Source: a virus. From it: a stretch of 64,000 nt of DNA. Below, one piece after another: positions 1 through 64,000 of the stretch. Position 1 is the stretch's first letter. Each line of letters starts with the position of its first letter. Location: positions 1-64,000 of IMG/VR virus record IMGVR_UViG_2225789004_000003; one strand, given 5' to 3'. The translations under genes and the position numbers were made by a program. The notes below the pieces were generated by a model. That model made no database searches and had not been told where the DNA came from. It was given only the letters and a program-made list of their open reading frames with translations.

Positions 1-26
1 AGACTTTACTCTGTCTTTATGTTATT

Positions 27-71
27 ATTATAACATTAAAAAAGCTATAAGTCAATACCTTATAGCTTTTT
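27..71 (-). promoter_or_regulatory. Early sigma70-type promoter A firing toward the window start, fused to the dUTPase-operon terminator hairpin
   Basis: Minus strand: TTGACT (50..55), 17-nt spacer, TGtTATAAT (-10 at 27..32). Perfect 13-bp hairpin 39..71 (AAAAAGCTATAAG/CTTATAGCTTTTT) plus U-run lies right after the dUTPase stop. Confidence 0.7.
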
Positions 72-93
72 ATTTTAAATATTTTTATTTAGC

Positions 94-591
94 TTATTTA
101 CCAGTTGATCCAAATCCAGAGTCTCTAACTTTATCTTTTGTAAACTTTTTATCGTAAATATCATTACAAAATCCTACAGGTGAAAAAACTCCCTGTGCTA
201 TTTTATTGCCTTTCGTAACTTTATAATCTGAAACTAAAGATGTCAAAATCACACCAATCTCATTAGGGTAATAATCAGGATCAATAGTTCCAGGTGAATT
301 AACTACTATAACTCCATTTTTAGCTAATCCAGATCTTGATCTTATTTGTAACTCATAACCTTCATCAATATATGCAGTTACTCCAGTCCCTATAGTTTTA
401 ATTTCGCCTTTACTAATTACAACATCTTCAGTAGAAACTAAATCATAACCTACCGATTTACTTGTTGATCTAACTGGCAAATCATCACTTATTTCTACTA
501 CGGTTTTCCAATCCATATTAGCAAATTGAGCTAACCTATCTATAGCAATAAACCCATTATTATTTTTTTTACCTTTACAACAATTACTCAT
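94..591 (-). CDS. dut: dUTP pyrophosphatase (trimeric dUTPase)
   Basis: Motifs GYDL, RSRSGLA, GTIDPDYYPNEIGVIL and C-terminal RDSGFGSTGK. Start moved to ATG 591 (MSNCC...) behind an AAGGGAG SD. Confidence 0.85.
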   Translation of the reverse strand: MSNCCKGKKNNNGFIAIDRLAQFANMDWKTVVEISDDLPVRSTSKSVGYDLVSTEDVVISKGEIKTIGTGVTAYIDEGYELQIRSRSGLAKNGVIVVNSPGTIDPDYYPNEIGVILTSLVSDYKVTKGNKIAQGVFSPVGFCNDIYDKKFTKDKVRDSGFGSTGK

Positions 592-610
592 TTTTATCTC
601 CCTTAAAATA

Positions 611-985
611 TTAATTTTTATTTTTTGAAAGCAATACACTCAAAAATTCATAATCTGTTAATTTACCCACCCAATGATTTACTATAGTATTCCAATTATA
701 TTTAATGTATTTTATAATTTTGTTTAAATCTCTACTCCTTAATTTAAATTCGCCTACTTTATCAATATTTAATATATCCCAATTTTCATTAGTTTTAAAT
801 ACCAATACACTCATATTAGTTTCATCTACTCTATCGGCTATATCTTGTTGAACTTTCACTCTTAAACAATTATAACATGTTATACCATGAAAACCATTAC
901 CAGTAAAATAAAGATTAACTGGTAAATTAGATTCCTTTCTATGTAAATTAGCCATTTCAAATAGTTCATCTTCAAGCAATTTCAT
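611..985 (-). CDS. Hypothetical protein, paralog family 1 (possibly DUF4160-like)
   Basis: FEMANLHRKESNLPVNLYFTGNGFHG..CLRVKVQQD is nearly identical to ORF 11183..11539. ATG 985 (MKLLED) sits behind AAAGGTGA; the track start is GTG 997. Confidence 0.5.
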   Translation of the reverse strand: MKLLEDELFEMANLHRKESNLPVNLYFTGNGFHGITCYNCLRVKVQQDIADRVDETNMSVLVFKTNENWDILNIDKVGEFKLRSRDLNKIIKYIKYNWNTIVNHWVGKLTDYEFLSVLLSKNKN

Positions 986-1001
986 TTTATTATTCACCTT
1001 T

Positions 1002-1511
1002 CTAAAATTGTAATTCTAAATAATTTGGCATAACTGTATTAAAAGGAACAAACTGTGAATCTTTATATAATCTTGAATTAGGATTACAACCTTTAGGATA
1101 ACCTATATCTAAATCTTTATGATTAAGAAAACCACATTCATTATTCCATAAATATATTGCCTGTTCCCAATTTGTATTAAACTCTTTCACTGCCACTTCA
1201 TTTTTAACTTTACTAAATGAACGAACGCTCAATATAATTTTGGTCTGACTACTCATAAATTCCATTATCATTTTTATTTCTTTATTATTCAATTTCCATA
1301 ACTTTTTACCATCTTTTTTGTGATCATAAAAAATTGGACTAAAAAAATCTAACCTAATAACTTTATCTGCAGATGTATATCTTTTATGATTACCTACTTT
1401 AAAATAAGCATTATTTCTACTAGAATCAGGATGTACTACTACAATAAAATTATCTTTATCACTACTACCAATTGTAGCCATTTCACTTAAATCTTCTTCA
1501 ATTAATTTCAT
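1002..1511 (-). CDS. Hypothetical protein, distant member of paralog family 1
   Basis: N-terminus MKLIEEDLSEMATIG parallels MKLLEDELFEMANL. Layout is similar (short N-helix, HP..YFKV beta region, C-terminal W-rich helix). Confidence 0.4.
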   Translation of the reverse strand: MKLIEEDLSEMATIGSSDKDNFIVVVHPDSSRNNAYFKVGNHKRYTSADKVIRLDFFSPIFYDHKKDGKKLWKLNNKEIKMIMEFMSSQTKIILSVRSFSKVKNEVAVKEFNTNWEQAIYLWNNECGFLNHKDLDIGYPKGCNPNSRLYKDSQFVPFNTVMPNYLELQF

Positions 1512-1535
1512 TTTATTACTTCCTTTCTAAAGTAA

Positions 1536-1608
1536 CTGAAGCATCTAGACTCGAACTAGGAACTCTGGATTCAAAGTCCAATATCTTAATCATTTAAACT
1601 ATACTTCA
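1536..1608 (-). tRNA. tRNA-Gln (anticodon UUG)
   Basis: Cloverleaf by eye: 7-bp acceptor with U1-A72, anticodon loop CUUUGAA, T-loop TTCGAGT. Confidence 0.85.
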
Positions 1609-1615
1609 ATATAAA

Positions 1616-1686
1616 CGGGATGTAAAGGAGTCGAACCCTTACTTTTGGTTTTGGAGACCAACGTTCTACCATTAAACTAACATCCC
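1616..1686 (-). tRNA. tRNA-Trp (anticodon CCA)
   Basis: Acceptor GGGATGT/ACATCCC, D-arm GTTT..GAAC with GG, anticodon loop CUCCAAA, T-arm AGGGTTCGACTCCTT. Confidence 0.85.
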
Positions 1687-1766
1687 ACTTTCAACTTACT
1701 TCATTAACTTTTTAAGTCTATCGCGTATTCCAGTTTCGCCATACTAGCTTTTACATCACATCTTAT

Positions 1767-1931
1767 CTATTCATATTTAAATGTTACTTTATAATTTTTG
1801 TATCTCTCAATTAACTGAGTTTTCATTTCATCCAATGATATATAATTTCTAAGAGCTTCACTTAAAACATCTTTATAAATAGTTCTAACGCCATCAATAT
1901 ACATAACAACTTTTTTAACTTTACATTTCAT
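1767..1931 (-). CDS. Small ORF (54 aa, MKCKVKKVVMYIDGVRT...), first gene after promoter B
   Basis: Open frame below the track cutoff. It follows the conserved early leader, but the SD is weak. Confidence 0.3.
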   Translation of the reverse strand: MKCKVKKVVMYIDGVRTIYKDVLSEALRNYISLDEMKTQLIERYKNYKVTFKYE

Positions 1932-1955
1932 TATAATTTACCAATCTAGTTTTAT

Positions 1956-2026
1956 AGACTTTACTCTGTCTTTATGTTACTATTATAACATTAAAAAAGT
2001 TATAAGTCAATATCTTATAACTTTTT
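1956..2026 (-). promoter_or_regulatory. Early promoter B plus terminator hairpin plus conserved leader
   Basis: Minus strand: TTGACT (2005..2010), 17 nt, TGtTATAAT (1982..1987). Perfect 13-bp hairpin 1994..2026. Leader element at 1956..1971. Confidence 0.7.
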
Positions 2027-2049
2027 ATTTTAAATCAATTATAAATCTT

Positions 2050-2544
2050 CTACCAAAGCATACTTGCAAAATTTTCAACACGATACATGTCAAGTTTTAT
2101 TTCACCATTGTTCCTTCTTTTATAATACCAAATATTTTTTAATCCTGATGCTAACATAACTCTTTGACAGAATGGACATGGTGTATAAGATTTTACATAT
2201 TCTGGCTTTTTAGTCTTTTTATTAATTTTTTCTAAGTTTAATGCAACTATAAACATTGTAGCATCTTTTACAACACTAGCTCCAACTTTAACAATAGCAT
2301 CTACTTCAGGATGTAATGATCTACAAGTCATAGGCTTATCAAGATTTTTAGGATCTGTAACTTTAAAATGACAAATCCCACGCTCTTTACATGATTGACA
2401 ACCTTCTGGTGCTACATTGCTTCCAGTCGATACTACAACACCATTTTTCACTATAACAACTCCATAAGCCTTTTTAAGGCATGTTGACTTTCCAGCAACT
2501 AACTCCGCTACACTGAAAAAATACTCTTTGTCTTTTAACTCCAT
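2050..2544 (-). CDS. Deoxycytidylate (dCMP) deaminase, CDA fold
   Basis: Zinc motifs H-P-E (LHPEVDAI) and PCPFC. Layout is ComEB/dCMP-deaminase-like (GVVIVKNGVVVSTGSN...). Confidence 0.75.
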   Translation of the reverse strand: MELKDKEYFFSVAELVAGKSTCLKKAYGVVIVKNGVVVSTGSNVAPEGCQSCKERGICHFKVTDPKNLDKPMTCRSLHPEVDAIVKVGASVVKDATMFIVALNLEKINKKTKKPEYVKSYTPCPFCQRVMLASGLKNIWYYKRRNNGEIKLDMYRVENFASMLW

Positions 2545-2559
2545 TTTATTTCCCTTTCT

Positions 2560-3117
2560 TTACTTATAAACAATACTATTTTTACCTAACTTTATTTTAC
2601 AATCTATTTGCTTTTTAAATATCTTATATTTTACAAAATTAAAATAATTAATAGATTTTTGTTTATCTTTAACACTACACATATATTTGCAATGATTACA
2701 GTTACTACAATCATTACAATAACTACAACTTATACAGTCATTACAATTTATACAATATTTACAATTTAAACACCCAAAACCACTTTTTACATTTACACAC
2801 TCATAACAATGATAATAAGTTATACATCGTAAACAATAATTACAGTCATTACAGTCTTTACATTCGCCACAGTATTTACAATTTAAACAATCATCACAGT
2901 CACAACAATTTTCACATTTAATACAAGCAATACAAACCTCACAGCAATTACAATCTGAACAATCGTTACAACTCACACATTTAAAACAATTTATACAGTC
3001 AATACAGTCTCTACAATCAACTAATGTATCATTTAAATATTCAGCTTCTTCTTTGGTATACTTATCTTTAGAATATTTATTGTTATTAAAAAATATCCAA
3101 TACTTGTCATTATCCAT
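2560..3117 (-). CDS. Cysteine-array protein 1 (about 38 Cys in 185 aa, almost all in C-x2-C register)
   Basis: DCRDCIDCINCFKCVSCNDCSDCNCC...CNDCSNCNHC. N-terminal YWIFFNNNKYSKDKY is shared with ORF 5255..5716. Confidence 0.8.
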   Translation of the reverse strand: MDNDKYWIFFNNNKYSKDKYTKEEAEYLNDTLVDCRDCIDCINCFKCVSCNDCSDCNCCEVCIACIKCENCCDCDDCLNCKYCGECKDCNDCNYCLRCITYYHCYECVNVKSGFGCLNCKYCINCNDCISCSYCNDCSNCNHCKYMCSVKDKQKSINYFNFVKYKIFKKQIDCKIKLGKNSIVYK

Positions 3118-3307
3118 CTTTTTTATTATCTACCTTATAAAATCCACCTGTTTTAAAAGCTATCCCAATTCTTTCAGGTATTTCAACACGTTCCATAAAA
3201 ATATTACAATCACTGCATACAACCTTAGACTTTTCAAAGTTACTTAAACGAATAACTAACTCTGTTATTTTATTGCACTGTTTACACTTAAATTCAAATA
3301 TTGGCAT
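3110..3307 (-). CDS. FmdB-family zinc-ribbon protein
   Basis: MPIFEFKCKQCN...VVCSDCN: the typical MPxYEYxCxxC...CxxC FmdB signature. Confidence 0.6.
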   Translation of the reverse strand: MPIFEFKCKQCNKITELVIRLSNFEKSKVVCSDCNIFMERVEIPERIGIAFKTGGFYKVDNKKDG

Positions 3308-3837
3308 TATTTTACCTCGAAATAATCATAATTGATATACTTATATGCTTTTCTATCAAAAGTTACTACGGCATCAATTAATTTACTATTAATCATTATA
3401 TTTTTACAATAATTACAAGGCTCTGCAATAAAATTATCATATTTTTTAATTAATGGATTTCCATAAAGATAAAGAATTGAAATACTATCATTATTTAATA
3501 TTTTATCTTTATCATTAGAACTTATTGCTAATAACGCATTTACCTCTGAATGAATTGATGTACAGTATTCATAAGATCCGCCAGCTTCATTATTCAAAAT
3601 CTTATTACATTGTTTACTACATCTTCCGAAATTAAAACCATTTGCTATAATTCTTGAATCATATTTATTTGTTAATTTATTAAACTCAAATAAAGCTATA
3701 ACTGATCCATATTTAACCTTTAAACAGTTTGAATTATTACTACAACTTTTAGCTTGTTGGTAATAAAAATCATTTGTTATTTTATATTCACTACTATTTA
3801 TTATTTTATTAATATTATAAAGTTTGTTATTTATCAT
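3307..3837 (-). CDS. Second CDA-fold (cytidine/deoxycytidylate-type) deaminase, divergent
   Basis: H-S-E (SIHSEVNALLA) and PCNYC zinc motifs at the spacing expected for the CDA fold. Confidence 0.6.
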   Translation of the reverse strand: MINNKLYNINKIINSSEYKITNDFYYQQAKSCSNNSNCLKVKYGSVIALFEFNKLTNKYDSRIIANGFNFGRCSKQCNKILNNEAGGSYEYCTSIHSEVNALLAISSNDKDKILNNDSISILYLYGNPLIKKYDNFIAEPCNYCKNIMINSKLIDAVVTFDRKAYKYINYDYFEVK

Positions 3838-4615
3838 CTTTTAACATTAAGGATTCCAGCTCCTTATTAACTTCCTTATATGTAGCTAAAACATTTTCAA
3901 CGTGTTTAACTAAATTATCTACACCATCCCAACCATCTTTTAATTTAGTGATATTTAAAGCTAAATTAAACACTTTTGCTAAATCTTTATTATTGAGATA
4001 ATTACGATTAACTTCGTTGTTATCAAAATTTATTCCAGTTAATTCTTCAAATTTAATAATATTATTTATTCTACCTTGATTACCAAATCTACTAACTCTA
4101 TCCTGCTCTCTACGTTCAATCTCACGTCTTATATCTTCATAATAATTCTTATGTATTTCATTACGCAATTCAGCTTCATTGTTTCTATAATGTTTATTTG
4201 CTGATCTTAATAAACTGAATATGAATGATTTTGTCATTTCTATAGGTGTTAGTTTTGTAGCACGTTTAACTTCTTTGACTTTTAAATTTTCATCAACTTC
4301 TAACAATCCCCAATTTAATGGAACATCTTCTTTATCCACTAAACCTTTTGGCGTAGCAAAGTAAAAATAATCACAAAACCTAGCAAACTTCTCAGCCTTT
4401 TCTGGATTTTTTATTTCAGATTTAAAGTCTGATTTAGATATTTTAACCTCAATACCTATTGTTAATAATCCTCTACTAGGGTACATACTAAATGCCATAA
4501 CATCTAACCAACCTGAAACATTAGCTCCTGTTCCGTCTGAAACTTCAAAAAATGTTTCATATTCTGGAGTAGAGTATTTATTTAATAAAGCGTTCTTAAT
4601 ATCACTACTATTCAT
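3827..4615 (-). CDS. PD-(D/E)xK nuclease-like protein (MmcB-like)
   Basis: LDVMAF...IGIEVKISKSDFKSE...CDYFYFATPKGL resembles the D..E-x-K core and CD.FWFV motif of MmcB-like proteins, from memory. Confidence 0.4.
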   Translation of the reverse strand: MNSSDIKNALLNKYSTPEYETFFEVSDGTGANVSGWLDVMAFSMYPSRGLLTIGIEVKISKSDFKSEIKNPEKAEKFARFCDYFYFATPKGLVDKEDVPLNWGLLEVDENLKVKEVKRATKLTPIEMTKSFIFSLLRSANKHYRNNEAELRNEIHKNYYEDIRREIERREQDRVSRFGNQGRINNIIKFEELTGINFDNNEVNRNYLNNKDLAKVFNLALNITKLKDGWDGVDNLVKHVENVLATYKEVNKELESLMLKDDK

Positions 4616-4626
4616 ATTTTACCTAC

Positions 4627-5097
4627 TTATTTATTTCTAAGCCTATCTGCTATATTATCAAATATCTTATTAGTCTGATTAATTATCGATTGATACTCAC
4701 TATTTTCCACTGAACAAATTAATTTACTAGCTTTATGACTAGGAATTTTTATAATTACATTAAAATCTACATCAAAAGAATATTTATCAATAAATCTATT
4801 AATATGTGCATTAATTGTAGTATACAATAAATCAATATATTCACTAGGCTTACAAAACTCCAGCATATTTAAATTATTGGAATATTCTATATAAATTTCT
4901 GAAGAAATTTGTTGATCACAAATGATTTTAATATTATCATTATCTACGTCTATAGTATAATACTTATCTGAAATTTTTCGCAGTATAAATAATTTCTCAT
5001 TATATAATTTAATATTATATAATTTTAAACTAAATGACTTATTACAATTTTCAACAATATCAAAATCACCAGTAATATTAATATCAATTGATTTCAT
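4627..5097 (-). CDS. Hypothetical protein
   Basis: Long ORF with AAGGAGAAATA SD upstream. No recognisable motif. Confidence 0.6.
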   Translation of the reverse strand: MKSIDINITGDFDIVENCNKSFSLKLYNIKLYNEKLFILRKISDKYYTIDVDNDNIKIICDQQISSEIYIEYSNNLNMLEFCKPSEYIDLLYTTINAHINRFIDKYSFDVDFNVIIKIPSHKASKLICSVENSEYQSIINQTNKIFDNIADRLRNK

Positions 5098-5126
5098 ATA
5101 TTTCTCCTTAATAATATTTTCACAAA

Positions 5127-5164
5127 AATAAAAACAGTCAACTGTTAAATTGACTGTTTTTATT
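5127..5164 (-). terminator. Rho-independent terminator
   Basis: 12-bp stem AAAAACAGTCAA/TTGACTGTTTTT followed by a U-run on the minus strand. Lies after the Cys-array gene 2. Confidence 0.75.
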
Positions 5165-5254
5165 GGAGAGTAGAAAAATGTTAAAGCATATCAGAGAAAA
5201 CACGGAGAAAAGAGAAAAATATTGAAATACAAAATTATAATATCATACTATAAA

Positions 5255-5716
5255 TTACTTGTCAACACATTTCTTAGTATATTTTCTCTTTTCTTTTAAT
5301 TCAAGTCTAACGTTCTCTTTACCAAAACCACTTCTACAGCCATCACAATCAAAACAATCTTTACAATCTAAACAACTTTTACAATACTGACAATCTGAAC
5401 AGTTATTACAATTTCTACACTCTAAACAGTTTATTGAGTTTTTACACTCCTTACATATAAAACACTTATTACAATCACTACAGTTTATCAAATTAGCACT
5501 TCTGTAGCATTTATTGCAGTTAATACAATCATTACAATCTTCACAATTAATACAGTTCTTACAATTACTTAATGTTAAATATACTTTCTCGGCTAACCTT
5601 TGTTTATATCTATTTTTAGAATACTTAATTCCATTAGTAAAAATCCAATAATCATCATCCTGATCAATCAAATTCTTTTTAGATATTATTGGATCTTTAC
5701 TTTTAATATCTTTCAT
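5255..5716 (-). CDS. Cysteine-array protein 2 (about 24 Cys in 153 aa, C-x2-C register)
   Basis: NCKNCINCEDCNDCINCNKC...CSDCQYCKSCLDCKDCFDCDGC. Shares the YWIFTNGIKYSKNRY N-terminus and SGFG motif with ORF 2560..3117. Confidence 0.8.
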   Translation of the reverse strand: MKDIKSKDPIISKKNLIDQDDDYWIFTNGIKYSKNRYKQRLAEKVYLTLSNCKNCINCEDCNDCINCNKCYRSANLINCSDCNKCFICKECKNSINCLECRNCNNCSDCQYCKSCLDCKDCFDCDGCRSGFGKENVRLELKEKRKYTKKCVDK

Positions 5717-5718
5717 AT

Positions 5719-6027
5719 TTATAATCTTACCAATATATCAGAATATCTATCTAATAAATTTTCTACTACACCATTATGGTTATCAATATTATTCATTACA
5801 TGAATAATAGCTTTAATGTATTCATCATCTGTTACACTAAGTAAACCATTTAAACGCTGTCTTATATTTTTAGCTTCAATTAACATTGGTAATACAAATT
5901 CAGGATAGCCTCCAAATGATAAATAATTTTTAAATTTATTAGTTAATCCTGAATAAATATAACTCTCTAGACTTATAATATCTTTACGTATTTTACTTAT
6001 ATCTCTAGGTTCAATAGTTTTTCTCAT
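5719..6027 (-). CDS. Hypothetical protein
   Basis: First ORF after promoter C and its leader, with AAAAGGGATAAATA SD. Confidence 0.6.
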   Translation of the reverse strand: MRKTIEPRDISKIRKDIISLESYIYSGLTNKFKNYLSFGGYPEFVLPMLIEAKNIRQRLNGLLSVTDDEYIKAIIHVMNNIDNHNGVVENLLDRYSDILVRL

Positions 6028-6048
6028 TATTTATCCCTTTTAGTTTTA

Positions 6049-6127
6049 AGACTTTACTCTGTCTTGTTTGATGTTATTATTATAACATCAAAATTCTTAC
6101 TTGTCAATATGGTTTAAATAAGAATTT
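6049..6127 (-). promoter_or_regulatory. Early promoter C plus hairpin plus conserved leader
   Basis: Minus strand: TTGACA (6102..6107), 17 nt, TGtTATAAT (6079..6084). 9-bp hairpin 6091..6127 encloses the -35. Leader element at 6049..6064. Confidence 0.65.
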
Positions 6128-6150
6128 CTTATTTAATATTTCGCCATATA

Positions 6151-7284
6151 TCACTTTTTAACTTTAATTATTTTATAATCTTTTACATTGTCATTAATAA
6201 AATAATCCTGATAACTTATAATATTTTCTTCATAATTTTTCATAGTTGGATAGTTTTCATATTTAAGTAGCTTAACGACTTTAGGAATACTGCTATACTT
6301 AATACTGAAATATAATTTAATGCCGTTAACCTTCAAAGTTCCAATTGGTAATAACCTAATAAAATTATTATAGTCATCCATAGGATTTTTTATATTTAAT
6401 AAATTACCAACTAAATTATTTATATAATAAGATAATTTAGAATTAGGTTCAAATCGTAAATAATCAGTATACTTTATATCTAAAAATCTTTTAACTTCAT
6501 AATATGTATCATTTTTAATACAATCACTCCGTGTAAGTGTTTTATTAATAGCTGACATAGCAATTTGATTTAATGCTGTCTTACTCTTAATAAACAATAC
6601 ATTATTAAAATCTTTTTTAATAAAATACTCATAATTACCTGGTTCTGAATACTTATTATAAAATAATATAAGATCAATATTAAAATCACCATATAAATAA
6701 GTTTCAATAATAACTGAAGTAATAATATCATTTATATCCAATTTTCGTTTATTAGCAAATTCAACTAAATCAACTAGCTTAACAGTTATAGGAGACCTGC
6801 TTAATTCGGATTTAACTATTTTAATATATTTACTTGTATGAACATTATCAGGTATATCATTTAGATTATTAGTTTTAAGAATTAAATAATCTAAATTTAA
6901 AATATTTAATTCCTTGTTAATATATTTATCTATATTTAAATTTAATGTAGTTACATAATCACTTACATATAAACAATTATAATATGACTCATTAACAATA
7001 TCATCTGAAAAATTAATTACTGTATTACTATTTTTACTGGCTTTTCTTTTAGACTCTTGAATTCTTTCAAACCTTTTATTTTCAAACTCTACTAATTCTC
7101 TATAAATTCTCTGTTTGTTTTCAGTAACTTTTTTATCAATATAATTACAAACAAAACTTTCAAAATCATCTACTGTCGGAAAATATATTTCCTGAATGAG
7201 ATCATAACAGTGTACTAACTTTCGAGAGTATAAATATTTAAACTTTAATTCTTTTAAGTAACGATTTTGACTTTGAAGTTCCAT
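6151..7284 (-). CDS. Hypothetical early protein (377 aa)
   Basis: Long uninterrupted ORF. No motif recognised. Confidence 0.6.
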   Translation of the reverse strand: MELQSQNRYLKELKFKYLYSRKLVHCYDLIQEIYFPTVDDFESFVCNYIDKKVTENKQRIYRELVEFENKRFERIQESKRKASKNSNTVINFSDDIVNESYYNCLYVSDYVTTLNLNIDKYINKELNILNLDYLILKTNNLNDIPDNVHTSKYIKIVKSELSRSPITVKLVDLVEFANKRKLDINDIITSVIIETYLYGDFNIDLILFYNKYSEPGNYEYFIKKDFNNVLFIKSKTALNQIAMSAINKTLTRSDCIKNDTYYEVKRFLDIKYTDYLRFEPNSKLSYYINNLVGNLLNIKNPMDDYNNFIRLLPIGTLKVNGIKLYFSIKYSSIPKVVKLLKYENYPTMKNYEENIISYQDYFINDNVKDYKIIKVKK

Positions 7285-7295
7285 TTTAAAATCCT

Positions 7296-9416
7296 TTAAG
7301 TAGTTTTTAAAAGTTCTAATGATCTTTCGATTAATAACTGTTCTTTTAATTGATCATCTTCTAACTGTTTAACTCTATCTACTTGATCAATATCACACTG
7401 GTCAACGGCTGTTAACTGATTAAACATATTATCAATTAGCTGATCACTTAATCTATATTTTTTCATTGAAATATAACTTTTTAGTTTTTGACTTGTTAAG
7501 TCTTTAATAGATGATATACCTAATATAATTGATTCATCTTCAGTAATTGGATTTTGATTTTTATATTCTTCAGTTATAACAAGGTTATCTAATTCATCTA
7601 ATTTACATCTTATTTCCTTTAATGAATTTAACCATATGTTTTCTTGTTCTTCATTAAATTTATGTTTTACAATATTATCCTGAACATGATTTCTATATCT
7701 ACTACCTTCTTTAGTATATAAAAAATTGCTATCTTGAAAATTTATTTGAATTTCAGCTATTTCAGACTTACTTAATCTATTAAGTCCATTTTCAAATATA
7801 TCTATTTCAGCATTAATGACATTATCTGATATATTTACAGATTCTTCAATTAAATTAATAACTTCTACATTTTTATCCATACAATCTCCTGAATTAATTA
7901 TTTCTGATAAACTATCAGAATTGGTAGTCAAAGTATCTTTTGAAACATTATTATCTGAATAGTCTTTTAAGTTATTTAAACCTTGTAAAGCGATTATTTC
8001 ACTTAAACTATATAACTTATATAAGCCATTATCATCTGAATAATTATTGCTTGGATCATCTAGATCGTTTAAATCATTTAAGCCATCTGAATCAAATAAG
8101 CTATTTGAGATATTTAAATCATTAACTTTAGAATCTTTAAAGTCTTTAGAACCTACTGAAGAATTTGTTATTTCTGATAAATTTTTATTGTCTTTTATTG
8201 GAGTATTATCCGTACAAAACATTTTATAAAATGTATTTATATTAGACTCATTAACATTAATTTTTGATATATCAATAGTTGTCTGTTTTAATTTGTTTAA
8301 TTTAAAATTAAAATCTTTATTCTTTTTAACCTTCTCTGCCTTTATAGCATTATTATCTGAATACTCTTTATAATCCTTTGAATTAGTTATTACTGATTTA
8401 CCATTAAGTCTACATTTAAAAATTCTATTTTCCCGTCTAATAGTATTAATCCAATAAGTATCTAATTTTTTTTTATTTGTAAAAATTGTGTTTTTAACTG
8501 AAATAAAATTATGTGCTTTTTTCTCTTTAATATAATTATTTTCAGGTGTATCAGTATTATATTTTAATTCATTTAATATTTTTAAATGATTATTATTGCA
8601 AAGTCTGCCTTTATTATTTTTAATCTTATAAGCAATATATTCCTGTTCTTTAACCTTTTTAACATTTTGATAATCGATATTATTAATGTTATATCCCATT
8701 ATACATCTAAGTCTTTGTTTAATTGTATTGCCGTATTCATCTTTAAACTGAATAACATGCCTATTATCACTATATTTTTTAAATATTTTAGCATATTTAC
8801 TATTTTTATAAGAATTAAATAATTCATTACCAATATAATAATCTAATATTTCCTTAAAATCTTTTAAAGAAATCTGATAAGACATTTTATCAATATCTTT
8901 AATATAATCTTTAAATTTTTTCCATAGATCTGATTTAGTTATGCCATAAATAACTTCATCCTTATTAAAGTTAACTAAGTGTTTACCTAATTCATTATGA
9001 ATATACTCTGAAACATATTTAAATTCAGATTTAGCTATTAATAATGTTAAATATTCTGGAATTAAAGGTCTTACTTTGATTATATTATGATATTCGCTTT
9101 CTTCATTTAATAAAAATGTTTCATTTAAGAGATTATTATAACCAATACCTATTAAATCTTTAGCTTTAAACTTAAAGTCCTTTATATGATTATTTTTAAA
9201 GGGTTTAAAGCATATATTACTATTATCAAACTGATAAGAATTATCAATTATGCAATATTCACTAATATTATTTAATAATAATTTATTTAAATCAGTTCTA
9301 AATAATAATTTAGGATTATAATGATCTTCGCCTAAATTATTTAATACTGAATAATATTTATTATCTAAAATATCTTTATCAACTTTTAAAAATTTTGTAG
9401 ATTTAACATTATACAT
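7296..9416 (-). CDS. Hypothetical large early protein (about 706 aa) with an acidic D/N/S-rich central region
   Basis: Start moved to ATG 9416 (MYNVKS) behind AAGGAAAT. The upstream part of the track ORF overlaps a palindromic operator-like site. Confidence 0.6.
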   Translation of the reverse strand: MYNVKSTKFLKVDKDILDNKYYSVLNNLGEDHYNPKLLFRTDLNKLLLNNISEYCIIDNSYQFDNSNICFKPFKNNHIKDFKFKAKDLIGIGYNNLLNETFLLNEESEYHNIIKVRPLIPEYLTLLIAKSEFKYVSEYIHNELGKHLVNFNKDEVIYGITKSDLWKKFKDYIKDIDKMSYQISLKDFKEILDYYIGNELFNSYKNSKYAKIFKKYSDNRHVIQFKDEYGNTIKQRLRCIMGYNINNIDYQNVKKVKEQEYIAYKIKNNKGRLCNNNHLKILNELKYNTDTPENNYIKEKKAHNFISVKNTIFTNKKKLDTYWINTIRRENRIFKCRLNGKSVITNSKDYKEYSDNNAIKAEKVKKNKDFNFKLNKLKQTTIDISKINVNESNINTFYKMFCTDNTPIKDNKNLSEITNSSVGSKDFKDSKVNDLNISNSLFDSDGLNDLNDLDDPSNNYSDDNGLYKLYSLSEIIALQGLNNLKDYSDNNVSKDTLTTNSDSLSEIINSGDCMDKNVEVINLIEESVNISDNVINAEIDIFENGLNRLSKSEIAEIQINFQDSNFLYTKEGSRYRNHVQDNIVKHKFNEEQENIWLNSLKEIRCKLDELDNLVITEEYKNQNPITEDESIILGISSIKDLTSQKLKSYISMKKYRLSDQLIDNMFNQLTAVDQCDIDQVDRVKQLEDDQLKEQLLIERSLELLKTT

Positions 9417-9455
9417 AATTGATATTTCCTTATAAATATAAAAAACTTTCATCGT

Positions 9456-9474
9456 AAATTTTGTGACAAAATTT
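9456..9474. promoter_or_regulatory. Perfect 19-nt palindrome AAATTTTGT-G-ACAAAATTT (operator-like)
   Basis: Read directly. Lies 40-58 nt upstream of ATG 9416. A second copy of the core is at 9603..9615. Confidence 0.5.
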
Positions 9475-9602
9475 TCATTGCTTATTATCTTAAAGTAAGC
9501 CTTTAATATAAAAACCAATTAATAACGATAAAAGTCTTTTTTGTTAATTATATTTAATTATTTTAATACAGTTTTTATATTAAATTTCTAAATAAACGAA
9601 AT

Positions 9603-9615
9603 TTTTGTCACAAAA
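9603..9615. promoter_or_regulatory. Second copy of the palindrome core TTTTGT-C-ACAAAA
   Basis: 13-nt perfect palindrome, 144 bp centre to centre from the first. Confidence 0.45.
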
Positions 9616-9862
9616 TTATTATATTTATTTTACCATTATTTACATAAAATGTCAATACTTTTTATAAATAATTTTCCAAATTGCCATTATATTTTATTTT
9701 ATTAATTATATTAATAATAAATTCTTTTATTATTAATTTTTAAATAATATATAATATTTAATAACATATAAGATCTAATAAAATATAGTGTACTTTTTAA
9801 GATAAATCTTTTTAAATTTCTTCAGGAATTCTTTGGATTCAAAGGTTTAAGACATAAGAACC

Positions 9863-9977
9863 TTTTTGTCCATGTTAACAACGCCACATTACTATACTTA
9901 AAGGATTCTTCAGGATCTCAAAATTAAATCAATTTTTATATAATTATTCGTTTACAAAATTTTAATATGGACAAAAA
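9863..9977. repeat. Inverted 11-mers TTTTTGTCCAT (9863..9873) and ATGGACAAAAA (9967..9977)
   Basis: Exact reverse complements. Related direct half-sites TTTCGTCCAT 10051..10060 and TTTTGTCCT 10129..10137. Confidence 0.5.
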
Positions 9978-10169
9978 GATATTGACCTATTTTTAGCTAT
10001 ATTTTGACTGCATTAAATTAATTATTCAGGTTTAAAATCACAGTATAGTATTTCGTCCATTTAATAAAAATATCAATAGGTTCTAAAACTTATGCAGATT
10101 ATTTGCTCTTAAAATACCAAATATAATATTTTGTCCTTTTATTGATTTTAAATTTATTTTCAGAAAGTA

Positions 10170-10234
10170 TTGACAGTTTATATTTTTGATGTTATAATAA
10201 TAACATAAAGATTACAAAAAGACAGAGACAGTCT
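10170..10234 (+). promoter_or_regulatory. Early promoter D plus conserved leader (plus-strand operon)
   Basis: TTGACA 10170..10175, 17 nt, TGtTATAAT (10193..10198). Leader AGACAGAGACAGTCT 10220..10234, then ATAAAACTAGAAGG SD. Confidence 0.7.
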
Positions 10235-10256
10235 ATAAAACTAGAAGGATAACAAA

Positions 10257-11081
10257 ATGAACGTATATGAAATGCTTACAAATAAAATATTAGAACAATT
10301 GGATAATAACATAATACCTTGGCAAAAGTCTTGGGTTGGTAGAAAGAATACAGTTATTAATTATGTAACTAGAAAAGAATATAAAGGTATTAATCAGTTA
10401 CTTCTTCCAATGGCTGGCGAGTATCTAACATTTAAACAATGTGCAAGTCTTGGCGGTAAAGTTAAAAAAGGTGAAAAAGCCAGTATGATCGTTTTCTTTA
10501 AATGGATTGAGAAGAAAAATGAGAAGGATGAAGTTACTAATAGTTATCCTGTATTAAATTGGTATAATGTATTTCACATTTCACAATGTGAAGGTATTGA
10601 GTCTAAAATGGAATCTATGGAAGTCAATGATAATGATCCTATTGAAGTAGCTGAAAACATTGTTAGTAACTATATCAGTAGAAGCAATGTTAAGCTAAAC
10701 CTTAGTGAATTCAATGAAGCTAGTTACTCACCATCAACTGATACTGTTACTGTTCCTAAAATTGGACTATTCACTAGCAGTGAAGAACATTATTCAACAA
10801 TGTTTCACGAACTTGGACATTCAACTGGTCATGAAAGCAGACTAAACAGACTTAAAAACAAAACAACTAGTAAATTAAGCGGTGATTATAGCTTTGAAGA
10901 ATTAGTTGCTGAAATAACTGCAGTAAATCTTATAAATAAATCTGGAATTGACTCTGAAAAGGTTTTCAACAATTCAGTAGCTTACATTCAAGGTTGGAGT
11001 AAATTTATCAGAAGTAATACGAAAGCTATGATTCAAGCAAGCAGTCTTGCTGAAAAAGCTACTGATTGTATATTAGTATAG
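10257..11081 (+). CDS. ardC: ArdC-like antirestriction protein (ssDNA-binding N-domain plus zincin metalloprotease)
   Basis: N-terminal IPWQKSW...KGINQLLL (DUF1738/ArdC-N type) and HELGH in FHELGHSTGHESRLNR. Confidence 0.8.
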   Translation: MNVYEMLTNKILEQLDNNIIPWQKSWVGRKNTVINYVTRKEYKGINQLLLPMAGEYLTFKQCASLGGKVKKGEKASMIVFFKWIEKKNEKDEVTNSYPVLNWYNVFHISQCEGIESKMESMEVNDNDPIEVAENIVSNYISRSNVKLNLSEFNEASYSPSTDTVTVPKIGLFTSSEEHYSTMFHELGHSTGHESRLNRLKNKTTSKLSGDYSFEELVAEITAVNLINKSGIDSEKVFNNSVAYIQGWSKFIRSNTKAMIQASSLAEKATDCILV

Positions 11082-11091
11082 ATGTATCATA

Positions 11092-11135
11092 GTTTCTGCT
11101 GTATCAATCAAAACGTATAGCAGAAACCATTTTAA
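11092..11135 (+). terminator. Hairpin terminator after ardC
   Basis: 9-bp stem GTTTCTGCT/AGCAGAAAC followed by CATTTTAAT. The U-run is weak. Confidence 0.45.
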
Positions 11136-11182
11136 TACAGATAAGGTAAAAATATATTAAAAATTATAAAAGGAGTTTAAAA

Positions 11183-11539
11183 GTGAAATTTTTATTTGAA
11201 ATGGCTAATTTGCATAAACAGTATTCTAATTTACCAGTTAATTTGTATTTTACTGGCAATGGCTATAGGAATATAAAAAATCATAATTGTTTAAGAGTTA
11301 AAGTTCAACAAGATAAAAGTAATAGTATGCACCCAGAAAATTTGAGTTCCATAATGTTTATGACTGGAGATAATTGGGATATATTAAATTATAGAAAAGT
11401 AGGTAAGTTTAAAATATCAAATTCAGATCTTAATACAATTATTGATTATATTAAAGACAATTGGGATATGATAGTAAAACATTGGATAGGAGAATTACCA
11501 GATAGAGACTTTTTAATTAATTTACCACCAGTTAAATAA
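11183..11539 (+). CDS. Hypothetical protein, paralog family 1 (close paralog of 611..985)
   Basis: GTG start behind AAAGGAG. FEMANLHKQYSNLPVNLYFTGNGY..CLRVKVQQD and IIDYIKDNWDMIVKHWIGEL match ORF 611..985. Confidence 0.55.
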   Translation: MKFLFEMANLHKQYSNLPVNLYFTGNGYRNIKNHNCLRVKVQQDKSNSMHPENLSSIMFMTGDNWDILNYRKVGKFKISNSDLNTIIDYIKDNWDMIVKHWIGELPDRDFLINLPPVK

Positions 11540-11561
11540 AATAAAACTAAGGAGAAAAAAA

Positions 11562-11681
11562 ATGGATTTAATGTATAATATTAAAACAAAATTTCCATCA
11601 TACTTTCGAGATGATGAAGAAATTAAAATAGCATATGTAGCCTGCACAAGGGGTAAAAGTAATCTAATAATATTAAATTAA
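11562..11681 (+). CDS. 39-aa ORF carrying an SF1-helicase C-terminal (motif VI-like) remnant
   Basis: AAGGAG SD. MDLMYNIKTKFPSYFRDDEEIKIAYVACTRGKSNLIILN: the YVAxTRxK..L.I signature of UvrD_C_2/Dda/RecD-type helicase ends. Confidence 0.35.
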   Translation: MDLMYNIKTKFPSYFRDDEEIKIAYVACTRGKSNLIILN

Positions 11682-11691
11682 GGAGAATAAA

Positions 11692-12585
11692 ATGGAGATA
11701 CAAAGTTTATCAATAGCAGTTCCAGGTAAAAAGTGTGTAAATAATTGTAAGTTTTGTGTGTCAAAAATGCACAATAGTAATTATCCAGATTATATAAGTT
11801 GGGATGAGTTTAATGTTGAAAAATGCAGTAAGTCTGAACATGATTACATTGGCAAATTAGAATTTGTTAGAGATAATAATTGTCATATAGTAATGTTAAC
11901 TGGCAGTATAGAACCTATGCAAAATACAAATTTTCTTAGAAGATTCGCATTTATGAATAACCAACTAAAAAATCCATTTAAATGGATTGAAATGCAATCC
12001 TCTGGATTATTTTTAAACGATCCACAAAAATTAGAATTTTTAAAAGATGAAGTAAAAGTAAAAACTATATCTCTATCAATATCGAGTCTTAATAATGATG
12101 TCAATAATGAAATTATTGGTTTTCCTGAAAATCATAGAATTGATATTGCGGATGTATGTAGTAAAATAAAAGATTTTGGTTTTAATTTACGATTAAGTAT
12201 TAATTTGAATAAAGATTTTGAAACTCGTTATGGCTTTGATATAGATAATTTTATGGACGAATTACTTTATTTGAAACCTGATCAAATAACATTTAGAAAA
12301 TTATATATTTCATCTAGTATTGAAACTCCAGAAAATACATGGATATATGAAAATTATTATTCAGATGAATACTATAATACTTTAGTTAGTTATATACAAT
12401 CAGGAAAATTAATTGATATAATACCGTATGATAGATCTAAATATTCATTTCATGGTGTAGGTGTTATGATAAATGATAATTGTATGAATAAGCCTATTAT
12501 TGAGGGTAACTATGAATATATGATTCTTAGAGAAAATTGTAAATTATACTCTAAATGGGATGATCCTGCATCATTAATATTTTAA
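11692..12585 (+). CDS. Radical SAM domain protein, function unknown
   Basis: CVNNCKFC (C-x3-C-x2-C) at residues 15-22 and a glycine-rich SAM motif analogue MLTGSIEP. AAGGAG SD. Confidence 0.75.
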   Translation: MEIQSLSIAVPGKKCVNNCKFCVSKMHNSNYPDYISWDEFNVEKCSKSEHDYIGKLEFVRDNNCHIVMLTGSIEPMQNTNFLRRFAFMNNQLKNPFKWIEMQSSGLFLNDPQKLEFLKDEVKVKTISLSISSLNNDVNNEIIGFPENHRIDIADVCSKIKDFGFNLRLSINLNKDFETRYGFDIDNFMDELLYLKPDQITFRKLYISSSIETPENTWIYENYYSDEYYNTLVSYIQSGKLIDIIPYDRSKYSFHGVGVMINDNCMNKPIIEGNYEYMILRENCKLYSKWDDPASLIF

Positions 12586-12592
12586 TTAAAAT

Positions 12593-12672
12593 AAAAAGCT
12601 ATAAGGTATTGACTTATAACTTTTTTAATGTTATAATAGTAACATAAAAATTAATAAGACAGAGTAAAGTCT
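12593..12672 (+). promoter_or_regulatory. Early promoter E plus terminator hairpin plus conserved leader
   Basis: Hairpin 12593..12625 (one mismatch). TTGACT 12609..12614, 17 nt, TGtTATAAT (12632..12637). Leader AGACAGAGTAAAGTCT 12657..12672. Confidence 0.7.
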
Positions 12673-12695
12673 TTAAAACTAAAAGAGAGTATTAA

Positions 12696-12860
12696 ATGAA
12701 AAATCAAAAAGTAAATAAATATGGTAAAATGACAGAATTTAAATATGAGGGAATTTCCACTTTTAGGAAAAATGGACATTTATTTTACAAAATAAATGAT
12801 GTAAAACAAAATATAAATTTAAAACAGTTATCTTCTAATTTATATGAATGTGAATATTAA
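12696..12860 (+). CDS. Small ORF (54 aa, MKNQKVNKYGKMTEFKYEG...)
   Basis: First ORF after the promoter E leader, with AAAAGAGAG SD. Below the track cutoff. Confidence 0.35.
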   Translation: MKNQKVNKYGKMTEFKYEGISTFRKNGHLFYKINDVKQNINLKQLSSNLYECEY

Positions 12861-12876
12861 TATAGGAGAAAGTAAA

Positions 12877-13953
12877 ATGAAAAAATATACTAGCATGTTA
12901 AATGTATATAATAAGGACTTAAAAGCATTAACTGAAAAGCATTATGGATTGCCTTGTGTATGTCTTAATAAAATACATGGCATGAATGTTCAAATAGAAT
13001 TTATACCTAAGTCTGATTCTAATAAAACTAATGATTTTGATTTAGTTAATATATATGGACGTGAAGATTTAATAACAGCAGAAAATGATGAATATGGAAT
13101 TTTTAAATTTATAACAACTTTAAATTTTACAAATAGTTTTATACCATATATTCATAATCTAATTGAGGTAATAAAAGAAAAAGAATTACTAAAAGATGAA
13201 GTTGTTGAAAGTCTAAGTATATTCGGAGAATTTTTTGGTGGAGTATATGATCATAAAAATGTTCCAAAATGTGAAACATGTCAAAAAATACAAAGAGGTG
13301 TTCATTATAGTCCTTGCAATAATATTATACTTTTTGATATTTATATTAAATCTAATAAAAGAAATTGTTATTTAGATTGGATAAATATAGAAAGGTTATT
13401 TAGTGAAGCCAATATAAATTATCCTGATATAATATTTAGCGGAACATTGCAAGAGTGTATAGACTTTGATCCAGTATTTTTAGATCCAACTTACAAAAAG
13501 TATAATTTACCTGCAATAAAAGATAATTATTCAGAAGGTATAGTTATTCGTCCAATTAAAGAATCTAATTTTGGATATAATTTTGGAGGAGATAGGCTAA
13601 TATTAAAAAATAAATACAAAAAATTTGATGAAAGACAAAAACAACAAAATAGAGAAGCTAATCGAATAGCTAGAGAATTAGAAAGTCAAATACACTTAAA
13701 AGAATTTGATATAGCACTAGAGTATATTAATACTAACAGACTTGATAACTGCTTCTCACATTTAAATATAGTTAAAGATATTAAAAACTTTCCAGCACTA
13801 ATGAAAGAATTTAATATTGATGTATTGAAAGATTTTAAACTTGATAATGATATATTACATTTAACTAAAGATGAAAATAAATTATTGAATAAATTTATAA
13901 ACAAAAAAGCAAGTGAATTAGTAAGACAATATCTAATGGAAGTTGAGGTTTAA
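12877..13953 (+). CDS. RNA ligase, Rnl2 (T4 gp24.1) family
   Basis: KYTSMLNVYN, the nucleotidyl-transferase lysine in NKIHGMN, then IFGEFFGG, ILFDIY, EGIVIRP and ILKNKYKKFDERQK parallel T4 Rnl2 motifs I-V. Start moved to ATG 12877 behind AGGAG. Confidence 0.75.
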   Translation: MKKYTSMLNVYNKDLKALTEKHYGLPCVCLNKIHGMNVQIEFIPKSDSNKTNDFDLVNIYGREDLITAENDEYGIFKFITTLNFTNSFIPYIHNLIEVIKEKELLKDEVVESLSIFGEFFGGVYDHKNVPKCETCQKIQRGVHYSPCNNIILFDIYIKSNKRNCYLDWINIERLFSEANINYPDIIFSGTLQECIDFDPVFLDPTYKKYNLPAIKDNYSEGIVIRPIKESNFGYNFGGDRLILKNKYKKFDERQKQQNREANRIARELESQIHLKEFDIALEYINTNRLDNCFSHLNIVKDIKNFPALMKEFNIDVLKDFKLDNDILHLTKDENKLLNKFINKKASELVRQYLMEVEV

Positions 13954-13960
13954 GTAAATT

Positions 13961-14236
13961 ATGAAAATGATTAAATATTTATTAATATTTATATTTTGTA
14001 TTTTAGTCACAGGTTGTAATAACAATATTGATGTTACACATTATGGTTATCTTGATTTACAGTATATAGATAAGTCTGTTAAAGTTATTAATATACAATA
14101 TAGTTCTGAAAGCTATTATTATGTTTTTTATACAAAAGATAATGAACCTAACAAAATATTTATAGCACATATGAGAAAAGTTGATATAAATTCTAAGTTA
14201 ATTGAATCTACTAAAAAGATATTCCAATTGAAGTAG
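13961..14236 (+). CDS. Small lipoprotein (91 aa)
   Basis: Signal peptide MKMIKYLLIFIFCILVTG|C with a lipobox LVTGC. Confidence 0.7.
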   Translation: MKMIKYLLIFIFCILVTGCNNNIDVTHYGYLDLQYIDKSVKVINIQYSSESYYYVFYTKDNEPNKIFIAHMRKVDINSKLIESTKKIFQLK

Positions 14237-14266
14237 AAAAATACGAAGAAAATAAAGGAGATTAAA

Positions 14267-16246
14267 ATGAATAATACGATAAAAGAATTAGAAAATAAAA
14301 TTAAATTATACTCGGATCAATATTATCAAGGTGAGTCGGAAATATCTGATATAGAATTTGATAATTTAATTGATCAGTTAAGAGAATTAGATCCTAATAA
14401 TGGGATTTTAAGTAAAACTGGATGGGGGTATAATCCTGTTGAGTATGGCAAACCTGTGCCACATCTATTTAAATTACAAGGCTTAGATAAAGTAAAATGT
14501 GAAAAAAGTACTATTATTAATTATGATTATGTTACACCTAAATATGATGGTGCAAGTGTTGAAGTTATATATAAAAATAATAAATTTTATCAAGCCATAT
14601 CAAGAGGTAATGGAACTGAAGGGTTTGATGTTACAAACAAGTTAAAGTATATAGTACCTAATAATTTATATATAGATGATACTACCAATAATAAATCCCC
14701 TGTGGATGAAATTTTTAGATATACAAGTAATGAAATGATTTCTATATCTGGAGAATTTATAATGGATAAAATTATAAAAAATAAAGAGCAGTATTGTAAA
14801 GCTCCTTCGGCTAGAAATCTAGCTACTGGATTTTTAAATCGAAAAAAATTCAATAAAGATGAATGTAAAGATTATAGTTTTATTCCTTATAGACTAAATG
14901 GTATCGTAGTAAATTCAGATGATGAATTAAATTATGAACATTTTGAATCTCTCTGTTATAATCATTATAAATCTGAAATAATTGAGTATCTACATAATCA
15001 CTTTGTTGATAATGGTGAAGATTGTTATGATTATTTTCCTACGATTGAAAAAGAATATATTTCCGATTTTGAAGGATTTTTTCAGAGTACTAACGTAGAA
15101 GAATATTTTGAATGTGATGGAATTGTAGTTGGCACTGATAAGTTGGATTATAAAATTAAAGATAATAAAATTTACTTTAAGTATAATGATATAGCATTAA
15201 AAGTTACAAAAGATACTGCTGAAGTAGAAGTTGATAAAATTACATGGCAACTATCACGAACTGGATTATTAGTACCAGTTGTTGAGATAAAAAATCCTGT
15301 ATTTTTACAAGGTGCAACCATTTCAAGAGTAACGGCTTTTAATGCTAAATATGTTAAGGATAATAGAATTGATAAAGGTGCTATTTTAAAAATTAGCAGA
15401 AGCGGTGATGTTATACCGACAATACTTGAAGTAATTAAACCATGTGATACATTTGAAACTAATTTAGCATGTCCAGTATGTAATCAAAAAGCTGAATGGC
15501 ATAGTGTTAATTTAGTTTGTAAAAATGAAAATTGTAAAAACAAAAGTTATAGTGATATATATAGATGGATTGAATTGATCGGTGCTGAAAAAGGTGCTTC
15601 TGAAAACATTATAAATGCTATCATAGAATATGGTAAATTAACCTGTATAAGTGATATTTATAATATTATGGAATACAATTATAATTGGGATAAATTATTA
15701 AAAGACGTTCCATGTTTTGGAAAGTCATCGATTGAATTAACTAAAAAAGTATGGTCAAATTTATTTAGAGAAATAGAAGTTCATGAATTTTTATCAGCTT
15801 TAAATATCGCAGGTATAGGTTTAAAAACTGCAGAAGTTTTAGCTAAAGAGTGTGATATTTATAATAAGGTTAAAGATGTTTTTGGAAAGGCTAAATTAGA
15901 TGATATAACAAATGCAAATGGTATTGGTGAGTCTGTAAAGTCGATATTAATTAAAAATCATAATTATATCAGAAGTGTATTTATGGTTTGTAAAGTTATC
16001 GATATTAAAAAGAAAGAAGAAAGTAAGGATTTAATAAAAGTAACATTAACAGGTAAATTAGAAAACTATGGTAGAAATGAACTTTTAGAAAAGTTTAAAG
16101 ATAAAATAATTGAAACAAGTATTAATGAATGTGATTATTTAGTTACTAATACTCCTGATAGCGGAAGTAGTAAAAATGTAAAAGCTCAAAAGTTAGGCAA
16201 ACAAATAATAACTGAAAATAAGTTATTAGAAATGTTAGGAGAGTAA
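14267..16246 (+). CDS. ligA: NAD-dependent DNA ligase
   Basis: Ia-domain signature YSDQYYQGESEISDIEFDNL, adenylation KYDG, Cys4 zinc finger CPVC...CKNENC, HhH region and C-terminal BRCT-like ITLTGKL...YLVTN...SSKNVKAQKLG. Confidence 0.85.
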   Translation: MNNTIKELENKIKLYSDQYYQGESEISDIEFDNLIDQLRELDPNNGILSKTGWGYNPVEYGKPVPHLFKLQGLDKVKCEKSTIINYDYVTPKYDGASVEVIYKNNKFYQAISRGNGTEGFDVTNKLKYIVPNNLYIDDTTNNKSPVDEIFRYTSNEMISISGEFIMDKIIKNKEQYCKAPSARNLATGFLNRKKFNKDECKDYSFIPYRLNGIVVNSDDELNYEHFESLCYNHYKSEIIEYLHNHFVDNGEDCYDYFPTIEKEYISDFEGFFQSTNVEEYFECDGIVVGTDKLDYKIKDNKIYFKYNDIALKVTKDTAEVEVDKITWQLSRTGLLVPVVEIKNPVFLQGATISRVTAFNAKYVKDNRIDKGAILKISRSGDVIPTILEVIKPCDTFETNLACPVCNQKAEWHSVNLVCKNENCKNKSYSDIYRWIELIGAEKGASENIINAIIEYGKLTCISDIYNIMEYNYNWDKLLKDVPCFGKSSIELTKKVWSNLFREIEVHEFLSALNIAGIGLKTAEVLAKECDIYNKVKDVFGKAKLDDITNANGIGESVKSILIKNHNYIRSVFMVCKVIDIKKKEESKDLIKVTLTGKLENYGRNELLEKFKDKIIETSINECDYLVTNTPDSGSSKNVKAQKLGKQIITENKLLEMLGE

Positions 16247-16251
16247 AAAAT

Positions 16252-16551
16252 ATGTATATATGTAATGATATTATAGTAAGAAAGTTAAAAGAAGAATTGA
16301 GTATTAAAGGTTGTAAATATGGAATAGATAAAGATTTTACAACCAGTAGTTATGATTGTTATATAAATTTACAACTACATAACGGAGAAATAGTAAAGAT
16401 ACAAGTTCCAGTTAATAGTGTTAAAACTAAATATCAACTTTATCATAATAATAAATGTGTAATTGAAAGTCACTATTATGATAAAATTATAGATTCACTG
16501 TTATTAATAAATTTTCATACTAGTAGCAGTTATTTAAATTCAGTTATTTAA
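16252..16551 (+). CDS. Hypothetical protein
   Basis: ORF tightly packed in the operon. Confidence 0.55.
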   Translation: MYICNDIIVRKLKEELSIKGCKYGIDKDFTTSSYDCYINLQLHNGEIVKIQVPVNSVKTKYQLYHNNKCVIESHYYDKIIDSLLLINFHTSSSYLNSVI

Positions 16552-16552
16552 T

Positions 16553-16855
16553 ATGATTAGACGTAAAAATGTAGATATTGAAATTATTACTACTGATCAT
16601 GATGGTAATACTATAAGCATTGATAATTATGAAAATTATAATTTAAATTTTAAGTTAGTTCCAAATGGTGAAAATGATTGTACATTTGACTTTGATGAAA
16701 TTGATATGGATTTTAAACTAGATACTGATTTATTAAATGAAATTGGTATTAAAGATTATATTCTTAATAAGTTATTAGAAATGGATATTACTAAGGATGT
16801 TGATGAATTATCTCAATTAGTTGAAATTATTTATAATAATTATATTAGAGGTTAA
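16553..16855 (+). CDS. Hypothetical strongly acidic protein (100 aa)
   Basis: D/E-rich (FDFDEIDMDFKLDTDLLNE). Adjacent stop/start with its neighbours. Confidence 0.55.
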   Translation: MIRRKNVDIEIITTDHDGNTISIDNYENYNLNFKLVPNGENDCTFDFDEIDMDFKLDTDLLNEIGIKDYILNKLLEMDITKDVDELSQLVEIIYNNYIRG

Positions 16856-16856
16856 A

Positions 16857-17105
16857 ATGAAAAAGTTTTTAAATAAAATATTTGATTTATTAAAACCTAG
16901 ATCAATTGGTAGATATGTACCTGAAGGTTATATTGAAAGTCCTCCGCCTAATACACTTAAACCTTCTGAAGTTATTATAACTAGAACAGTATATACACCT
17001 AGAATAACAAATATTCCAAATGAAGACTTTAAAAATTTAGTAATAGGGGAGTTGAGTTGTATTAAAAGTATGTTAAATGATATTATTGAAAAGAGATTAA
17101 TATGA
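16857..17105 (+). CDS. Hypothetical protein
   Basis: Start moved to ATG 16857 (MKKFLNK) behind AGAGG. Confidence 0.55.
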   Translation: MKKFLNKIFDLLKPRSIGRYVPEGYIESPPPNTLKPSEVIITRTVYTPRITNIPNEDFKNLVIGELSCIKSMLNDIIEKRLI

Positions 17106-17698
17106 GTATACCTGTATTATGGTTTGATTGTATATTTAGATTTAAATTAGATTATCACCCTGTTACTAAAAAACCTTTATTACAAGTGAGTCTCTACGAT
17201 ATATTACCAGATTCTAATTCTAAGTTTTTTAGTGTTGTAAATGGTCAACTAGTGTTTAAATCTAAACATTTAATGTATTTAAACATTGATTCATACCATG
17301 TAATTAATATAAATTTAAATAATATAGATTTTGAAACAGATAAGCATATAGCATATTCACCTAAAGTCGAAAGTAATGACCCTGAAGATATAGGTTGTGA
17401 TGTTTTAGTATATAGAGTAAATATGCGTATCTATAATTTACGAGATAGTAAAGTTATCGGCGATTTTGAATTTGTATTTAGAATGGAAGATGTAATTAAT
17501 CATTATGAATTTAAACAATATTTTGTAGAATTCGAGAAATGGAATAATAAAGGCAAGCCAAAAGAAGTAATTACTAATGAAGAAGATGAAATGGAATTAA
17601 CTGATAAGGCTATTAAATATCTTGAAAACCTAGTTGCTAGAAGTAAAGAAATTAGATTTAAAACTTATAGAATTGAGGTTTTGGATGATAAACTATAA
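17102..17698 (+). CDS. Hypothetical protein
   Basis: ATGA overlap with the upstream gene. Confidence 0.55.
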   Translation: MSIPVLWFDCIFRFKLDYHPVTKKPLLQVSLYDILPDSNSKFFSVVNGQLVFKSKHLMYLNIDSYHVININLNNIDFETDKHIAYSPKVESNDPEDIGCDVLVYRVNMRIYNLRDSKVIGDFEFVFRMEDVINHYEFKQYFVEFEKWNNKGKPKEVITNEEDEMELTDKAIKYLENLVARSKEIRFKTYRIEVLDDKL

Positions 17699-17900
17699 CG
17701 GATATACAATAAACTGTGATTATAAAGATTGTGAACAAAAATATTCTATAGTAAGTTCTGATTGTAATGATTATGAGGATGTAGAAGAATTTATTGAAAA
17801 CTATTTAGAATGGAAAGTTGATGGGTATAATACATATTGTCCTAAATGCAAAATACAAAAAGAAAAAGATGATTTTAATAGTTATTTAGATGAAAATTGA
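17685..17900 (+). CDS. Hypothetical zinc-ribbon-like protein
   Basis: Start moved to ATG 17685 behind GAGG. CDYKDC...CPKC cysteine pairs. Confidence 0.5.
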   Translation: MINYNGYTINCDYKDCEQKYSIVSSDCNDYEDVEEFIENYLEWKVDGYNTYCPKCKIQKEKDDFNSYLDEN

Positions 17901-18393
17901 TCGTATATGGGCAATGCCTAACAAAAATACATTTGATATTAAACCTATTTTAGAATTAATTCAATCTGAAATGGTTGATGGTTTATGGATAGATCCTTTT
18001 GCTAATAAAAACAGGTTAGCAAGCATTACAAATGATTTAAATACAGAATTCGATACAGACTATCATCTGGATGCTTTGAACTTTTTAAAACTACAAAATA
18101 CAAGCTCTGTGAATGGTATATTATTTGATCCTCCATATTCTCCTAGACAGATAAGTGAGTGTTATAGAAATTTTGGATATAATATAACTAAACAAACTAC
18201 TCAATCATCATTTTATTCTAATTTAAAATCTGAAATAGGTAGGATTATAAAACCAAATGGTAAAGTAATTTCTTTTGGTTGGAATAGCGGAGGAATTGGA
18301 ATGAAATATGGTTTTGAAATAACTAGGATATTATTAGTTCCACACGGAGGTTGGCATAATGATACAATAGTTACTGTAGAAGTCAAAAAATAA
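17890..18393 (+). CDS. Small DNA (amino) methyltransferase, DPPY type
   Basis: IDPFAN (motif I-like) followed by ILFDPPYSPRQ (motif IV). Confidence 0.65.
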   Translation: MKIDRIWAMPNKNTFDIKPILELIQSEMVDGLWIDPFANKNRLASITNDLNTEFDTDYHLDALNFLKLQNTSSVNGILFDPPYSPRQISECYRNFGYNITKQTTQSSFYSNLKSEIGRIIKPNGKVISFGWNSGGIGMKYGFEITRILLVPHGGWHNDTIVTVEVKK

Positions 18394-18430
18394 AAATACC
18401 CTTACACTACAAAGGTATTTTTATTTTTTC
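18392..18430 (+). terminator. Rho-independent terminator ending the plus-strand block
   Basis: Stem AAAAATACC/GGTATTTTT followed by ATTTTTT. Confidence 0.7.
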
Positions 18431-18513
18431 AAAGGAGATCTATTTTATGCGTAAAACCAAATATTCCATGACTATTATAAAATAGTTTAAATAATATGTC
18501 AAGGATTAAATGA

Positions 18514-18547
18514 AAAAAGCAGAGAATAACATCTCTGCTTTTTATTA
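18514..18547. terminator. Bidirectional rho-independent terminator
   Basis: Stem AAAAAGCAGAGA/TCTCTGCTTTTT with A-run and T-run flanks. Confidence 0.75.
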
Positions 18548-18679
18548 GCTCATACAATGTATGACCTGTGGCATTTTCTATTGCTAGAATTCTTATTTCA
18601 ACGTTTAATGCGAATCGACTTACTTAAACTCCATAAGCGTAAATTTCCAATATGCCATATGGTATCTTCGTTAAGAAGT
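18514..18679 (-). ncRNA. Candidate small non-coding RNA of about 165 nt (promoter-to-terminator unit without an ORF)
   Basis: Bounded by the canonical promoter at 18686..18714 and the terminator at 18514..18547. The only open frame is a 12-codon ATG with no SD. Confidence 0.4.
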
Positions 18680-18685
18680 ATAATT

Positions 18686-18714
18686 ATTATACACCATAAC
18701 AAAAGTCTTGTCAA
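18686..18714 (-). promoter_or_regulatory. Consensus sigma70-type promoter
   Basis: Minus strand: TTGACA (18709..18714), exactly 17 nt, TATAAT (18686..18691). Confidence 0.65.
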
Positions 18715-18722
18715 TAGCTAAT

Positions 18723-18950
18723 TTAACCTTTTTTGAAAGATTTTATTAGTTTATATACATCTGCACCTAAACCAACTAATGCAATAAGGTCAAAGTTTTT
18801 ATTTTCCCACATTTTCTTTACATTGCCGAAATGTTCAACAATTTTATCAACACCATTTAATCCAGTTACATCTATAGCTAATTTAACTTCATGATCAGCT
18901 ACTTTTGACATATCAATATTATGAAACTTAACGTCCATTCTTTTACACAT
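18723..18950 (-). CDS. Hypothetical protein (75 aa), last gene of the late block
   Basis: ORF with AAAAGG SD. A weakly hydrophobic C-terminal segment. Confidence 0.5.
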   Translation of the reverse strand: MCKRMDVKFHNIDMSKVADHEVKLAIDVTGLNGVDKIVEHFGNVKKMWENKNFDLIALVGLGADVYKLIKSFKKG

Positions 18951-19021
18951 CCTTTTTAGTTATTTTAAATGTAAATCTATATAATCCCTTTAAGGGTAAT
19001 TTTAGCTAGATAATTGTATCA

Positions 19022-19405
19022 CTAAACTAAATCTACGTCAATATCCCAAATAAAAATTTCTATATCTTCATCTGGAGTATATTGTATTTCTTCGGAGTCC
19101 CAAGCAGGAATAATTTTTTGATTAAAAGTAATTCTAAATTTATACTCATAATAACGAGTAGCATAATGTCCCTCGTCACTGTTATCAGAATCAAATGTCA
19201 TAATGACTTCATTAACATTATCTACTAATATATCTTGTATTATTTTATCAGCAATTTCTTTATAATCATTTTGTCCTATTAATCCAAAATTAATTCCTTC
19301 ATAATTTATAACTCTATCAAACTGTTTTTCTAATTCAAATTGAAAATCAGACATTCCTTGTTCAGTATTAATAGCAAATATATCATTATTTTCTAATAAT
19401 TTCAT
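19022..19405 (-). CDS. Hypothetical acidic protein (MKLLEN N-terminus)
   Basis: ORF behind AAAGGAAT SD. Confidence 0.55.
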   Translation of the reverse strand: MKLLENNDIFAINTEQGMSDFQFELEKQFDRVINYEGINFGLIGQNDYKEIADKIIQDILVDNVNEVIMTFDSDNSDEGHYATRYYEYKFRITFNQKIIPAWDSEEIQYTPDEDIEIFIWDIDVDLV

Positions 19406-19429
19406 TGATTTAAATTCCTTTAAATAAAA

Positions 19430-19503
19430 TAGCGGGAGTAGGAGTCGAACCTACGATCTACAGGTTATGAGCCTATCGAGTTAAGCCACTACTCTATCCC
19501 GCA
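19430..19503 (-). tRNA. tRNA with CAU anticodon (elongator Met, or Ile2 if lysidinylated)
   Basis: D-arm GAGT..ACTC with GG, anticodon loop CUCAUAA, T-arm GTAGGTTCGACTCCTAC. Position 1-72 is a U-U mismatch. Confidence 0.8.
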
Positions 19504-19515
19504 ATATAACTTAAA

Positions 19516-20244
19516 TTATAATACCTCAATTAATTTATAAATAGCAACTTCTGTAGGTGAATCAGGAAATACAATATGGTAGTTTTTACCTTTACTTATT
19601 ATTGAATCTTTAATAGATGTTATAGTCATTTTACCACTATGAGCATTTACTTTAAATTCAGAATTTCTATCATACTTAGAAATATCGACATCGGTAGTAG
19701 GATTACTAGGAACATTATTGCCAGTATCACTTGAAACCATTTTAGCATATGAATAATATCCTTCATTTTTATAAACTGATTTTACCTTATCTCTAATCCC
19801 AGCTAATTTATTATATAAAAATTTACCAGGACATGCTGTATTGTAATAATCTCGATGTCCTTTAATGTTAGCAAATTGAATTGTAGGATATAGGAGTTTT
19901 AAATAACATACTAATTCTACTAAAGAATCTAATTGAGCTTGAGTAGGTTCACCAATTTCAAAATTACCTGAAAGATGAATCCCTAATGTATCCGAATTAG
20001 CATCAGGTTCATGAGCTCCAACTGTCCAGTGAGGTCTACCTATCTCGACATTACCATTTTTACGAATAACATAATGATAACCTATGCCAGCCCATCCTTG
20101 ATTTAAATGACCTTGATGTATAGTAGAAGCAGATTGATCATCATTAGTACCTGCACCTGTATGATGAATAACGATTCCTATAGGTGTAACATTCATAGGC
20201 GTTAAACTATTAAATTTTAAATTTAAATCAACTATTTTTATCAT
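19516..20244 (-). CDS. Endolysin, N-acetylmuramoyl-L-alanine amidase (amidase_2/PGRP fold) with an unknown C-terminal domain
   Basis: IVIHHTG, GWAGIGYHYVIRKNG, GAHEP, GIHLSGNF, IKGHRDY..TACPGK. Confidence 0.85.
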   Translation of the reverse strand: MIKIVDLNLKFNSLTPMNVTPIGIVIHHTGAGTNDDQSASTIHQGHLNQGWAGIGYHYVIRKNGNVEIGRPHWTVGAHEPDANSDTLGIHLSGNFEIGEPTQAQLDSLVELVCYLKLLYPTIQFANIKGHRDYYNTACPGKFLYNKLAGIRDKVKSVYKNEGYYSYAKMVSSDTGNNVPSNPTTDVDISKYDRNSEFKVNAHSGKMTITSIKDSIISKGKNYHIVFPDSPTEVAIYKLIEVL

Positions 20245-20672
20245 CGGTTTAATCTTTCTTTCATTATATTTTCTAACATTTTTGCAGTATTCATATAAGC
20301 ATTTTGTAATACTTCATTGGATAATTTTAAATAATTATAATCAATTTTACCATCACCTCTAATTAATCCTGTAGCTATGCAGTCTGCTATTTGTTCTAAT
20401 ACATCGAGCAAATTTACATCTTCAGGTACTTTTCTTAGTAAATGATGTCTTTCTTCAGTAAAGTGTTTTTCATACCATTCACTATTATTTATATTACCAC
20501 TATTTAATGCATCATAAAATTCATCAAAATAATCTTCTTTAGTATGATCATGTTTCTTTCCAATTTCTTTTAATTTATAACTAATATCAGATAGCAATGT
20601 AATTACATGACAAATATGTGAATTAGTATCATTTCTTAATTTTTCTTTATCCATATCTTCTATTAATTTCAT
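20241..20672 (-). CDS. Hypothetical helical protein (possible HD-like metal site)
   Basis: HICHV...KKHDHTKEDYFDEF...EERHHL. The assignment is weak. Confidence 0.3.
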   Translation of the reverse strand: MKLIEDMDKEKLRNDTNSHICHVITLLSDISYKLKEIGKKHDHTKEDYFDEFYDALNSGNINNSEWYEKHFTEERHHLLRKVPEDVNLLDVLEQIADCIATGLIRGDGKIDYNYLKLSNEVLQNAYMNTAKMLENIMKERLNR

Positions 20673-20681
20673 TTCTACTTC

Positions 20682-20951
20682 CTAATTAGCAAATACATTA
20701 GAACTGCCTGAAATAATAGTTCCTCCATGTGGAGCAGTTGGATCTCCTACACGTCCTACAGATATGCCATTGGCAAAAACAGTTGAACTTCCTTGTGATA
20801 TATAGTCATCTCCATATTCATGAGTTCCAAATCTATCTCCAACTCTACCAACAGCAATTCCATTGGCAAAGACATTAGAACTTCCTTGTAATAAAGAAGT
20901 TACTCCGTAATAATCTTGTTGATTGTCTCCAACTCTTACAACTTGTGGCAT
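20682..20951 (-). CDS. PAAR-like spike-tip protein
   Basis: Three repeats of GSSNVFANGI(A/S)VGRVGD, the pattern of PAAR-repeat cone proteins. Confidence 0.7.
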   Translation of the reverse strand: MPQVVRVGDNQQDYYGVTSLLQGSSNVFANGIAVGRVGDRFGTHEYGDDYISQGSSTVFANGISVGRVGDPTAPHGGTIISGSSNVFAN

Positions 20952-21275
20952 TTACAAATACATATCCTTTATTAATTTTTCAAATAAATTTTCTACATTA
21001 AATTGCGTTATAAACGTTTCTAATTCAGATTCCTTAATATAACACCTTTTTCTTTTAAAAATGCGTGTAATGGTTGAATTTGATATACAGAACTCAAATT
21101 CTAATTGGTTTTTATTAAAGTTAAATATTACAAATCTAAATAAAAATGAGTATTGAGAAAGTTTGTTTAAATTTTCAGTTTTTATTTTATAAGTATTACC
21201 TTTTATTCTATCATGTTTTATATTTTCATTCAATAGTTTTAATATTATTTCATTATAATTTTTAGTTTTAATCAT
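20952..21275 (-). CDS. Hypothetical protein
   Basis: ORF translationally coupled to the methyltransferase genes. Confidence 0.5.
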   Translation of the reverse strand: MIKTKNYNEIILKLLNENIKHDRIKGNTYKIKTENLNKLSQYSFLFRFVIFNFNKNQLEFEFCISNSTITRIFKRKRCYIKESELETFITQFNVENLFEKLIKDMYL

Positions 21276-22246
21276 TTAAAATCCCTTATAGTAGTTTCGA
21301 CAATATTTATTTCATTATCCGTTAAATTATATTTATTATAAAGCATTTTATCATTCCATTTAATATCAAAATCTTCATATGGAACAAATTTGAAACAGCC
21401 TTTATTGATATTTATGGAATTTAAACACTGTTTTAATAAATATCTAGGTAATTTCAGTTTCATAAAATTACACATATTAATAGCTTTTTGTTCTATATCA
21501 AATGTATTTAACATTAAATAAGTATCTGTGCATACAACATCAGGTTTTAATATTAATGGTGTAGTAGTTACTTTATAACCACATTTTGGATCTATGTTAG
21601 TTTCACCATTACATGGAACACTTTTACTAATTATTACTTTATATTTATTAATTAAGTTATTGTTTTTTGTAATTATAAACTTATCAATATAGCTAATACC
21701 TTCACTTGTGAATAATGTTATAGAATTATTAAATTTTTCAATTTGACCTCTAAAATTTGATTGAAAATTAAAACAATTACGCCCAGATACAATAGAGTCT
21801 AAAGTATTTATTTTTGACTTTATTATTTTATTAATTATAGATATAGAATCATTGTTTCTGATTAAAATATCAAATTGATTTAATGATCTAATAGATGTAT
21901 TTGTATTATTATAATTTATATTAGTTATTTCACAATTACCATTATGGTTTTTATTCCATAAAAAGTAGCATATACCACCAGCTATTCCAACATTATCGAA
22001 TACAAATTTACTTGATTCAAAATCAATTAATTTCTCAATTCGAGTATCATTAATCATTTCACATCTGAATGTATCTAACCCTTTACCACCAGCATACCAA
22101 CGATTAGGTATAATCATTATAATGTAATTAGGATCTAATTCCTTACTAGCTTGAATAAATTTATGATATAAAGGTTTACAACTATTTTTATGACCATTAT
22201 CATTTTCTTGATATGGAGGATTAGTTATTATAATATCAAATTTCAT
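21272..22246 (-). CDS. N6-adenine DNA methyltransferase, catalytic (NPPY) plus target-recognition half
   Basis: MKFDIIITNPPYQ at residues 1-13. Eco57I/TaqI-like region follows (IIMIIPNRW...). GAGG SD lies inside the end of the upstream ORF. Confidence 0.7.
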   Translation of the reverse strand: MKFDIIITNPPYQENDNGHKNSCKPLYHKFIQASKELDPNYIIMIIPNRWYAGGKGLDTFRCEMINDTRIEKLIDFESSKFVFDNVGIAGGICYFLWNKNHNGNCEITNINYNNTNTSIRSLNQFDILIRNNDSISIINKIIKSKINTLDSIVSGRNCFNFQSNFRGQIEKFNNSITLFTSEGISYIDKFIITKNNNLINKYKVIISKSVPCNGETNIDPKCGYKVTTTPLILKPDVVCTDTYLMLNTFDIEQKAINMCNFMKLKLPRYLLKQCLNSININKGCFKFVPYEDFDIKWNDKMLYNKYNLTDNEINIVETTIRDFK

Positions 22247-22742
22247 TGTTTACCTCACTAACCCAATCCCACTCTAAAAATTTAATTGGTTCTCCGACAC
22301 TTCCTAACATAGTTAAAAAATTACCACATATTATATTATAATCTAATATAGTATGAACATTTTTTATAATTATATCTCTAGGTTTAACATTAAATTTATT
22401 AGCTATATTTTTATAATTTTCAAACCAAATATCATACATTCTTTTTCGAGATTCTAATACATTATCATTTAAAATATCAATAGCATAAATACTTGAAATG
22501 GCTTGTAATGATTTTAATTCATAATCCTTTATATCACTATAAACTTCATTAATAAAAAGTAACTTTCTGGAAAGTATTTCAACCAGAAAGTTACCATTAC
22601 CACATGCAGGTTCTAAAACTTTAGAATCAATTCTTTTTATTTCGTCATGGACTAAATCACACATAGCTTTAACTTCACGTTCATTAGTAAAAACTTCGCC
22701 AAACTTAGATACACGTTCTTTTGACTTTATTTGTTTTGACAT
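22236..22742 (-). CDS. N6-adenine DNA methyltransferase, SAM-binding (motif I) half
   Basis: GEVFTNEREVKAMCDLV...KVLEPACGNGNFLVEIL. Lacks motif IV and ends 11 nt inside the next ORF. Confidence 0.7.
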   Translation of the reverse strand: MSKQIKSKERVSKFGEVFTNEREVKAMCDLVHDEIKRIDSKVLEPACGNGNFLVEILSRKLLFINEVYSDIKDYELKSLQAISSIYAIDILNDNVLESRKRMYDIWFENYKNIANKFNVKPRDIIIKNVHTILDYNIICGNFLTMLGSVGEPIKFLEWDWVSEVNNEI

Positions 22743-22775
22743 ATTATTACCTTTATATTAAATTTTAATATTACT

Positions 22776-22804
22776 ATTATAACATAAAAACAATAACATG
22801 TCAA
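22776..22804 (-). promoter_or_regulatory. Sigma70-type promoter F for the methyltransferase operon
   Basis: Minus strand: TTGACA (22799..22804), 17 nt, TGtTATAAT (22776..22781). No AGAC-N8-GTCT leader here. Confidence 0.65.
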
Positions 22805-22806
22805 TA

Positions 22807-25800
22807 CTAAGTTAATAATTCAGCATCTAAAGTTTGTAATCTTACATTAAATATATATTCCCCTCCAGCAGGTGCAGAACTTCCAGTTATGTTTATATTT
22901 GCGGCATCTGGATATGTACTAGCAATACTTGCACTCCATGGTGAACTTACTCCACTAATACTTGCAATTGTCGGTGTTCTGTGCATAGTAATTAGATAGT
23001 TTAATAATACAGGTAATGTTCTACTAGCTGATACTGGAATATAAACTCTAAAACATTGATTAGAGCTATAACCTTGAAAAAATCTCTGTGATTTAATTAC
23101 TTCATCATTATGATTAAAACTACACCAGCCTTCAAATTTATCTGTTTGTGTCAATTGAGCAAGTAATATAATAGAACTATTAGGAAATATAGTATGAAAA
23201 AATCCTGCACTATTAACTCCAAAATCAAATACTTCAGTTAATCCAGTCATTGGACTTGTATTATTATTTACTAATATATCATAAGCAGTTTTTGTTTTAG
23301 TAGCTGTTTTTATATTACTTAAAACAACTCCACCACTATAAGTAAATTCTATATATCTTACTGATAAAGTAAATTTTGTATTAGGAGGTAGAGCTGACAT
23401 ATAACGATCAAGATTAACTACTTCCTGTCTCATTTTTCTAGGATTAGAAGTAATATATGTATCAGGATTAGATGTATTATTGTTAGCTGAATTAGTAAAT
23501 ATCATTAATCCTGAATTACTAAATCCATTAGTAATTAAAGAATAATTCATGGCATGTCTATAATAATATGGTGAAGAAGATGATTCACGCCCTTTTTGAT
23601 ATTGCCATCTATCAGCACACATTGCCCAACCATTTACAGTTCCAGGAGTAGTTCTTCCTCTATTATAAATAGCAAAATTAGGATTATCTAAAAAATTACT
23701 GCCTTTAGTAGATGGAATATTTAATATATCATTTAGTTCATATGGTAAATCAATTAAAGTATTATTACTTCTATTACCAAGTATCACATTACCAGTTACT
23801 TCCAATACTTCAAAATCAAATATTGGAAAACCATTATTTTGATTATTAGAATCAATTATAAATGGATAGCCTAGAGTTTCAGTAAAAGATGGTAATTTCA
23901 TACTATTTAAACTCATCATAGTCCATGAAGAACTTGTTAATGAATTTTCAGTTGCAGAAAAATTATTACTTAATGTGCCTGAATTACTTATACTATTAGT
24001 TTCTAGTATGCCATATCCTTTATTACCATTATAAATATTCCATATATAACCTACATTATAACAATTATTAATATCAACATTTATAGATGTATTACCTGTA
24101 GATCTACAAATTATTCCTGCAGATATTTGACCTTCAACGTTACCAGTATTATAACAATTTACAAAATTACCTGAAGATGTGCCTGTTTCAGTAACTGATA
24201 TACCTGCGGATGCATCTGTATTAATATTACTGATATTAGTAATATTACCATGGTTAGCACAATTAGTAAAAGAATTTCTAACCCCTGAATTAGGTCTTGT
24301 TCCACAAAATCCACAAGCAGTTCCAGAATTAGCTTTTATAGTCAAATGTGTCGCACAATTAGTAAAAGTTTGACCAAAAGCACCATGGTTAAATCCCCAA
24401 GCTCCTTTAAGGCTTGAATGATTTTCATGTGATTCTATTAATCCTTTACCAAGAATCATATTTTTATAAACAGGATTAGACCCAGCCCATGTAAATGAAG
24501 CCCCCCAATCATGAATACCACCTTCAGGTTTTTTTATGGCAATACCTTTAATTATCTTATTATTACCATCAAACGTGTTACTTGTACCACCACCAAAAGG
24601 TTTCCAGCCTACGCCGTCATTATAACAAGGAGCTAAAGGGTTATCTTTCGTTATGTCCCAATCAGTATAATCATCATTTATACCTAAACCAATTGCACTA
24701 GTTAGATCTAAATGATTCATGATTTTTATACTACCTTGACCATAATAAATAGTAACATAATCAGCTAAATCTTTTGGAGTATAAATCAAATAAGGATTAG
24801 AATTTGATCCAGATCCAGACATACGAGATACCCATTCAGTATTATATTCAACATCAGGTAATGTAGAACTTGCCCATGATATTCCAATATCACCAATAGC
24901 TTTATCTGTTGTCCATAAACTTTTACCGTCACCAATAACTATTTTAGCTTTATTAATATCAGGAACTTGTGGAGATTCAAATGGAAATGATGGAAAACCA
25001 TTATTATAACTATCATTTCTAACAAACTCATCGCCTTCTGAATTTAACATATCTACAAATACTTGACTTTGCATATCAGTTTCATTCATCATAAACCACC
25101 TTGCAGGGTTTATATTATCAGCAGTTGAGCTTTGTAAACTTGAAAAACTATTTGTAACTGTTATTCCAGCACTTGAAGTATCACCAATAACGCCTCTATG
25201 GAATGAATAATTACCAGATGTTCCATATCTTACTATACCAGCGTTATAACAATTAATTAAAGTTGTTGGATTATTAGAATTATTAACTTCACCAAACATT
25301 CCACCAAATCTATAATTGTTATTGTGAGTAACTGTTCCAGTATTATAACAATTTTCTACAATAATTGTTCCAACAGTAGATGGATAAAGTGATCCTGCAA
25401 TTCCACCAACCCAACCACCTACACCAGTTACATTTCCATGATTAGCAATATTTTTAAATTTTCCTGATCCAAATGACACACAAATACCACCAACATAATT
25501 TGTTGTTGATACTATGTTTACGTGATTAGAAAAGTTTTCAAGAGTAGTTCCACCAGTAACTAAATATGCTAAACAACCGACTCTTTGTTGTGTTGATGTT
25601 ATTAATCCTTTATCAAATATTAAGTCATGAACAATTCCAGTTAACCACCCACCAAAAAATCCTGCATAGTAATCAGTATTTTTCATTAAAATATTTTTAA
25701 TTTTTTTATTATTACCATCAAGACTGCCAGCAAAACCAGTTGATATAGAATTACCAGATCCTACAGGTAGCCAACCTTTGCCTAAATTATATAATGGTGC

Positions 25801-28011
25801 TGATGGATTATCTAATGCTGTATTCCATGACATATAATCAGCATTAACTCCGAGTCCAATAGCTTCACCAAGATCAATATTGTTCATTAATTTATAATTA
25901 GCACCTAAATTATCTCTCATTTTATTTAAGTGATAAGGATGATAAATAAGATAAGGGTTAGATGCTGTCCCATTACCTTCAAAAGGTTCAACTATCCAAT
26001 CTGATACAAATGTTTCAATTTCAGATTTTTCAGCCCAAATAGCATCACCAACAGGTAATTTTTCCCATTGATTTATTGAATTTTTATTCCAAAATTTATC
26101 ATTATAAAATCTAATACCATGACTCCCATTTTCTGAAACAATCATAGATGTTACATGAGTTATAACATCCCAAGCTTTTAATTCAGTTTCCCAAATGTAA
26201 TGACCATCTCCAATAATTAAATTAGCATTAGTAGGTAATGGTGTTACAAAAAATTCATTAGGTAGAAATGGAAAACCACCATTTCTAAATTGTGAATCAT
26301 GTAAAAATGGAGACCCTAATAATGTTACAAATGCTTGACTTTGCATAGTAGCTTCATTTTGCATAGTCCAACGTTGAGGATTAGCAGTATCTGGAGTAGA
26401 TGTTATGTCTAAAGCATGACAATTAACAAGTAGTATAGTACCATAAGAATAATCACCAAGTATACCTCTACCACCACTAGTACTATTTCTTACTTGGATT
26501 AATCCAGTATTATAACAACTTTCAACAGTAGTTACTCCTGAACTCAAATTTCCTTCTCCAATTATACCTGCTGATCTATATCCTGATCCTGAAGATACTA
26601 TTCCCGTGTTATAACAGTTTCTAATAATGCAATTACCAGCGGATGTACTATAAACAGAACTCGTTATACCGCTTACCCAATTATTTCCAGATATATTTCC
26701 ATGATTAGCACACCTAATAAGGTTTCCAGCTCCCACAGACATACAAATACCACCAACATAACTTCTATTAGATGCTGTGGCATCTACATTAACATTATTA
26801 GAACAATCTTGAATAGTCCCATTCAACGTTAATAAATTAACTATAACACCCATTCTATCATTGCCTGGAGTTATATACCCTTTATCAAATATAAGGTTTT
26901 TAATTGTTCCACTAACATTTTGACCAAAGAAGCCAAAATTAGTTATAGTAGGTTTTGCTAAAAACCCTTTTATCCTTTTACCATTGCCATCAAAAACGCC
27001 CTTGAATCCATCATTTACACCTGCACCAGCTATAGATTCCCAACCTTTACCTGCATTATAACAAGGAGCTAATGGATCATCATTAGCAGGAAGCCAACCA
27101 CTATATGATGGACTTACACCTAAGCCAATAACTGAAGTTAAATCTATATTATTCATTAATTTATAATTAGCATTTAAATCATTTCTAGTTAAATCTAAAT
27201 CATAAGGAGTATAAATAAGATAAGGATCTAACTGTGTTCCTGATCCTTCTCTCCTATTAACCCATTCAGTATTATAAACAATAGCAGGAGTTGGTGCTTC
27301 ATTACCCCAAACAACTGATCCAGTTTCAAACGGTAAATTTTGCCAATAACCTTCATTACTTTTAGCTTGAAATAAAGATCCATTATGCCTAAAATTATGG
27401 ATGCCTAATTCAGAAGTAATACTTGATCCTATATGGTTAACTAAGTCATTTGATTTAGTTACTTGACTCGAATTGTAATTTGCTATTTTTATATTAGAAT
27501 CATCTATAAAAGCTATTGGAGCATAAGGTAAATTTCTTATTAAAGAGTATTCAAATGGAAACATAGGTGAAGTTTCAGTTAAACAGTATACTTTATCATC
27601 TAATATATCAAATATTTTATTAGTTGGTAAATCCAATATATTATCTAATACTGTTCCTTGCCATATACCACTACCAATATACTGTCTACTTGTTGAAAAT
27701 GTATTAGTTATGACAGTTGAAGTAACTGCTCCAAGATAGCTTATTGAATAAAACATATTAAAAGTAGTTAAAGGTTCAACTATTCCATCATAATACGAAT
27801 TATGAATAGTTAATACAGGTATAGCTGTTGATGAAGCTACACAATATAAACCGTAAGCATAATTACCTTTCATATATCCTATATTATAATTATTCTCTAA
27901 TACAGGAGATTGAACATTAGTAAACCTAGCATATCCTATTATGCCTGATACTCTTGTTCTAGTATTATTTGATATTATTTTACCGTTAAAACTACAATTT
28001 CTAATCGCCAT
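22807..28011 (-). CDS. Giant tail fibre / receptor-binding protein (about 1734 aa): partial GLUG module, three complete GLUG beta-helix modules, C-terminal binding domain
   Basis: Three repeats of GSGT..PYLIYTPYDL..YKLMNNIDL..FDGNGK.IK plus I.NC.N.G rungs plus NPQRW.M.NE..MQSQ.F...NGGFPF. ATG 28011 behind GAGG; the track start is TTG. Confidence 0.8.
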   Translation of the reverse strand: MAIRNCSFNGKIISNNTRTRVSGIIGYARFTNVQSPVLENNYNIGYMKGNYAYGLYCVASSTAIPVLTIHNSYYDGIVEPLTTFNMFYSISYLGAVTSTVITNTFSTSRQYIGSGIWQGTVLDNILDLPTNKIFDILDDKVYCLTETSPMFPFEYSLIRNLPYAPIAFIDDSNIKIANYNSSQVTKSNDLVNHIGSSITSELGIHNFRHNGSLFQAKSNEGYWQNLPFETGSVVWGNEAPTPAIVYNTEWVNRREGSGTQLDPYLIYTPYDLDLTRNDLNANYKLMNNIDLTSVIGLGVSPSYSGWLPANDDPLAPCYNAGKGWESIAGAGVNDGFKGVFDGNGKRIKGFLAKPTITNFGFFGQNVSGTIKNLIFDKGYITPGNDRMGVIVNLLTLNGTIQDCSNNVNVDATASNRSYVGGICMSVGAGNLIRCANHGNISGNNWVSGITSSVYSTSAGNCIIRNCYNTGIVSSGSGYRSAGIIGEGNLSSGVTTVESCYNTGLIQVRNSTSGGRGILGDYSYGTILLVNCHALDITSTPDTANPQRWTMQNEATMQSQAFVTLLGSPFLHDSQFRNGGFPFLPNEFFVTPLPTNANLIIGDGHYIWETELKAWDVITHVTSMIVSENGSHGIRFYNDKFWNKNSINQWEKLPVGDAIWAEKSEIETFVSDWIVEPFEGNGTASNPYLIYHPYHLNKMRDNLGANYKLMNNIDLGEAIGLGVNADYMSWNTALDNPSAPLYNLGKGWLPVGSGNSISTGFAGSLDGNNKKIKNILMKNTDYYAGFFGGWLTGIVHDLIFDKGLITSTQQRVGCLAYLVTGGTTLENFSNHVNIVSTTNYVGGICVSFGSGKFKNIANHGNVTGVGGWVGGIAGSLYPSTVGTIIVENCYNTGTVTHNNNYRFGGMFGEVNNSNNPTTLINCYNAGIVRYGTSGNYSFHRGVIGDTSSAGITVTNSFSSLQSSTADNINPARWFMMNETDMQSQVFVDMLNSEGDEFVRNDSYNNGFPSFPFESPQVPDINKAKIVIGDGKSLWTTDKAIGDIGISWASSTLPDVEYNTEWVSRMSGSGSNSNPYLIYTPKDLADYVTIYYGQGSIKIMNHLDLTSAIGLGINDDYTDWDITKDNPLAPCYNDGVGWKPFGGGTSNTFDGNNKIIKGIAIKKPEGGIHDWGASFTWAGSNPVYKNMILGKGLIESHENHSSLKGAWGFNHGAFGQTFTNCATHLTIKANSGTACGFCGTRPNSGVRNSFTNCANHGNITNISNINTDASAGISVTETGTSSGNFVNCYNTGNVEGQISAGIICRSTGNTSINVDINNCYNVGYIWNIYNGNKGYGILETNSISNSGTLSNNFSATENSLTSSSWTMMSLNSMKLPSFTETLGYPFIIDSNNQNNGFPIFDFEVLEVTGNVILGNRSNNTLIDLPYELNDILNIPSTKGSNFLDNPNFAIYNRGRTTPGTVNGWAMCADRWQYQKGRESSSSPYYYRHAMNYSLITNGFSNSGLMIFTNSANNNTSNPDTYITSNPRKMRQEVVNLDRYMSALPPNTKFTLSVRYIEFTYSGGVVLSNIKTATKTKTAYDILVNNNTSPMTGLTEVFDFGVNSAGFFHTIFPNSSIILLAQLTQTDKFEGWCSFNHNDEVIKSQRFFQGYSSNQCFRVYIPVSASRTLPVLLNYLITMHRTPTIASISGVSSPWSASIASTYPDAANINITGSSAPAGGEYIFNVRLQTLDAELLT
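23815..27264 (-). repeat. Three tandem protein-level modules of about 390-425 aa inside the giant fibre
   Basis: PYLIY-encoding patches at about 27225, 25950 and 24790. Each module ends with a GFP(F/S/I)F motif. Confidence 0.75.
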
Positions 28012-28031
28012 TTTTATTACCTCATTCAAAT

Positions 28032-28595
28032 TTAATAGATAGAAGTCTCATCCGAGATAGTAATATTTTCATTAAGACTTATAATTCTATTTTCAGGAAT
28101 TTCTATTGTTCCAACTAATTCGCTATTTTGAATTAATTGCATAGTATTACCAATTCTTGTTAATGTTATAATACCTTTATCAATTAAATAATTTAATTGA
28201 TTTTGGTTTAATTGAGCTTGTGTAGGATTATTTAAACTTCTTGCTAATCTAAATGTAATTATATTAGATTGATAAATTATTCCAGAGTCATCTGATATAA
28301 CTAATGAGCAGTGTAAATTTTGTGTTTTAGTTAAAGTCTTTGGAACTTTAAATTTAGTATCTAACCAACCTAATTCTACAGAGTCTAATGGGTGATCATT
28401 TGTTGCAAATTTTAAAGTATAATTGATACCTTCTTTATCTAATTCATCTACTTTAATTATTTCTAAAATAGTTATATTATTATCACCAATTTTACCAAGA
28501 TTTTGAGAAGTCGGTATTATATTTAGATTACCACTTCTTTTACTTATTAAACATTCTAATTTTATTGTATTTTGAGTTATTAACGGTTCTGCCAT
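28032..28595 (-). CDS. Hypothetical structural protein, possible adaptor for the giant fibre
   Basis: Ends 20 nt upstream of the fibre ATG 28011. Beta-rich. A vague BppU-N-like impression only. Confidence 0.3.
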   Translation of the reverse strand: MAEPLITQNTIKLECLISKRSGNLNIIPTSQNLGKIGDNNITILEIIKVDELDKEGINYTLKFATNDHPLDSVELGWLDTKFKVPKTLTKTQNLHCSLVISDDSGIIYQSNIITFRLARSLNNPTQAQLNQNQLNYLIDKGIITLTRIGNTMQLIQNSELVGTIEIPENRIISLNENITISDETSIY

Positions 28596-28611
28596 TTTAT
28601 TTCTCCGTTCT

Positions 28612-28842
28612 TTATTCTTTAATTAAACTTACTATGTAATCTTTATCGTAATCAAGATTAAATTCTTTAATAAACATGTTTACAAATTTTAGTGTAGCTT
28701 TTTTATCACCATAAACAATATTATAATATTCATCTACATTTAATTTTAATCTAGCACTAAATTCATATTTATTTAAACCAGCATGTAATTTTACAAATTC
28801 TAAATATCTTCCAATTTTTGAATAGAATCTTAGTTTTTCCAA
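28612..28842 (-). CDS. XRE-type helix-turn-helix protein
   Basis: IGRYLEFVKLHAGLNKYEFSARLKLNVDEYYNIVYGDKKATLKFVNMF fits the HTH_XRE pattern. Confidence 0.55.
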   Translation of the reverse strand: MEKLRFYSKIGRYLEFVKLHAGLNKYEFSARLKLNVDEYYNIVYGDKKATLKFVNMFIKEFNLDYDKDYIVSLIKE

Positions 28843-28871
28843 ATTTTTAGTCCCTTTATTAGTTTAGAATA

Positions 28872-29132
28872 TTAACCATTCAATCTTCTTTTTTGATCCT
28901 TTTCACGCCTTATTTTTAAACTTTCTTCATGTTCTAATTTAAGTTTTTTACCAAGAAATTCCATTATAGGTTTATAATCTCGTAAAGTATTAGCTAAATC
29001 ATTTATGACATTTTGTTGTTTATTAATAAGTGATTTTTGATCACCAACTAATTTATATATCTTTGTAGTATTGTAAAAAGCATAAGCACAAAATAATATT
29101 AATATTATTCCTGAAATTATTGTTAAAGTCAT
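28872..29132 (-). CDS. Small membrane protein (N-terminal TM helix plus coiled coil)
   Basis: MTLTIISGIILILFCAYAFY followed by a charged helical tail. Confidence 0.55.
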   Translation of the reverse strand: MTLTIISGIILILFCAYAFYNTTKIYKLVGDQKSLINKQQNVINDLANTLRDYKPIMEFLGKKLKLEHEESLKIRREKDQKRRLNG

Positions 29133-29133
29133 T

Positions 29134-29397
29134 TTAATTATACCCTTCTATATTTATTTTAGCAAACAATGCCATGGCAATTAATTCTGCTTTTGTCATT
29201 GTTTTTCTTAAATCATTATCATTATGATCTAATTCAAACAATAATGTGAAATTATTATTTTTAGGAAACTTATCTAAAATTTTATTTTTATAATCAACAT
29301 AAATACTAACTTTTAAAATATTTAAATTGACTATATCATCTAATAATTTTGAAGTAACGCTCCAATTAGCTAATTCTAATACATCTAACTGGTTCAT
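29134..29397 (-). CDS. Hypothetical protein
   Basis: ORF, tightly packed. Confidence 0.5.
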   Translation of the reverse strand: MNQLDVLELANWSVTSKLLDDIVNLNILKVSIYVDYKNKILDKFPKNNNFTLLFELDHNDNDLRKTMTKAELIAMALFAKINIEGYN

Positions 29398-29430
29398 TTT
29401 AATTTCCTATTAAATAATTTCATATTATAC

Positions 29431-29874
29431 CTACCGTTTTTTAAATTTAGTTTCAACCAAGTCAAATCTTTTATGTAAAGAACGAAGTGATTCATGAATA
29501 GATTTTTCTTCTTTTTCTAGATCATCTTGTCTAGTATGAATTCTTTCAATAGAGTGTTTATATTCTTTACGAAATTCTGAATTTTCTTTAGTAAGATCTC
29601 TCATTGCAGTATCTATACTACTAGCTTTAGTTACTTGTTCTTTTAAATCTTTTATTCGTTGAGTCCTATCTGAATCGTATTTCCAAGCTACTATAAGTAA
29701 TAAAACTCCAAATGCACTTTCCATTAGAGTTTTATATCCATTAGAATCTTTCATATGTGCCACGTTTAAATCAGCAGTATTAGCATAAATTTTACCAAAA
29801 GCGACTAGCAAAAAAAAGCACAAAAAGAACACCCAATAATATTTTTTGTAATGTATAATCTTTTTCAGTATCAT
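29431..29874 (-). CDS. Membrane protein with two TM helices and a long coiled coil (holin-like or exclusion-like)
   Basis: YYWVFFLCFFLLVAFGKIY and AFGVLLLIVAW, then a charged coiled-coil C-terminus. Confidence 0.5.
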   Translation of the reverse strand: MILKKIIHYKKYYWVFFLCFFLLVAFGKIYANTADLNVAHMKDSNGYKTLMESAFGVLLLIVAWKYDSDRTQRIKDLKEQVTKASSIDTAMRDLTKENSEFRKEYKHSIERIHTRQDDLEKEEKSIHESLRSLHKRFDLVETKFKKR

Positions 29875-29976
29875 CTTGTAAATCTTTTTTTACCCCCTCT
29901 AAATCCCCTGACTTTTTATCCCTTAATTTACTAAACTTACATTCATTTGTTAATTCCATACAACACCATCCCTTTA

Positions 29977-31380
29977 TTAATTTGACCAATAGCCTATAAC
30001 GCCACCACAGAAATTTTCATTACCTGTAGCAGAATTATGACCAACTATTGCACTTACTGATATATTTTCAATAGTTACATTCATTCCAATTGCATAGCCT
30101 ACTAATGCTCCTATGTAATGTGTTCCACTGTAATATGTGAATATAATATTAGTATTATCTAAAAATAAGTTTTTAAGAGTTGCAGGCTGTTGTATTCTAC
30201 CAAATATACCTGTTTCAGCAAGTGTATTAATTGGTGTAATTATAATTAATCCTTTAATTATTTTATAGTTAAAATCTACACTTCCAGTAAATGCTAATCC
30301 AGTTCCTGTTTTACCAATTGGAACAAAACCTTGACCTGAATTAAATAATGGAAATGATCCAATTAAGTTATTAAATGTAAAGTTACCATTTTCATCAATA
30401 TTATTTAACTCAATACCCATTAAATCAGTAAAATCTAAATTATTCATTAATTTATAATAAGCTGTTAAATTATTTCTTATATTATTAAAGTCATAAGGAG
30501 TATAAATAAGATAAGGATCACTAGCTGTGCCAGATCCTTCTCTTTTATCTACCCACTCATTATTAAAATCAAATTCTTTAATTTCTAATGATCCACCGCC
30601 ACCAGTTTGTATTTCAATCCATGTAGATCCATTGTAATATTGTAATTTATTTTGAAAGAATCTAATGCCGTGAATACCTGTTTCAGAATATATTTCACTA
30701 TCAAAATGATTCATTAAATCAGCATTAGTTATTAATGGACTTGAATTATCTAATGTGATGGTATTACTTTGTGACGTAATAGATCCTATTTCAATAGCGT
30801 TACTCCAACCAACTAATGTTCTAGGTGTTGGATTAGCATAAAAAGTTAGTTCTATAACTAATCTTGAAGTAATTTGTTCTTCTAAATTGGGATCAACTAT
30901 TTTAGATACTCCTGTATCTCTAAAAGCCGACTCTGTGCTTTCAATATTAAATGTATTATAAGAATTATTTCTTAATCCAAAATGATAAATAAGAGCATTA
31001 TCCTCGGTAAATACAGTTGTTCTAAAATGAGCATAAATTTTTGTATTATAATTTGAATTATGAGTATTCAAATTAATTTTTAAAGTAATTGGATCTATTT
31101 CGTTTATATTATATCTTAAATCATTATCCAATATGAAATACTTTAAACCATATATATTTAAAACATCTGTAGCATTATCAACTGTAAAGCCATAAGTATC
31201 TATTTTAAATATAGATTCACTAGGATCAGTTATTGTTTTAAATAAAAACTTCGATATAGATTCAACTATATTTGTTTGCATTACATTCATATCTGATGAA
31301 GATAATGCTTTATTAAATTCATAGTTAATTCTATGAACATTAGTTTTTATTTTTGTATATTCGTTAAAAAAGTTTGACAT
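29977..31380 (-). CDS. Tail fibre protein ending inside a GLUG module (467 aa)
   Basis: N-terminal 270 aa are paralogous to fibres 33387..36542 and 36563..38758. The GLUG module starts at GSGTASDPYLIYTPYDF but stops after about two rungs (..CGGVIGYWSN*). Confidence 0.75.
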   Translation of the reverse strand: MSNFFNEYTKIKTNVHRINYEFNKALSSSDMNVMQTNIVESISKFLFKTITDPSESIFKIDTYGFTVDNATDVLNIYGLKYFILDNDLRYNINEIDPITLKINLNTHNSNYNTKIYAHFRTTVFTEDNALIYHFGLRNNSYNTFNIESTESAFRDTGVSKIVDPNLEEQITSRLVIELTFYANPTPRTLVGWSNAIEIGSITSQSNTITLDNSSPLITNADLMNHFDSEIYSETGIHGIRFFQNKLQYYNGSTWIEIQTGGGGSLEIKEFDFNNEWVDKREGSGTASDPYLIYTPYDFNNIRNNLTAYYKLMNNLDFTDLMGIELNNIDENGNFTFNNLIGSFPLFNSGQGFVPIGKTGTGLAFTGSVDFNYKIIKGLIIITPINTLAETGIFGRIQQPATLKNLFLDNTNIIFTYYSGTHYIGALVGYAIGMNVTIENISVSAIVGHNSATGNENFCGGVIGYWSN

Positions 31381-31394
31381 ATAAAAATTCCACT

Positions 31395-31600
31395 ATTGAA
31401 AACTTATAAAAAGTAATACAACTTTTATGTTTCATTCCTTATTCATAGTATCCAATTTCATATTATTAAAATATTACTTTTGTTTGATATAACACTCCAA
31501 AGGCTTAAATTTCCGACTAGTGTATCGGTATAAATCAAATATTTTGTTATACTATTAATTGTTTTCCATACCTAGCTAAATTTAAACTTGCATTGTAATC
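31395..31600 (-). ncRNA. Predicted omega/reRNA region of the TnpB element
   Basis: By analogy with characterised TnpB loci, where the guide RNA overlaps the tnpB 3' end and the right end. Local hairpin CCGATACACTAGTCGG. Not verified. Confidence 0.3.
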
Positions 31601-32720
31601 TCTATCAAGTATATTACCACACTCACACTTAAATACTCTATTTTTAAGTTTTAAGTCCTTATTAATTATACCACAAATTGAGCATGTTTTACTTGATGGA
31701 TAAAATCTATTTACTTCTATAAACTTTATATTATTCCAATTACTTTTATATTGAAATTGTTTATTAAATTCATAGAAACATTGGTTTTGAATTGCTTTAG
31801 CTAAATGTCTATTTTTCATCATACCACTAACATTAAGATCTTCTAATACAATAAATTTTGGTTTTCGATTTACTATTTCAGAAGATACATTGTGTAAATA
31901 GTTATGACGAATATTTGATAACCAATGAACTACTTTTAAAAGTTGTTTTTCACTTTTTACAATATTACTTGTTTTACAATAGTTTATCCCTTTCTTATTT
32001 TTTAAATACTTTTTTGATATATTACGCTGTAACCTACGTTTTTTCTTTTCAATCTTTTTAACAGTTTGAGATTTATTAATATTTTTATAAACATTACCAT
32101 CTGAACATGTTGCTAAGTTTTTAATTCCAAAGTCTACTCCAATACCTTTATTAGTTGGTAAATCATTAGATTGTTCAAATTCAACTCCAACTGTTAAAAA
32201 CCAATTTAATCCATTAAATATAACTCTAGGATTAGTATACTTATAACCAATAGGGACTCTATCTCTTTCAGCTAACTTAATCCAATTTTGTTTTTGTTTA
32301 TTAGGTCTTTTACTGTTAGAAATTTTCTCTAGCTTAACATGAGTTGACGTAAATTCAATTTTTAAAATATCTACATAAAAACTAGGCTTACTTTTTCTTT
32401 TACTTTTATATTTCGGAAACTTAGCTTGCTTTTTAAAAAAATCTTTTATATGCCAAAACTGCATCTTTTATAGACTGTTTTGTAACATCATTACTAATAT
32501 TATTTAACCATTTATATTTAAACTCTTTCTTTAATTGTGTAAATATTTTACGTAAATCAATATCACTTACAAATTTATTTTCAGTTTTATAAATATTTTG
32601 TTCATAATCAATAGTCCAATTATAAGCAAATCTAGCTGATCCTGCCATTTGAAACAATTTTGTATTTTGTTTATTATTAGGATTAAGCATAATTTTAATT
32701 GTTTTGATCATCACTATCAT
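31547..32720 (-). CDS. tnpB: TnpB-like RNA-guided nuclease, read in two frames joined at a T7A5 run (32430..32441)
   Basis: RuvC D (IGVDFGIKN), E (FIVLEDLN), zinc finger CSICG..CECG and D (DRDYNASLN). The N-terminal 95-aa ORF ends ..AYKRFF* where the other frame continues KKQAKFPKYKSK. Confidence 0.75.
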
Positions 32721-32783
32721 CTCAATAAGTAAAATATACTATAAAATAATTAAAACTACTAAACTTGCTTTAAAATTCCCTTT

Positions 32784-33377
32784 TTAAAAAATTTGTTCCC
32801 AATCAGAATTTCCAGGTTCAGATTCATTTATATCTTTTAATGACTTATAAATTTTATTATAATATATTACTATATCATCTTTATCATAAGCATCTAATTC
32901 ACAAATTGGCTTTGTCCAAATATTGTATTCTTTTATAAAGCCTAATTTTCGATATATAGCAGAAACTTCATCAGGTTTTCTGTTATTATCTGATATATGA
33001 TCTTGTATTACCTCATATAATTGTATCTCATTATATCCATTTAGTCCATATGAAATAATATTACCTATTTCATATTTTTTATTTAATTCATAAATAGGAT
33101 ATAAGTTAGCAAATTCAATCTTTTCAGAATCAGTTAAATCTTTAGATATTTTATTTAATAATATTTGAATTAAATTATAAAACTGAATTGTTATATAACC
33201 TTTTGATTGATTATTAAATAATTCATTTACTGTATTAGAATTAACATAAGATCTTTTTATTTCATATTCATATTTATTTTCAGATAATTTTATTTCTGAA
33301 GATATTTCTACTTCATATTTAATATTATCTATCATTGTTATTGGCGATATTAATTTATAATCAAATATATATTTCAT
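32784..33377 (-). CDS. Fibre accessory protein with two CBM5/12-like aromatic motifs
   Basis: YEIGNIISYG...LYEVIQDH and YDKDDIVIYYNKIYKSLKDINESEPGNSDWEQIF resemble Y..GD.V.Y.G..Y.....P.....W. Confidence 0.4.
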   Translation of the reverse strand: MKYIFDYKLISPITMIDNIKYEVEISSEIKLSENKYEYEIKRSYVNSNTVNELFNNQSKGYITIQFYNLIQILLNKISKDLTDSEKIEFANLYPIYELNKKYEIGNIISYGLNGYNEIQLYEVIQDHISDNNRKPDEVSAIYRKLGFIKEYNIWTKPICELDAYDKDDIVIYYNKIYKSLKDINESEPGNSDWEQIF

Positions 33378-33386
33378 TTTTGTTCC

Positions 33387-36300
33387 TTATGAAGTTGTAT
33401 AATTCTCACAATCTACACCATTCCAAACACCTATTTGTAAAAAATATTCTGATGCAATTGCTGGTTGTATATTCGTTCTTCTTATCATATTAGGATTAAA
33501 ACTATTTATTCCTGAAATTGTTATATTTACTGTTTCTAAAACAGAAAAACTACCAGTTGGCATAAATGCCATAACAGGGTATAAACCTATTTCATTTACA
33601 AAAGATGTTACATTTTGACCTTGTATTTTTAAACCTTGTAATATAGCTTGTGGTGTCTGATGAACATAAAATCTATAACATTTTAAAGCCTCTACACCTC
33701 TATTAGTTGGAATAAATCCTGTAAATTTATTACCCATTTCTAATTTAACTTGTGATATGACCATTCCAGTAAATGCTTTTATACTAAATTTACCATTCCG
33801 AATACACCAAAAATTTTTATTATTACTATTAGTCCAATCTAAACCATGACCACATTTATCTAGAATATCCCATACACTAAAAGATCCAGGACTCCATAAA
33901 GTAGCTTCATGAATTGTTGAAGTGAATGATTGAATATAATAAGAAGATTCTTCATTATCATCATATATTAAATCTGAATAATTAATGTCATAAGGATGAT
34001 ATTTTACTGTCATAGTTATTGGAGCATGTATACTAAATCTTGATTCAATATTTCTAACTGTAGTTTCATCCCATTGTCTTAATAGTATAGGGTGCTGTTG
34101 TAATTGTGTCATTGCAGATGGATTTTCAAGTATAGGAGTTCCTGTAGAAGTCGAAGTTTGAAATAGATGTAATCCCCTATCAAGAACACGTTGCCTCTTA
34201 TAATAATTATTAGCAGGGTAAGGAGATATATTACCTCTAAATTCCATAGACTGCCACCTATCAGCTAAACATCTCATAGTAAGAGAAGTAACACCAGTTA
34301 ATGTAGTCCCACGTTGAGCTATCCTAAAATCAGAGTTTTCTAACAAATTAGGATTACTTACAGTTGTAATTATATCACTTAGTTTATAATTACTCTCATA
34401 AATAGTTCCTTCATTTTTATTACCAACTATAATAGGTAAATTATCTATGTTTATTATAGTAAATTCAAAATTAAGAAAAGGAAAATTATTGTTAACTTCT
34501 TCATTGAATTTAAATATAGTAGGATTAAGTTGATTAACAAATTCCTGACTTTGCATATCAACCTCATTCAGCATAGTCCAACGTTGAGGATTATTAGTAT
34601 CTGAAGTTGAGCTTCCTATGCTAGAGAAACAGTTAGTAATTGAAAAATTATTATTGTTATTAGAATTTACATAGTGAAATATACCTAAAGTAGGCGTGAG
34701 TACTGATCCATCTTGATTAATATCAATAGCTACTAATCCAACATTATAACAATTAACTATATTAACAGGAACTAATATAACATTTGCACTACTCATAATT
34801 CCAGATGGACGTGAACTAGCTGTAGTGTTATAACTAATAATATTTCCTGTATTATAACAATTTTCAATTAATTGGGGATTACCAGTTCCACTTACATTTG
34901 AATAAGTTATAATACCTGCAATAGATGTTGAGTTAGCTATTAAATTTCCATGATTAGAACAATTTAATATTGAACAATCTCCACTCGAAACTATACCTCC
35001 AATGCTACCTGTAGTAACTAAAGAGCCTATAAAATTAATATGATTAGAACAATTTTCAATTAAACTATTATAGTAAGCATATCTAGTAAATGACCCATAA
35101 CCTAAATTTAATATTGTATTCCTACAGTCAACTAATCCTTTATCTAATATTAAATTTTTAATTACTCCACCTACACCTAAATCATTAAATAATACACTAA
35201 ATGATGCAGAAGTTAAATTATATCGAGTTAATATATTTTTAATTTTCTTTCCATTGCCATCAAATACACCTTCAAATCTACCGTTCAATGAAAGCCCTTC
35301 CCAACCATTACCAGAATTATAAAGAGGAGCTGATGGGTTATCTAAACTTAAATTCCAATCTGTATAATCAATATTAGCTACCATACCAATAGCTGAACCT
35401 AGGTCAATATTATTAACTAATTTATAGTAAGCTGTTAAATTATTTTTAATTAAAGTTAAGTGATACGGATGAAAGATAAGATAAGGATCAGATTGAGTAC
35501 CAGAGCCTGATATAGGTTCAACTATCCAATCAGATACAAATTCACCTTCAGGTAATATTTTATCTCCCCATCTAACATCATTAGTTATATCATCAAGATT
35601 AGCTATTACAGTTCCATTAACTACCAGTCTATTATCATTATTAACTGTAAGTCCATGGACATTATCACTAGAAGTCTTTGCTATATGGTTATCAACTTTT
35701 GTTTCTAAAGCAGTTAAATCAATATCTAAAGCATTGATTAAAGCATATAAGTTATTTATATCAGTTTGACCTAAACTAATATCAATCCAAGTTCCATTGT
35801 AATATTGTAATTTATTATTATAAAATCTAAAACCATGAATACCAGATTCGGAATTAACTAATTCATTTATATGACTAGTAACTGTATCAAAGTCAACTAT
35901 AGGATTTTCTTGATTAAATATAAGAGTTCCAGGTGATTTTTCAATGACATTACCAATTAATTGTCCATTACTCCAATTATTACCTAAAACTTGTGGAGTA
36001 GCTGATGCACTTGCATAAAATGTTAATTCTATAACATTACGAGAAGTTACTTCTTCATTTAAATTAGAATCAATTATTTTAGTAGAGTCATAAGTTGGAT
36101 TCGATTCTATATTAAATGTATTATATGAATTATTTCTTAATCCATTAATATAAACATTTCCAGACTGATAAGTAAAATAAACATCTCTATAATGACAATA
36201 AATATTCCAACCATTTACTGGAATAGAGGTTATTGACCCTAATGATATTTTTAATAAATTTGATAAAAATGATCTAAAACAATACATTGCATTATTGTTT

Positions 36301-36542
36301 ATTAAAATAAACTTGAATTCAGGTATTTCTAAACTTACATTACTACCATTTAGAATTATTTGAGAATTAACAGATCTTGATCTAAAGTAATTAGTACCTT
36401 TATTATTAATTAAATATGTAGCTATATTATTATTAATAATAGATTGAGTAATATTTAGATCAGAGCTAGATACTGCCCTATTAAATTCATAGTTTATTCT
36501 ATGAACATTCGTATTTATGTTAGTATAATCATTATATGCCAT
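33387..36542 (-). CDS. Tail fibre / receptor-binding protein with one GLUG module (1051 aa)
   Basis: Shared N-terminus (NVHRINYEFNRAVSSSDLN), SESGIHGFRFY motif and a GLUG module (GSGTQSDPYLIFHPYHL...NPQRWTMLNEVDMQSQEF). C-terminus LENSDFRIAQRG...ADRWQ is homologous to the giant-fibre C-terminus. Confidence 0.8.
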   Translation of the reverse strand: MAYNDYTNINTNVHRINYEFNRAVSSSDLNITQSIINNNIATYLINNKGTNYFRSRSVNSQIILNGSNVSLEIPEFKFILINNNAMYCFRSFLSNLLKISLGSITSIPVNGWNIYCHYRDVYFTYQSGNVYINGLRNNSYNTFNIESNPTYDSTKIIDSNLNEEVTSRNVIELTFYASASATPQVLGNNWSNGQLIGNVIEKSPGTLIFNQENPIVDFDTVTSHINELVNSESGIHGFRFYNNKLQYYNGTWIDISLGQTDINNLYALINALDIDLTALETKVDNHIAKTSSDNVHGLTVNNDNRLVVNGTVIANLDDITNDVRWGDKILPEGEFVSDWIVEPISGSGTQSDPYLIFHPYHLTLIKNNLTAYYKLVNNIDLGSAIGMVANIDYTDWNLSLDNPSAPLYNSGNGWEGLSLNGRFEGVFDGNGKKIKNILTRYNLTSASFSVLFNDLGVGGVIKNLILDKGLVDCRNTILNLGYGSFTRYAYYNSLIENCSNHINFIGSLVTTGSIGGIVSSGDCSILNCSNHGNLIANSTSIAGIITYSNVSGTGNPQLIENCYNTGNIISYNTTASSRPSGIMSSANVILVPVNIVNCYNVGLVAIDINQDGSVLTPTLGIFHYVNSNNNNNFSITNCFSSIGSSTSDTNNPQRWTMLNEVDMQSQEFVNQLNPTIFKFNEEVNNNFPFLNFEFTIINIDNLPIIVGNKNEGTIYESNYKLSDIITTVSNPNLLENSDFRIAQRGTTLTGVTSLTMRCLADRWQSMEFRGNISPYPANNYYKRQRVLDRGLHLFQTSTSTGTPILENPSAMTQLQQHPILLRQWDETTVRNIESRFSIHAPITMTVKYHPYDINYSDLIYDDNEESSYYIQSFTSTIHEATLWSPGSFSVWDILDKCGHGLDWTNSNNKNFWCIRNGKFSIKAFTGMVISQVKLEMGNKFTGFIPTNRGVEALKCYRFYVHQTPQAILQGLKIQGQNVTSFVNEIGLYPVMAFMPTGSFSVLETVNITISGINSFNPNMIRRTNIQPAIASEYFLQIGVWNGVDCENYTTS

Positions 36543-36562
36543 ATTTTAATTCCTCGAATTTA

Positions 36563-38758
36563 TTAATAAATTCTCATTATATATCTAGTTTCAAAACGTT
36601 GTCCTTTAATACTTATAGCTGAACTTGATGCTCCATTTATAGATCCTATATTTATACTTCCACCACTTATAGCAAAAATACTACCTGAAGCTAACTGTGC
36701 TCCAGTATTTCTCCCCATCCAGCCACCTGCGTTATTAGCTGAAGCATCTAACATATATGAAGATACTTGACCAGAATTCCAAGCTGGAGATACGCCGCTA
36801 GATGCAATATTAGATGAAAAATGAGTAAAATTAGAATATGTATTAGTAGGTAATACTGTTAAATTTGACAATGAAAGCCTACCAGCTATAGTATTTAAAT
36901 TAGCTTGTGTTAAAATTACATTTGCAGATGTTGGTAAATTAGCGGCAGTGAGAGTTATATTATTACTAGTTCCAACTGATATAGGATTAGTAGCAATATT
37001 ATCACTACCAGCTACATGCCTACCTACCATATTAACTAATGTAATATTTTGATTTACTCCAGCAATATTTACTGATATTGAAGTAGTTCTATCACAAACC
37101 CTGCAATCAAGTATAGGACAACCTATCACATCATGAACTGGAAGAAAACCATTATATCCTCCAGTAGATACATAAATCATAGTTACGGGAGTTGGTAACA
37201 TTTTTTCATAATATGCTTTTTTATGTCTAACTACCCACCATACAGATCCATCATGAATTTGTTGACCAATACATACTCCAGTATAAACTGCGGCATCATT
37301 AAATACCATATCAACAACTGGAAGTAATCCATTATTAGTTGTTCCAGCTACAATACATTCTATTTCAGCCCATTTAGGTAAACCTAAATCATAAACAATG
37401 TCTCCAACTTTATAAGGAGTATTAGGACTTCTTAAATATCCAAAAATAGGATGCCATACATCTGAGGTATCTTGCCAATCTAATGAATTTTGATAAAATC
37501 TAAAATCATGACTTCCATTTTCTGAAACGATTGATTCTGCAATATGTGCATTTAATTTTGTATAAGTAGATACCCATTCAGTCCCATTGTGATACATTAA
37601 ATCTAAATCAGTAGGATCAGTAGTATCTAACCAAAGTTTATGAACACCATTATTTTTAGGATTTAGAGGATCTTTATAATAAATAGATCTGTCAATATGA
37701 GTATCTTTAATATATCTTCCCATATTAGCAGTTAAGCCAGCTCTTGTATCATTATGTTCTAAATCATTAATTAAACGAGTTAAACCATTCGGATAATTAT
37801 TATACTCAATTGAATATAATTCAGTATCAGCATTATAATTTATTATAGCTAACTCAAATGGTATAGTCCAACTTGGATTAAATAGAGGAGTTTCACCATC
37901 TGGAACTGTTACAAATGTTAACTCAATTACCATTCTTGTTGAAAGTAATTGTCCTAAATTAGGTTCTAATATATTGTTAGGAACAATTTGTTCAGTTAAG
38001 ACTGGATTATTGATATTTGCTCTTAATCCATCTTTATAAACAAGGGTATCACCAGTTGGAGGAGTTAATTCTGGAAATTTTTCAACTCTACGATAATAAC
38101 CATATAATCTTGAAGTATAACTAATTCCATTATTTTGTAATACAACTTTTAAGTTATCATTACTAAAAGTTCTAAATGCTAAATTTCCATTGTCATCGTT
38201 AATCAAATATCTAAACTTATCAACTGTTAAAACATCTTGTAATTCTTCAATTTGATTAATTGTAGGATTCCAAGCTGGATTAGGATCTCCATTAGGTAAA
38301 AATTCAGGAGTATATTCAGGATTAGGTATCATTGTAGGATTACTAGTCGGTTCATCTACATAACCAGGGTCTTGTGTTAAAGCAATCCATTCAGGATTTT
38401 CAATAAAAGGTTCTTCATAATCAGGATTCGGAATAAAATTTCCAGGATCTAAAGGATCTTCTATCATTGCTGGAATGTTTGGATCAAATAATGGATTATC
38501 TATTGTTGGAGGTATATAATTAGGATTATTAACATTTTCAGGTATTAATGTTATATTATTATATCCGTCTATATCAATACTATATTCTAATATACTCGCT
38601 TGAAATGTATTAACAGCAATATTAGTTGATACATAATCAGCTACATTATTATTTATAGTAGTTTGTATTTCATTAACATCAGAAGAAGCTACAGGAGTTC
38701 TAAACTGAAGTCTTGTTTGAGCTATATTGGTATCTGTTTTTCTTTCATAACTAGGCAT
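36563..38758 (-). CDS. Tail fibre protein (731 aa) with a proline-rich spacer and a distinct C-terminal domain
   Basis: Shared N-terminal motif (TRLQFRTPVASSDVNEIQ) and SENGSHDFRFY motif. No GLUG module. Confidence 0.7.
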   Translation of the reverse strand: MPSYERKTDTNIAQTRLQFRTPVASSDVNEIQTTINNNVADYVSTNIAVNTFQASILEYSIDIDGYNNITLIPENVNNPNYIPPTIDNPLFDPNIPAMIEDPLDPGNFIPNPDYEEPFIENPEWIALTQDPGYVDEPTSNPTMIPNPEYTPEFLPNGDPNPAWNPTINQIEELQDVLTVDKFRYLINDDNGNLAFRTFSNDNLKVVLQNNGISYTSRLYGYYRRVEKFPELTPPTGDTLVYKDGLRANINNPVLTEQIVPNNILEPNLGQLLSTRMVIELTFVTVPDGETPLFNPSWTIPFELAIINYNADTELYSIEYNNYPNGLTRLINDLEHNDTRAGLTANMGRYIKDTHIDRSIYYKDPLNPKNNGVHKLWLDTTDPTDLDLMYHNGTEWVSTYTKLNAHIAESIVSENGSHDFRFYQNSLDWQDTSDVWHPIFGYLRSPNTPYKVGDIVYDLGLPKWAEIECIVAGTTNNGLLPVVDMVFNDAAVYTGVCIGQQIHDGSVWWVVRHKKAYYEKMLPTPVTMIYVSTGGYNGFLPVHDVIGCPILDCRVCDRTTSISVNIAGVNQNITLVNMVGRHVAGSDNIATNPISVGTSNNITLTAANLPTSANVILTQANLNTIAGRLSLSNLTVLPTNTYSNFTHFSSNIASSGVSPAWNSGQVSSYMLDASANNAGGWMGRNTGAQLASGSIFAISGGSINIGSINGASSSAISIKGQRFETRYIMRIY

Positions 38759-38760
38759 AG

Positions 38761-39693
38761 TTACACCGCCTTTATAAGATCGTAATCAATAATACAACTA
38801 AATGATATAATTGCATTTATCGTAAATAAAATAGTTTCAGCTAATGGATCATTTGTAGCTGTTCTCAAAGGATAATTTACTGAAGCTATTGCTAATAAAT
38901 TATAGTCCATACCATCTTCTGTTTCATAACCTAAGCCTATTTCTGTAATAGCAGGATATAGATCAGGATGTAAATTTGACAGTGAAACATCTGCTAATAC
39001 TTCAGCAACTCCACCATTTATCTCAACAACACTAGCTGGTAATACTTGCTTATGTATTAAGTTAGTTAAGTGATTAGTATTACCAGATAAATCAGGAACT
39101 CCTGTTCCAATATAGATAAACATATCTGAAATACTTTCACCAATAGGATTAATTATAATTCTTGTAATTAAATCTAAACCCCAATTAGTAATAGTATTTA
39201 ATGTAAACCTATCATCATCAACTACTTTATATCTTATGTCAACTGATTGTAAAGCATATGACTTATCAACCCTATTAGTTAATTCATCTCTTATAAATAA
39301 TTTCTGAAAATAAATATCAGGTATTATTGCTACTTCTTCATCAACTGTATCTAATGTTGCTTTATAGGTGTGTGGCTTAATAGCATTTTGTAAAAATTTA
39401 TAATTAGCAATAATTACTTTATCTGCCGTTACTCTAACTGATTCAGTATCTGATAATATTCTATCAATAGGATCTGTTTGGTGAAGTATCAACCTTCGCA
39501 TTGTTCCTACAAAATCATAAATTAAAGGAGTCATACTAGATTCTGGAGTATCTGATAATGAATATGGTGAATCTAATAAACTTTCTTTTAAATATAAAAT
39601 ATCACAAAAATCTTGTTTACCAACTAATGTTCTCAATATTTTTGCTTTACCAAAATCTGTTAAATTTCCAGGTATATCATAATTATATGGCAT
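38761..39693 (-). CDS. Baseplate/fibre-attachment protein containing a P2 gpH N-terminal-like domain
   Basis: ITEIGLGYETEDG...LLAIASVNYP...FTINAIISF resembles the gpH N-terminal (DUF3751-type) pattern. Confidence 0.4.
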   Translation of the reverse strand: MPYNYDIPGNLTDFGKAKILRTLVGKQDFCDILYLKESLLDSPYSLSDTPESSMTPLIYDFVGTMRRLILHQTDPIDRILSDTESVRVTADKVIIANYKFLQNAIKPHTYKATLDTVDEEVAIIPDIYFQKLFIRDELTNRVDKSYALQSVDIRYKVVDDDRFTLNTITNWGLDLITRIIINPIGESISDMFIYIGTGVPDLSGNTNHLTNLIHKQVLPASVVEINGGVAEVLADVSLSNLHPDLYPAITEIGLGYETEDGMDYNLLAIASVNYPLRTATNDPLAETILFTINAIISFSCIIDYDLIKAV

Positions 39694-39696
39694 ATT

Positions 39697-39963
39697 TTAG
39701 TCCTTATTCGGAAGTATTCCTGAAATTTTCTGATAAAATATATTCAATTTAGCTTTATGATTCATTTCATCAGATATTATTTCTTTTATTTCAGGTATTA
39801 ATTCATTAACTATATTTAAATCAAGCAATTCTAACTCACGCATAAAATCTGTATAGCCTTTTATAGCTTCATCTTCGTCCTGAATATTTAATTCAAGTAA
39901 ATTCAAAATATCAAATTTATCATTTATAGAATTTTCATTATTTAAATCTTCAATCAGTTTCAT
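39697..39963 (-). CDS. Small acidic protein (MKLIED N-terminus)
   Basis: Shares the 24-nt initiation region TTGAAAGGAAATTAAAATGAAACT with gene 52688..53095. Confidence 0.55.
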   Translation of the reverse strand: MKLIEDLNNENSINDKFDILNLLELNIQDEDEAIKGYTDFMRELELLDLNIVNELIPEIKEIISDEMNHKAKLNIFYQKISGILPNKD

Positions 39964-39981
39964 TTTAATTTCCTTTCAAAT

Positions 39982-40011
39982 GAAAAATTTCAATAGTAGA
40001 GACTATTGAAA
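39982..40011 (-). terminator. Rho-independent terminator or attenuator inside the late operon
   Basis: 10-bp stem TTTCAATAGT/ACTATTGAAA, 4-nt loop, then UUUUU. Confidence 0.65.
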
Positions 40012-40060
40012 TTAATTTTAGGTAATTCATATCAATAATAGCTACAAAAAGCCATTACAG

Positions 40061-40510
40061 TTAAATTTTTATATATACATGTTTCATAATACTGGCGTTC
40101 ATTGGAATAACTATCTTAGGGTGATTACCATAAGATAGTAATGTTCCAGTATTAGGAGCTATCGAGGCATTTACTCCAAATAATCCCCATTCTCTTATTG
40201 TTCCAGTAAATGCACCATTTCCTATAAGCCCTGTTACTCTTAAACAAGTTGTTGGAATAGCTGATAAAATTTCATAATCATCAGGATCAACAAATTGATA
40301 ACCTGTATCATCCTGATTAATTAATATTCTATGAGATTCACTTAATAACTGTGTAGTATTAAGATCTGGCTCTGGAACTGTTCCATCATCCCAAGTAGCA
40401 TCTCCAGAACCTATTGCTAAATACATTGGATTATTTGAATTCTGTTGAACTGCTTGTAGAAAGTGTTTACCGAAATTTACAGTATTTTGTGAGAAATACT
40501 CATCTGCCAT
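40061..40510 (-). CDS. Stand-alone P2 gpH N-terminal-like (tail-collar fibre N-domain) protein
   Basis: LAIGSGDATWDDGTVPEPDLNTTQLLSESHR and GTIREWGLFG...GTLLSYGNHP parallel P2 gpH MAVGDGGG..P...T.L..EVWR and FWMRELGLYDDAGTLIAVAN. Confidence 0.5.
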   Translation of the reverse strand: MADEYFSQNTVNFGKHFLQAVQQNSNNPMYLAIGSGDATWDDGTVPEPDLNTTQLLSESHRILINQDDTGYQFVDPDDYEILSAIPTTCLRVTGLIGNGAFTGTIREWGLFGVNASIAPNTGTLLSYGNHPKIVIPMNASIMKHVYIKI

Positions 40511-41101
40511 TTAATATCTTGACCTCTCTTGTCTGACTCTTGAATGATTAAGCCATCTAAAGTTATTTTTACCATCCTCAATTTCTAATTTTTTCAAATT
40601 AGGATCATTACCATGAATAGGATTATCTGGCATAGTTTCATTTTCAGGAATTAATTGAACTATATAATTTATTGGATTAAAATTAATTGCTGATAATCTA
40701 CCTATTAAAAATTTTTTGCCATGATCCTGATAATCATATTCTAAATCAACTTTTGTATACTTAACAGGTTGTATTTCAACTACTTTAGAATTTACACGTC
40801 TAGGACTACTCCAATCCTGTGGAATAAATCTAGGTATATAAGCTATTAATGGATAATTTTCATGATCTTGATATACCCAACCAAGTGAATTTAATAATTT
40901 CCTTTTAGGTGTTGAATCTAATGAAATCCAAACATCTATTACTTGATCAACGTTATACTTTATATCCTGTTCAAAACCTATTTCAGCATTTGATATAGAT
41001 AATGGAAAAGTTAAATGAGCCATAAATCCAAAAGCTCTAAATGATTCAGCTTGTTGAATTGATAACTCTGTATTTTCAATTAATTTAGGATTAAGATTCA
41101 T
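40511..41101 (-). CDS. Hypothetical structural protein
   Basis: ORF abutting its neighbours in the baseplate/fibre region. Confidence 0.5.
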   Translation of the reverse strand: MNLNPKLIENTELSIQQAESFRAFGFMAHLTFPLSISNAEIGFEQDIKYNVDQVIDVWISLDSTPKRKLLNSLGWVYQDHENYPLIAYIPRFIPQDWSSPRRVNSKVVEIQPVKYTKVDLEYDYQDHGKKFLIGRLSAINFNPINYIVQLIPENETMPDNPIHGNDPNLKKLEIEDGKNNFRWLNHSRVRQERSRY

Positions 41102-41574
41102 TATCTAATCAAAGTTTCCAATCTTATTGATTTACTTATAAAGTCTGAAGCTATTCTGAATGTGTTACCGTTGTAATTGACTGTTATCCAGAAAATAATA
41201 GTATATTGACTCGTATCAAAATTAGCAGTATTCCAACTAAATATTACTGTATGATTATCATTATCTAAAGATAATTGACCTGCATCAACTATTAATCCAG
41301 CAGTATCAGGAACAGTTGCCACTACAGATCCTAAAACATTTCTTATTCTAATCTCTGTATTAGCTAAATCAATATCAAAGTTATCAAAGTTTTCATCTGA
41401 TGGAAAGACTTTGACAGCTATTGGAACACGTTCACCTTTTGTAACTACAGAATTACTAGCCATATCATCAACAACCTCTGTTTTAAATAATTTCTCTATA
41501 GGATTATTTATTATAGAATCAACATCTGTTTCAGTAGTAAATAATTTTTCATAATTTAATAAAACTATATTCAT
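41101..41574 (-). CDS. Hypothetical structural protein
   Basis: ORF abutting its neighbours. Confidence 0.5.
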   Translation of the reverse strand: MNIVLLNYEKLFTTETDVDSIINNPIEKLFKTEVVDDMASNSVVTKGERVPIAVKVFPSDENFDNFDIDLANTEIRIRNVLGSVVATVPDTAGLIVDAGQLSLDNDNHTVIFSWNTANFDTSQYTIIFWITVNYNGNTFRIASDFISKSIRLETLIR

Positions 41575-41577
41575 AAA

Positions 41578-42123
41578 TTAACTAACTAATCTAATTCTTG
41601 TTAAAACAATCCAAGTAGATCCTATGGCTTTTGTTCCCATAGGTTCAACTTTACGGTTTAACATAATATAGGCAGGATTAGGAAGTAAAGTAACTGGATC
41701 AAAATAGTTAGCTATTCCCCATTCTCTCCAATCAAAATTACCTTGATCTTCTGTAAATGTTGATCTGAATAGTAATGAAACTCCTTCGATATTGCCAATT
41801 TCAGGTCTTATAATTCTAGGAAAATCATCATCCATTTTAACAAATTGTTGATTAACGCCCTGTAATTTAGATTGTAATGTATCAGTAAAATCAATAGCCA
41901 TATCAGAATTACCAATACCAACCGCAGAGCTTTCATGATTAAAAGGTAATGTAGATGCTGATCCAATAAGTCTATTCCATATATGTTGTGTTCCATCATA
42001 TGTTAATTGATTACCCTGAACAGTTAATACTTCATCAGGAATACCTTTTTTATATGATTCATTATTAAAAAACTTTTGAATTTCTAATTCAACTTTCCAC
42101 TTAATTGTTTCAGTTTTGCTCAT
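41578..42123 (-). CDS. Second stand-alone P2 gpH N-terminal-like protein
   Basis: AVGIGNSD...LQSKL and FDWREWGIANYF...TRIRLVS. First gene after late motif copy 1. Confidence 0.45.
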   Translation of the reverse strand: MSKTETIKWKVELEIQKFFNNESYKKGIPDEVLTVQGNQLTYDGTQHIWNRLIGSASTLPFNHESSAVGIGNSDMAIDFTDTLQSKLQGVNQQFVKMDDDFPRIIRPEIGNIEGVSLLFRSTFTEDQGNFDWREWGIANYFDPVTLLPNPAYIMLNRKVEPMGTKAIGSTWIVLTRIRLVS

Positions 42124-42142
42124 ATTTTTAAACCTCTTAAAT

Positions 42143-42166
42143 TTTTTCTATCTATAATTATAAACG
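42143..42166 (-). promoter_or_regulatory. Late-promoter-like motif, copy 1
   Basis: Minus strand CGTTTATAATTATAGATAGAAAAA, 19 nt upstream of ATG 42123. Confidence 0.55.
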
Positions 42167-42198
42167 ACAAAAAGTATTTATATTGAAAAATTTTCAAT

Positions 42199-42975
42199 TT
42201 AGTTTAGTTCAATTCTGTTACCAATCATATTAGCTTTACCAGCATCTACGCCAACAAATGAATTTCCTCCCATATGTCGCATACCTGCAATCGTTGGACT
42301 CTCAACATATGCAGAATCTCCACCTGTAAATACTGAATTATTCGTAGCAGATACTGTAGCATTTGTAGAAGCATTAATTGTAGTTTCTTTACCAGAATTA
42401 CTATGAATAAATTCTTGTGCGTTCATAGTAATTGTTTTACCTTCAATTAATATATTTCTTTTACCTGATATAGTTATATCACCTATATCCCACAAACAAA
42501 CAAAACTACCACCATAATAAAGTTTTAAAATTTTATCAACATCATCCCAAAAAACTGTAGCACCATTAGGAGATCTAAATATAACTCCTGATTCTGTATA
42601 ATGATTTTGATTATCCTTCATCGTTTCAAGTTCTTTGGCAGGCGTAGTTATTTTACCAAATAATTTACCTTCACTAGCACCAATACCATAACTTCCGCCA
42701 ATATACATGTATTTAGGTTCTGTATCATCTGACTCTTGAATTAAAACATTTACTACAGATCCAAGAGGAGGGATATTTAAATTACCAGCATTATATCCAG
42801 CATAAGAATGAACATTAGGCTGAAACCATGGTAATACATCAGTATCTAATGTAAAATCAGATCCATCTACTCCATGAAGTTCTGGAATACGTATTTTACA
42901 TCTACCTATTTTAGAAGGATCTTGATTATCTTCAACAATACCTTCATACCAAGAGAGTTGTCCTTGTTTAGCCAT
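42199..42975 (-). CDS. Baseplate central spike protein (gpV / gp5 OB-fold N-domain type)
   Basis: YEGIVEDNQDPSKIGRCKIRIPELHG...LPWFQP...IPPLGSVVNVLIQESD...PKYMYIGG fits the phage baseplate assembly V pattern. Confidence 0.7.
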   Translation of the reverse strand: MAKQGQLSWYEGIVEDNQDPSKIGRCKIRIPELHGVDGSDFTLDTDVLPWFQPNVHSYAGYNAGNLNIPPLGSVVNVLIQESDDTEPKYMYIGGSYGIGASEGKLFGKITTPAKELETMKDNQNHYTESGVIFRSPNGATVFWDDVDKILKLYYGGSFVCLWDIGDITISGKRNILIEGKTITMNAQEFIHSNSGKETTINASTNATVSATNNSVFTGGDSAYVESPTIAGMRHMGGNSFVGVDAGKANMIGNRIELN

Positions 42976-43711
42976 TCATTCCACCTGCTTCACCGTTGTT
43001 TCCATGCCATGTTACATATCTTGTCATTCCACCAATAACTTCTTGAGCTGACCAAGCAATGTCAACTACTTCTTGACATTGAAATGTTACATTAGCAACC
43101 ATAAACTGTTGAAAGTCAATAGGTCTATCATATGTAAAAGTAACTGAAGCATATCCTTTTAATTTAATACTGTCACCAATACAAATATAAACTCTAGGAG
43201 TAACTACGCCATGATCAGTATAAATAGGATAGTTTAATGCTTTTAATTTTAATAGTAGCTCATCAAACTCTTTAGCAATCTCTTTTACTTTTTTACGATA
43301 AGATTCTGCGAAAGCACCTGCTGGCGTTCTTAATACAGTTACTACACCATCAGTTGTTTGAGGAGTATTCTCCATAACGCCAGTATCTGGATTATATTGA
43401 GCTCCACCTAATCCAGGTTGGTTAGTATTAGCATTTTCTAAATTATTAACATCATATTCTGAAGTAGATACTTTAGATGGAATTAAACTACCTATAATAT
43501 CTCTATGAAGTGTAAAACCAAAGTTTATAGAACGTGCTGACCCACCAGTATAAGTAGATCCAGGACTTGAACGTCCTGGTATACTTACATCTGAAAATAT
43601 AGGAGTTGATGGACTCTCTGAAATAGGCTGATTAGGCATAACTCCATCAAGTGATATAACCCTTGATTCATCACTAGCAGGTAGAGCTAAGTTAACTATT
43701 GTTATTCGCAT
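42968..43711 (-). CDS. Baseplate/tail structural protein, unassigned
   Basis: Overlaps the spike gene start. Beta-rich. Confidence 0.45.
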   Translation of the reverse strand: MRITIVNLALPASDESRVISLDGVMPNQPISESPSTPIFSDVSIPGRSSPGSTYTGGSARSINFGFTLHRDIIGSLIPSKVSTSEYDVNNLENANTNQPGLGGAQYNPDTGVMENTPQTTDGVVTVLRTPAGAFAESYRKKVKEIAKEFDELLLKLKALNYPIYTDHGVVTPRVYICIGDSIKLKGYASVTFTYDRPIDFQQFMVANVTFQCQEVVDIAWSAQEVIGGMTRYVTWHGNNGEAGGMNG

Positions 43712-43733
43712 TTATAGCTCTCCTTTCAATGAA

Positions 43734-44324
43734 TTATAAATTTGAAAGTAATAAATAATCAACTGACTGTTTTCTTATTTTTTCAATACATAGATTAGCT
43801 AAATCTTCATGATTGATTTTAGAGTCAAAATCAAGCTCATGTGACTTAGCAAATTTCTTTAAATTTCTAATATTTATTGATTCAGTTAAAAATTGTTTTA
43901 AATCTTCATCTGTTATTTCTTCAGTTTTAGTTTCCTCAATAGGATTTTTTGCTTCAACATCTTTGCCAGTTACATCTATATGATCTTTAAATTCAATATC
44001 TGTGTCTTTAGTATCATCAATTTTTATTTCTTCTTTAGGTTCTACTATTTCTAGAACTTCTACAGTTTCAGGTATTATTTCTTCTACTTCTTCAGGCTTT
44101 TCATCCTTAATAGGTTCATCATCAGTTCCTTCACTAAATAATTTAATACCAAATTCTTCAAATTGTTTATAATAATTAAAAGCATTTTCAGTAAGAGCAT
44201 CTTTTTCAGGATTTAATGCTATAGGATTTTTTTTATCAATCCAAACTCTTGTCATATGACCAAGAATTGGAATATACATACCGCCTTGACCATAACCAGT
44301 ATATTTAAGTGTATATTTCTTCAT
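43734..44324 (-). CDS. Structural-module protein with an acidic linker and a C-terminal HeH/SAP-like motif
   Basis: Start moved to ATG 44324 (MKKYTLKY). C-terminal LKKFAKSHELDFDSKINHEDLANLCIEKI. Confidence 0.4.
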   Translation of the reverse strand: MKKYTLKYTGYGQGGMYIPILGHMTRVWIDKKNPIALNPEKDALTENAFNYYKQFEEFGIKLFSEGTDDEPIKDEKPEEVEEIIPETVEVLEIVEPKEEIKIDDTKDTDIEFKDHIDVTGKDVEAKNPIEETKTEEITDEDLKQFLTESINIRNLKKFAKSHELDFDSKINHEDLANLCIEKIRKQSVDYLLLSNL

Positions 44325-44352
44325 AAGTAACCGCCTTTTTAAATTATTTATT

Positions 44353-44847
44353 TTATGCATCAAAATTAATTTGAGATTCTATGTCTTTAATACTTCTTCT
44401 AGGTGAAGTTAATTCAGATTGATTAAGTCTAACATTATCATTTAAAAATTTATAAAGGATAATAAAACCCTGATCAGTTTCGTTAAATTGATCCAATGCC
44501 AATACTATTTGACTATAGAAATCACCTATTTTATTTTGTAGTTTATTTAGATCAGTAAATGCTGAATCTCCTGTTTTAAATTGGTATTTGTCATTAGTAG
44601 CTTTTAATGTTCCAACTTCAGTAAATACAGGATTTTTATTTAATCCAGTTCTACTATCAACACCAGAAGAACTATCTAAATCAAATTCTTGTATTTTAAT
44701 AGTAACAGGTCTTTTCTTAGCTTTTTTCATGATGAAATCAATATCATCATAACTAAACTTTTTAGTAGTTATGAATTCATAATTTTTCTTAGAATTATCA
44801 TCATCAACTACCAAATCAAATTCATTATCTTCATTTAATAACTTCAT
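44353..44847 (-). CDS. Hypothetical structural-module protein (MKLLNED N-terminus)
   Basis: Start moved to ATG 44847 behind AGGAG. Confidence 0.5.
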   Translation of the reverse strand: MKLLNEDNEFDLVVDDDNSKKNYEFITTKKFSYDDIDFIMKKAKKRPVTIKIQEFDLDSSSGVDSRTGLNKNPVFTEVGTLKATNDKYQFKTGDSAFTDLNKLQNKIGDFYSQIVLALDQFNETDQGFIILYKFLNDNVRLNQSELTSPRRSIKDIESQINFDA

Positions 44848-44872
44848 TGTATATCTCCTTCTAAAATTTTTT

Positions 44873-46669
44873 TTAAAATTCATATTCTGTCCAAGAATAA
44901 CCTGCGGCATCTGTTACTAATGCCCCAGTATCTGTTATTGGCAAATCATATTCAAAGTCTAAATCATCATATACTATTTCAGAAGCTGATCTAGATCCAA
45001 CTAGTGTTCTTGACTCTGATGAAGTATTTCTGTATTTAATACAATATGTTTTGTGATAAAATATATTATCATTTAATACTAAAAAATCATATCCTAAATC
45101 ATGATAAAAAGACAGAACATCATCAACGTTTGCCGAATCTTCTAATTTTTGAATAATTATAGCTTTATCAGTAACACTAGCTTGATCTTCTAAAAAGTGA
45201 TGTGCTTCTATAAATATTTCATCAACTATTTCAAAAGGTTCATCTTCCAAAGCTAATTTCTTAAAATTAAATAGTAATTGTAATCTACCTAATAACGGAA
45301 GTTCCGTTGCTCCAAGTTGTAAACCTTCAAAGTTAATTAATTCAGCAAATTCAATTGAAGGATCTGCTTTAATAATTAATGTAGTTACAAAATCTTTTGA
45401 TATGTAACTTCCATAATCAATATTGCCAACGGCTAAATAACGCCTTACTGCTACTAAAACATTATTGTAAACATTTAATAAGTCCGATTGCCTTGTATAT
45501 GTTGAATGAAGTCCTACAGTTAAATCAATTGGAACATATAATGGATTCATTAATATTAAAGTATTTTCTTCTTCATCAAGTCCATTGTATATTAAATGAT
45601 CATATAAATTTTGTTTACTAAAATCATGGCAATAAAAACCTTCAGTAGGTGCTACAACCATTTTAGTTAAATAAGGTGTTTGAATATATAATCTTCTATC
45701 TAATCTATCTTTAGATTGAATATCATAAGCTCTTGCAATTGAAATACCTTTATAATAGTTAGCTAATGAAATATAGTCATCTGTAGTAATAGCATGATTA
45801 TATGTTGTCCATAATTTAGTTAACTGTCTATAGATAGAATTTTCATTATACTTAGGTTCAGCAATTTGATAATCTGTAGTTATGTAATATTTAAAATTAT
45901 CTTTTACATCAGACTCTTGTAAATATGGTATTTTATCAATAATCTGTATATCTGTAGAATCATGAACAAAGTTTTGAACGTTTTCAGATTCTATATATTT
46001 TACATATATTTCAGAATTAATTGCTATTTGTTCATTGATGTTTAATGGAAATACTAAATTAAAATCTCCGAACATATCAACTTCTACAGAATATAATTTT
46101 GTGCCTTTTGAATAATTAATATTATCAACTTGAGTATATAATTCACCGTCTATCTCAAGATAAACATAATCTAAAGCTACTCTATTAGAATTTAATCTTA
46201 ATTTGTTATTATATATTAAACTTGAAGATAATACTTCTTCTTTTAATGTACCTTCAATTAATTCAATATTAACATATGAATTTGATGGTTCTAATATATA
46301 ATCATCAAAAATAGTAAACCAAACACTATCTACTGTAAATCTAGTTCCTTGTGGAATAACTAAAGGTTCTTCAATTATATCACCTTTCCATTCAACTGTA
46401 TAATTAACTACTGATGGCGATATAGGTTTAGGAAGTCTATTAAACAATTCCAATAAATGATACTTAGATCTTGTATCTAATTCAACATTCTGAATAAATT
46501 TATTATTGAGCCATTTATCAGAATAGTTATTACTAGAATTGGTTAACATAGCTATTAGATTTAATAAAATAACAGTTGGATCATCATCTTGATAAATGGT
46601 AAAACTAGGAATATATGATCTAGCTAATTCTAATAATTCGTTATGGAGTTCTTCAATTGATTTAGCCAT
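44873..46669 (-). CDS. Baseplate J-like wedge protein, paralog 2
   Basis: N- and C-terminal patterns parallel ORF 47294..49258 (..DDDPTVILLNLIAML.. and ..ADPSIEFAELINFEGLQLGATELP..). Confidence 0.45.
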   Translation of the reverse strand: MAKSIEELHNELLELARSYIPSFTIYQDDDPTVILLNLIAMLTNSSNNYSDKWLNNKFIQNVELDTRSKYHLLELFNRLPKPISPSVVNYTVEWKGDIIEEPLVIPQGTRFTVDSVWFTIFDDYILEPSNSYVNIELIEGTLKEEVLSSSLIYNNKLRLNSNRVALDYVYLEIDGELYTQVDNINYSKGTKLYSVEVDMFGDFNLVFPLNINEQIAINSEIYVKYIESENVQNFVHDSTDIQIIDKIPYLQESDVKDNFKYYITTDYQIAEPKYNENSIYRQLTKLWTTYNHAITTDDYISLANYYKGISIARAYDIQSKDRLDRRLYIQTPYLTKMVVAPTEGFYCHDFSKQNLYDHLIYNGLDEEENTLILMNPLYVPIDLTVGLHSTYTRQSDLLNVYNNVLVAVRRYLAVGNIDYGSYISKDFVTTLIIKADPSIEFAELINFEGLQLGATELPLLGRLQLLFNFKKLALEDEPFEIVDEIFIEAHHFLEDQASVTDKAIIIQKLEDSANVDDVLSFYHDLGYDFLVLNDNIFYHKTYCIKYRNTSSESRTLVGSRSASEIVYDDLDFEYDLPITDTGALVTDAAGYSWTEYEF

Positions 46670-47290
46670 TTATTCCCCTTCACCATTAAAGTAAAATTTT
46701 AATCCAGTTCTTCTTATTTTATCAAACAATAAATACTTTGCAAACTCTTTTGAAGTAATCCTAGTATTTATTATATCATAATACCCTATATCTATTTTAA
46801 TTACTTCTGTATCATCTGCAAAGTCACCATTATACATATCAGCTTCAGATCTATCAATTATCCTACAAATATCTTTAATAGCTTGTATAGTTCCACGTCT
46901 TTTAAGTATGTAAGCATAATATTTAACTAATAGTCTTAATTTATCAATATTATAATCTAATGGATAATTAATATTATAAAGTGTCGCTAACTTATAAATG
47001 ACATCATTAGAGCATTGATTAAAGTCATATGCTGTTAATATTGAATTAGATATACCATCAACACTTGTTAAAACATTTGATAATAGAATTGGAAATACAG
47101 AATATTGTTTATCCTCAATAAATACATCAGGATAATACTGCATAGCAGTTTCTCTTATTCTATAATCATATAATTCAGATATTGACTCCTCTGCAGTAAT
47201 AGAATCTTCACAACCTATATAATCAGGAGTTAACAATTCAATATCTTCACCACTGTAAGTATTAAATTTATAGATTCCAGGTATTGCCAC
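46670..47290 (-). CDS. Baseplate protein, P2 gpI-like
   Basis: CSNDVIYKLATLYNINYPLDYNIDKLRLLVKYYAYILKRRGTIQAIKDI parallels P2 gpI CPANLLPWLAWAFSVDRWDEKW...KRAVIRDAYFIHCHKGTIGAIRRV. Confidence 0.55.
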   Translation of the reverse strand: MAIPGIYKFNTYSGEDIELLTPDYIGCEDSITAEESISELYDYRIRETAMQYYPDVFIEDKQYSVFPILLSNVLTSVDGISNSILTAYDFNQCSNDVIYKLATLYNINYPLDYNIDKLRLLVKYYAYILKRRGTIQAIKDICRIIDRSEADMYNGDFADDTEVIKIDIGYYDIINTRITSKEFAKYLLFDKIRRTGLKFYFNGEGE

Positions 47291-47293
47291 TCA

Positions 47294-49258
47294 CTAGCTC
47301 CTTACAAATTCTAATTGTATTGTTCCTATTTCGATTAATTCATTAATTCCTAATGATAAATCTTCATCAGGATTAATCATTTCAACAAAGTTAATATTGG
47401 GATCTGATTGTTCCATTACTACGATCATTGCTACTCGGTAAATAATATCATATGGATTAAAGTTAAATTTATTATATCTATTCCTTAATGCTGTTTCTAT
47501 ATTAGTTCTGACATTGTTAATATTAGTATCTAATTGAAATAGATGAACTCTTGCTACAACATTAACATATTTTATATTTAACTTATTAAATACTAAATCA
47601 TCAATGGTTCTGTCTTGTAATATAAATTGAGACATATAATTAGCTATAAAATCCTTATTTGTTTGAATTTCAGTTACTTGATTTAAAGGATCTATGCCCA
47701 ATACATAATTACCTATAGTTAATCTAACAGTTTCAGATAATAAAACAAAACCTGCTGGTATATTAATAATTCTATTTAATACCAAATCATTTGTTGTTAT
47801 TAACTCGGTAATAGTATTAACTATGCCAGAATTCTCAATATCATAAGTTAAGTAATAATCTTTATTTAATTGATAATTTAATATAAGATCAAGTCTATAA
47901 GTAAAAGGATCTATATTAATTAATTCTCCAGTATCTAATAAACCATCTAAAGGTGTATTGTTAGATGTTGAATAATTTATTTTATTTACATAGTCAAAAG
48001 ATATATTTCTTAAATCATTATCAAGATCAACTATAACATTATTGTAGTCAATATCATTTATTAGTAATGTATAATTTTGAATTACCCAGCCCTCTGGAAT
48101 AGTATTAGGATTATCACCATAAAGATAACAATAATTTTCAAGGCTTGTTAGCATTATTGTAGTCGCTTGAGGTATTGATATTCCACTATCAGGATTATAA
48201 AGTAACCATGTAACGGTAACTTCTGGATTTAATGGAATATAATTTAAAAATAATACCAAATTACCAGTATTATATTCTACAGTTCCTCTTAATAATATTT
48301 TTTTAGTTTCATATCCTAATTTAATATAATCTAAATAATCATCTTTAAATTTATTTAGATCAGCCCGTGTATTGGCAATAGTATTTACCGTATTTAAGAA
48401 ATTTAAATATTTTTCTTTTATATTATTAATAGTAAAATTAGAAACATAATCATTAGATATAGATCTAATTTCAACATTGTAATTATAATTCAATAATTCC
48501 ATTCTTGAATTATTAGCAAGCGTTGTGTCATTTCTATATAAATATCTAATAATTATATAATCATTAACTTCTTGCAATGCCTTTGGAGATAGTTTTATCT
48601 TAGTTCTTCTATCTTTATGTTGAATAACTTGAAATCCTATTTCATCTGAAAAGATTATATTCTCATCTAATTGCTGTATAGGTTCATTGTTAATTAATAC
48701 CTCTATAAGAGTCCTATTAATATCATTACCATAAATAATATATTCACCATTTAATATTTCCGATTTTTTTACTTCAGAATAGTTTGGAATACCTCTTATA
48801 AATGATATTCGTCCTTTAGCTTTAGCATTAATTACATAATTATCAATTACTGTAAATAACTCATTGCTATAATTATGTAATCTAACTATATCCCACTTTT
48901 TAACTGTAATATTAATATTTTCATTATTACTAACATTAGCATTAATAATTAGTGAATCATAATCATGTAGTTCTTCGCCAATTAGCTTATAAATATCACT
49001 CATTACTTCTAATGAATCTGTATTAAAAAGTGTAGAGTTAATATATTTATAATCTAGTTTATAATTGATTATATCAAATAAATGTGCTATATAAGCTAGT
49101 GTAAGAGTATCTGGTTCTGATGTTGTTATATCAGTCCATTTCGTAGTTAAGTATTGTAATTTTGTTACAAACCACTTAACTATTGATTGATAATCTCTAA
49201 CTAAGTTACTATTCAAATCTGAAATATTAAGGTTACTTGTATTACTTATATTACTCAA
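47294..49258 (-). CDS. Baseplate J / T4 gp6-like wedge protein
   Basis: Follows the gp25-like gene at about the size of gp6. C-terminal ..SDPNINFVEMINPDEDLSLGINELIE.. is J-like. Confidence 0.5.
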   Translation of the reverse strand: MSNISNTSNLNISDLNSNLVRDYQSIVKWFVTKLQYLTTKWTDITTSEPDTLTLAYIAHLFDIINYKLDYKYINSTLFNTDSLEVMSDIYKLIGEELHDYDSLIINANVSNNENINITVKKWDIVRLHNYSNELFTVIDNYVINAKAKGRISFIRGIPNYSEVKKSEILNGEYIIYGNDINRTLIEVLINNEPIQQLDENIIFSDEIGFQVIQHKDRRTKIKLSPKALQEVNDYIIIRYLYRNDTTLANNSRMELLNYNYNVEIRSISNDYVSNFTINNIKEKYLNFLNTVNTIANTRADLNKFKDDYLDYIKLGYETKKILLRGTVEYNTGNLVLFLNYIPLNPEVTVTWLLYNPDSGISIPQATTIMLTSLENYCYLYGDNPNTIPEGWVIQNYTLLINDIDYNNVIVDLDNDLRNISFDYVNKINYSTSNNTPLDGLLDTGELINIDPFTYRLDLILNYQLNKDYYLTYDIENSGIVNTITELITTNDLVLNRIINIPAGFVLLSETVRLTIGNYVLGIDPLNQVTEIQTNKDFIANYMSQFILQDRTIDDLVFNKLNIKYVNVVARVHLFQLDTNINNVRTNIETALRNRYNKFNFNPYDIIYRVAMIVVMEQSDPNINFVEMINPDEDLSLGINELIEIGTIQLEFVRS

Positions 49259-49928
49259 TTAAATCACTATTACTTTCTTTACGGAATAAATAACGAGATC
49301 TTATATTTGTATTTTTAATAACATACTCTACAGTAGAATCAATAGAATTAAATAAATAATTAGGAATAGATTCTACTGATAGTAGTCTTATTCTAGGTTC
49401 TTGTTCTGTTAATGAAGATTCAATTTCTAATCTAACAAGATCAGCTTGCTCTAAATCAACATAAGTAAATAACATTTTAGGGAGTTCACTACCGAATGAA
49501 GGTATCATTGGCATTTCACCTTTAGCTGTCGATAGTATTAAATAGATAGATTGATTTATTCTATCAACATCTGAAACTATATTAGAAGATCCTGATATTT
49601 CTGATATTAATTGAAAGAAAGATAATCCCCTTCCAATTAGTGATAAATTAGAAATAGAAGTATCGGTTACTTCTCTATAATCTAATCTAACTCTTAATAC
49701 ATTTGATTCATAGCTATTACCATTTACATCAGTAACAATACATCTAATATATTTATCACCGTATCTAACAATATATCTATTAGATGTTTCAGATAATATA
49801 GTTATATATGTGCCATCAATTGTATATGACTTTTGCCAAGTATAAGTTAAATTAGGCAACAATGGTGTAACTGTTGCAGTTAATGTATTTCCTATTCGTG
49901 CTAATCCTGAAATTATTACTTTTAACAT
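49251..49928 (-). CDS. Baseplate wedge protein gp25/gpW family with an N-terminal Ig-like extension
   Basis: INQSIYLILSTAKGEMPMIPSFGSELPKMLF...LEIESSLTEQEPRIRLLSVE is the GPW/gp25 signature. Confidence 0.8.
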   Translation of the reverse strand: MLKVIISGLARIGNTLTATVTPLLPNLTYTWQKSYTIDGTYITILSETSNRYIVRYGDKYIRCIVTDVNGNSYESNVLRVRLDYREVTDTSISNLSLIGRGLSFFQLISEISGSSNIVSDVDRINQSIYLILSTAKGEMPMIPSFGSELPKMLFTYVDLEQADLVRLEIESSLTEQEPRIRLLSVESIPNYLFNSIDSTVEYVIKNTNIRSRYLFRKESNSDLIE

Positions 49929-50158
49929 TAAATTGTATATTTTTTAATAATATTGCCAGTATCTAAATCAATAAAACTTGATAATACATTACCATAACCA
50001 ACAATTTTACCATTAAGGTTACGTGTTATATTATCATTCCTATCCCACATAGCAATTAAATTATTATTTTTATCCTTTAAAGATTGTCCTTTACCTGAAT
50101 AATAAATATATCCTATTATTTTATTGTTTTTATTTTTTAAAATATCATAAATTTTCAT
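49928..50158 (-). CDS. Small repeat protein (76 aa), first gene after late motif copy 2
   Basis: Three roughly 20-aa repeats (KNNKIIGY.., KNNNLIAMW.., NGKIVGYG..). Confidence 0.5.
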   Translation of the reverse strand: MKIYDILKNKNNKIIGYIYYSGKGQSLKDKNNNLIAMWDRNDNITRNLNGKIVGYGNVLSSFIDLDTGNIIKKYTI

Positions 50159-50181
50159 AGGAATTAAACCTTATTTAAAAA

Positions 50182-50205
50182 TTTTTCTATCTATAATTAT
50201 AAACG
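50182..50205 (-). promoter_or_regulatory. Late-promoter-like motif, copy 2
   Basis: Identical 24-mer, 23 nt upstream of ATG 50158. Confidence 0.55.
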
Positions 50206-50271
50206 ATTAAAATTGTTTTACAATAAACTTTCACGGTAATAACCACCACCTACAGGAGTAGAACTAGGTGT

Positions 50272-51819
50272 TTATGGTGTAAAGCTACCAGGTTTTTTAT
50301 CCCTATCGTTTAATGAAGGATTTTGAGATCCCTGTGGAACTGGAGAATTCTGCGGATTAGTTGCATTAGGAGGATTAGCTAAAGTAGCTTCACTATATCT
50401 GACAGTTGATTTACTTAATTTATCAATATCAACACTATTAGGAATTTTAATAACTTCTAATGATGATGTAAACATATTACTTGCACTAATAGAATCTATT
50501 ATTGAACTAATATAATATGTTCCACCAGTTGGGTGCATTATTGCATCTGACTTTGAGTCTTGAATAAAATACATTGGAATAATATTAATTGTATCATAAG
50601 GGCTTAATTCAGGATCACCAAGAGTTGTCAAAGTTCCATTAATACATTCGGTTAATCCCCATGTATAATCATTTATATTATTTTTTAAATGAGATTCAGC
50701 AATTTTTGACATATCATCAAATGAAGCATTTGATACAGGATTTCTTGTTGTAACTGGTTGTTGTGTTGTACCAACGCCAGATAATGTGTCTTTGTCTTCT
50801 TTAGCTTTAAAATCAGAGTCTATTTTAATTAACTCCTTAGTATCATTAGATATAACACCATAAACATTTTTAAAAGCATTTTTATCAGTTCTATCTTTAT
50901 AAGCCAATTCTGGAAAACCTCTTGTTAAGTCCAGTATTGGATTCCAACTAATAACTTTTGAATTAGGTAAATAATTCATTGAAAAGTTGTAATTTTTAGC
51001 AGATTTATAATTGACTTTATTCTTTAAATTACGGCTAGGAACATAATAAAACATTGGTTCACTAATACTAGAATTTATACCAAGGTTACTCGATACAGGA
51101 GATCCTGTCTTACCATGTGGATCTATAAAAGCAATTACAAAATCAGATTCACCTTTATCTGTTACAGCTTTATCAAGACAATACTTTTTAATATAATCGA
51201 TAGGTGAAATAGTTACATCTCTAAATACAATAGGTTCTGTAAATTTAGTAGTTTCTTCTATTTTACCAACATTCCAACCTTGATTGTAAGCAATAGTTTT
51301 AACTATATCAGAATAACTATAAAATTTTGTTCTTTTAATAACATCCTTAGTAACTGCTGTATAAGTTTTATATACTTCATCTCCACCAGTTCCAATAAAA
51401 TTTAGTGTAACTGAATAATAATCTGCCAATGATAACCCCATTACTTGTAATTGATAAACTGGTGAAGATATTTCTGTACCAGCATAACCATATCTTAAAT
51501 TAAATTTAACTACATTATTATATTTAGATAATAATTTAACAATTCTATCAGCAATATTAATGGTTTTATTAGCAGAAGTTCTAAATACAGAAGATGCTAA
51601 AGTTACCGATCCTTCTACAGGATTAGCAACGTCAAAATCAGTTTTATGAGCTACTTTTCTAGTCATAGTAAATGATTTTAATATTTTAGGTTCTCTTTCA
51701 CCTTCTGATAAATAAAAGTTTCCCCATTCTTCACCGTCAACAAACATAGATACGTATGGTGAATACATATTAGGTATTTTACTAACTTCGTGAAATGACT
51801 GTGTAAAATTATTAGCCAT
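50272..51819 (-). CDS. Baseplate hub protein candidate (gpD / gp27-like position)
   Basis: Position between the gpX-like and gp25-like genes, and its size. Segment YSDIVKTIAYNQGWNVGKIEETT is reminiscent of gpD. Confidence 0.35.
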   Translation of the reverse strand: MANNFTQSFHEVSKIPNMYSPYVSMFVDGEEWGNFYLSEGEREPKILKSFTMTRKVAHKTDFDVANPVEGSVTLASSVFRTSANKTINIADRIVKLLSKYNNVVKFNLRYGYAGTEISSPVYQLQVMGLSLADYYSVTLNFIGTGGDEVYKTYTAVTKDVIKRTKFYSYSDIVKTIAYNQGWNVGKIEETTKFTEPIVFRDVTISPIDYIKKYCLDKAVTDKGESDFVIAFIDPHGKTGSPVSSNLGINSSISEPMFYYVPSRNLKNKVNYKSAKNYNFSMNYLPNSKVISWNPILDLTRGFPELAYKDRTDKNAFKNVYGVISNDTKELIKIDSDFKAKEDKDTLSGVGTTQQPVTTRNPVSNASFDDMSKIAESHLKNNINDYTWGLTECINGTLTTLGDPELSPYDTINIIPMYFIQDSKSDAIMHPTGGTYYISSIIDSISASNMFTSSLEVIKIPNSVDIDKLSKSTVRYSEATLANPPNATNPQNSPVPQGSQNPSLNDRDKKPGSFTP

Positions 51820-51822
51820 ATA

Positions 51823-52329
51823 TTATAAACTCGTTTCTAGTAATTCTTCATCAACAATATCTTCAATGATATTATCAATAAAATCTTCTCTCTCATTAGA
51901 GCTTATTAGTTTAATGCCTTGTGCTACTTTTTCCATATCATCAAAAGTTCTTCGACTATAACTGTTTAATCTATTTTTATCAGTATTATCATGTAAATAT
52001 TCAAGTTGACTTTTAAATGAAGAATCTGAATAATCTTTATTATTAAATTTTTGCAATTCAGAATTATCATATAATTCGCTTAGTATAATAACTTTTTCAG
52101 AATTTTGTAATTTAATTCTATCATCTATGTATAATTGAATTTCATAATCACTTAGGTCAAAACCAGAAACTCTATTATTTTTATCAGAATAAACTGTAAT
52201 ATTAAATTCACGAGGAGGATCGTCATCACCAGATCTTATAATAGATCCTTTTGTTTCCATTTCTCTTATATCATTATCAGCTTCAAGAAGTTTACGTTCA
52301 ACTAATACATATTCATTTATCAATTTCAT
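51823..52329 (-). CDS. Hypothetical acidic protein (MKLINE N-terminus)
   Basis: ORF behind AAGGAG. Confidence 0.5.
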   Translation of the reverse strand: MKLINEYVLVERKLLEADNDIREMETKGSIIRSGDDDPPREFNITVYSDKNNRVSGFDLSDYEIQLYIDDRIKLQNSEKVIILSELYDNSELQKFNNKDYSDSSFKSQLEYLHDNTDKNRLNSYSRRTFDDMEKVAQGIKLISSNEREDFIDNIIEDIVDEELLETSL

Positions 52330-52340
52330 TTTATTTCTCC

Positions 52341-52688
52341 TTATTTCAAGATACCATTCATTATCATTGACTCTAAATTAGGAAGTTTTATTACAGAATT
52401 AATAGCTACATTTAATGGATTCGGTATAGCATTAAACTGTGATACTATCCACCAATATTTTGATTGTCCATATTTCTCCCAAGCTACTGTATCTAATCTA
52501 TTATTATAAATAGCATTAATAACTAAATTAGATGAAACATCTAACATATTTTTATCATAATTCAATTTGTATGGAATATCAAACATTAACTTATTAAAAT
52601 AAAAAGTAATATTTTGGTGCATATTATACCGTGAATTTACTCCTAAAAAATCCAATGATTGAACTTTTGTTCCAAGTAAATTTGACAT
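52341..52688 (-). CDS. Tail protein X-like (LysM-like) protein
   Basis: DTVAWEKYGQSKYWWIVSQFNAIPNPLNVAINSVIKLPN resembles the gpX/LysM pattern. Confidence 0.4.
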   Translation of the reverse strand: MSNLLGTKVQSLDFLGVNSRYNMHQNITFYFNKLMFDIPYKLNYDKNMLDVSSNLVINAIYNNRLDTVAWEKYGQSKYWWIVSQFNAIPNPLNVAINSVIKLPNLESMIMNGILK

Positions 52689-53095
52689 TATGTTTTAAAT
52701 AGTTCCTTCCTTTTATCACTTGTAAATATACTATCATGCCTTGCAAAAGATACATCTGAAACATTAGTCATCCCTGTTGCATCTTCCTCTAACTCAATAT
52801 CTTCACTTTCGGCATTAACCATCACCTGCTCTAATGCCTTATCAGCTTCTTCTATAATACTTTGAACAATTCTTACTCTATAGTCATGATCACTTTCATT
52901 AGGATTTTTATTATTGTCATTAAATTCATATTTACCTTCTAGTAATTCAAAATAAATATTATAAAAATGATCATAAATATCTTGTTGTTCTTTATTAAAT
53001 TCTATATATGTTTTTAATTTACCAAATTCATATATAATACTCGCTAAATCTTTTAATTGTGAAGATAATTCACCAATTGCTTCTAATAGTTTCAT
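52688..53095 (-). CDS. Hypothetical acidic helical protein (MKLLEA N-terminus)
   Basis: Shares its initiation region with gene 39697..39963. Confidence 0.5.
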   Translation of the reverse strand: MKLLEAIGELSSQLKDLASIIYEFGKLKTYIEFNKEQQDIYDHFYNIYFELLEGKYEFNDNNKNPNESDHDYRVRIVQSIIEEADKALEQVMVNAESEDIELEEDATGMTNVSDVSFARHDSIFTSDKRKELFKT

Positions 53096-53194
53096 TTTAA
53101 TTTCCTTTCAATATTGAATTTTATTCAAGTTCTATGCCTTTTTAGCCATTGTGAGATCAGCTAAAATTGAATAAAACTTGAATATTTTTCAATT

Positions 53195-56100
53195 TTATAA
53201 AGTTGACAGAATTGTATTCTGTGTAGCTTCGGCATTATTAGCCTGTTCTTGTTTGTCTTGCCATATAGGAGTTGGAGTTTGATTAGATAGCATTTGTCTT
53301 AATATATTAGTTATGATACTAACATTTGTATCAATAGATTGAATTGATTTAATTTGAAATGAATCTAAATCAAAAGCATGTTCAGCAGTTGTAGGAATTG
53401 CATCTCCTCCACCTTTTCCAAAGAAAGATAATGGATCTACAGTATTACCTTCACCACCGCCATCAGGATTACTTCTAACCTCAAAGTGTAGATGATCTCC
53501 ATAATCACCACCAGTAGCACCTGAATAACCTATTACTTGACCCTTTTTAACTCTATCTCCTACTTTAGCACCTAATCTGGATAAATGAGCATATCTAAAC
53601 CATTTTCCACCAGATTTAACATCGACAACATTTCCATAAGCACCATACCAGCCTGCAGTATCAATCACTCCATCACCTATAGCACCTAATGGTGTTCCAC
53701 TAGGTAATCCAAAATCAACACCTGCATGGAGTCTACCCCATCTTTGACCATACCTAGAAGTAACTCCATAGTTATTATACCAGTCTTCAAATACAGTTGA
53801 TTCACCCGAACCACTAAACTTAGGAGTATTATCAGTACCAGTAGTTTTTTTAACAGAGTTATTTTGAGATTGATCTACAGGACTAGGACTGTTTGGATCG
53901 TTTCCAAAATTAATTACAGTAGTATCATTAGATTGATCATGTGATACTGGATTACCTGAATTATTGTATCCAAATACCTGAATAGTTTTATCTTTTGTAT
54001 TAAATTTTACAGAGGCTATTTGAGTAATACTAGCTGATCTTGCTTGTAGTTTTTCTAACCAGCCATAATAAGCATAAAATTTATCATAAAACTTTTGGTT
54101 TAATTTGAATAATTTTTCTTCTAAAAATTCAGTAGTATCTTTTTGCCATGAAACTGTAGTTTTAAAAAAGTTAGGTATTGAAGCCATTGAATCATTATAA
54201 AGTTTTGTTTCACTTGCTGAAAGAACTCTCTCATCTTTATGAAGTAGTGCAGGGTAGTTATCATAAGGGACATTTGATAAGCCTGTAGCATGTGGAGTTG
54301 GTCTATAAACTTCATAAGATACTACATCACCTTCACGGTTCATTCTAGGTCTATTAAGGTCATTAATTCTGTTTTTTGAACTAAATATACCACCAGTAGT
54401 ATATTTGTATGAACCTTTAGGTGCAATTTCACCTGTTTTTGGTGCTATTATAAACTGGTCATTACTTCCTTGAACAGGTAATACTCTATAATTATTTTCA
54501 ATATCTGAAACTGTCATACCTTGAGGTAAATCTAATGCTAAGTTATAAAATTCCTTATTAACAATAGGAATTCCACCTATTTGATTATTATACCAAAGCT
54601 CTCTACCATCTTTATCTACAGCTTGACTTCCTTTGCCTACATTAAATAATGGTCTATTACTATCAATTGATTTGCCTTGTCTACGCAAAGTAGTTTCTTG
54701 ATTTTTTGCTATATTATAAGCATCTCTATAATAGCTAGAACTTTTATCTCTCAAATCTGAAAGTAATTCGGTTTCAACCATATTACCTTTAGCAATCTGT
54801 TCAGTTGAATATCCTTCATCAATTAATTCAGCATGTTTTCGAGCAATTAAACGCTCTCTGGCATCTACAGGAACTCTACTTATATTTTCATCACTATCAA
54901 AAGTAGAACCAAGTCTTTTTAATGCTTTATCTAATCCTTGTTTACTTACTGTCGAAGTAACTCTACCTCTTTCATCCAAACTCATAACTACTTTATTTAA
55001 TGCAGGTATTATATCATCACCCATTATTCCAGCAATAGCTTTATTACCAGCCATTATTTCTTCAGCAGATTTAAGTTGTTCTTTTTGAATTTTATCTCGT
55101 TCTGCAAGCAGTTCCGCTTCTACAGTTTTAAGATTATCCGTCATAAACCCAAATTGAGTTTTACCACGTTCTAAAGCAATTACACCTTCACGTGTATTTT
55201 TATCAACTTGTGTTGATAAATTAGCAAATTCTTTTTCAACTTCTTCTTGTTTACGTCTATTGTTTTCAATTAGCTCATTAATACTTTTTACATTACGATT
55301 ATTATTTTCACTATTACTAAATATAGCTTCACTTAGTTTTAATGACTCTTTACTAACAGTTTTATTCCTATTAGATATTTCACCACCAAGTAAACCATAA
55401 ATTGTATCACTACCAACAGCCCCACCAATACCACCAATAACTGCACCGCCAATTGCACCTGGAACTGCACCGATGCCTGCAAAAGCTGATCCGCCCAATG
55501 CACCAATACCAGCACCTTTTAATGCACCTTCTAATGCTCCAGCCCAACCACCTTCTCTATTAGATCCAGCCATCTGTGCAACAGAGCCTTGCCAATCACC
55601 ATAATTATTATAACCTTCATAAGCATCATAACCAAGCATTAATGCTGATAGCCATGGAGCTACTTTACCTAAACCTTTACCAACAGCACCAATACCTACT
55701 TTTCCACCTGTAGAAGCAACACCTTTAGCACCTGCTGAAAATGAACCTGGTAACATTGATCCAAATTGTGAAGTTGCTACACTAGGAACTATTGCACCTG
55801 TTATAGCACTTGCACCTCTACCTCCACCGCCAAATATAGCTTTGGCTAATGTAGGTATTGATAATGCTCCACCTAAACCAAGTAAATCCAGAGCCTGTGA
55901 TCCTATATTAGTTACTGTTCCAATAGGGGTCTTTGACTTAGTAAGCATTTCAGCCATATCATATAAGGCTACATTTTGAGGAGTAGTTGACCAGAGTTTC
56001 CACCAATTGGAAAAATCATCAGAAGGTCTAACATTTGTCCATTGTTTTAATGCTTCTTCTAAGTAAACACTCTGTCTAATTGCTAAATCAAAATTATAAT

Positions 56101-57460
56101 CATCAACATGACCACTAGGTGAATTGTTTTGAGCATCTCTAACAGGTTGACCTTTACCAGCTCCAGCCCAATCCATTATTTGTTTATCACTTATTCCAAG
56201 ACTTTCAAATAGAGCTAAAGTTCCTTGATTAATTCTACCATGTTTATCCATATTTTTCATAACATGATCTATAAACATATTATTAATCTTTTCAGAACGT
56301 TCTGATGGCGTTATTGAAGTGTCATTAAATAATGATAAAGCATCTTGACCTAATACACCTGTTATAGCTTTAAAAAATGGATTTTGAACTTGTTTATGGT
56401 AAGACTGAAAAGGCATCATCTTTAATTGTTCAGCAAAATCAAGTCCAGATTGTATATCCTTATCTTTCATTCTTGCTGAAGATTTTGCAATTGCCTCTAA
56501 TTGTTGTTCTACGCCAGCATTAGAATTAGAAATAATTCTAGCATATTTTGTATAAGTTTGAGCTATATTAAATATTTCATTAGGTGCTACATTTAAATCA
56601 ACCGACATTTGTCTAATTGAAGACATCATACCTTCAACCACTTTATCAGCACCTTGAACATTTCTATAAAGGTCTTTAAATCCATCGCTTGCTGATAAAG
56701 CTATTGACGGCATTATATCATTCCATCTATCTAATAAATCAGTTGCAGAATTTACAGTTTCCCATGTTGATAAATTAGCTTGATTAACTGCCTGTAATCC
56801 AAAATCACGCCGTCTTTGTCTTTGTTCTGGAACAGTATACCTTTGCCATGGAGCTAACTTATATTCATATTCGAGTCGATTAATTCTATCAGCCATCAAT
56901 CTACCTTGTTCACCAGCTAAGCCATAGCGATACATTGTATCATTTCGTTTAGCAACAAGGTTATTAATATTAGATTCAGCACTTGTAGCAATAGAAGTAA
57001 TACCTTTTAATAAAGTTCCTAATGACTTTGTAAAAGTCTCTTGTAATTCCTTTTGAGCTTGTTCAGCTTTTTTAGTAGCTTCTTCTTGCTTTTTAGTATT
57101 CTCTTTAACAGTTTTATCTAAATCAGAAGTAACAGTTTTTCCTTCTTTTAAAATATCTCTAATATCAGTTAATAAAGCATTTCTTTTAACAGCAAGACTA
57201 ATTAAAGCATTAGATCCACTAATAGGACTACTTTTAGAAGTAACTATATTACCAGAAGGTCTATTAATATTTTTAACAATATTATCAAGATTTTTGTCAA
57301 TACTTCTTAATACATTGTAACTAGAATTATCTTTAATAGATATATCCTTAGTAATAGATCTAATTTCTTTTAATGTATTATAAGAATTATATGAAGAACT
57401 CTTTATTGATTCAAGATCTTTTTGACTATTAAATTGATTAGTATTAACTTTTTTAGCCAT
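53195..57460 (-). CDS. Tape-measure-like virion protein with a C-terminal M23 (LytM) peptidase domain
   Basis: Coiled-coil N-part, Gly/Ala-rich hydrophobic core (GGGGRGASAITGAIVPS...), and an M23 domain at about 53474..53743 (LHAGVDFG = HxxxD; GDHLHFEV = HxH). Confidence 0.65.
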   Translation of the reverse strand: MAKKVNTNQFNSQKDLESIKSSSYNSYNTLKEIRSITKDISIKDNSSYNVLRSIDKNLDNIVKNINRPSGNIVTSKSSPISGSNALISLAVKRNALLTDIRDILKEGKTVTSDLDKTVKENTKKQEEATKKAEQAQKELQETFTKSLGTLLKGITSIATSAESNINNLVAKRNDTMYRYGLAGEQGRLMADRINRLEYEYKLAPWQRYTVPEQRQRRRDFGLQAVNQANLSTWETVNSATDLLDRWNDIMPSIALSASDGFKDLYRNVQGADKVVEGMMSSIRQMSVDLNVAPNEIFNIAQTYTKYARIISNSNAGVEQQLEAIAKSSARMKDKDIQSGLDFAEQLKMMPFQSYHKQVQNPFFKAITGVLGQDALSLFNDTSITPSERSEKINNMFIDHVMKNMDKHGRINQGTLALFESLGISDKQIMDWAGAGKGQPVRDAQNNSPSGHVDDYNFDLAIRQSVYLEEALKQWTNVRPSDDFSNWWKLWSTTPQNVALYDMAEMLTKSKTPIGTVTNIGSQALDLLGLGGALSIPTLAKAIFGGGGRGASAITGAIVPSVATSQFGSMLPGSFSAGAKGVASTGGKVGIGAVGKGLGKVAPWLSALMLGYDAYEGYNNYGDWQGSVAQMAGSNREGGWAGALEGALKGAGIGALGGSAFAGIGAVPGAIGGAVIGGIGGAVGSDTIYGLLGGEISNRNKTVSKESLKLSEAIFSNSENNNRNVKSINELIENNRRKQEEVEKEFANLSTQVDKNTREGVIALERGKTQFGFMTDNLKTVEAELLAERDKIQKEQLKSAEEIMAGNKAIAGIMGDDIIPALNKVVMSLDERGRVTSTVSKQGLDKALKRLGSTFDSDENISRVPVDARERLIARKHAELIDEGYSTEQIAKGNMVETELLSDLRDKSSSYYRDAYNIAKNQETTLRRQGKSIDSNRPLFNVGKGSQAVDKDGRELWYNNQIGGIPIVNKEFYNLALDLPQGMTVSDIENNYRVLPVQGSNDQFIIAPKTGEIAPKGSYKYTTGGIFSSKNRINDLNRPRMNREGDVVSYEVYRPTPHATGLSNVPYDNYPALLHKDERVLSASETKLYNDSMASIPNFFKTTVSWQKDTTEFLEEKLFKLNQKFYDKFYAYYGWLEKLQARSASITQIASVKFNTKDKTIQVFGYNNSGNPVSHDQSNDTTVINFGNDPNSPSPVDQSQNNSVKKTTGTDNTPKFSGSGESTVFEDWYNNYGVTSRYGQRWGRLHAGVDFGLPSGTPLGAIGDGVIDTAGWYGAYGNVVDVKSGGKWFRYAHLSRLGAKVGDRVKKGQVIGYSGATGGDYGDHLHFEVRSNPDGGGEGNTVDPLSFFGKGGGDAIPTTAEHAFDLDSFQIKSIQSIDTNVSIITNILRQMLSNQTPTPIWQDKQEQANNAEATQNTILSTL

Positions 57461-57465
57461 AGGTA

Positions 57466-59379
57466 TTACTCACTTTCGCCAGTTGGTATTGAAACAGGCG
57501 TAATGTCATTACTCATAGAACTTGCAAATTCATTACTATCTCTTGAAGTAGTATTAGCTCCAACATCAGGTCTATCACCAGTTCCAACTCCAGAAGATGG
57601 AGAGATAGTAGGTGTGGGTCTTGATGAAGAACTAGAACTTGAGCCTCCAGAACTTCTTCTAGGTGCTGGACTATCAAAATCCATATCCATTCCAGAAGAA
57701 TCTGTCAATTGTGTATCTAATTCTTTTTCTTTCAATTTCATTACTTTATCAGTTAATTCAATTGACTGATCCATAATAGGTTGAATTGATTGTGTAAATT
57801 CAGGTATATTAATAAAATTATCTAATAATGCTTTCATTAATTTACCATCATCAACGTTATCTTGTAATGTATTTTTAAAAGCATCTGCCACAGAAGTTAC
57901 AATTTCTATTCTTGATTTTACTTCTTCAAGTCTTGCAATTGTTTCTGGTGAACTTAATGCCGTTGGAACAATCTTAAATTGATTTAATTCAGATTGTCTG
58001 CCCATTATAGTTAACCATATCTTACAAAGGTCTGTAATGCCATATTTAAGCATATCAGAGAGTTTTAAAATACGTCTTGAATATCTAATATCTTGTTGTA
58101 TTAAAGACTGTCCACTATTACTTGACAAAGCTGGTAATGAGTCTTCAAATCCTAAAAATGTTTTAGGGACTCCTAAACCAGCAAATTCTTTATTTAAAAA
58201 GTAATCTATATCAACAATATTAGATACTTGAAAATCACCACCAATATTCTCAACAGCAATAGCACCTTTACCTTCTGATACTGAATTAAATATAGGATCT
58301 CCCCAAGGTCTTATCTTCTTACTAGCATTATATTTCTCTGTTCTCATATCCATACTGACTTGAGAATCAAATAACTTTTTAACTTTATTGACCATTAACT
58401 TAACATCTTTAGGAGTTGATCTTCCAACTTCAATGTTATATAGTCTTAAAAATTCTGACTTAGCTAACTTAGCACCAATCATAGAATCTTCTAATGTATT
58501 TAGAATTCTATAAATAGATCTAACACCTTCAATTAATGACTCACCTTTTTGAATATCATATCTAACTGAATAATCATTAAAGAACTTTTCAGAATTTTTA
58601 TTAATAGCTCTTAATTCTTTTAATTCTTCATCAGTTAAATTAACTAATTTAACAGAATCTAAAGAGGCATTATTTCTTATATAAAAATGTAAATAAGATG
58701 TTCTATCATATAATCTAAAATTACGATTGATATTAGATGAATAAATATCTAACATACTTTTACTATCAGCATTAGCAACAGCGAAATATTTAGGATTACC
58801 TTCATAATACAGATCTAATATAAAATCATTACCTTCATTATCTGAAAGATATTTTATATCTTTACCATCTTCAGTAAGATATATTTTCCAAAACCACTCA
58901 CCGTATTTTGCGGCATTGTAAACAGTTGACCATAGTTTTCTATTTACATTGAGCCTTTTTAACATACTATTCAAATCACGTTGTGTTCTTTCATTCTTAG
59001 AGACTGCAATAAATGGATTTTCATTATAAACATTTGTTTGGCAAGTATCATCAGAATACATTTCAAGAACAGATTTTATAACAACGTCTTGAGCCATCAT
59101 ATCATATTCACGTTTACGTAATTCATAGCCTTGTGATAAATCCCTTAAATCATTTAATACAGAATTAACATCTCTATCAGAAGATTCAATTATTTTATCT
59201 AATGCATCTACAGTTGATTTATCTGCAGTTGATATAAAATCAGATTCAGATTGTTTAAATTCAGAATTTTTACCAGGAGGAATTATTGTAGTCTTATCAC
59301 CAATTAATTCAATATGAGGATGTTCTACTTTAGGCTTAAAAAATTTTCCAATATTTTTAAAATTTATATTAAACTTCAT
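57466..59379 (-). CDS. Portal protein (gp20-like impression) with a Ser/Gly/Pro-rich C-terminal tail
   Basis: Follows the terminase at portal size. REYDMMAQDVVIKSVLEMYSDDTCQ resembles the Y..M...PEI..ALD.YADD motif of T4-type portals. Confidence 0.6.
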   Translation of the reverse strand: MKFNINFKNIGKFFKPKVEHPHIELIGDKTTIIPPGKNSEFKQSESDFISTADKSTVDALDKIIESSDRDVNSVLNDLRDLSQGYELRKREYDMMAQDVVIKSVLEMYSDDTCQTNVYNENPFIAVSKNERTQRDLNSMLKRLNVNRKLWSTVYNAAKYGEWFWKIYLTEDGKDIKYLSDNEGNDFILDLYYEGNPKYFAVANADSKSMLDIYSSNINRNFRLYDRTSYLHFYIRNNASLDSVKLVNLTDEELKELRAINKNSEKFFNDYSVRYDIQKGESLIEGVRSIYRILNTLEDSMIGAKLAKSEFLRLYNIEVGRSTPKDVKLMVNKVKKLFDSQVSMDMRTEKYNASKKIRPWGDPIFNSVSEGKGAIAVENIGGDFQVSNIVDIDYFLNKEFAGLGVPKTFLGFEDSLPALSSNSGQSLIQQDIRYSRRILKLSDMLKYGITDLCKIWLTIMGRQSELNQFKIVPTALSSPETIARLEEVKSRIEIVTSVADAFKNTLQDNVDDGKLMKALLDNFINIPEFTQSIQPIMDQSIELTDKVMKLKEKELDTQLTDSSGMDMDFDSPAPRRSSGGSSSSSSSRPTPTISPSSGVGTGDRPDVGANTTSRDSNEFASSMSNDITPVSIPTGESE

Positions 59380-59399
59380 ATGTTACCTACTTTGTAAAA

Positions 59400-59423
59400 T
59401 TTTTCTATCTATAATTATAAACG
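59400..59423 (-). promoter_or_regulatory. Late-promoter-like motif, copy 3
   Basis: Identical 24-mer, 20 nt upstream of the portal ATG 59379. Confidence 0.55.
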
Positions 59424-59534
59424 GTTTAAGTTTCCAAATTGCAAAATAATCAATTTAAAGCATTTTTATTTAAGCTGATGAAGATTATACCGAAATTAAA
59501 ATAAAAATGGTTATTGTAATGCAAATTTAAGAGC

Positions 59535-61424
59535 TTACATTATCTTAGTTCCTTTTGGAATTATCATTTTATCTACTTGTTGTTGAAAATCTTGAATATC
59601 ATTATTTTCTAGTAATAAATCTGTTATATGATTTATTACTTTTAAATCAGATTGTGCTACTAAATTATAAGAGCTGTTAGCTTTGAAGATATTTGCAGCT
59701 ATAGTATCTAAAACATCCTTAGATCCACTTAATGAGTGATCAACTTTTAACTTATTACCAACACCAGTTAATTCAACATCTCTAAATTCAAAATCAAGAG
59801 TAATTGTATAAGGCATATGTAATCTTCCTTCATTAACAGCATTTTTTAATGACTGATAAGGTAGTATAGATGTATCTACTGATAAAATATCAGCTTCTAT
59901 ATTAGCCTTTTTAAATAATTGGAGTGTGTCAACACTCTGCCAACTATCACAGGTTACACTAACTATATTGAATTCTAATTCATTTCGTAAGTATAAAATA
60001 AATTCTCTTATTTTAAAGAATGGAATCTCTTTACCTGTTGTACAAGTTATATCAATAGCAAATATAACTTTATGAACGACGTCTAAAACGTCTTCAACTC
60101 TTTCACCAATTAATCTTTTTACTTTATTAGAATCTAAAACAGTTGTCATTGATAAACCAGTTTTATCACCAGATTTTGAAGTGTCCCAATGAATATACAT
60201 TGGTTTATATCTATCAAAATTAGGTATTAGATCAAACATAAAATAATCTTTTAAACTAATATCATCATCAAAATCTAAAGTAATACTATCTTCGGTAAAT
60301 GGATTCTTTAAATACTTTTTAAAACAGTTACCCACTTTATCAGTATTAAAATATTTATGGCTAGATATTGTAGCAATACCAGCTATATCTGCTAAAGCTG
60401 AATTAAGATCTAATTCAAAAGCATCTTTATGTTCAACTGGAACATCTAATACATTACTAATTTTTTGTTTTTTAGCATTTTCATATTCATTATCTGAAAG
60501 GATTCTAGGTTTTTTAAACTTATCACCCAATGCAATTCCAAAAGTTATTCCACTATATGCACTTCGTTCTTTCTTAACTATCCAAATAGGATCTGATTTT
60601 ATTGATACATGAGGTTTATTTTTAACTATTTCGATATATTGTGATAGAAAGTCTTGACTCATGTTTTTAGATGAACATAAAATCAATTTAGCAGGAGTTT
60701 TACCTGCTTTCATGTATCTTGATTCAATTCTTCGTTTGATAGTATTATACAAACTAAATACCTTAGATTGAACCATATTCATATTAGCACCAGCTACAAA
60801 ATCAACTTCATCAAGCATACCAGATATAATATCTCTACCAAGAAAATGACTTTGTTGCGAACCTGCTAATATCTCAATATCTTTACCAGGATGATAAGTT
60901 ATATTTTTACGTCCAACTACTTTACCATGATCTTTAAACCAATCTGAATTAAGACAAAGACTTTGTAATTTTGAATAACCGACTCCATATACTTGGTCAA
61001 GTGATAAATTAAAGAAAGCAATAGCTATTTTTTCATTACGTCCTATGCCATAAAATGACTTTGGATCTTTTAGACATAATAGCTTATGAAGCTCATAAGC
61101 AAGGCATACTGTAGCCAGTGTAGACTTACCACTGCCAATACACCCCGTTAATATCATTTCATTAACAGGTGAATTAGGGCTATATATTTCATTTAAATAA
61201 TCTATCCAGTAATTATATATGATAGAACTGCCGTCATCATTTACAAATGATTTACCTAAGTAATCTGGATTATGTATAAATTCATAAATAGAAACAGGTA
61301 ATTCATCATAATCATAGTCATATAAACTATTTAATGTTGATGAATTACCTGTGTTTTCTAATTCTGTTAATATCTTACTGAAATATATTATTTCATTCTT
61401 ATTCAGTTTATCAATATCAAGCAT
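59535..61424 (-). CDS. terL: Terminase large subunit
   Basis: Walker A LTGCIGSGKST, Walker B-like GMLDEVDF, C-terminal nuclease-size domain, position before the portal. Confidence 0.8.
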   Translation of the reverse strand: MLDIDKLNKNEIIYFSKILTELENTGNSSTLNSLYDYDYDELPVSIYEFIHNPDYLGKSFVNDDGSSIIYNYWIDYLNEIYSPNSPVNEMILTGCIGSGKSTLATVCLAYELHKLLCLKDPKSFYGIGRNEKIAIAFFNLSLDQVYGVGYSKLQSLCLNSDWFKDHGKVVGRKNITYHPGKDIEILAGSQQSHFLGRDIISGMLDEVDFVAGANMNMVQSKVFSLYNTIKRRIESRYMKAGKTPAKLILCSSKNMSQDFLSQYIEIVKNKPHVSIKSDPIWIVKKERSAYSGITFGIALGDKFKKPRILSDNEYENAKKQKISNVLDVPVEHKDAFELDLNSALADIAGIATISSHKYFNTDKVGNCFKKYLKNPFTEDSITLDFDDDISLKDYFMFDLIPNFDRYKPMYIHWDTSKSGDKTGLSMTTVLDSNKVKRLIGERVEDVLDVVHKVIFAIDITCTTGKEIPFFKIREFILYLRNELEFNIVSVTCDSWQSVDTLQLFKKANIEADILSVDTSILPYQSLKNAVNEGRLHMPYTITLDFEFRDVELTGVGNKLKVDHSLSGSKDVLDTIAANIFKANSSYNLVAQSDLKVINHITDLLLENNDIQDFQQQVDKMIIPKGTKIM

Positions 61425-61433
61425 AAATTCCCT

Positions 61434-61682
61434 TTATTGTTCTTGTAGATTAAATATTCTTATCAATAAATTTATATCAACATTATCATCTAATTGATCA
61501 ATTAAATCTATTAATAGTTCGCCATATTCAAGATCAACATTATTGGCAAGTGTAAATATATTACCATTATTATCTTGTAAATAAAATATAGCGGTATTTA
61601 ATTCAAGTATACCAAAAAAATTTGATTTTGTAACCTGTAAAGATTCATTATTAACAGTTTCAATTTCTTCTAATAATTTCAT
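61434..61682 (-). CDS. Small acidic protein (MKLLEE N-terminus)
   Basis: ORF behind AAAGGAAAT. It sits where a small terminase might be, but nothing supports that call. Confidence 0.45.
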   Translation of the reverse strand: MKLLEEIETVNNESLQVTKSNFFGILELNTAIFYLQDNNGNIFTLANNVDLEYGELLIDLIDQLDDNVDINLLIRIFNLQEQ

Positions 61683-61696
61683 TTAAAAGATTTCCT

Positions 61697-62314
61697 TTAT
61701 TCAAATTGTGCATAAAATGTAGGATTTTTTCCAGGAATTGCACCAATTTTAACACGTTGACCTGGTTGATAAAACATTCCAGAACCATTTGCTACAGCGT
61801 TCCAGCCTATAAATTTTTTATTAGCAGGAGGATTCATTGATTTATGTTTTAAAGGTAATGTAAATATAAAAGGACTATTATTAATAAACTCTATATTTTC
61901 ATTACTACCAGTACCTCCATTATTGTTAAGCACTATCACAAATGATGTAAAACCTGACATTTTCATACTATTAGCATCTACATAAAATGTAACATCACCA
62001 GTATTATATATCATAATACCAAAATTATAAATTTCACCATTATTTTCATATGCAATAGACCCTACACCGAAAACTGGAAATTTAGTTGTCCAATTAAACA
62101 TTGAATCGTTAATTATTTTATTAAATGTTCCCACTAAATCAGGAGTATTATATCTAAATTTAATAATCCCTCTTTCAACATTATTAACTTCAGTAAAACT
62201 ATTTAATTTATATTTTGATTGAAATAAATCTATAAATGATCTTAATACTGTTAAATATTGAACTCTAGGTTTTCCATATATTTCATTAGTATATCTTTGT
62301 TCAATTATATCCAT
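61697..62314 (-). CDS. Virion-associated protein with a C-terminal Listeria-Bacteroides (Flg_new) repeat, paralog 3
   Basis: KKFIGWNAVANGSGMFYQPGQRVKI...TFYAQF matches the F.GW....G..Y..G......LYA.W repeat. Confidence 0.55.
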   Translation of the reverse strand: MDIIEQRYTNEIYGKPRVQYLTVLRSFIDLFQSKYKLNSFTEVNNVERGIIKFRYNTPDLVGTFNKIINDSMFNWTTKFPVFGVGSIAYENNGEIYNFGIMIYNTGDVTFYVDANSMKMSGFTSFVIVLNNNGGTGSNENIEFINNSPFIFTLPLKHKSMNPPANKKFIGWNAVANGSGMFYQPGQRVKIGAIPGKNPTFYAQFE

Positions 62315-62954
62315 AATAAATTACCTCCTATGGTGTAGCAAATTGTGCATAAAATGTAACAGTAGCAACTTCATATCTAGGTATAACAATACGCTGACTA
62401 GGTTGATACCATATTCCAAATCCATCTGCTTTAGAGTTCCAACCTATAAAAACCTTACCAGTTGGAGGATTCATTGTTGATATTCTTTTAGGCAAAGTAT
62501 AAAGCACAGGAAACCTTCTAGCAAATTTTATTGTTGAGTTAGATCCTGTTCCACCATTTTTATTCAGTGTAATTCCAAAACCTGCAGGATCTTGAAATGT
62601 TTGAACATTTCTATCTGTAAAAAAGTCAATATGCCCAGTATTAAATATATTAATACCAAATTCATAAATTTTACCATTATTAATATATTTAAAATAACCC
62701 GACTTTACATGCATCTCACTAACTTGCCATGTAAACATTGGATCTCTTGTTATTTCAAAAAATTTTCGCATTAGATCAGGTGTATTATATCCAAAACTAA
62801 TAACATTTCTTTCAGTATTATTAACTTCGAGAAAGCTTTGTATATTAAATCTTGATTGAAATAAATCTATAAATGATCTTAATACTGTTAAATATTGAAC
62901 TCTAGGTTTTCCATATATTTCATTAGTATATCTTTGTTCAATTAAATCCATAAT
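62215..62954. repeat. 103-nt near-identical direct repeat (62215..62317 and 62852..62954)
   Basis: Aligned by eye with one mismatch. Covers the RBS plus the first 33 codons of both paralogs. Confidence 0.8.
62328..62951 (-). CDS. Flg_new-repeat protein, paralog 2
   Basis: The first 33 codons are nearly identical in DNA to 61697..62314. C-terminal KVFIGWNSKADGFGIWYQPSQRI...TFYAQF. Confidence 0.55.
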   Translation of the reverse strand: MDLIEQRYTNEIYGKPRVQYLTVLRSFIDLFQSRFNIQSFLEVNNTERNVISFGYNTPDLMRKFFEITRDPMFTWQVSEMHVKSGYFKYINNGKIYEFGINIFNTGHIDFFTDRNVQTFQDPAGFGITLNKNGGTGSNSTIKFARRFPVLYTLPKRISTMNPPTGKVFIGWNSKADGFGIWYQPSQRIVIPRYEVATVTFYAQFATP

Positions 62955-62973
62955 TGTACTCCTTTTACATAAT

Positions 62974-63009
62974 AAAATAGCAAGAACCTATAATGATCCT
63001 TGCTATTTT
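62974..63009 (-). terminator. Rho-independent terminator (bidirectional shape)
   Basis: 11-bp stem AAAATAGCAAG/CTTGCTATTTT, then a U-run. Confidence 0.7.
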
Positions 63010-63019
63010 ATTATTAAAA

Positions 63020-63637
63020 TTAAAGTATATAATTAGCAGTTATTGCTATAGAATCTGTTATAGTTAACAAATCACCTGCTTGTAATAGCACTCTACTGTT
63101 AGGAACTTCCCAACCTGAAAAAACCATTGTTCCAGTTAATTTAGCAACTGGCAAACGAAGAACTGCAGGATTGCCAGAGAGATATTCAAACGTATCAACA
63201 GATCCATCAGGGTGTGTAACTGTTACATTATATGATTTTCTATCAATAATAGATTGCCTACTTACGCCGAGTCTAAATATATTATTGTTACCCATAGCAA
63301 CCCATATTTTCAATGTTTCATTAGACATATCAGAATCACTAGCAGGAATACCAGTATCTAAACTTCCTTCTTGATAAAAATCTCCATCTACTACATCTTG
63401 GGTATAAAGTCCATCAGTTGTAAGTCTTTTAAAATTAGCAATAGAATCGCCTTGTAACTTCATTTCATAACCTGCAAGATAAGTTTCACCATCAATTAAG
63501 TTAGGGTATATTGCAACACCACATAATGCTTTAGATATAGAAATACCTAAATCTCTTATTAATGTCATATGAAATGCAGAAGATGCAGTATTATAGGTTT
63601 TATACCTATCAATTATTGTTTGATCAAGTAACATCAT
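63020..63637 (-). CDS. Flg_new-repeat protein, divergent paralog 1
   Basis: C-terminal MVFSGWEVPNSRVLLQAGDLLTITDSIAITANY. Confidence 0.5.
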   Translation of the reverse strand: MMLLDQTIIDRYKTYNTASSAFHMTLIRDLGISISKALCGVAIYPNLIDGETYLAGYEMKLQGDSIANFKRLTTDGLYTQDVVDGDFYQEGSLDTGIPASDSDMSNETLKIWVAMGNNNIFRLGVSRQSIIDRKSYNVTVTHPDGSVDTFEYLSGNPAVLRLPVAKLTGTMVFSGWEVPNSRVLLQAGDLLTITDSIAITANYIL

Positions 63638-63695
63638 TTTATTAATTACCTCTTTCTTTTTATTTATTTTCTATTTCTTTCATTAAAAACTTGGT

Positions 63696-63962
63696 TTAGT
63701 AATTTGGATTTGCTATTGAATCTAATGCATCTTCGACTTCTCCAAATGTCATAGATGCTACAGTAATTTCATGATCTAATCTAGCGAGTTTTGAGCTATC
63801 CATATCACTTAGTTCATTAACTTTATTAAGTAATCGTAGTGTTTGAGCTTGAATTTTCTCGATAGTATTAGTTACATCAGCTATACGATTTATTCTACCT
63901 AATGTTTTTTGAATATGACCTGCATCCTCATTAATTAGATTTTCATTGATATATTTTACCAT
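63696..63962 (-). CDS. Hypothetical coiled-coil protein
   Basis: ORF, helical heptad character. Confidence 0.5.
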   Translation of the reverse strand: MVKYINENLINEDAGHIQKTLGRINRIADVTNTIEKIQAQTLRLLNKVNELSDMDSSKLARLDHEITVASMTFGEVEDALDSIANPNY

Positions 63963-64000
63963 ATAAGTTGTATTACCAACATGTTTAAGCCCTAAACTCT

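Follow-up and report, generated by a model that had tools for sequence, protein, structure and literature searches.

Paired Cysteine-Triplet Proteins of PHROG 15341 in a Viral Nucleotide-Metabolism Region: Candidates for Thin Beta-Solenoid Rods

Introduction

Several phage proteins combine a short-period repeat array with a following domain of unknown function, phrog_20532, here termed IGSR-CGCF. This domain stands behind pentapeptide repeats in EBPR siphovirus 1 gp3 and behind hexapeptide-type repeats in Ruminococcus phage phiRM10 gp34, Clostridium phage Amboise (WAK79366) and Paenibacillus phage Pd_22F. Such pentapeptide and hexapeptide (left-handed beta-helix) proteins have repeats of 5 (A[D/N]LXX) or 6 ([LIV]GxxAx) residues and are encoded in early or accessory genome regions. 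The antifreeze protein TmAFP of the beetle Tenebrio molitor (PDB 1EZG) is a right-handed beta-helix with a fixed period of 12-residue coils, in which cysteine occurs at every sixth residue, the core is built from disulfide-bonded Cys together with Ser and Ala, and a T-C-T motif forms the ice-binding face; the protein is secreted. CXXC zinc fingers and zinc ribbons or knuckles (CFP1, MLL, the DnaJ cysteine-rich domain) contain 4–8 cysteines, adopt defined folds that are not repetitive and show Gly/Pro signatures, the zinc knuckle being recognisable by a Pro at x1 and a Gly that follows the second Cys. In metallothioneins CxC, CC and CxxC spacings occur side by side, with neither a strict register nor a cap domain, and the CXXC-rich Giardia VSPs are secreted or membrane-anchored.

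The window analysed here, a stretch of 64,000 nucleotides (positions 1 to 64,000 of IMGVR_UViG_2225789004_000003), encodes two proteins, A and B, that resemble each of these systems in part. Both belong to PHROG 15341, an entry that names the family without explaining its function. Like the phrog_20532 beta-helix proteins, members of this family carry a short-period array and occur in early or accessory regions, whereas their repeat is 3 residues long and contains Cys, their N-terminal module is different, and A and B lack the C-terminal domain. With TmAFP the family would share an inward small residue at every third position, preceded by N/D/G-rich positions, but the phage arrays place Cys at every third residue, show no super-period or signal peptide and occur in an intracellular context. 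CxxC spacing and high cysteine density are common to the zinc fingers and ribbons; the phage arrays differ in their 20–40 cysteines, open-ended triplets, near absence of Pro and low Gly content. Very high cysteine content, CxxC spacing and a plausible metal-binding capacity are shared with metallothioneins and VSP-type proteins, in contrast to which the phage register is strictly conserved; sequence models of these proteins do not match the phage arrays.

Results and Discussion

A (2560..3117, minus strand) has 185 residues with 38 Cys (20.5 %), and B (5255..5716, minus strand) has 153 residues with 24 Cys (15.7 %). Among the remaining 55 window ORFs that reach 100 residues, the median cysteine fraction is 0.8 % and the next highest value 4.3 %. 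A gap of 3 accounts for 29 of the 37 Cys–Cys gaps in A and 20 of the 23 in B. After 20,000 shuffles of each protein such gaps averaged 4.8 (maximum 14) and 2.6 (maximum 9), respectively. The counts given in the initial annotation, about 38 and 24 cysteines falling at every third residue, were thus borne out, and the array string quoted there, DCIDCINCFKCVSCNDCSDCNCCEVCIACIKC, is found in A.

Its description of the arrays as uninterrupted held for the period of 3 but not for continuity. In A an N-terminal module of residues 1–34 (KYWIFFNNNKYSKDKYTKEEAEYLNDTLVD, 3016..3117) is followed by a first C-x-x array (residues 35–100, 2818..3015), where all 22 consecutive register positions from 35 to 98 are Cys over 64 residues. 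The in-register break at residues 101–115 (YYHCYECVNVKSGFG, 2773..2817) contains the motif SGFG, with Y, V and G at register positions 101, 110 and 113. Residues 116–147 form a second array (2677..2772), running in register from 116 to 143, and a basic tail with a net charge of +9 and a predicted helix at 152–176 completes the protein (residues 148–185, 2563..2676). Extra cysteines outside the register occur at 58, 72 and 147. B carries its N-terminal module at residues 20–51 (DDDYWIFTNGIKYSKNRYKQRLAEKVYLTLSN, 5564..5659), which aligns without gaps to that of A, and an array at residues 52–127 (5336..5563) with Cys at 23 of 26 register positions. The substitutes are S73, L76 and S94, and the longest perfect run comprises 11 Cys (31 residues). 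SGFG and a basic tail follow at residues 128–153 (5258..5335), the net charge being +6 for this span and +5 for the final 24 residues.

In a BLASTP comparison A and B are 39 % identical over 119 ungapped residues (E 8e-22), and SGFG is aligned between them, 77 residues past the first Cys in each. The two proteins are collinear, diverged paralogues by sequence, in agreement with the common N-terminal module and SGFG motif noted previously.

The two genes are co-oriented and tightly packed. A 65-residue gene (3110..3307, minus strand) encoding an FmdB-like Zn_ribbon_8 protein (Pfam PF09723, E 3.7e-9), a possible partner of A, shares its last 8 nt, stop codon included, with the start of A, as read from the sequence. 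A Zn_ribbon_8 gene also lies directly upstream of the family member at a second locus (L012). Upstream of B the intergenic gap is 2 nt (3 nt between end coordinates). As pattern matches to the consensus, two promoter-like sites were noted on the minus strand, both with a TG extension: TTGACA-17-TATAAT (12/12, 6107–6079), upstream of the unit formed by 5719..6027 and B, and TTGACA-17-TATTAT (11/12, 5265–5237), heading a unit that runs from 4627..5097 via A to 2050..2544. Downstream of B, a 14-bp hairpin with a T run behind it (5124..5161, minus strand; RNAfold −14.3 kcal/mol) resembles a terminator or attenuator and is absent from the output of the terminator scan. Around A and B lie a dUTPase gene and two dCMP-deaminase-like genes, which agrees with the reported placement among nucleotide-metabolism genes. 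From these signals A and B are likely early genes, as had been proposed.

A and B match phrog_15341 over the N-terminal module and array with E values of 2.2e-28 and 1.7e-17, and all relatives tested match it as well. The view that no described phage family is involved therefore stands only in part. The family is catalogued and large, with 741 cluster representatives at E≤1e-10 and 2465 at E≤1e-3 in a profile search; it is annotated "unknown function" without structure or description, and our search found no Pfam or NCBIfam model, solved structure or paper on it. It is an unstudied family in which no protein has been characterised. CP21_192 is an annotated member in a named, isolated phage, Campylobacter phage CP21, and the family is also present in prophages of Helicobacter (Helicobacter bilis), Clostridia, Enterococcus and further hosts. 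Several paralogues per genome are the rule. At 15 loci the surrounding genes serve replication, recombination, nucleotide metabolism and anti-restriction; they vary widely, with no conserved neighbour.

In about 200 relatives the arrays adhere strictly to the triplet register. Cys–Cys gaps in multiples of three (3, 3815 cases; 6, 209; 9, 105; 12, 19) far outnumber gaps of 4 (21), 5 (13), 7 (15) and 8 (9). Measured from the first Cys, the conserved Pro in the C-terminal domain lies 1 mod 3 residues away in 34 of 35 proteins, with arrays that span 40–139 residues and no favoured number of triplets. Where Cys is replaced in register (n=153), the substitutes are S (83), L (24), I (13), G (6), M (6), A (5) and H (1). 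With Ser, Leu and Ile prevailing and His seen once, the position behaves like a buried core residue and unlike a metal ligand. Position x1 is mostly T, S, K, I, E, N or V, and x2 mostly N (26 %), D (23 %), Y, G or S. Pro occupies only 5 of about 7800 positions (~0.06 %) and Gly about 1.4 % of x1. No super-period of x1 or x2 was seen at 4 or 6 triplets, so that distinct coil faces are not visible.

With an alignment of 118 sequences the AlphaFold confidence for A rose from 42 to 68. This is only a moderate value, and the predictor can over-regularise repeat proteins. The N-terminal module is predicted as beta-beta-alpha (E6–8, E14–16, H22–29) with a pLDDT of 85–92, and N13, A25 and L32 are conserved to at least 90 % in the alignment. 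Residues 51–99 show a beta-bridge at every third residue (pLDDT 62–84), while the break and the second array are modelled with pLDDT <50 and 48–55, respectively. Foldseek gave no significant match in the PDB; its weak matches are beta-helix or solenoid proteins. The arrays of A and B probably fold as thin, Cys-cored rods. The solenoid suggested in the initial annotation from the 3-residue period fits the AlphaFold pattern, the strict register, the core-like substitutes and the use of the array where other phages have a beta-helix.

The latter point emerges from the architecture of the family: a cap-like beta-beta-alpha module of about 30 residues, a run of C-x-(N/D) triplets of unrestricted length and an optional C-terminal domain. 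This domain may be a MazG-like dNTP pyrophosphohydrolase, a gp1.7-like kinase domain, a phosphoesterase, a SAM lyase or IGSR-CGCF. The fusion partners comprise dGTP_diPhyd_N, DUF3310 (gp1.7-like kinase PHROGs), Metallophos (fused in P0115, an adjacent gene in CP21), S-AdoMet lyase and Peptidase_M78. At least 35 family members have IGSR-CGCF behind their CxxC array; under a stricter pattern for the array plus this domain, 19 of 154 matched. At one further locus (L001) a Hexapep protein is encoded directly upstream of a family member.

We consider the array module most plausibly a non-catalytic, Cys-cored beta-solenoid rod or adaptor of early DNA- and nucleotide-metabolism regions, with a probability of roughly 0.45. 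The array would form a very narrow beta-solenoid with one triplet per coil side, in which Cys points inward to the core, x1 outward and x2 (N/D/G) lies at the corner; N, D and G favour left-handed turn conformations. With all coil sides equivalent, such a rod could lengthen or shorten by single triplets. The N-terminal module, immediately before the array, may act as cap or folding nucleus. In other phages the C-terminal end of the rod would bear enzymes or the IGSR-CGCF domain, and the rod would take the place of pentapeptide or hexapeptide beta-helices. A and B, which lack the C-terminal domains on which the adaptor argument rests, would work as stand-alone proteins in the cytoplasm during early infection, among genes of DNA and nucleotide metabolism and anti-restriction, and may bind a partner by scaffolding or mimicry rather than by catalysis.

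The main competitor, about half as probable in our estimate, assigns the array the function of binding many Zn, Fe or Cu ions, either in one M(Cys)4 site per four triplets or in polynuclear clusters, as a metal store or chaperone for phage zinc enzymes or as a metal/redox sink perturbing the host. It is compatible with a solenoid and differs from the rod or adaptor reading in making metal capture the function. The cysteine content and CxxC, the commonest metal-chelating spacing in biology, speak for it, as do the translational coupling of A to the Zn_ribbon_8 protein with the same pair at L012, a Lar-like zinc-ribbon gene upstream in a Clostridiales prophage, Zn-dependent deaminase-like genes on both sides of A, and CXXC-type zinc fingers as the next PDB profile matches (E 0.02–0.4). 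A and B also lack a hydrophobic N-terminal signal segment and are therefore likely cytoplasmic, as judged from their sequences. However, His replaces Cys in register only once, the Pro and Gly of the zinc-knuckle signature are missing, and the zinc-finger, ferredoxin and metallothionein models of Pfam and NCBIfam all fail to match, even with the threshold relaxed to E 10. A strict register with a dedicated cap is unexpected for a flexible metallothionein-like chelator, and the module is fused to unrelated enzymes. A DNA-directed factor is distinctly less likely: a CXXC-type zinc-finger-like domain with a basic DNA-binding tail, or an acidic DNA-mimic rod that, like pentapeptide-repeat proteins, inhibits a host topoisomerase, nuclease or restriction system. 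The strongly basic tails of A and B, weak PDB matches to CXXC zinc fingers (CFP1, MLL, TET), mildly acidic arrays (−5.9 per 100 residues), relatives adjoining Lar, methyltransferase and topoisomerase genes, the S-AdoMet lyase fusion and the architectural interchangeability with pentapeptide repeats point in this direction. Yet these PDB matches reflect composition and do not reach significance, the family's tails are acidic about as often as basic (45 positive, 31 negative), the acidity of the arrays is modest, and PADLOC and anti-defence models gave no matches.

A disulfide-laddered beta-helix of the TmAFP type, with intra- and inter-coil disulfides and acting outside the reducing cytoplasm or after oxidation, appears improbable. 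Among PDB sequences the family profile matches TmAFP best (E 8e-4), in register, with the Cys columns landing alternately on TmAFP Cys and inward Ser/Ala; A and B singly match it again (E 0.2–0.4), and Ser is the chief substitute for Cys. An hhalign probability of 0.6 % and the lack of a Pfam AFP match nevertheless mark the resemblance as compositional, so that the likeness to beetle antifreeze proteins drawn earlier is an analogy without support for homology. Moreover, the T-C-T motif and the 12-residue period are missing, the N-termini are hydrophilic with no apparent signal-peptide-like segment, and the gene context is intracellular DNA metabolism. Still more doubtful is a RiPP precursor with the N-terminal module as leader and the array as core, thioether-crosslinked by a radical SAM enzyme such as that at 11692..12585, which the initial annotation had itself ranked as the less likely role. 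The layout does recall a conserved leader before a hypervariable Cys-rich region, and radical SAM genes occur near family members, at 6–9 kb in the window, at a distance of two genes in CP21 and at 2 kb in L012. These three enzymes are, however, unrelated beyond the cluster motif (one MoaA/viperin-like, one RlmN/Cfr-like, that of the window unclassified), and the C-terminal half of the window enzyme contains just two Cys and hence no SPASM-type auxiliary cluster region. No radical SAM gene was found within 8–10 kb at any of the 7 other Pfam-annotated loci (L001–L005, L013, L014). Members bearing a fused enzyme or a folded C-terminal domain reach 200–300 residues, the module is sometimes internal or tandem, and the register holds right up to the C-terminal domain, all of which leaves the substrate proposal unsupported. 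The reading of the periodic TGT codons as a DNA repeat with incidental ORFs, suggested by weak 9/18/27/36-nt tandem-repeat signals within both ORFs, is effectively refuted by conservation. The repeat copies match only 66–86 % while Cys is kept, with TGT in 58 of the 62 Cys codons of A and B, indicating periodicity maintained at the protein level and no recent DNA tandem repeat. Hundreds of diverged relatives retain frame, N-terminal module and fused domains, and the genes around A and B are tightly packed, with the 8-nt overlap and 2-nt gap described above. A and B are real genes.

Under the rod or adaptor reading, the stack of thiols may also bind Zn or Fe, but metal capture is not taken as the primary function. 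A cytoplasmic protein with 16–21 % free thiols almost certainly binds metal, and for this reason a structural rod and a metal binder are perhaps inseparable. A further point against this reading is the bulk of the Leu and Ile residues found in register, which is considerable for a core of the narrow beetle antifreeze type.

Results and Discussion

Both cysteine-rich reading frames reported in the initial annotation are present on the minus strand, A at 2560..3117 (185 aa) and B at 5255..5716 (153 aa), and the cysteine counts given there are right. A contains 38 Cys, with 29 of the 37 successive gaps equal to 3; for B the corresponding values are 24 Cys and 20 of 23 gaps. In 20,000 shuffles of each protein the number of gaps of 3 never exceeded 14 (A) or 9 (B), and the remaining 55 ORFs of 100 aa or more in the window have a median Cys content of 0.8%. 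The description of the arrays as uninterrupted does not hold literally, but all interruptions keep the three-residue register. In A the register is filled by Cys throughout residues 35–98, positions 101, 110 and 113 are occupied by Y, V and G, and the array is found again from 116 to 143. B carries S, L and S instead of Cys at register positions 73, 76 and 94. The DNA of both genes forms a weak tandem repeat only, with 66–86% matches, indicating that the periodicity is kept at the protein level.

The gapless alignment of A with B covers 119 residues at 39% identity (E 8e-22) and shows the two to be true paralogues, as had been proposed. The alignment spans the N-module, a segment directly preceding the array and proposed as its cap, continues through the array and ends at the SGFG motif. 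The latter is indeed common to both proteins, 77 residues past the first Cys in each, and is confined to A, B and a few relatives.

Contrary to the initial impression that no described family is involved, both proteins match the profile of PHROG 15341 (E 2.2e-28 for A and 1.7e-17 for B). This entry is annotated as of unknown function. Pfam and NCBIfam returned zero families for A and B even at E<=10, and PADLOC gave no match for A, B, their relatives and two neighbours. Searches turned up neither a curated model nor a structure for the family, and the open-access papers and bioRxiv preprints covered contained no publication on it. Daugavet et al. (PMC7379824, bioRxiv 10.64898/2026.06.07.730663) describe cysteine-rich repeats that are eukaryotic as well as Gly- and Pro-rich and were ruled out as a different repeat; phage 'CXXC' papers concern DnaJ-type CXXCXGXG motifs, not this array.

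An exhaustive profile search yielded 2465 cluster representatives at E<=1e-3, of which 741 passed E<=1e-10. Clustered at 50%, the family thus numbers hundreds to thousands of members, from phages of Campylobacterota, Firmicutes and other phyla. Word-indexed searches recovered only 6, later 53 relatives, and a single match when the C-terminal domain was used. With A as tblastn query, the N-module alone was found, in a Helicobacter prophage, since the low-complexity filter masks the array. Campylobacter phages were reached by Foldseek against viral models and by blastn ('distant' mode), and CP21_192 of Campylobacter phage CP21 proved to be a clear family member. CP21 contains three members, two of them adjacent (172 and 284 aa; L019:3989-4507 and 4572-5426) and one elsewhere (L008:5972-6397). 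The lone gene adjoins the phosphoesterase gene CP21_191, and a MoaA/viperin-like radical SAM gene is located two genes away. Multiple paralogues per genome are usual, with 2, 2, 4 and 3 in the loci L001–L004. Members also reside in prophages of Helicobacter bilis, Clostridiales Family XIII, Oscillospiraceae and Enterococcus and in one of a Hyphomicrobiales MAG.

Several members carry wrong names. UniProt H6SUK4 from Campylobacter virus IBB35 is labelled 'CaiB/BaiF family protein', and P0167 and P0183 from Clostridiales Family XIII bacterium PM5-7 are named 'TPP-dependent indolepyruvate ferredoxin oxidoreductase alpha subunit'. These names probably arose from compositional matches, and a curated model would mend them. 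Very large proteins were also detected (P0007, 1426 aa; P0008, 795 aa; P0011, 975 aa; P0026, 836 aa; P0108, 593 aa), each with 5–12 separate CxxC arrays interleaved with other domains. Their arrays are introduced by a shorter D.DGN[IV]NC or NSHCWNC, not by the phage N-module, and the proteins may originate from giant viruses or eukaryotes.

Three alignments showed that A and B share the architecture of their relatives, in which the N-module is followed directly by the C-x-x array. The pattern YW.D/F.N.NKW/Y...Y..E.A...S..L..C was present in 105 of 154 sequences and always ended at the first Cys of the array. The module comprises about 30 residues with the consensus YWVD.NGNKW....YT.EEA...S.TL.NC and is predicted by AlphaFold as beta-beta-alpha (pLDDT 85–92); its profile found no relative among PDB sequences. 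Within the triplets C-x1-x2, x1 is chiefly T, S, K, I, E, N, V or R, while x2 is N (26%) or D (23%), followed by Y, G and S. Pro is essentially absent. Across the family the Cys–Cys gaps are 3 (3815 cases), 6 (209), 9 (105) and 12 (19), compared to a total of 58 for gaps of 4, 5, 7 and 8. Where Cys is replaced in register, S is the commonest substitute (83 cases), followed by L (24), I (13), G and M (6 each), A (5) and a single H.

Residues 70–79 of B (window 5480..5509) display the variant C-x-x-S-x-x-L-x-N-C, in which two successive Cys are replaced by Ser and then Leu. This nine-residue in-register variant is recurrent, being found also in relatives such as P0146, and many of the family gaps of 9 are due to it. 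It may mark a specific structural irregularity of the rod discussed below.

The C-terminal parts vary. Some members end with the array or, like A and B, with a short tail; in others the array is fused to the IGSR-CGCF domain (phrog_20532) or to other domains. These include dGTP_diPhyd_N (MazG-like), DUF3310 (T7 gp1.7-like kinase PHROGs), Metallophos, S-AdoMet lyase, Peptidase_M78, DUF3848 and LRR_5. Some relatives possess two cap-plus-array units, and in some the unit is internal. A family-wide basic tail was ruled out, as 45 tails are positively and 31 negatively charged. In the 35 proteins with the IGSR-CGCF domain the array comprises 40–139 residues and may hold any number of triplets. The distance from the first Cys to the conserved Pro of this domain equals 1 modulo 3 in 34 of them. 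From cap to C-terminal domain, no preference was seen for a triplet number modulo 4, 5 or 6. A super-period of 12 or 18 residues in x1/x2 is absent; there is only a weak lag-3-triplet signal (z about 3).

The phrog_20532 domain provides the strongest comparative clue to the fold. Outside the family it comes after pentapeptide repeats in EBPR siphovirus 1 gp3, while in phiRM10 gp34, Clostridium phage Amboise and Paenibacillus phage Pd_22F it stands behind hexapeptide-type repeats (tblastn E 1e-5 to 6e-7). These two repeat types are the classic sequences that form beta-helices of short period. In these proteins and in many relatives of A and B the repeat array is located N-terminal to phrog_20532, and the CxxC array thus fills a slot otherwise taken by a beta-solenoid; A and B themselves are devoid of that domain. 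The repeats as such differ, since the array has a period of 3 in comparison to A(D/N)LXX and [LIV]GxxAx, and A and B match neither Pfam model. We tentatively assign the catalogued yet uncharacterized family to the class of short-period beta-solenoid repeat modules.

The sequence properties can be accommodated in such a coil. The preference for N, D and G at x2 would fit coil corners, the Ser, Leu and Ile substitutes would fit a buried Cys position, and the granularity of one triplet would be compatible with a coil in which all sides are equivalent. AlphaFold was uninformative with 8 sequences (pLDDT 42). With 118 sequences the prediction was moderately confident (mean pLDDT 68) and contained one beta-bridge per third residue within residues 51–99 of A (pLDDT 62–84). 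Foldseek found nothing significant in the PDB, the weak matches being beta-helix proteins, and in BFVD only members of the family.

The phrog_20532 domain comprises about 75 aa with the pattern IGSR...CGCF.GT..EF..V..HG and is of unknown function. In different phages it is carried on pentapeptide, hexapeptide and CxxC triplet repeats, with sites at L010:775-1446, L009:586-1404, L006:2764-3204 and L007:2473-3210 as well as in relatives such as P0029 (residues 112–189). It may be the effector carried by these rods.

The initial annotation had pointed to beetle antifreeze proteins. When PDB sequences were searched with A and B and with the profiles of the family and the N-module, no match was significant other than TmAFP, which is compositional. 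The family profile has 1EZG as its best hit (hmmsearch, E 8e-4, heavy compositional bias), in which the Cys columns fall on alternating Cys and Ser/Ala of the beta-helix core. TmAFP and the family array both place a small inward-facing residue at each third position, with Ser as the main Cys substitute in the family. In contrast to the 12-residue TCTxSxxCxxAx of TmAFP, the array unit is 3 residues, without a lag-4-triplet signal or T-C-T motif. Homology was ruled out by an hhalign probability of 0.6% and no Pfam match at E<=10, so that the resemblance is one of analogy. A ladder of disulfides as in the antifreeze protein is unlikely in a protein that is probably cytoplasmic; the N-termini MDNDKYW... 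and MKDIKSKDP..., as read directly from the sequence, lack a hydrophobic signal-like segment.

Metal binding as the primary function is the main alternative to a structural role. So many cytoplasmic thiols very likely bind metal, and this is compatible with the solenoid. His almost never substitutes for Cys, knuckle signatures are missing and the register is strict, all of which disfavours a metallothionein- or zinc-finger-like protein. Models of zinc ribbons, CXXC zinc fingers, 4Fe-4S ferredoxins and metallothioneins gave zero Pfam or NCBIfam matches for A and B at E<=10, and CXXC zinc fingers in the PDB were matched weakly by the family profile (E 0.02–0.4). With Pro nearly absent, the ferredoxin motif CxxCxxCxxxCP is impossible in the arrays. 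A bolder proposal, which we consider improbable, is a new class of cytoplasmic metalloproteins. There, the core of the beta-solenoid would be a continuous stack of Cys4 sites about 4.8 Å apart, each holding Zn, Fe or Cu, forming a protein-encased metal–thiolate wire of tunable length. Phages would use it for metal or redox storage or, attached to nucleotide-metabolism enzymes, as a handle that conducts electrons or senses redox state. A new type of metal–thiolate protein is treated as a minority possibility.

The arrays had further been suggested, as a less likely option, to be a substrate of the radical SAM enzyme at 11692..12585 (+). The corresponding explanation as a RiPP precursor with its maturase fails. 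Radical SAM genes lie near three members, the one in the window included, and are mutually unrelated. Most loci are without one: none is present in seven other Pfam-annotated loci or among the neighbours scanned for a conserved partner. The window enzyme exhibits only the PF04055 core (E 5e-8), without NCBIfam or PHROG match; it has no SPASM or twitch region and two Cys in its C-terminal half. Moreover, fusion of the arrays to enzymes and to phrog_20532, and the internal and tandem modules, are unlike a short leader–core peptide. Binding or mimicry of DNA is conceivable as a role but finds no support.

Across 15 loci the neighbours are replication, recombination, nucleotide-metabolism and anti-restriction genes, including ThyX, MazG-like, RusA, RecT, SSB, ligases, helicases, topoisomerase, DprA, methyltransferases and Lar. 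A conserved-neighbour search over these loci revealed no single partner that is kept. Two links recur, namely Zn_ribbon_8 directly upstream of a family member in the window and in L012, and a calcineurin-like phosphoesterase fused in P0115 and adjacent in CP21. From the early DNA- and nucleotide-metabolism neighbourhoods and these links we infer that the module is a non-catalytic rod or adaptor for early intracellular functions. Should the triplet array prove to be a Cys-cored solenoid, no beta-solenoid repeat of shorter period would be known, and phage early proteins would have a third interchangeable rod module beside the pentapeptide and hexapeptide repeats. Metal in the core would make the protein a metalloprotein of a new kind, with relevance to phage takeover biology and protein design. 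CP21_192 offers a testable handle, as it belongs to a named, isolated Campylobacter phage and lies beside a gene for the phosphoesterase that is fused to the module elsewhere.

The window itself is of phage origin, with portal and terminase genes, and megablast and tblastn found no close relative among GenBank phages. The genes from 94 to 9518 are all on the minus strand and tightly packed. The start codon of A overlaps the stop of an upstream 65-aa Zn_ribbon_8 gene by 8 nt, and B starts 2 nt past the stop codon of its upstream gene, whose last base is 5719. Near-perfect sigma-70-type promoter-like sequences with TG extension were located at 6107-6079 (-), upstream of 5719..6027 plus B, and at 5265-5237 (-), upstream of the unit running through A. 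Downstream of B the sequence contains a 14-bp hairpin, which is followed by a T run. Together with the neighbours, these sites, which are pattern matches and not proof, would fit early transcription by host RNA polymerase. The nucleotide-metabolism setting noted previously was confirmed by a dUTPase and two dCMP-deaminase-like genes; a gene for an MmcB-like nuclease is a further neighbour.

Both dCMP/cytidine-deaminase-like genes, at 2050..2544 (-) and 3307..3837 (-), flank A, and the former is also weakly similar to ComEB and to an anti-phage dCTP deaminase model. Two deaminases in one phage are unusual and may be linked to a modified-base or dNTP-pool strategy. A 740-aa ORF at 7296..9518 (-), for which Pfam gave no match, has a middle part that is long, D/N/S-rich and of low complexity. 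Between the divergent early arms, the intergenic stretch 9519..10256 belongs to the lowest-GC part of the window (~19% GC, 8001-10000). It contains strong promoter-like sites both ways (9655-9627 (-) and 10170-10198 (+)), the GC skew changes sign there, and it may be a control region or origin. The site at 10170-10198 (+), by pattern match a perfect TTGACA-17-TATAAT, precedes a gene at 10257..11081 (+) for an ArdC-like anti-restriction protein with ArdcN and zincin-like metallopeptidase domains. A paralogous gene pair, 611..997 (-) and 11183..11539 (+), is distributed over the two arms (61% identity over 108 aa, E 2e-49; no Pfam or NCBIfam match). The strand opposite to A and B carries, besides ArdC and the radical SAM gene, an Rnl2-like RNA ligase at 12844..13953 (+) and the adjoining NAD-dependent DNA ligase at 14267..16246 (+), a pair that suggests tRNA or nucleic-acid repair against host defence.

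Follow-up and report, generated by a model that had tools for sequence, protein, structure and literature searches.

A phage tail fibre gene probably split within a beta-helix module by an inserted block of five small genes

Why do two neighbouring genes of an uncultured large phage (IMGVR_UViG_2225789004_000003; genome 26% GC) carry complementary parts of what looks like one beta-helix module, with about 2 kb of small genes between them? The window, by which we mean the whole stretch of DNA that was analysed, comprises positions 1–64,000 of this record. An earlier note on the letters of the window had proposed that an ancestral fibre gene of about 2200 codons was interrupted by an inserted cassette, and the open reading frames (ORFs) on which it relied lie where it had placed them, all on the minus strand (Table 1). 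We consider such a gene in pieces the probable explanation of the locus: an ancestral fibre gene of ~2,200 codons would have been split by an inserted block, and both pieces would still be in use. This is the most economical reading of four observations, namely the complementarity of the two halves, the structural model of the fused module, the lack of module remnants between the pieces and the uninterrupted state of other modules of the same type.

Table 1. Features of the fibre locus, with positions in the window
Feature	Position	Strand	Details and basis
Proximal piece, 467 aa	29977..31380	-	Anchor, GIHG connector, N-cap and turns 1-2 of beta-helix module M0, TAATAA
Anchor domain and connector, aa 1-262	30595..31380	-	Common to the 1051-aa and 731-aa neighbours and the L004/L005 anchor proteins
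N-half of M0, aa 269-467	29980..30576	-	Cap and two turns; profile, MAFFT
Intervening segment, 1,968 nt	28012..29979	-	Five tightly packed genes; sequence
First segment gene	29431..29959	-	Membrane protein with coiled coil; ORF list, sequence
87-aa acidic protein	29134..29397	-	No homologues
86-aa protein	28872..29132	-	N-terminal membrane segment; ORF list, family scans
76-aa protein	28612..28842	-	TTG start; HTH-like by eye
187-aa protein	28032..28595	-	BppU-like adaptor fold (predicted); AlphaFold2, Foldseek, homologues
GAGG ribosome-binding site	28020..28023	-	8 nt upstream of the giant's ATG; sequence
Distal piece ("giant"), 1734 aa	22807..28011	-	ORF list, public gene call P0003
C-half of M0, aa 1-161	27529..28011	-	Unusually diverged; profile nodes 195-302
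Reference paralogue, 1051 aa	33387..36542	-	Same anchor, one uninterrupted module, C-terminal domain

The two pieces were compared with a 355-node profile built from the window's four complete modules, of which the giant has three and the 1051-aa paralogue one. The 467-aa protein had been described as a fibre with the common anchor that opens a module and stops after about two turns, and the profile agrees: nodes 2–186 correspond to residues 271–461 and the last six residues reach ~node 192. The anchor shares 42% identity with its counterpart in the 1051-aa paralogue, and the ORF terminates in ...NFCGGVIGYWSN, followed by the double stop TAATAA. The giant, in turn, had been said to begin directly with turns, with neither anchor nor module opening. 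Indeed, turn 3 comes first, with node 195 at residue 3 and Met1 thus at ~node 193. The likely start of the giant is ATG 28011 (MAIRNCSFNGKII...), which has GAGG 8 nt upstream and matches the P0003 call; its frame is open from TTG 28029 and is closed by a TGA at 28050–28048, upstream of the ATG. Turns 3–6 of M0 and the C-cap are followed by three units, each of a connector plus a complete module, and by a C-terminal domain akin to the one in the 1051-aa fibre.

The pieces are two adjacent ORFs on the same strand that correspond, in order and without overlap, to the N- and C-parts of one domain. Once concatenated, they match the profile as one domain with a gapless junction and score 152.9 bits, versus 119.2 and 28.7 bits for the pieces alone. 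A MAFFT alignment agrees with the profile in leaving no gap at the junction. Furthermore, turns counted from the N-cap and from the C-terminal FPF..E cap (1–2 plus 3–6) give a six-turn module. The proposal that the two pieces together make one complete module is therefore borne out by both methods, with breakpoints that adjoin within ~1 residue. AlphaFold2 models the fused M0 as a continuous beta-helix (pTM 0.75), and the two blocks of 10 residues that surround the junction have pLDDT values of 86 and 85. The other modules of the M0 type, four in this genome and the one in the closest outside homologue (P0002), are uninterrupted.

The turns of these modules carry G-G-(I/V)-x-G motifs, and the name GLUG that had been given to them is only partly upheld. 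Most homologues of the giant at E 2e-50 to 1e-11 carry PF07581, and the fused-M0 model is predicted to have a right-handed, single-chain beta-helix fold like that of IgA1 protease and BACOVA_03286. Its top Foldseek matches (6xja, 3n6z, 6xjb and 7uvk) have E values of 3e-5 to 4e-4 and TM-scores of 0.45–0.50, and its matches to GLUG structures overall have E values of 3e-5 to 1e-3 at a Foldseek probability of 1.00. The Pfam model PF07581 itself matched none of the window's proteins, including the 467-, 1734- and 1051-aa proteins, even at E<=10. The best-matching fold is that of the N-terminal domain of streptococcal IgA1 proteases (6xja, 7uvk) and BACOVA_03286 (3n6z), which have the same G-G-(I/V)-x-G turns. 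In IgA1 protease the GLUG domain is located within a surface protease, whereas in this phage it is a repeated bead in a fibre.

A gene in pieces could have arisen here from an ancestral layout that led from the anchor, through four connector-plus-beta-helix-module units, to a receptor-binding end. The promoter-less five-gene block of 1,968 nt would have entered the first module where turn 2 gives way to turn 3 and supplied the double stop for the upstream piece. The insert may also have supplied the ribosome-binding site and ATG of the downstream piece, although the junction is resolved only to ~10 nt and these signals could instead be ancestral coding sequence. Two intact ORFs of 467 and 1,734 aa would result, both transcribed as part of a single late operon. 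Through its anchor the 467-aa protein would take up the baseplate site, and the four orphan turns of the giant could stack on its two turns in a candidate reassembly. Alternatively or additionally, the co-inserted 187-aa BppU-like adaptor could hold the giant. The fibre appears, then, to be now either made of two separate proteins or without its outer part, and the options for its present function would be reassembly of the halves, attachment via the adaptor or a dead relic.

A dead relic seems to us unlikely. On this reading the insertion inactivated the fibre and left the 467-aa stub, the 1,734-aa ORF or the pair of them without function, though still free of newly acquired stops. The 5.2-kb downstream ORF remains open in a genome where, at 26% GC, roughly 8–9% of random codons are stops, and 1,734 codons free of stops and frameshifts would be unlikely to last without selection unless the event was very recent. 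A canonical GAGG-N8-ATG is located exactly at the junction, and the three complete modules and the C-terminal domain of the giant are well conserved in comparison with the paralogue. The unusual divergence of the C-half of M0 could point to a relic. Both halves of M0 stand apart from the other modules, which also speaks for a split gene; the C-half has 17–27% identity to other modules versus 26–42% for all other module pairs, and the ratio of C-half to N-half identity is 0.48–0.78 versus 0.65–1.04 for other module pairs. The N-half is 39–40% identical to the uninterrupted P0002 module, and BLAST gave no match between the C-half and P0002. By these comparisons the C-half is more diverged than the N-half predicts. 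It may be in decay, or its history may differ from that of the N-half. The relic would also be consistent with the presence in this genome of other fibres with the same anchor (1051 and 731 aa), so that the split fibre may be dispensable, and with further broken genes nearby (TnpB and a methyltransferase).

The different affinities of the M0 halves to P0002 would fit as well with a locus that was never one gene, whether by native two-gene design or by coincidence, in which a proximal fibre that natively stops after two turns and a distal one that natively opens with four evolved separately or through two independent truncations, and the small genes are long-standing. Anchor proteins with separately encoded distal proteins are found in the relatives L005 and L004, homologues of the 187-aa protein reside in such loci, and the codon composition of the insert is that of the genome. 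For example, L005 encodes an anchor-only 287-aa protein and then a separate distal protein, which indicates that two-polypeptide fibres exist in this anchor family and counts in favour of a gene in pieces too. We nonetheless find this origin improbable, and more so than a relic. None of the relatives' anchor proteins has a partial beta-helix module, and no GLUG-type module in solved structures or in this genome begins at turn 3 or finishes at turn 2. Furthermore, independent truncations would be expected to leave breakpoints adjacent within ~1 residue in roughly 3/355 cases (~1%). In the comparison with related phages that the earlier note had called for, uninterrupted modules were seen in the paralogues and in the distant P0002, but searches of protein, IMG/VR, metagenome, genome and GenBank phage sequences returned no uninterrupted orthologue or close relative. 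For this reason, we infer the ancestral state from the paralogues only.

The five or six small same-strand genes reported between the pieces are five (147, 87, 86, 76 and 187 aa), 0–33 nt apart and all with ribosome-binding sites. The segment opens with TAATAA and closes with GAGG-N8 before the ATG of the giant. The gene call for the first gene starts at ATG 29874 and gives 147 aa, although the ribosome-binding site there is poor. A good site precedes another ATG further upstream (29959), whose frame is interrupted by a T8 run (29810–29817); correcting that run would give a protein of ~175 aa. The family matches of this protein are weak (DUF16, spanin-like, ZorA coiled coil). The 86-aa protein has a weak BhlA-holin-like match below the cut-off (E 0.005, 17.2 bits versus a cut-off of 22.6), and family and profile scans returned no homologues of the 87-aa protein. 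The XRE label once given to the 76-aa protein is not confirmed, as its helix-turn-helix appearance has no profile match. Three homopolymer frameshifts nearby hint at imperfect sequence quality. The broken genes in the neighbourhood are a TnpB, which lies outside the insert, and a methyltransferase.

A six-frame search of the segment for remnants of module turns found none, and the segment has no paralogues within the window. Neither direct nor inverted repeats flank it, nor are there target duplications or terminal repeats, and no promoter or terminator signal in the segment rose above chance. Scans with Pfam, PHROGs, NCBIfam and PADLOC found no homing endonuclease (HNH, GIY-YIG or LAGLIDADG), transposase or recombinase among the five proteins. 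Nothing in the sequence of the block marks it as a mobile element. Its GC3 (0.119) is like that of the genome, and its codon composition matches as well.

These properties bear on whether an error of metagenome assembly placed the 2-kb block inside the fibre gene, which we regard as very improbable. The 467-aa, giant and 187-aa proteins are on record on one 158,074-bp contig only, and the three frameshifts suggest an imperfect consensus. An artefact would need, on the other hand, two chimeric joins, both exactly at one codon boundary. The modules are only about 30–50% identical as protein, and the block is not flanked by long DNA repeats of the kind that misleads an assembler. The block also has the GC3 of the genome, the same style of ribosome-binding site and the same operon register.

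Least credible is that the halves are rejoined after transcription or translation, whether through a self-splicing intron, a split intein or ribosomal bypass, or by a frameshift that leads from the 187-aa gene into the giant. A group-I-like exon junction would be arithmetically possible, since the upstream coding part ends in T and GAG|GTA occurs in frame 9 nt ahead of the ATG. In the Rfam scan of 27800–30200, however, nothing reached E<=1, intron and ribozyme families included; the five weak matches (E 1.6–9.3) score far under their gathering thresholds and belong to no intron family. The block is taken up by five genes that bear ribosome-binding sites, and module sequence reaches both protein termini and leaves no room for intein halves. 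The frame of the giant is closed by the TGA upstream of its ATG, no slippery heptamer precedes the 187-aa stop, and 1,968 nt is far beyond the 50 nt of the T4 gene 60 translational bypass.

If the fibre is a gene in pieces, the 187-aa protein may contribute to its present function. The earlier note had suggested it as the adaptor of the giant, and the evidence that we found for this is circumstantial. The AlphaFold2 model (pLDDT 69) has a beta-sandwich (aa 1–118), a helix (126–139), three strands and a disordered tail. Foldseek searches of BFVD matched it to BppU-domain proteins, collagen-like fibres and tailspike N-termini (E 3e-7 to 1e-3), and searches of the PDB to the TP901-1 baseplate (4v96 chains AA/AL, E 2e-3); the TM-scores are only 0.3–0.47, and generic FN3 domains score similarly. 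Neither BppU_N nor any other Pfam profile matched the protein even at E<=10, and PHROGs and NCBIfam gave no BppU match. Its homologues are P0074, P0075 and a 138-aa protein of L004. Those in two other phage contigs, L003 and L004, sit between anchor-type and distal fibre genes, which is consistent with an adaptor role, but the one in L002 adjoins the portal gene and not a fibre locus. The predicted likeness to BppU of TP901-1 (4v96) lies in a beta-sandwich at the N-terminus, a helix and a short C-terminal portion, and the candidate gene is directly upstream of that of an anchor-less fibre protein, its stop codon 20 nt before the giant's ATG. The 187-aa protein is much shorter than BppU of TP901-1, and its putative binding to the giant is suggested by position only.

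Fibres made of more than one protein have a precedent in the long tail fibre of T4 (gp34–gp37), in which several polypeptides are joined end to end. As in L005, the anchored protein at the proximal end holds, by non-covalent contacts, a distal one that is the product of a separate gene; the proteins of both systems finish in complete domains, whereas here the break runs through a single domain. T4-like phages also offer established cases of genes split by insertions whose two products come back together, namely nrdA, gene 39/60 and gene 43 (PMC2988022). For example, mobE splits nrdA of Aeh1, mobA splits the T4 topoisomerase genes 39/60, and gene 43 is divided into 43A and 43B in Aeromonas phages 25 and 44RR (PMC2988022). 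The phage studied here resembles T4-like phages in its portal, and its locus resembles their genes in pieces in having two same-strand ORFs colinear with an intact protein and, between them, a probable insert in the form of a promoter-less cassette riding on the host operon. Unlike those cases, the insert consists of five genes with no recognisable homing endonuclease, and no intact orthologue is known. The polypeptides of the T4-like cases that have been studied reassemble into a working protein, whereas the present pair is known from sequence and models. Furthermore, the genes split in T4-like phages encode enzymes; here, a structural tail fibre would have been cut inside a single beta-helix domain.

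The 467-aa proximal fibre and the giant 1,734-aa distal fibre carry complementary parts of one beta-helix module, as the earlier note had proposed and as profile nodes, alignment and turn count all confirm. The first 260 residues of the 467-aa protein are 42% identical to the upstream 1051-aa fibre, its paralogue, and the module opens after them. Complete modules are present in the 1051-aa fibre (one) and in the giant (three), and the four were used to build a module profile of 355 nodes. The 467-aa protein covers nodes 2-186, with its final six residues extending to about node 192, and the giant enters at node 195 with its residue 3. The likeliest start of the giant is the ATG at 28011, which has GAGG 8 nt upstream and is also the start of the public gene call. 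Concatenation of the two pieces (GGVIGYWSN followed by MAIRNCSFNGK) gives a single domain, gapless at the join, in the profile alignment, and an independent MAFFT alignment agrees. The conserved N-caps and C-caps place turns 1-2 of the six-turn unit in the 467-aa protein and turns 3-6 in the giant, with no part absent and no part duplicated across the two. The chance of independent truncations coinciding this closely is about 1/100.

In an AlphaFold2 model based on a five-sequence alignment, the fused module forms one uninterrupted beta-helix (pTM 0.75, mean pLDDT 66), and the blocks flanking the junction (residues 199/200) reach pLDDT 86 and 85. The model finds its top PDB matches in streptococcal IgA1 proteases and BACOVA_03286, through their beta-helix domains. 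The gene boundary thus falls inside a module that is one single-chain domain. Its earlier designation as GLUG holds in part: most homologues of the giant (E 2e-50 to 1e-11) carry PF07581, but the Pfam GLUG model itself matches no window protein, even at E<=10.

The intervening 1,968 nt open with TAATAA and close with GAGG-N8 ahead of the giant's ATG. They hold five small genes (147, 87, 86, 76 and 187 aa) on the same strand, spaced by 0-33 nt and each with a purine-rich ribosome-binding site. The six frames of the block contain no rung-like remnants, its proteins have no paralogues elsewhere in the window, and no promoter or terminator signal in it rises above chance. Searches with Pfam, PHROGs, NCBIfam and PADLOC identified no homing endonuclease, transposase, recombinase or defence genes, the only matches, all sub-threshold, being BhlA-holin-like (86-aa protein) or coiled-coil (147-aa protein). 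The XRE helix-turn-helix previously assigned to the 76-aa protein found no confirmation. A foreign composition was rejected, as the block's GC3 (0.119) cannot be told apart from that of the genome elsewhere. So were a target-site duplication and terminal inverted repeats, as flanking direct or inverted repeats are not beyond chance; TAATAAA is present at both ends of the insert, and collapsing the copies restores no ORF. A link to the neighbouring TnpB element was also rejected: that element is frameshifted itself and sits beyond the block, on the upstream side of the 467-aa gene. For the 147-aa ORF as called, the ribosome-binding site is poor.

The fibre genes belong to the structural module of a large myovirus, which occupies the minus strand from ~19.5 kb onward in a window of 26% GC. 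Baseplate genes (gp25-, J/I- and gpV-like) are followed by several fibre genes and by genes for a methyltransferase, a PAAR protein and an amidase. At its left end, the window encodes a dUTPase, two dCMP-deaminase-like proteins, tRNA-Gln and tRNA-Trp. By portal, the closest cultured phages are large Bacillus, Listeria and Streptococcus myoviruses (~32% identity). Homopolymer frameshifts occur three times within 11 kb (in TnpB, in the methyltransferase and in the first gene of the block) and could be sequencing errors, decay or slippage. The DNA of TnpB is 74.5% identical to a 'transposase' of Staphylococcus phage phiSA12. The 197-aa gene that directly follows the 1051-aa fibre could encode a fibre accessory or assembly protein.

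Features of the fibre region, its surroundings and two phage loci used for comparison
Feature	Coordinates	Strand	Remarks
Opposite-strand block	10257..18393	+	GC skew reversed; T4 Rnl2-type RNA ligase and NAD-dependent DNA ligase
tRNA-Met	19429-19504		window
Eco57I-type N6-adenine methyltransferase	21272..22742	-	168-aa N-part and 324-aa C-part beginning MKFDIIITNPPYQ; would fuse on removal of one A in GAAATTT near 22240
Extended sigma-70 promoter	22776..22804	-	perfect (TTGACA, 17 nt, TG, TATAAT); right behind the giant's stop codon, before the methyltransferase genes
Giant fibre	22807..28011	-	1,734 aa
Intervening block	28012..29979	-	five small genes
First gene of block	29792..29959	-	seems to begin at ATG 29959 (good ribosome-binding site); frame broken at T8 run (29810-29817)
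467-aa fibre	29977..31380	-	proximal piece
IS605-family TnpB gene	31547..32720	-	OrfB_IS605 and Cas12f-like TNB domains; between 197-aa gene and 467-aa fibre gene; broken into 95-aa and 305-aa ORFs overlapping at T7A5 run (32430-32441)
197-aa gene	32784..33377	-	weak carbohydrate-binding-module 5/12 match (E 1.5e-4, sub-cut-off)
1051-aa fibre	33387..36542	-	paralogue
T4-like portal	57466..59379	-	window structural module
1,421-aa protein with M23 peptidase domain		-	window structural module
187-aa homologue in locus L004	5998..6414		between 647-aa and 781-aa fibres
Anchor-only fibre locus (L005 / L007)	2719..7073		287-aa, 461-aa and 364-aa products

We propose that one insertion split one ancestral fibre gene into the proximal and distal ORFs. 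A single event would account for the residue-level complementarity of the pieces, for their order and strand, for the insert's clean content and for the stop at its upstream edge; two independent truncations do not explain this combination. The stop signal for the upstream piece would have been supplied at that edge. The start signal at the downstream edge may have come from the insert or from the ancestral coding sequence, an ambiguity that arises because the junction is resolved to about 10 nt only. The interruption of a fibre gene by a cassette, put forward in the earlier note, is supported by this internal evidence, although the comparative data fall short of proof.

The comparison with related phages for an uninterrupted fibre gene, suggested earlier, brought no orthologue of either fibre piece from the collections searched. 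Outside the window, the closest sequence is P0002, a 768-aa fibre with an uninterrupted module, located behind a P2-like baseplate. Relatives were likewise absent from megablast against GenBank phages, protein searches, IMG/VR scans with the 467-, 731- and 187-aa proteins, a metagenome scan for the 187-aa family and a genome scan with the alignment of the anchor (the N-terminal domain that the 467-aa protein shares with neighbouring fibres). When the anchor was used in an alignment-based protein search, the result was empty and even the query itself was missing. Exact-sequence contig look-ups of window proteins had none on record, and the window proteins checked are on record on one 158,074-bp contig only (JGI/ENA). 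P0002 is 39-40% identical to the N-half of the split module and has no BLAST match to the giant's C-half. The C/N identity ratios of the split module are 0.48-0.78, versus 0.65-1.04 for all other module pairs. The C-half has thus diverged more than the N-half predicts, a pattern consistent with a constraint that was altered or relaxed once this half was orphaned, though the halves could also differ in history.

That an ORF of 1,734 codons, whose canonical start lies at the junction, is still intact in so AT-rich a genome is most simply explained by selection, and we therefore favour the continued use of both pieces. A serious alternative is that the locus is a relic of a recent insertion that inactivated the fibre; its significance would then be that of ordinary mosaic decay in a fibre locus. 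An assembly artefact is unlikely. So is a splicing-type rejoining of the halves: an Rfam scan of the block gave no intron or ribozyme family at E<=1 (only five weak, irrelevant matches at E 1.6-9.3), leaving no credible intron, and the module sequence fills both termini, leaving no room for a split intein. Other routes to a joint product were also rejected. Fusion of the 187-aa gene and the giant by frameshifting lacks a slippery site, and the giant's frame is shut at 28050-28048. Read-through from the 467-aa ORF to the in-frame 147-aa ORF would have to pass six stop codons, and an alternative genetic code is at odds with ordinary tRNAs and relevant stops that are TAA.

If both pieces are used, the distal one would be held in place by a beta-helix completed in trans, by the 187-aa protein acting as an adaptor, or by both. 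The AlphaFold2 model of this protein (pLDDT 69) consists of a beta-sandwich, a helix and three strands, with a floppy tail. Its Foldseek matches (E 3e-7 to 1e-3) are N-termini of phage collagen-like fibres, tailspikes, 'BppU domain' and 'baseplate component' proteins; it also matches TP901-1 baseplate entry 4v96, which we take to be BppU, at E 2e-3, with generic FN3 domains beside it. Among 1.84 billion representatives, a full HMMER search yielded only two credible homologues (P0074 and P0075). In phage locus L004, a homologue comes after a 647-aa fibre, which shares its anchor family with the 467-aa protein (24%, E 2e-7), and before a 781-aa fibre. Locus L003 has the same first two genes, with a near-identical homologue behind the same anchor-type fibre gene, and then different, Mtd_N-type fibre genes. 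In these loci, the homologue marks a recombination border: the proximal fibre on one side is conserved, and the distal fibres on the other are exchangeable. In a further locus (L002), the homologue lies behind a portal gene related to the window's portal. Fold and fibre-locus position make the predicted adaptor role plausible, but the portal neighbour keeps it from being secure. As a boundary marker for distal-part exchange, the family can help to predict or engineer host range.

Two-polypeptide fibres exist in the anchor family, as locus L005 encodes a 287-aa anchor-only protein followed by a separate 461-aa distal protein and a 364-aa ORF. Judged by eye, the 461-aa protein is lectin/FGE-like and the 364-aa ORF reverse-transcriptase-like; a diversity-generating retroelement probably acts here on a distal fibre encoded by its own gene. 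For the split fibre, a beta-helix rebuilt in trans within the virion as the joint of a two-piece fibre (the two terminal turns of the 467-aa protein stacked with the giant's four orphan turns), after splitting by a block that lacks a homing endonuclease or promoter and brings its own BppU-like adaptor, is rather unlikely. Were it true, a rebuilt domain and an adaptor-bearing block would define an undescribed kind of fibre-splitting, fibre-rewiring cassette. For annotation, long fibres with an internal block of small genes may be mis-annotated as unrelated ORFs.

The pattern matches that known from T4-like phages as genes in pieces: cassettes without a promoter interrupt nrdA, gene 39/60 and gene 43, and the resulting halves reassemble (PMC2988022). 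It differs in that the cassette carries no homing endonuclease, the target is a structural fibre and the cut passes through one domain. If both pieces are used, the giant and the 467-aa protein would represent a natural structural protein cut mid-domain and still assembled. The pair would then serve as a naturally occurring model of beta-helix fragment complementation, and genes in pieces would be a phenomenon of virion fibres as well as of phage enzymes.

Follow-up and report, generated by a model that had tools for sequence, protein, structure and literature searches.

The locus analyzed here raises the question of whether a nuclease gene inside a phage is expressed through a regulated frameshift or has simply been broken. 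In the window (i.e., the whole stretch of 64,000 nucleotides of viral DNA that was analyzed), we found a minus-strand TnpB frame of 390 codons that is broken exactly at a T7A5 run (32441..32430). The original prediction for this site had named regulated expression as one of three possibilities, next to a sequencing error and a fresh pseudogene, and had likened the geometry to that of the prfB +1 frameshift. In light of the comparisons below, the break looks like an ordinary mutation or a sequencing error, not a regulatory device. The explanation that we favor, with moderate confidence, is a recent one-base expansion through unprogrammed replication slippage in a solo IS607 TnpB.

A split TnpB gene of the IS607 family

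The element and its two neighboring genes are on the minus strand. The N-terminal TnpB frame (32433..32720; HTH/REC part, residues 1-95) was delimited by the ORF list, Pfam, and alignment. This ORF (32720..32433) encodes 95 aa with ..AYKRFF as the last residues, followed by TAA at 32435..32433; by homology, TnpB likely starts at the ATG at 32711 (MIKTIK..). The C-terminal frame (31547..32440), which is +1 relative to the N-terminal part, runs on as ..FFKKQAKFPKYKSK.. until the stop TAA at 31549..31547. The T7A5 run (32430..32441; mRNA UUUUUUUAAAAA), recognized by sequence and alignment, is composed of U7 at 32441..32435 and A5 at 32434..32430. In the homolog alignment, the T6 version encodes an invariant Phe94-Phe95-Lys96, and because the join coincides with these residues, the indel is placed inside the T run.

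Although the +1 break at T7 interrupts the tnpB ORF, deletion of one T yields a 390-aa protein that contains the Pfam domains HTH_OrfB_IS605, OrfB_IS605, and Cas12f1-like_TNB (E = 1e-11, 5e-16, and 7e-21, respectively; all pass the Pfam cut-offs) and aligns end to end with intact homologs at 64-69% identity. The predictions that the ORF is broken exactly at U7A5 and that the downstream frame is the one expected for TnpB were thus both correct. The RuvC catalytic residues D196, E293, and D372, which align to D194/E290/D371 of ISFba1 and are invariant in the homolog alignment, are present, as are the zinc-ribbon residues C346/C349/C365/C367, in agreement with the expectation that both the catalytic site and the zinc finger are intact. 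The remaining 390 codons have zero further stops or indels and keep every family-invariant residue, and the GC3 of the gene (0.129) is the same as that of the phage genes. Of 170 highly conserved columns, the window protein departs from the consensus at 14, the most in the set. This could reflect relaxed selection, although the substitutions are conservative ones and the window sequence is the outgroup of the set.

The element is an IS607-family TnpB with a RAGATH-18-derived guide RNA, a known and characterized family that uses an AGGAG or GAGGG TAM beside its left end (Ren et al., 2024, Cell Res; PMC11061315). The best match among solved structures is PDB 8IAZ (ISFba1 IS607 TnpB; E = 2e-73), whereas 8H1J and 8BF8 match far more weakly (E about 1e-32). 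An IS607 serine-recombinase tnpA lies directly upstream of tnpB in at least 27 of the 80 relatives, and the partner family is IS607 (serine-recombinase), not IS605-type. TnpB proteins of the IS607/RAGATH-18 family have about 330-433 aa, and tnpA is found upstream in about 80% of the loci (PMC11061315). The window copy is a solo copy without tnpA, as had been predicted: no TnpA-like sequence was found across the 64 kb (tblastn best E = 8.9), and the gap between the neighboring ORF and tnpB is only 63 nt.

Several other identities were considered and rejected. An IStron is inconsistent with the Rfam scans, which returned no intron family, and with the presence of only 63 nt upstream of tnpB. A TldR is inconsistent with the intact catalytic triad and zinc ribbon. 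Stop-codon reassignment was rejected because the upstream frame meets many more TAAs shortly downstream. An N-terminally truncated product from the ATG at 32464 was rejected because this start has no ribosome-binding site and the product would miss the REC/TAM-reading part.

Guide RNA and insertion site

A RAGATH-18 motif, the core of the reRNA/omega-RNA scaffold, was identified at 31435..31503. The covariance-model search that had been suggested for the guide RNA matched Rfam RF03064 at 31503..31435 with 68.4 bits (gathering score 44.9; E = 1.5e-11 for the whole window), and RAGATH-18 sits after TnpB in 19 of 20 relatives. On its 5' side, a conserved guide-RNA flank (31504..31534) with the hairpin ACCGATACACTAGTCGG was delimited by conservation and covariation, and a weaker covarying stem may reach about 31560, inside the end of the ORF. 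In ISFba1, the 5' flank of the reRNA is 37 nt long and begins 13 nt past tnpB (PMC11061315). On the 3' side, the conserved scaffold flank and the right end of the element (31390..31434) include a terminal hairpin (ATAAAAGTT/ACTTTTTAT) and end with ..TTTTCAATAGTGG; when flanks were compared with 18 relatives, conservation ceases past ..ACGG / GTGG, at 31390. Covariation was observed for 22 of the 38 scaffold pairs, and the window retains 35 of the 38 consensus pairs; judging from these patterns, the guide-RNA scaffold appears intact.

Given the position of the right end, the guide-equivalent flanking DNA corresponds to the next 20 nt (31370..31389; AATTTTTATATGTCAAACTT), which occurs only once in the window and contains the ATG of the fiber gene (31380..31378). 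The optimal guide length reported for ISFba1 is likewise 20 nt (PMC11061315). The prediction that about 150 nt downstream of the ORF hold the guide-RNA scaffold and the guide, within an interval of 31395-32783, was only partly borne out. The scaffold is there, as indicated by RAGATH-18 with its conserved flanks, but it ends at 31390 rather than 31395, and the guide (31389..31370) lies outside this interval and overlaps the fiber ATG.

The downstream gene (29977..31380) encodes a 467-aa tail-fiber-like protein that is a paralog of the 1051-aa protein encoded at 33387..36542 (41% identity over 300 aa), and the PHROG tail-fiber match of the latter is weak. The predicted adjacency of element and fiber gene is correct, as the fiber ATG is found 9 nt beyond the right end. 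The idea that the element lies between receptor-binding genes is plausible, based on weak matches and paralogy. The upstream neighbor (32784..33377; 197-aa ORF in the ORF list) has its stop TAA (32786..32784) directly before AAAGGG. This 197-aa protein is a database orphan, with itself as the sole match among 5.8 billion proteins, and its only Pfam match is a sub-threshold one to CBM_5_12.

The motif AAAGGG (32778..32783) is a Shine-Dalgarno-like, AG-rich left flank located 57 nt upstream of the ORF. Matching left flanks are found in L026, L030, and L012, among other relatives, and the left flanks of 16 relatives terminate in AGG/GAGG/AAAGG. The repeat GGAATTTT was found at both element junctions, and AAAGGG probably represents both the former ribosome-binding site of the fiber gene and a TAM-like motif. 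The 57-nt leader between this flank and the TnpB ORF (32721..32777) has no recognizable left end, tnpA remnant, or convincing promoter. When the 72 nt upstream of tnpB were compared with the left ends of six relatives for an IS607 left end, the local alignments did not exceed those of shuffles (z -0.5 to +0.9), and the promoter/terminator scan returned sites that were not above shuffles. The left boundary is resolvable only to 32721..32783, and the copy, with no left end recognizable, may long have been unable to move.

A comparison with relatives lacking the insert had been proposed for defining the ends, but such relatives were not found, either in IMG/VR by the flanking proteins, in the 5.8-billion-protein set by the upstream protein, or in JGI metagenomes by the exact T6/T7 pattern or alignment of the fiber N-terminus. 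In all collections searched, both are singletons, the phage as well as the element.

Among the relatives, a start codon is located within 15 nt past the right end at 33 of 54 distinct junctions, compared with 12% of random positions. This TnpB family, with its Shine-Dalgarno-like TAM, is usually placed between a ribosome-binding site and a start codon. Such placement would explain the persistence of these elements in tightly packed phage operons, and this side observation may be the more useful one.

Frame conservation and the origin of the extra T

From the alignments, the frameshift does not appear to be conserved. All of the approximately 220 homologous loci are in frame at the T-run site, including 80 of 80 viral relatives, which show TTY TTY variation at the Phe codons. 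The best 119 protein matches are full length. Among 140 matches to the nucleotide pattern (20 viral and 120 genomic), none has the frameshift, and T7 occurs only where the preceding codon ends in T. The relatives L026 and L028 read AGATTTTTTAAAAAGCAA (AGA TTT TTT AAA AAG CAA), which is the window sequence minus one T.

In the one-base expansion that we favor, the extra T would have arisen in a T6 tract that merely coded for the conserved Phe-Phe of an FFK motif; these codons became a homopolymer because of the extreme AT bias of the genome (GC3 13%). We infer that the DNA truly carries the extra T and, as no other decay was found in the gene or the RNA, that the change is recent. The phage is myovirus-like and AT-rich, with a genome of roughly 158 kb, and the element sits in its late structural operon, probably inserted between the Shine-Dalgarno-like AAAGGG, which would also serve as the family TAM, and the start codon of the co-oriented fiber paralog. 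The predicted insert-free junction reads ..TTTTTTAAAAAGGGAATTTTTATATGTCAAAC.., and an intact nuclease-RNA complex would be expected to cut uninterrupted copies of this junction (AAGGG followed by AATTTTTATATGTCAAACTT). Such cleavage could promote retention of the element and, putatively, homing in mixed infections. With the frame broken, full-length protein would be made at most in trace amounts, via incidental slippage of the polymerase or the ribosome.

A sequencing or assembly artifact is a possible but less probable explanation. The true sequence would then have T6 and encode a plain, intact 390-codon TnpB, such that the element would be a functional solo TnpB/reRNA unit. This would fit the location of the break in a homopolymer, which is a classic place for indel errors, the restoration of all family-invariant residues by a single deletion, the exact T6 form of the same 18-mer in L026 and L028, the intact guide RNA, and the status of the contig as a singleton with older IMG-style annotation. 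However, each of the 12 remaining A/T runs with 7-9 bases that lie within long ORFs keeps the frame, T8 and T9 runs among them, and a scan of all runs of at least six bases in the 64 kb found no second homology-supported broken gene. Furthermore, consensus errors at 7-mers are uncommon given adequate short-read coverage. In the indel scan for ORF merging, three other candidates were ordinary gene junctions. A second frameshift at a T8 run (~29815-29822), where a 55-aa ORF and a 147-aa ORF overlap, was also rejected because the sole homolog (P0123; 149 aa) has the 147-aa architecture.

The expansion could also be one state of an on/off switch at the DNA level, but we consider this improbable. 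In this scenario, T6/T7 would be a phase-variable contingency locus with both alleles in the population, and the assembly would show the majority "off" state. The change is reversible in one step, the element has no other decay, and homopolymers of 6-7 bases are hotspots of replication slippage, yet known contingency tracts switch at far higher rates than tracts of 7 bases. Homopolymer replication slippage has been discussed previously (PMC1088944). None of the approximately 114 T6 sites in relatives is in the T7 state; switching would therefore be rare at best.

Regulated recoding, which would make T7A5 a functional, lineage-specific throttle yielding little full-length nuclease through either the loss of one U via RNA polymerase slippage or a +1 or -2 ribosomal shift on UUU UUU UAA, is in our assessment very unlikely. 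Such a throttle would keep a potentially self-damaging nuclease off by default in a strongly transcribed late operon, and a small amount of TnpB would suffice to cleave competitors without the insert at the start of the fiber gene in co-infection. The predicted geometry is correct: the frame change is +1, the A site holds a stop codon, and tRNA-Phe re-pairs perfectly from UUU to UUU in the +1 frame or in the -2 frame. Apart from the break, neither the gene nor the RNA shows damage, as would be expected just as much of an intact gene (T6) as of a recoding site that is tolerated. Slippage is used by IS elements (PMC1088944), and the G7 "savior indel" of HSV thymidine kinase provides a case of low-level compensatory frameshifting on a 7-base run (PMC5009743). 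Nevertheless, the shift is absent from all of the approximately 220 homologous sites, where relatives vary synonymously at the Phe codons. No Shine-Dalgarno-like stimulator was found upstream of T7, where the sequence is GGCAUAUAAAAGA; the stop is UAA followed by A, which is not a weak context; and no downstream structure was detected past T7 (MFE -6.9 kcal/mol, z = +0.6). The 7-base run is also shorter than the runs of 8-9 bases for which productive transcriptional slippage has been documented (PMC1088944), and relatives have mixtures of TTC and TTT at this position, such that slipperiness is not conserved. No TnpB recoding is described in the titles and abstracts of literature naming TnpB and frameshifting or in PMC2853527. 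Consequently, regulated expression of the prfB type is not supported.

Implications and comparison with known systems

The immediate consequence is for annotation, which should treat both ORFs as one frameshifted IS607 TnpB gene and include the RAGATH-18 reRNA as a feature. The locus also illustrates cleanly that an extreme AT bias can convert a conserved Phe-Phe-Lys-Lys motif into a vulnerable homopolymer. TnpB recoding would constitute something new only on condition that the break is genuine and is productively bypassed.

The closest known systems are the ISFba1-type IS607 elements (PMC11061315). The shared characters include a TnpB of about 390 aa with an HTH/REC part, RuvC D-E-D residues, and a zinc ribbon; a RAGATH-18 motif that directly follows the ORF without overlapping it and is bordered by conserved 5' and 3' flanks; a guide that corresponds to the DNA just beyond the right end; and an AG-rich motif at the left flank. 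The ISFba1-type family is centered on low-GC Firmicutes, and about 20% of its loci are without tnpA, like the copy in the window. In contrast to ISFba1, the window ORF is split by an additional T, the left end is not recognizable, the 3' flank is 45 nt rather than 64 nt, and the copy is located in a phage late operon. The two TnpB proteins are about 45% identical and thus belong to different clusters, and the window flank AAAGG(G) is not exactly the AGGAG or GAGGG of the family TAM. Compared with the TnpB-omegaRNA systems of ISDra2 and other IS200/IS605 elements, both types have a RuvC nuclease guided by RNA from the right-end flanking DNA, and both are presumably retained by cutting empty sites beside the TAM. 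However, in IS605 elements the transposase is of the Y1 type, the TAMs are rich in T (TTGAT), and the omega-RNA and the 3' end of tnpB overlap, whereas the window element has a serine-recombinase IS607 partner family, an AG-rich TAM-like motif, and an RNA outside the ORF.

With regard to the break, the +1 frameshift of prfB (RF2) similarly relies on a P-site codon that can re-pair in +1 (CUU U / UUU U) while a stop codon occupies the A site. What sets prfB apart is a conserved Shine-Dalgarno-like stimulator, placed 3 nt upstream, together with a UGA-C stop that is weak and conservation deep into the phylogeny; the window has none of these. The slippage genes of IS elements (A9/A8 runs; Baranov et al., 2005, PMC1088944) and the G7 run of HSV TK (PMC5009743) also have a homopolymer that joins two overlapping frames, and by analogy a little corrected product could conceivably be made here. 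In the window, the run has only 7 bases, and homologs preserve neither its length nor the layout with two ORFs; any leaky full-length expression would be incidental, not selected.

TnpB-only elements have also been found in other phages. The Campylobacter phages CP220 and CPt10, which are large and lytic, carry ISCaje1-3 (PMC2853527), and the "mobile element protein" of Staphylococcus phage phiSA12 is another TnpB-only case. All of these copies are annotated as intact, and those of the Campylobacter phages are of the IS200/IS605 type, while the phiSA12 copy shares 74.5% DNA identity with the window over 568 nt.

Reading frames of tnpB and conservation of the break

The tnpB gene is split between two frames on the minus strand, and both the minus-strand reading and the ORF listing bear out the original prediction on this point. 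The N-terminal ORF (32720..32433, minus strand, 95 codons) ends in ..AYKRFF-TAA, and the C-terminal frame, located one base downstream, continues as FFKKQAKFPKYKSK.. to a stop codon at 31549..31547 (minus strand). The two frames meet at a T7 tract (32441..32435) followed by A5 (32434..32430). Removal of one T yields a 390-aa protein with the Pfam domains HTH_OrfB_IS605, OrfB_IS605, and Cas12f1-like_TNB. This repaired protein aligns over its full length with 17 intact homologs (64-69% identity), and the join of the two frames corresponds to the invariant F94-F95-K96. The predicted integrity of the nuclease was also supported: D196, E293, and D372 of the RuvC domain match D194/E290/D371 of ISFba1 TnpB, and the CxxC..CxC zinc ribbon is kept. 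The protein departs from the consensus at 14 of 170 highly conserved columns, the most in the set, from which no conclusion is drawn because the changes are conservative and the window sequence is the outgroup. No TnpA-like sequence was found within the 64-kb window, and this is the only TnpB copy in it.

A scan of the protein alignment against IMG/VR gave 146 relatives, 80 of which were kept. The site is in frame in all 80 of these viral relatives, with Phe-Phe encoded as TTC TTC, TTT TTC, TTC TTT, or TTT TTT; two of them (L026 and L028) read AGA TTT TTT AAA AAG CAA, which is the window sequence minus one T. A degenerate DNA pattern, anchored on at least six T and on the conserved FPKFK motif, found no frameshifted site among 20 viral and at least 120 genomic matches, and T7 occurs only after a codon ending in T in the matches listed. 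The other protein matches listed are all full length (119/119). Conservation is the test of programming, and, judged from the sequences compared, the frame break fails it. Given that the relatives are in frame, the T tract represents ordinary coding sequence for the conserved FFK(K) motif, which is a homopolymer here because synonymous positions are nearly all A/T (GC3 of 0.129 in tnpB and 0.08-0.14 in phage genes).

Cause of the frame break

A recent unprogrammed mutation is, by a modest degree of belief, the probable cause of the break. The tnpB gene is otherwise free of stops and indels across 390 codons in a 27%-GC genome, the repaired TnpB retains all family-invariant residues, and the guide RNA is intact; the break, if real, is therefore recent. 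That the gene is actually intact and the extra T an assembly error is possible but doubtful. Among the 16 A/T runs of at least 7 in the window, 13 lie inside long ORFs, and the T7 of tnpB is the sole frame breaker, whereas the reading frame is preserved across the other 12, T8 and T9 runs among them. Moreover, a search for ORF-merging indels at all runs of at least 6 in the window found no other homology-supported case. These patterns mildly favor a real change over an artifact.

One further candidate was rejected. Two overlapping ORFs (29792..29989 and 29431..29874, minus strand) span a T8 run, GTGCTTTTTTTTGCTAG, near 29820, and a one-T deletion would fuse them. The sole homolog (P0123, 149 aa, 34% identity) corresponds only to the downstream ORF, and the overlap is therefore probably no frameshift. 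By rough arithmetic, long A/T runs are rare for a 26.8%-GC window (16 of at least 7, compared with approximately 70 expected from base composition), which is consistent with slippery tracts being selected against in coding sequence.

Switching of the tract between T6 and T7 at the DNA level is very improbable, and regulated recoding, which the original prediction had raised, is the least probable explanation and was not supported: the site is unconserved among the 80 viral relatives and the pattern matches, no Shine-Dalgarno-like motif occurs in the sequence preceding it (GGCAUAUAAAAGA), the 93 nt downstream have no more folding potential than shuffled sequences (-6.9 kcal/mol, z = +0.6), and the run has only 7 bases, whereas productive bacterial transcriptional slippage is documented at runs of 8-9 (PMC1088944). 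The stop at the break is UAA followed by A. TnpB recoding was not found in titles and abstracts of papers that mention both TnpB and frameshifting, and a study reporting solo TnpB elements from Campylobacter phages contains no discussion of TnpB frameshifting (PMC2853527).

Guide RNA, element ends, and insertion site

Downstream of tnpB and on the same strand, a covariance-model search identified RAGATH-18 (RF03064) at 31503..31435, with 68.4 bits in the Rfam scan (gathering score 44.9). This motif is equally distant 3' of tnpB in 19 of the 20 relatives tested. In an alignment of the window with 18 relatives, the conserved stretch begins approximately 13 nt past the tnpB stop, spans RAGATH-18 and a terminal hairpin, and stops sharply past ..TTTTCAGTAACGG (..TTTTCAATAGTGG in the window, last base 31390). 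The sequence beyond is unrelated from locus to locus, as expected for a guide. RNAalifold predicted 38 pairs, with compensatory changes in 22; the window RNA retains 35 of these (29-38 in relatives). The proposed scaffold of approximately 150 nt was thus recovered, but the guide lies outside the interval originally assigned to it: the guide-equivalent DNA, AATTTTTATATGTCAAACTT, is at 31389..31370 (minus strand), occurs once in the window, and includes the fiber gene ATG (31380..31378).

In tnpA-carrying relatives, the left end starts past an AG-rich flank (AAGGAGG, GCGAGGG, or AAAGG), consistent with published TAMs. The window has AAAGGG (32783..32778, minus strand) directly after the stop codon of the 197-aa ORF, and the 57 nt past it have no detectable similarity to the left end of any relative compared. 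Both junctions share the octamer GGAATTTT. Joined without the element, the flanks read TAAAAAGGGAATTTTTATATG, in which a stop codon is followed by AAGGGA (Shine-Dalgarno-like), 8 nt of spacer, and the fiber ATG; this sequence closely resembles the neighboring natural junction TAAGGAACAAAAATG. We infer from these sequences that the element was placed between the ribosome-binding site and start codon of the fiber gene.

Such a gap is a typical site for the family. A start codon, required to open a same-strand ORF of at least 60 aa, lies within 15 nt past the right end in 33 of 54 distinct junctions of viral relatives, compared with 12% of random positions. Across L001-L080 and the window (32778..32783, 31378..31390), the usual location of these elements is just past an AG-rich flank that resembles a Shine-Dalgarno sequence (their TAM) and just ahead of the start codon of a gene in the same orientation. 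In this family, the terminal ..CGG of the right end may partly rebuild the ribosome-binding site. Such placement was not found stated in a full-text literature search on IS607 TnpB and Shine-Dalgarno or in a term search of an IStron preprint.

Several relatives carry other features. L026 (2860-3005) has a solo TnpB with a full left end and a perfect TTGACA-17-TATAAT promoter; its first approximately 13 tnpA codons (MKYHSIHEFSKLI) are retained and fused just upstream of tnpB, which gives a snapshot of solo copies arising by internal tnpA deletion. L023 has two right-end motifs (2995 and 4352), and another TnpB ORF (MIKTIR.., 393 aa) starts 8 nt past the first; one element thus appears to occupy the ribosome-binding site of a second, making the copies tandem or nested. 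In L002 (1172-1392), a HEARO RNA (128.6 bits), the RNA of IscB-type elements, lies approximately 1.6 kb upstream of an IS607 TnpB, such that two different RNA-guided nuclease elements adjoin in one phage contig. In L037 (1703-2848), a 167-kb viral contig, at least seven tRNA genes are arrayed directly upstream of the TnpB element.

Phage context and family assignment

The window is phage DNA, as indicated by portal and terminase matches, from a 158,074-bp contig (JGI/ENA). The portal is approximately 32% identical to those of the large Firmicute myoviruses Listeria LIS04 and Bacillus SP-15, and three tRNA genes (Gln-TTG, Trp-CCA, and Met-CAT) are found at 1535..1687 and 19429..19504 (minus strand). 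From 19 kb to 64 kb, nearly all genes are on the minus strand. The element is co-oriented with the operon, a promoter scan found no convincing promoter of its own, and it is probably transcribed by read-through.

The flanking 1051-aa (33387..36542) and 467-aa (29977..31380) proteins share 41% identity across the first 300 residues, and the former has a weak PHROG tail-fiber match. Between these paralogs, the 197-aa ORF (32784..33377) is an orphan that matches only itself among 5.8 billion proteins, with a sub-threshold CBM_5_12 match near the C-terminus. The flanking genes are thus tail-fiber-like, which makes the predicted insertion between receptor-binding genes plausible. The 467-aa protein ends abruptly (..CGGVIGYWSN) soon past its first GSGT.SDPYLIYTPYD module, which occurs three times in a 1740-aa protein (22807..28029); the 467-aa gene may be a truncated paralog.

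The closest solved structure to the window protein is ISFba1 TnpB (8IAZ, E = 2e-73; PMC11061315), and at least 27 of the 80 relatives have a MerR-HTH serine-recombinase tnpA directly 5' of tnpB, which is the IS607 architecture. The IS607 TnpBs characterized with it are approximately 390 aa and use RAGATH-18-derived "reRNA" guides located entirely outside the ORF, with a TAM of 5'-AGGAG or 5'-GAGGG and an optimal guide of 20 nt; tnpA is missing from approximately 20% of such loci (Ren et al., 2024; PMC11061315). The window element belongs to this family. It is a solo IS607 TnpB/reRNA unit with an intact right end, a degenerate left end, and a nuclease gene broken by one extra T.
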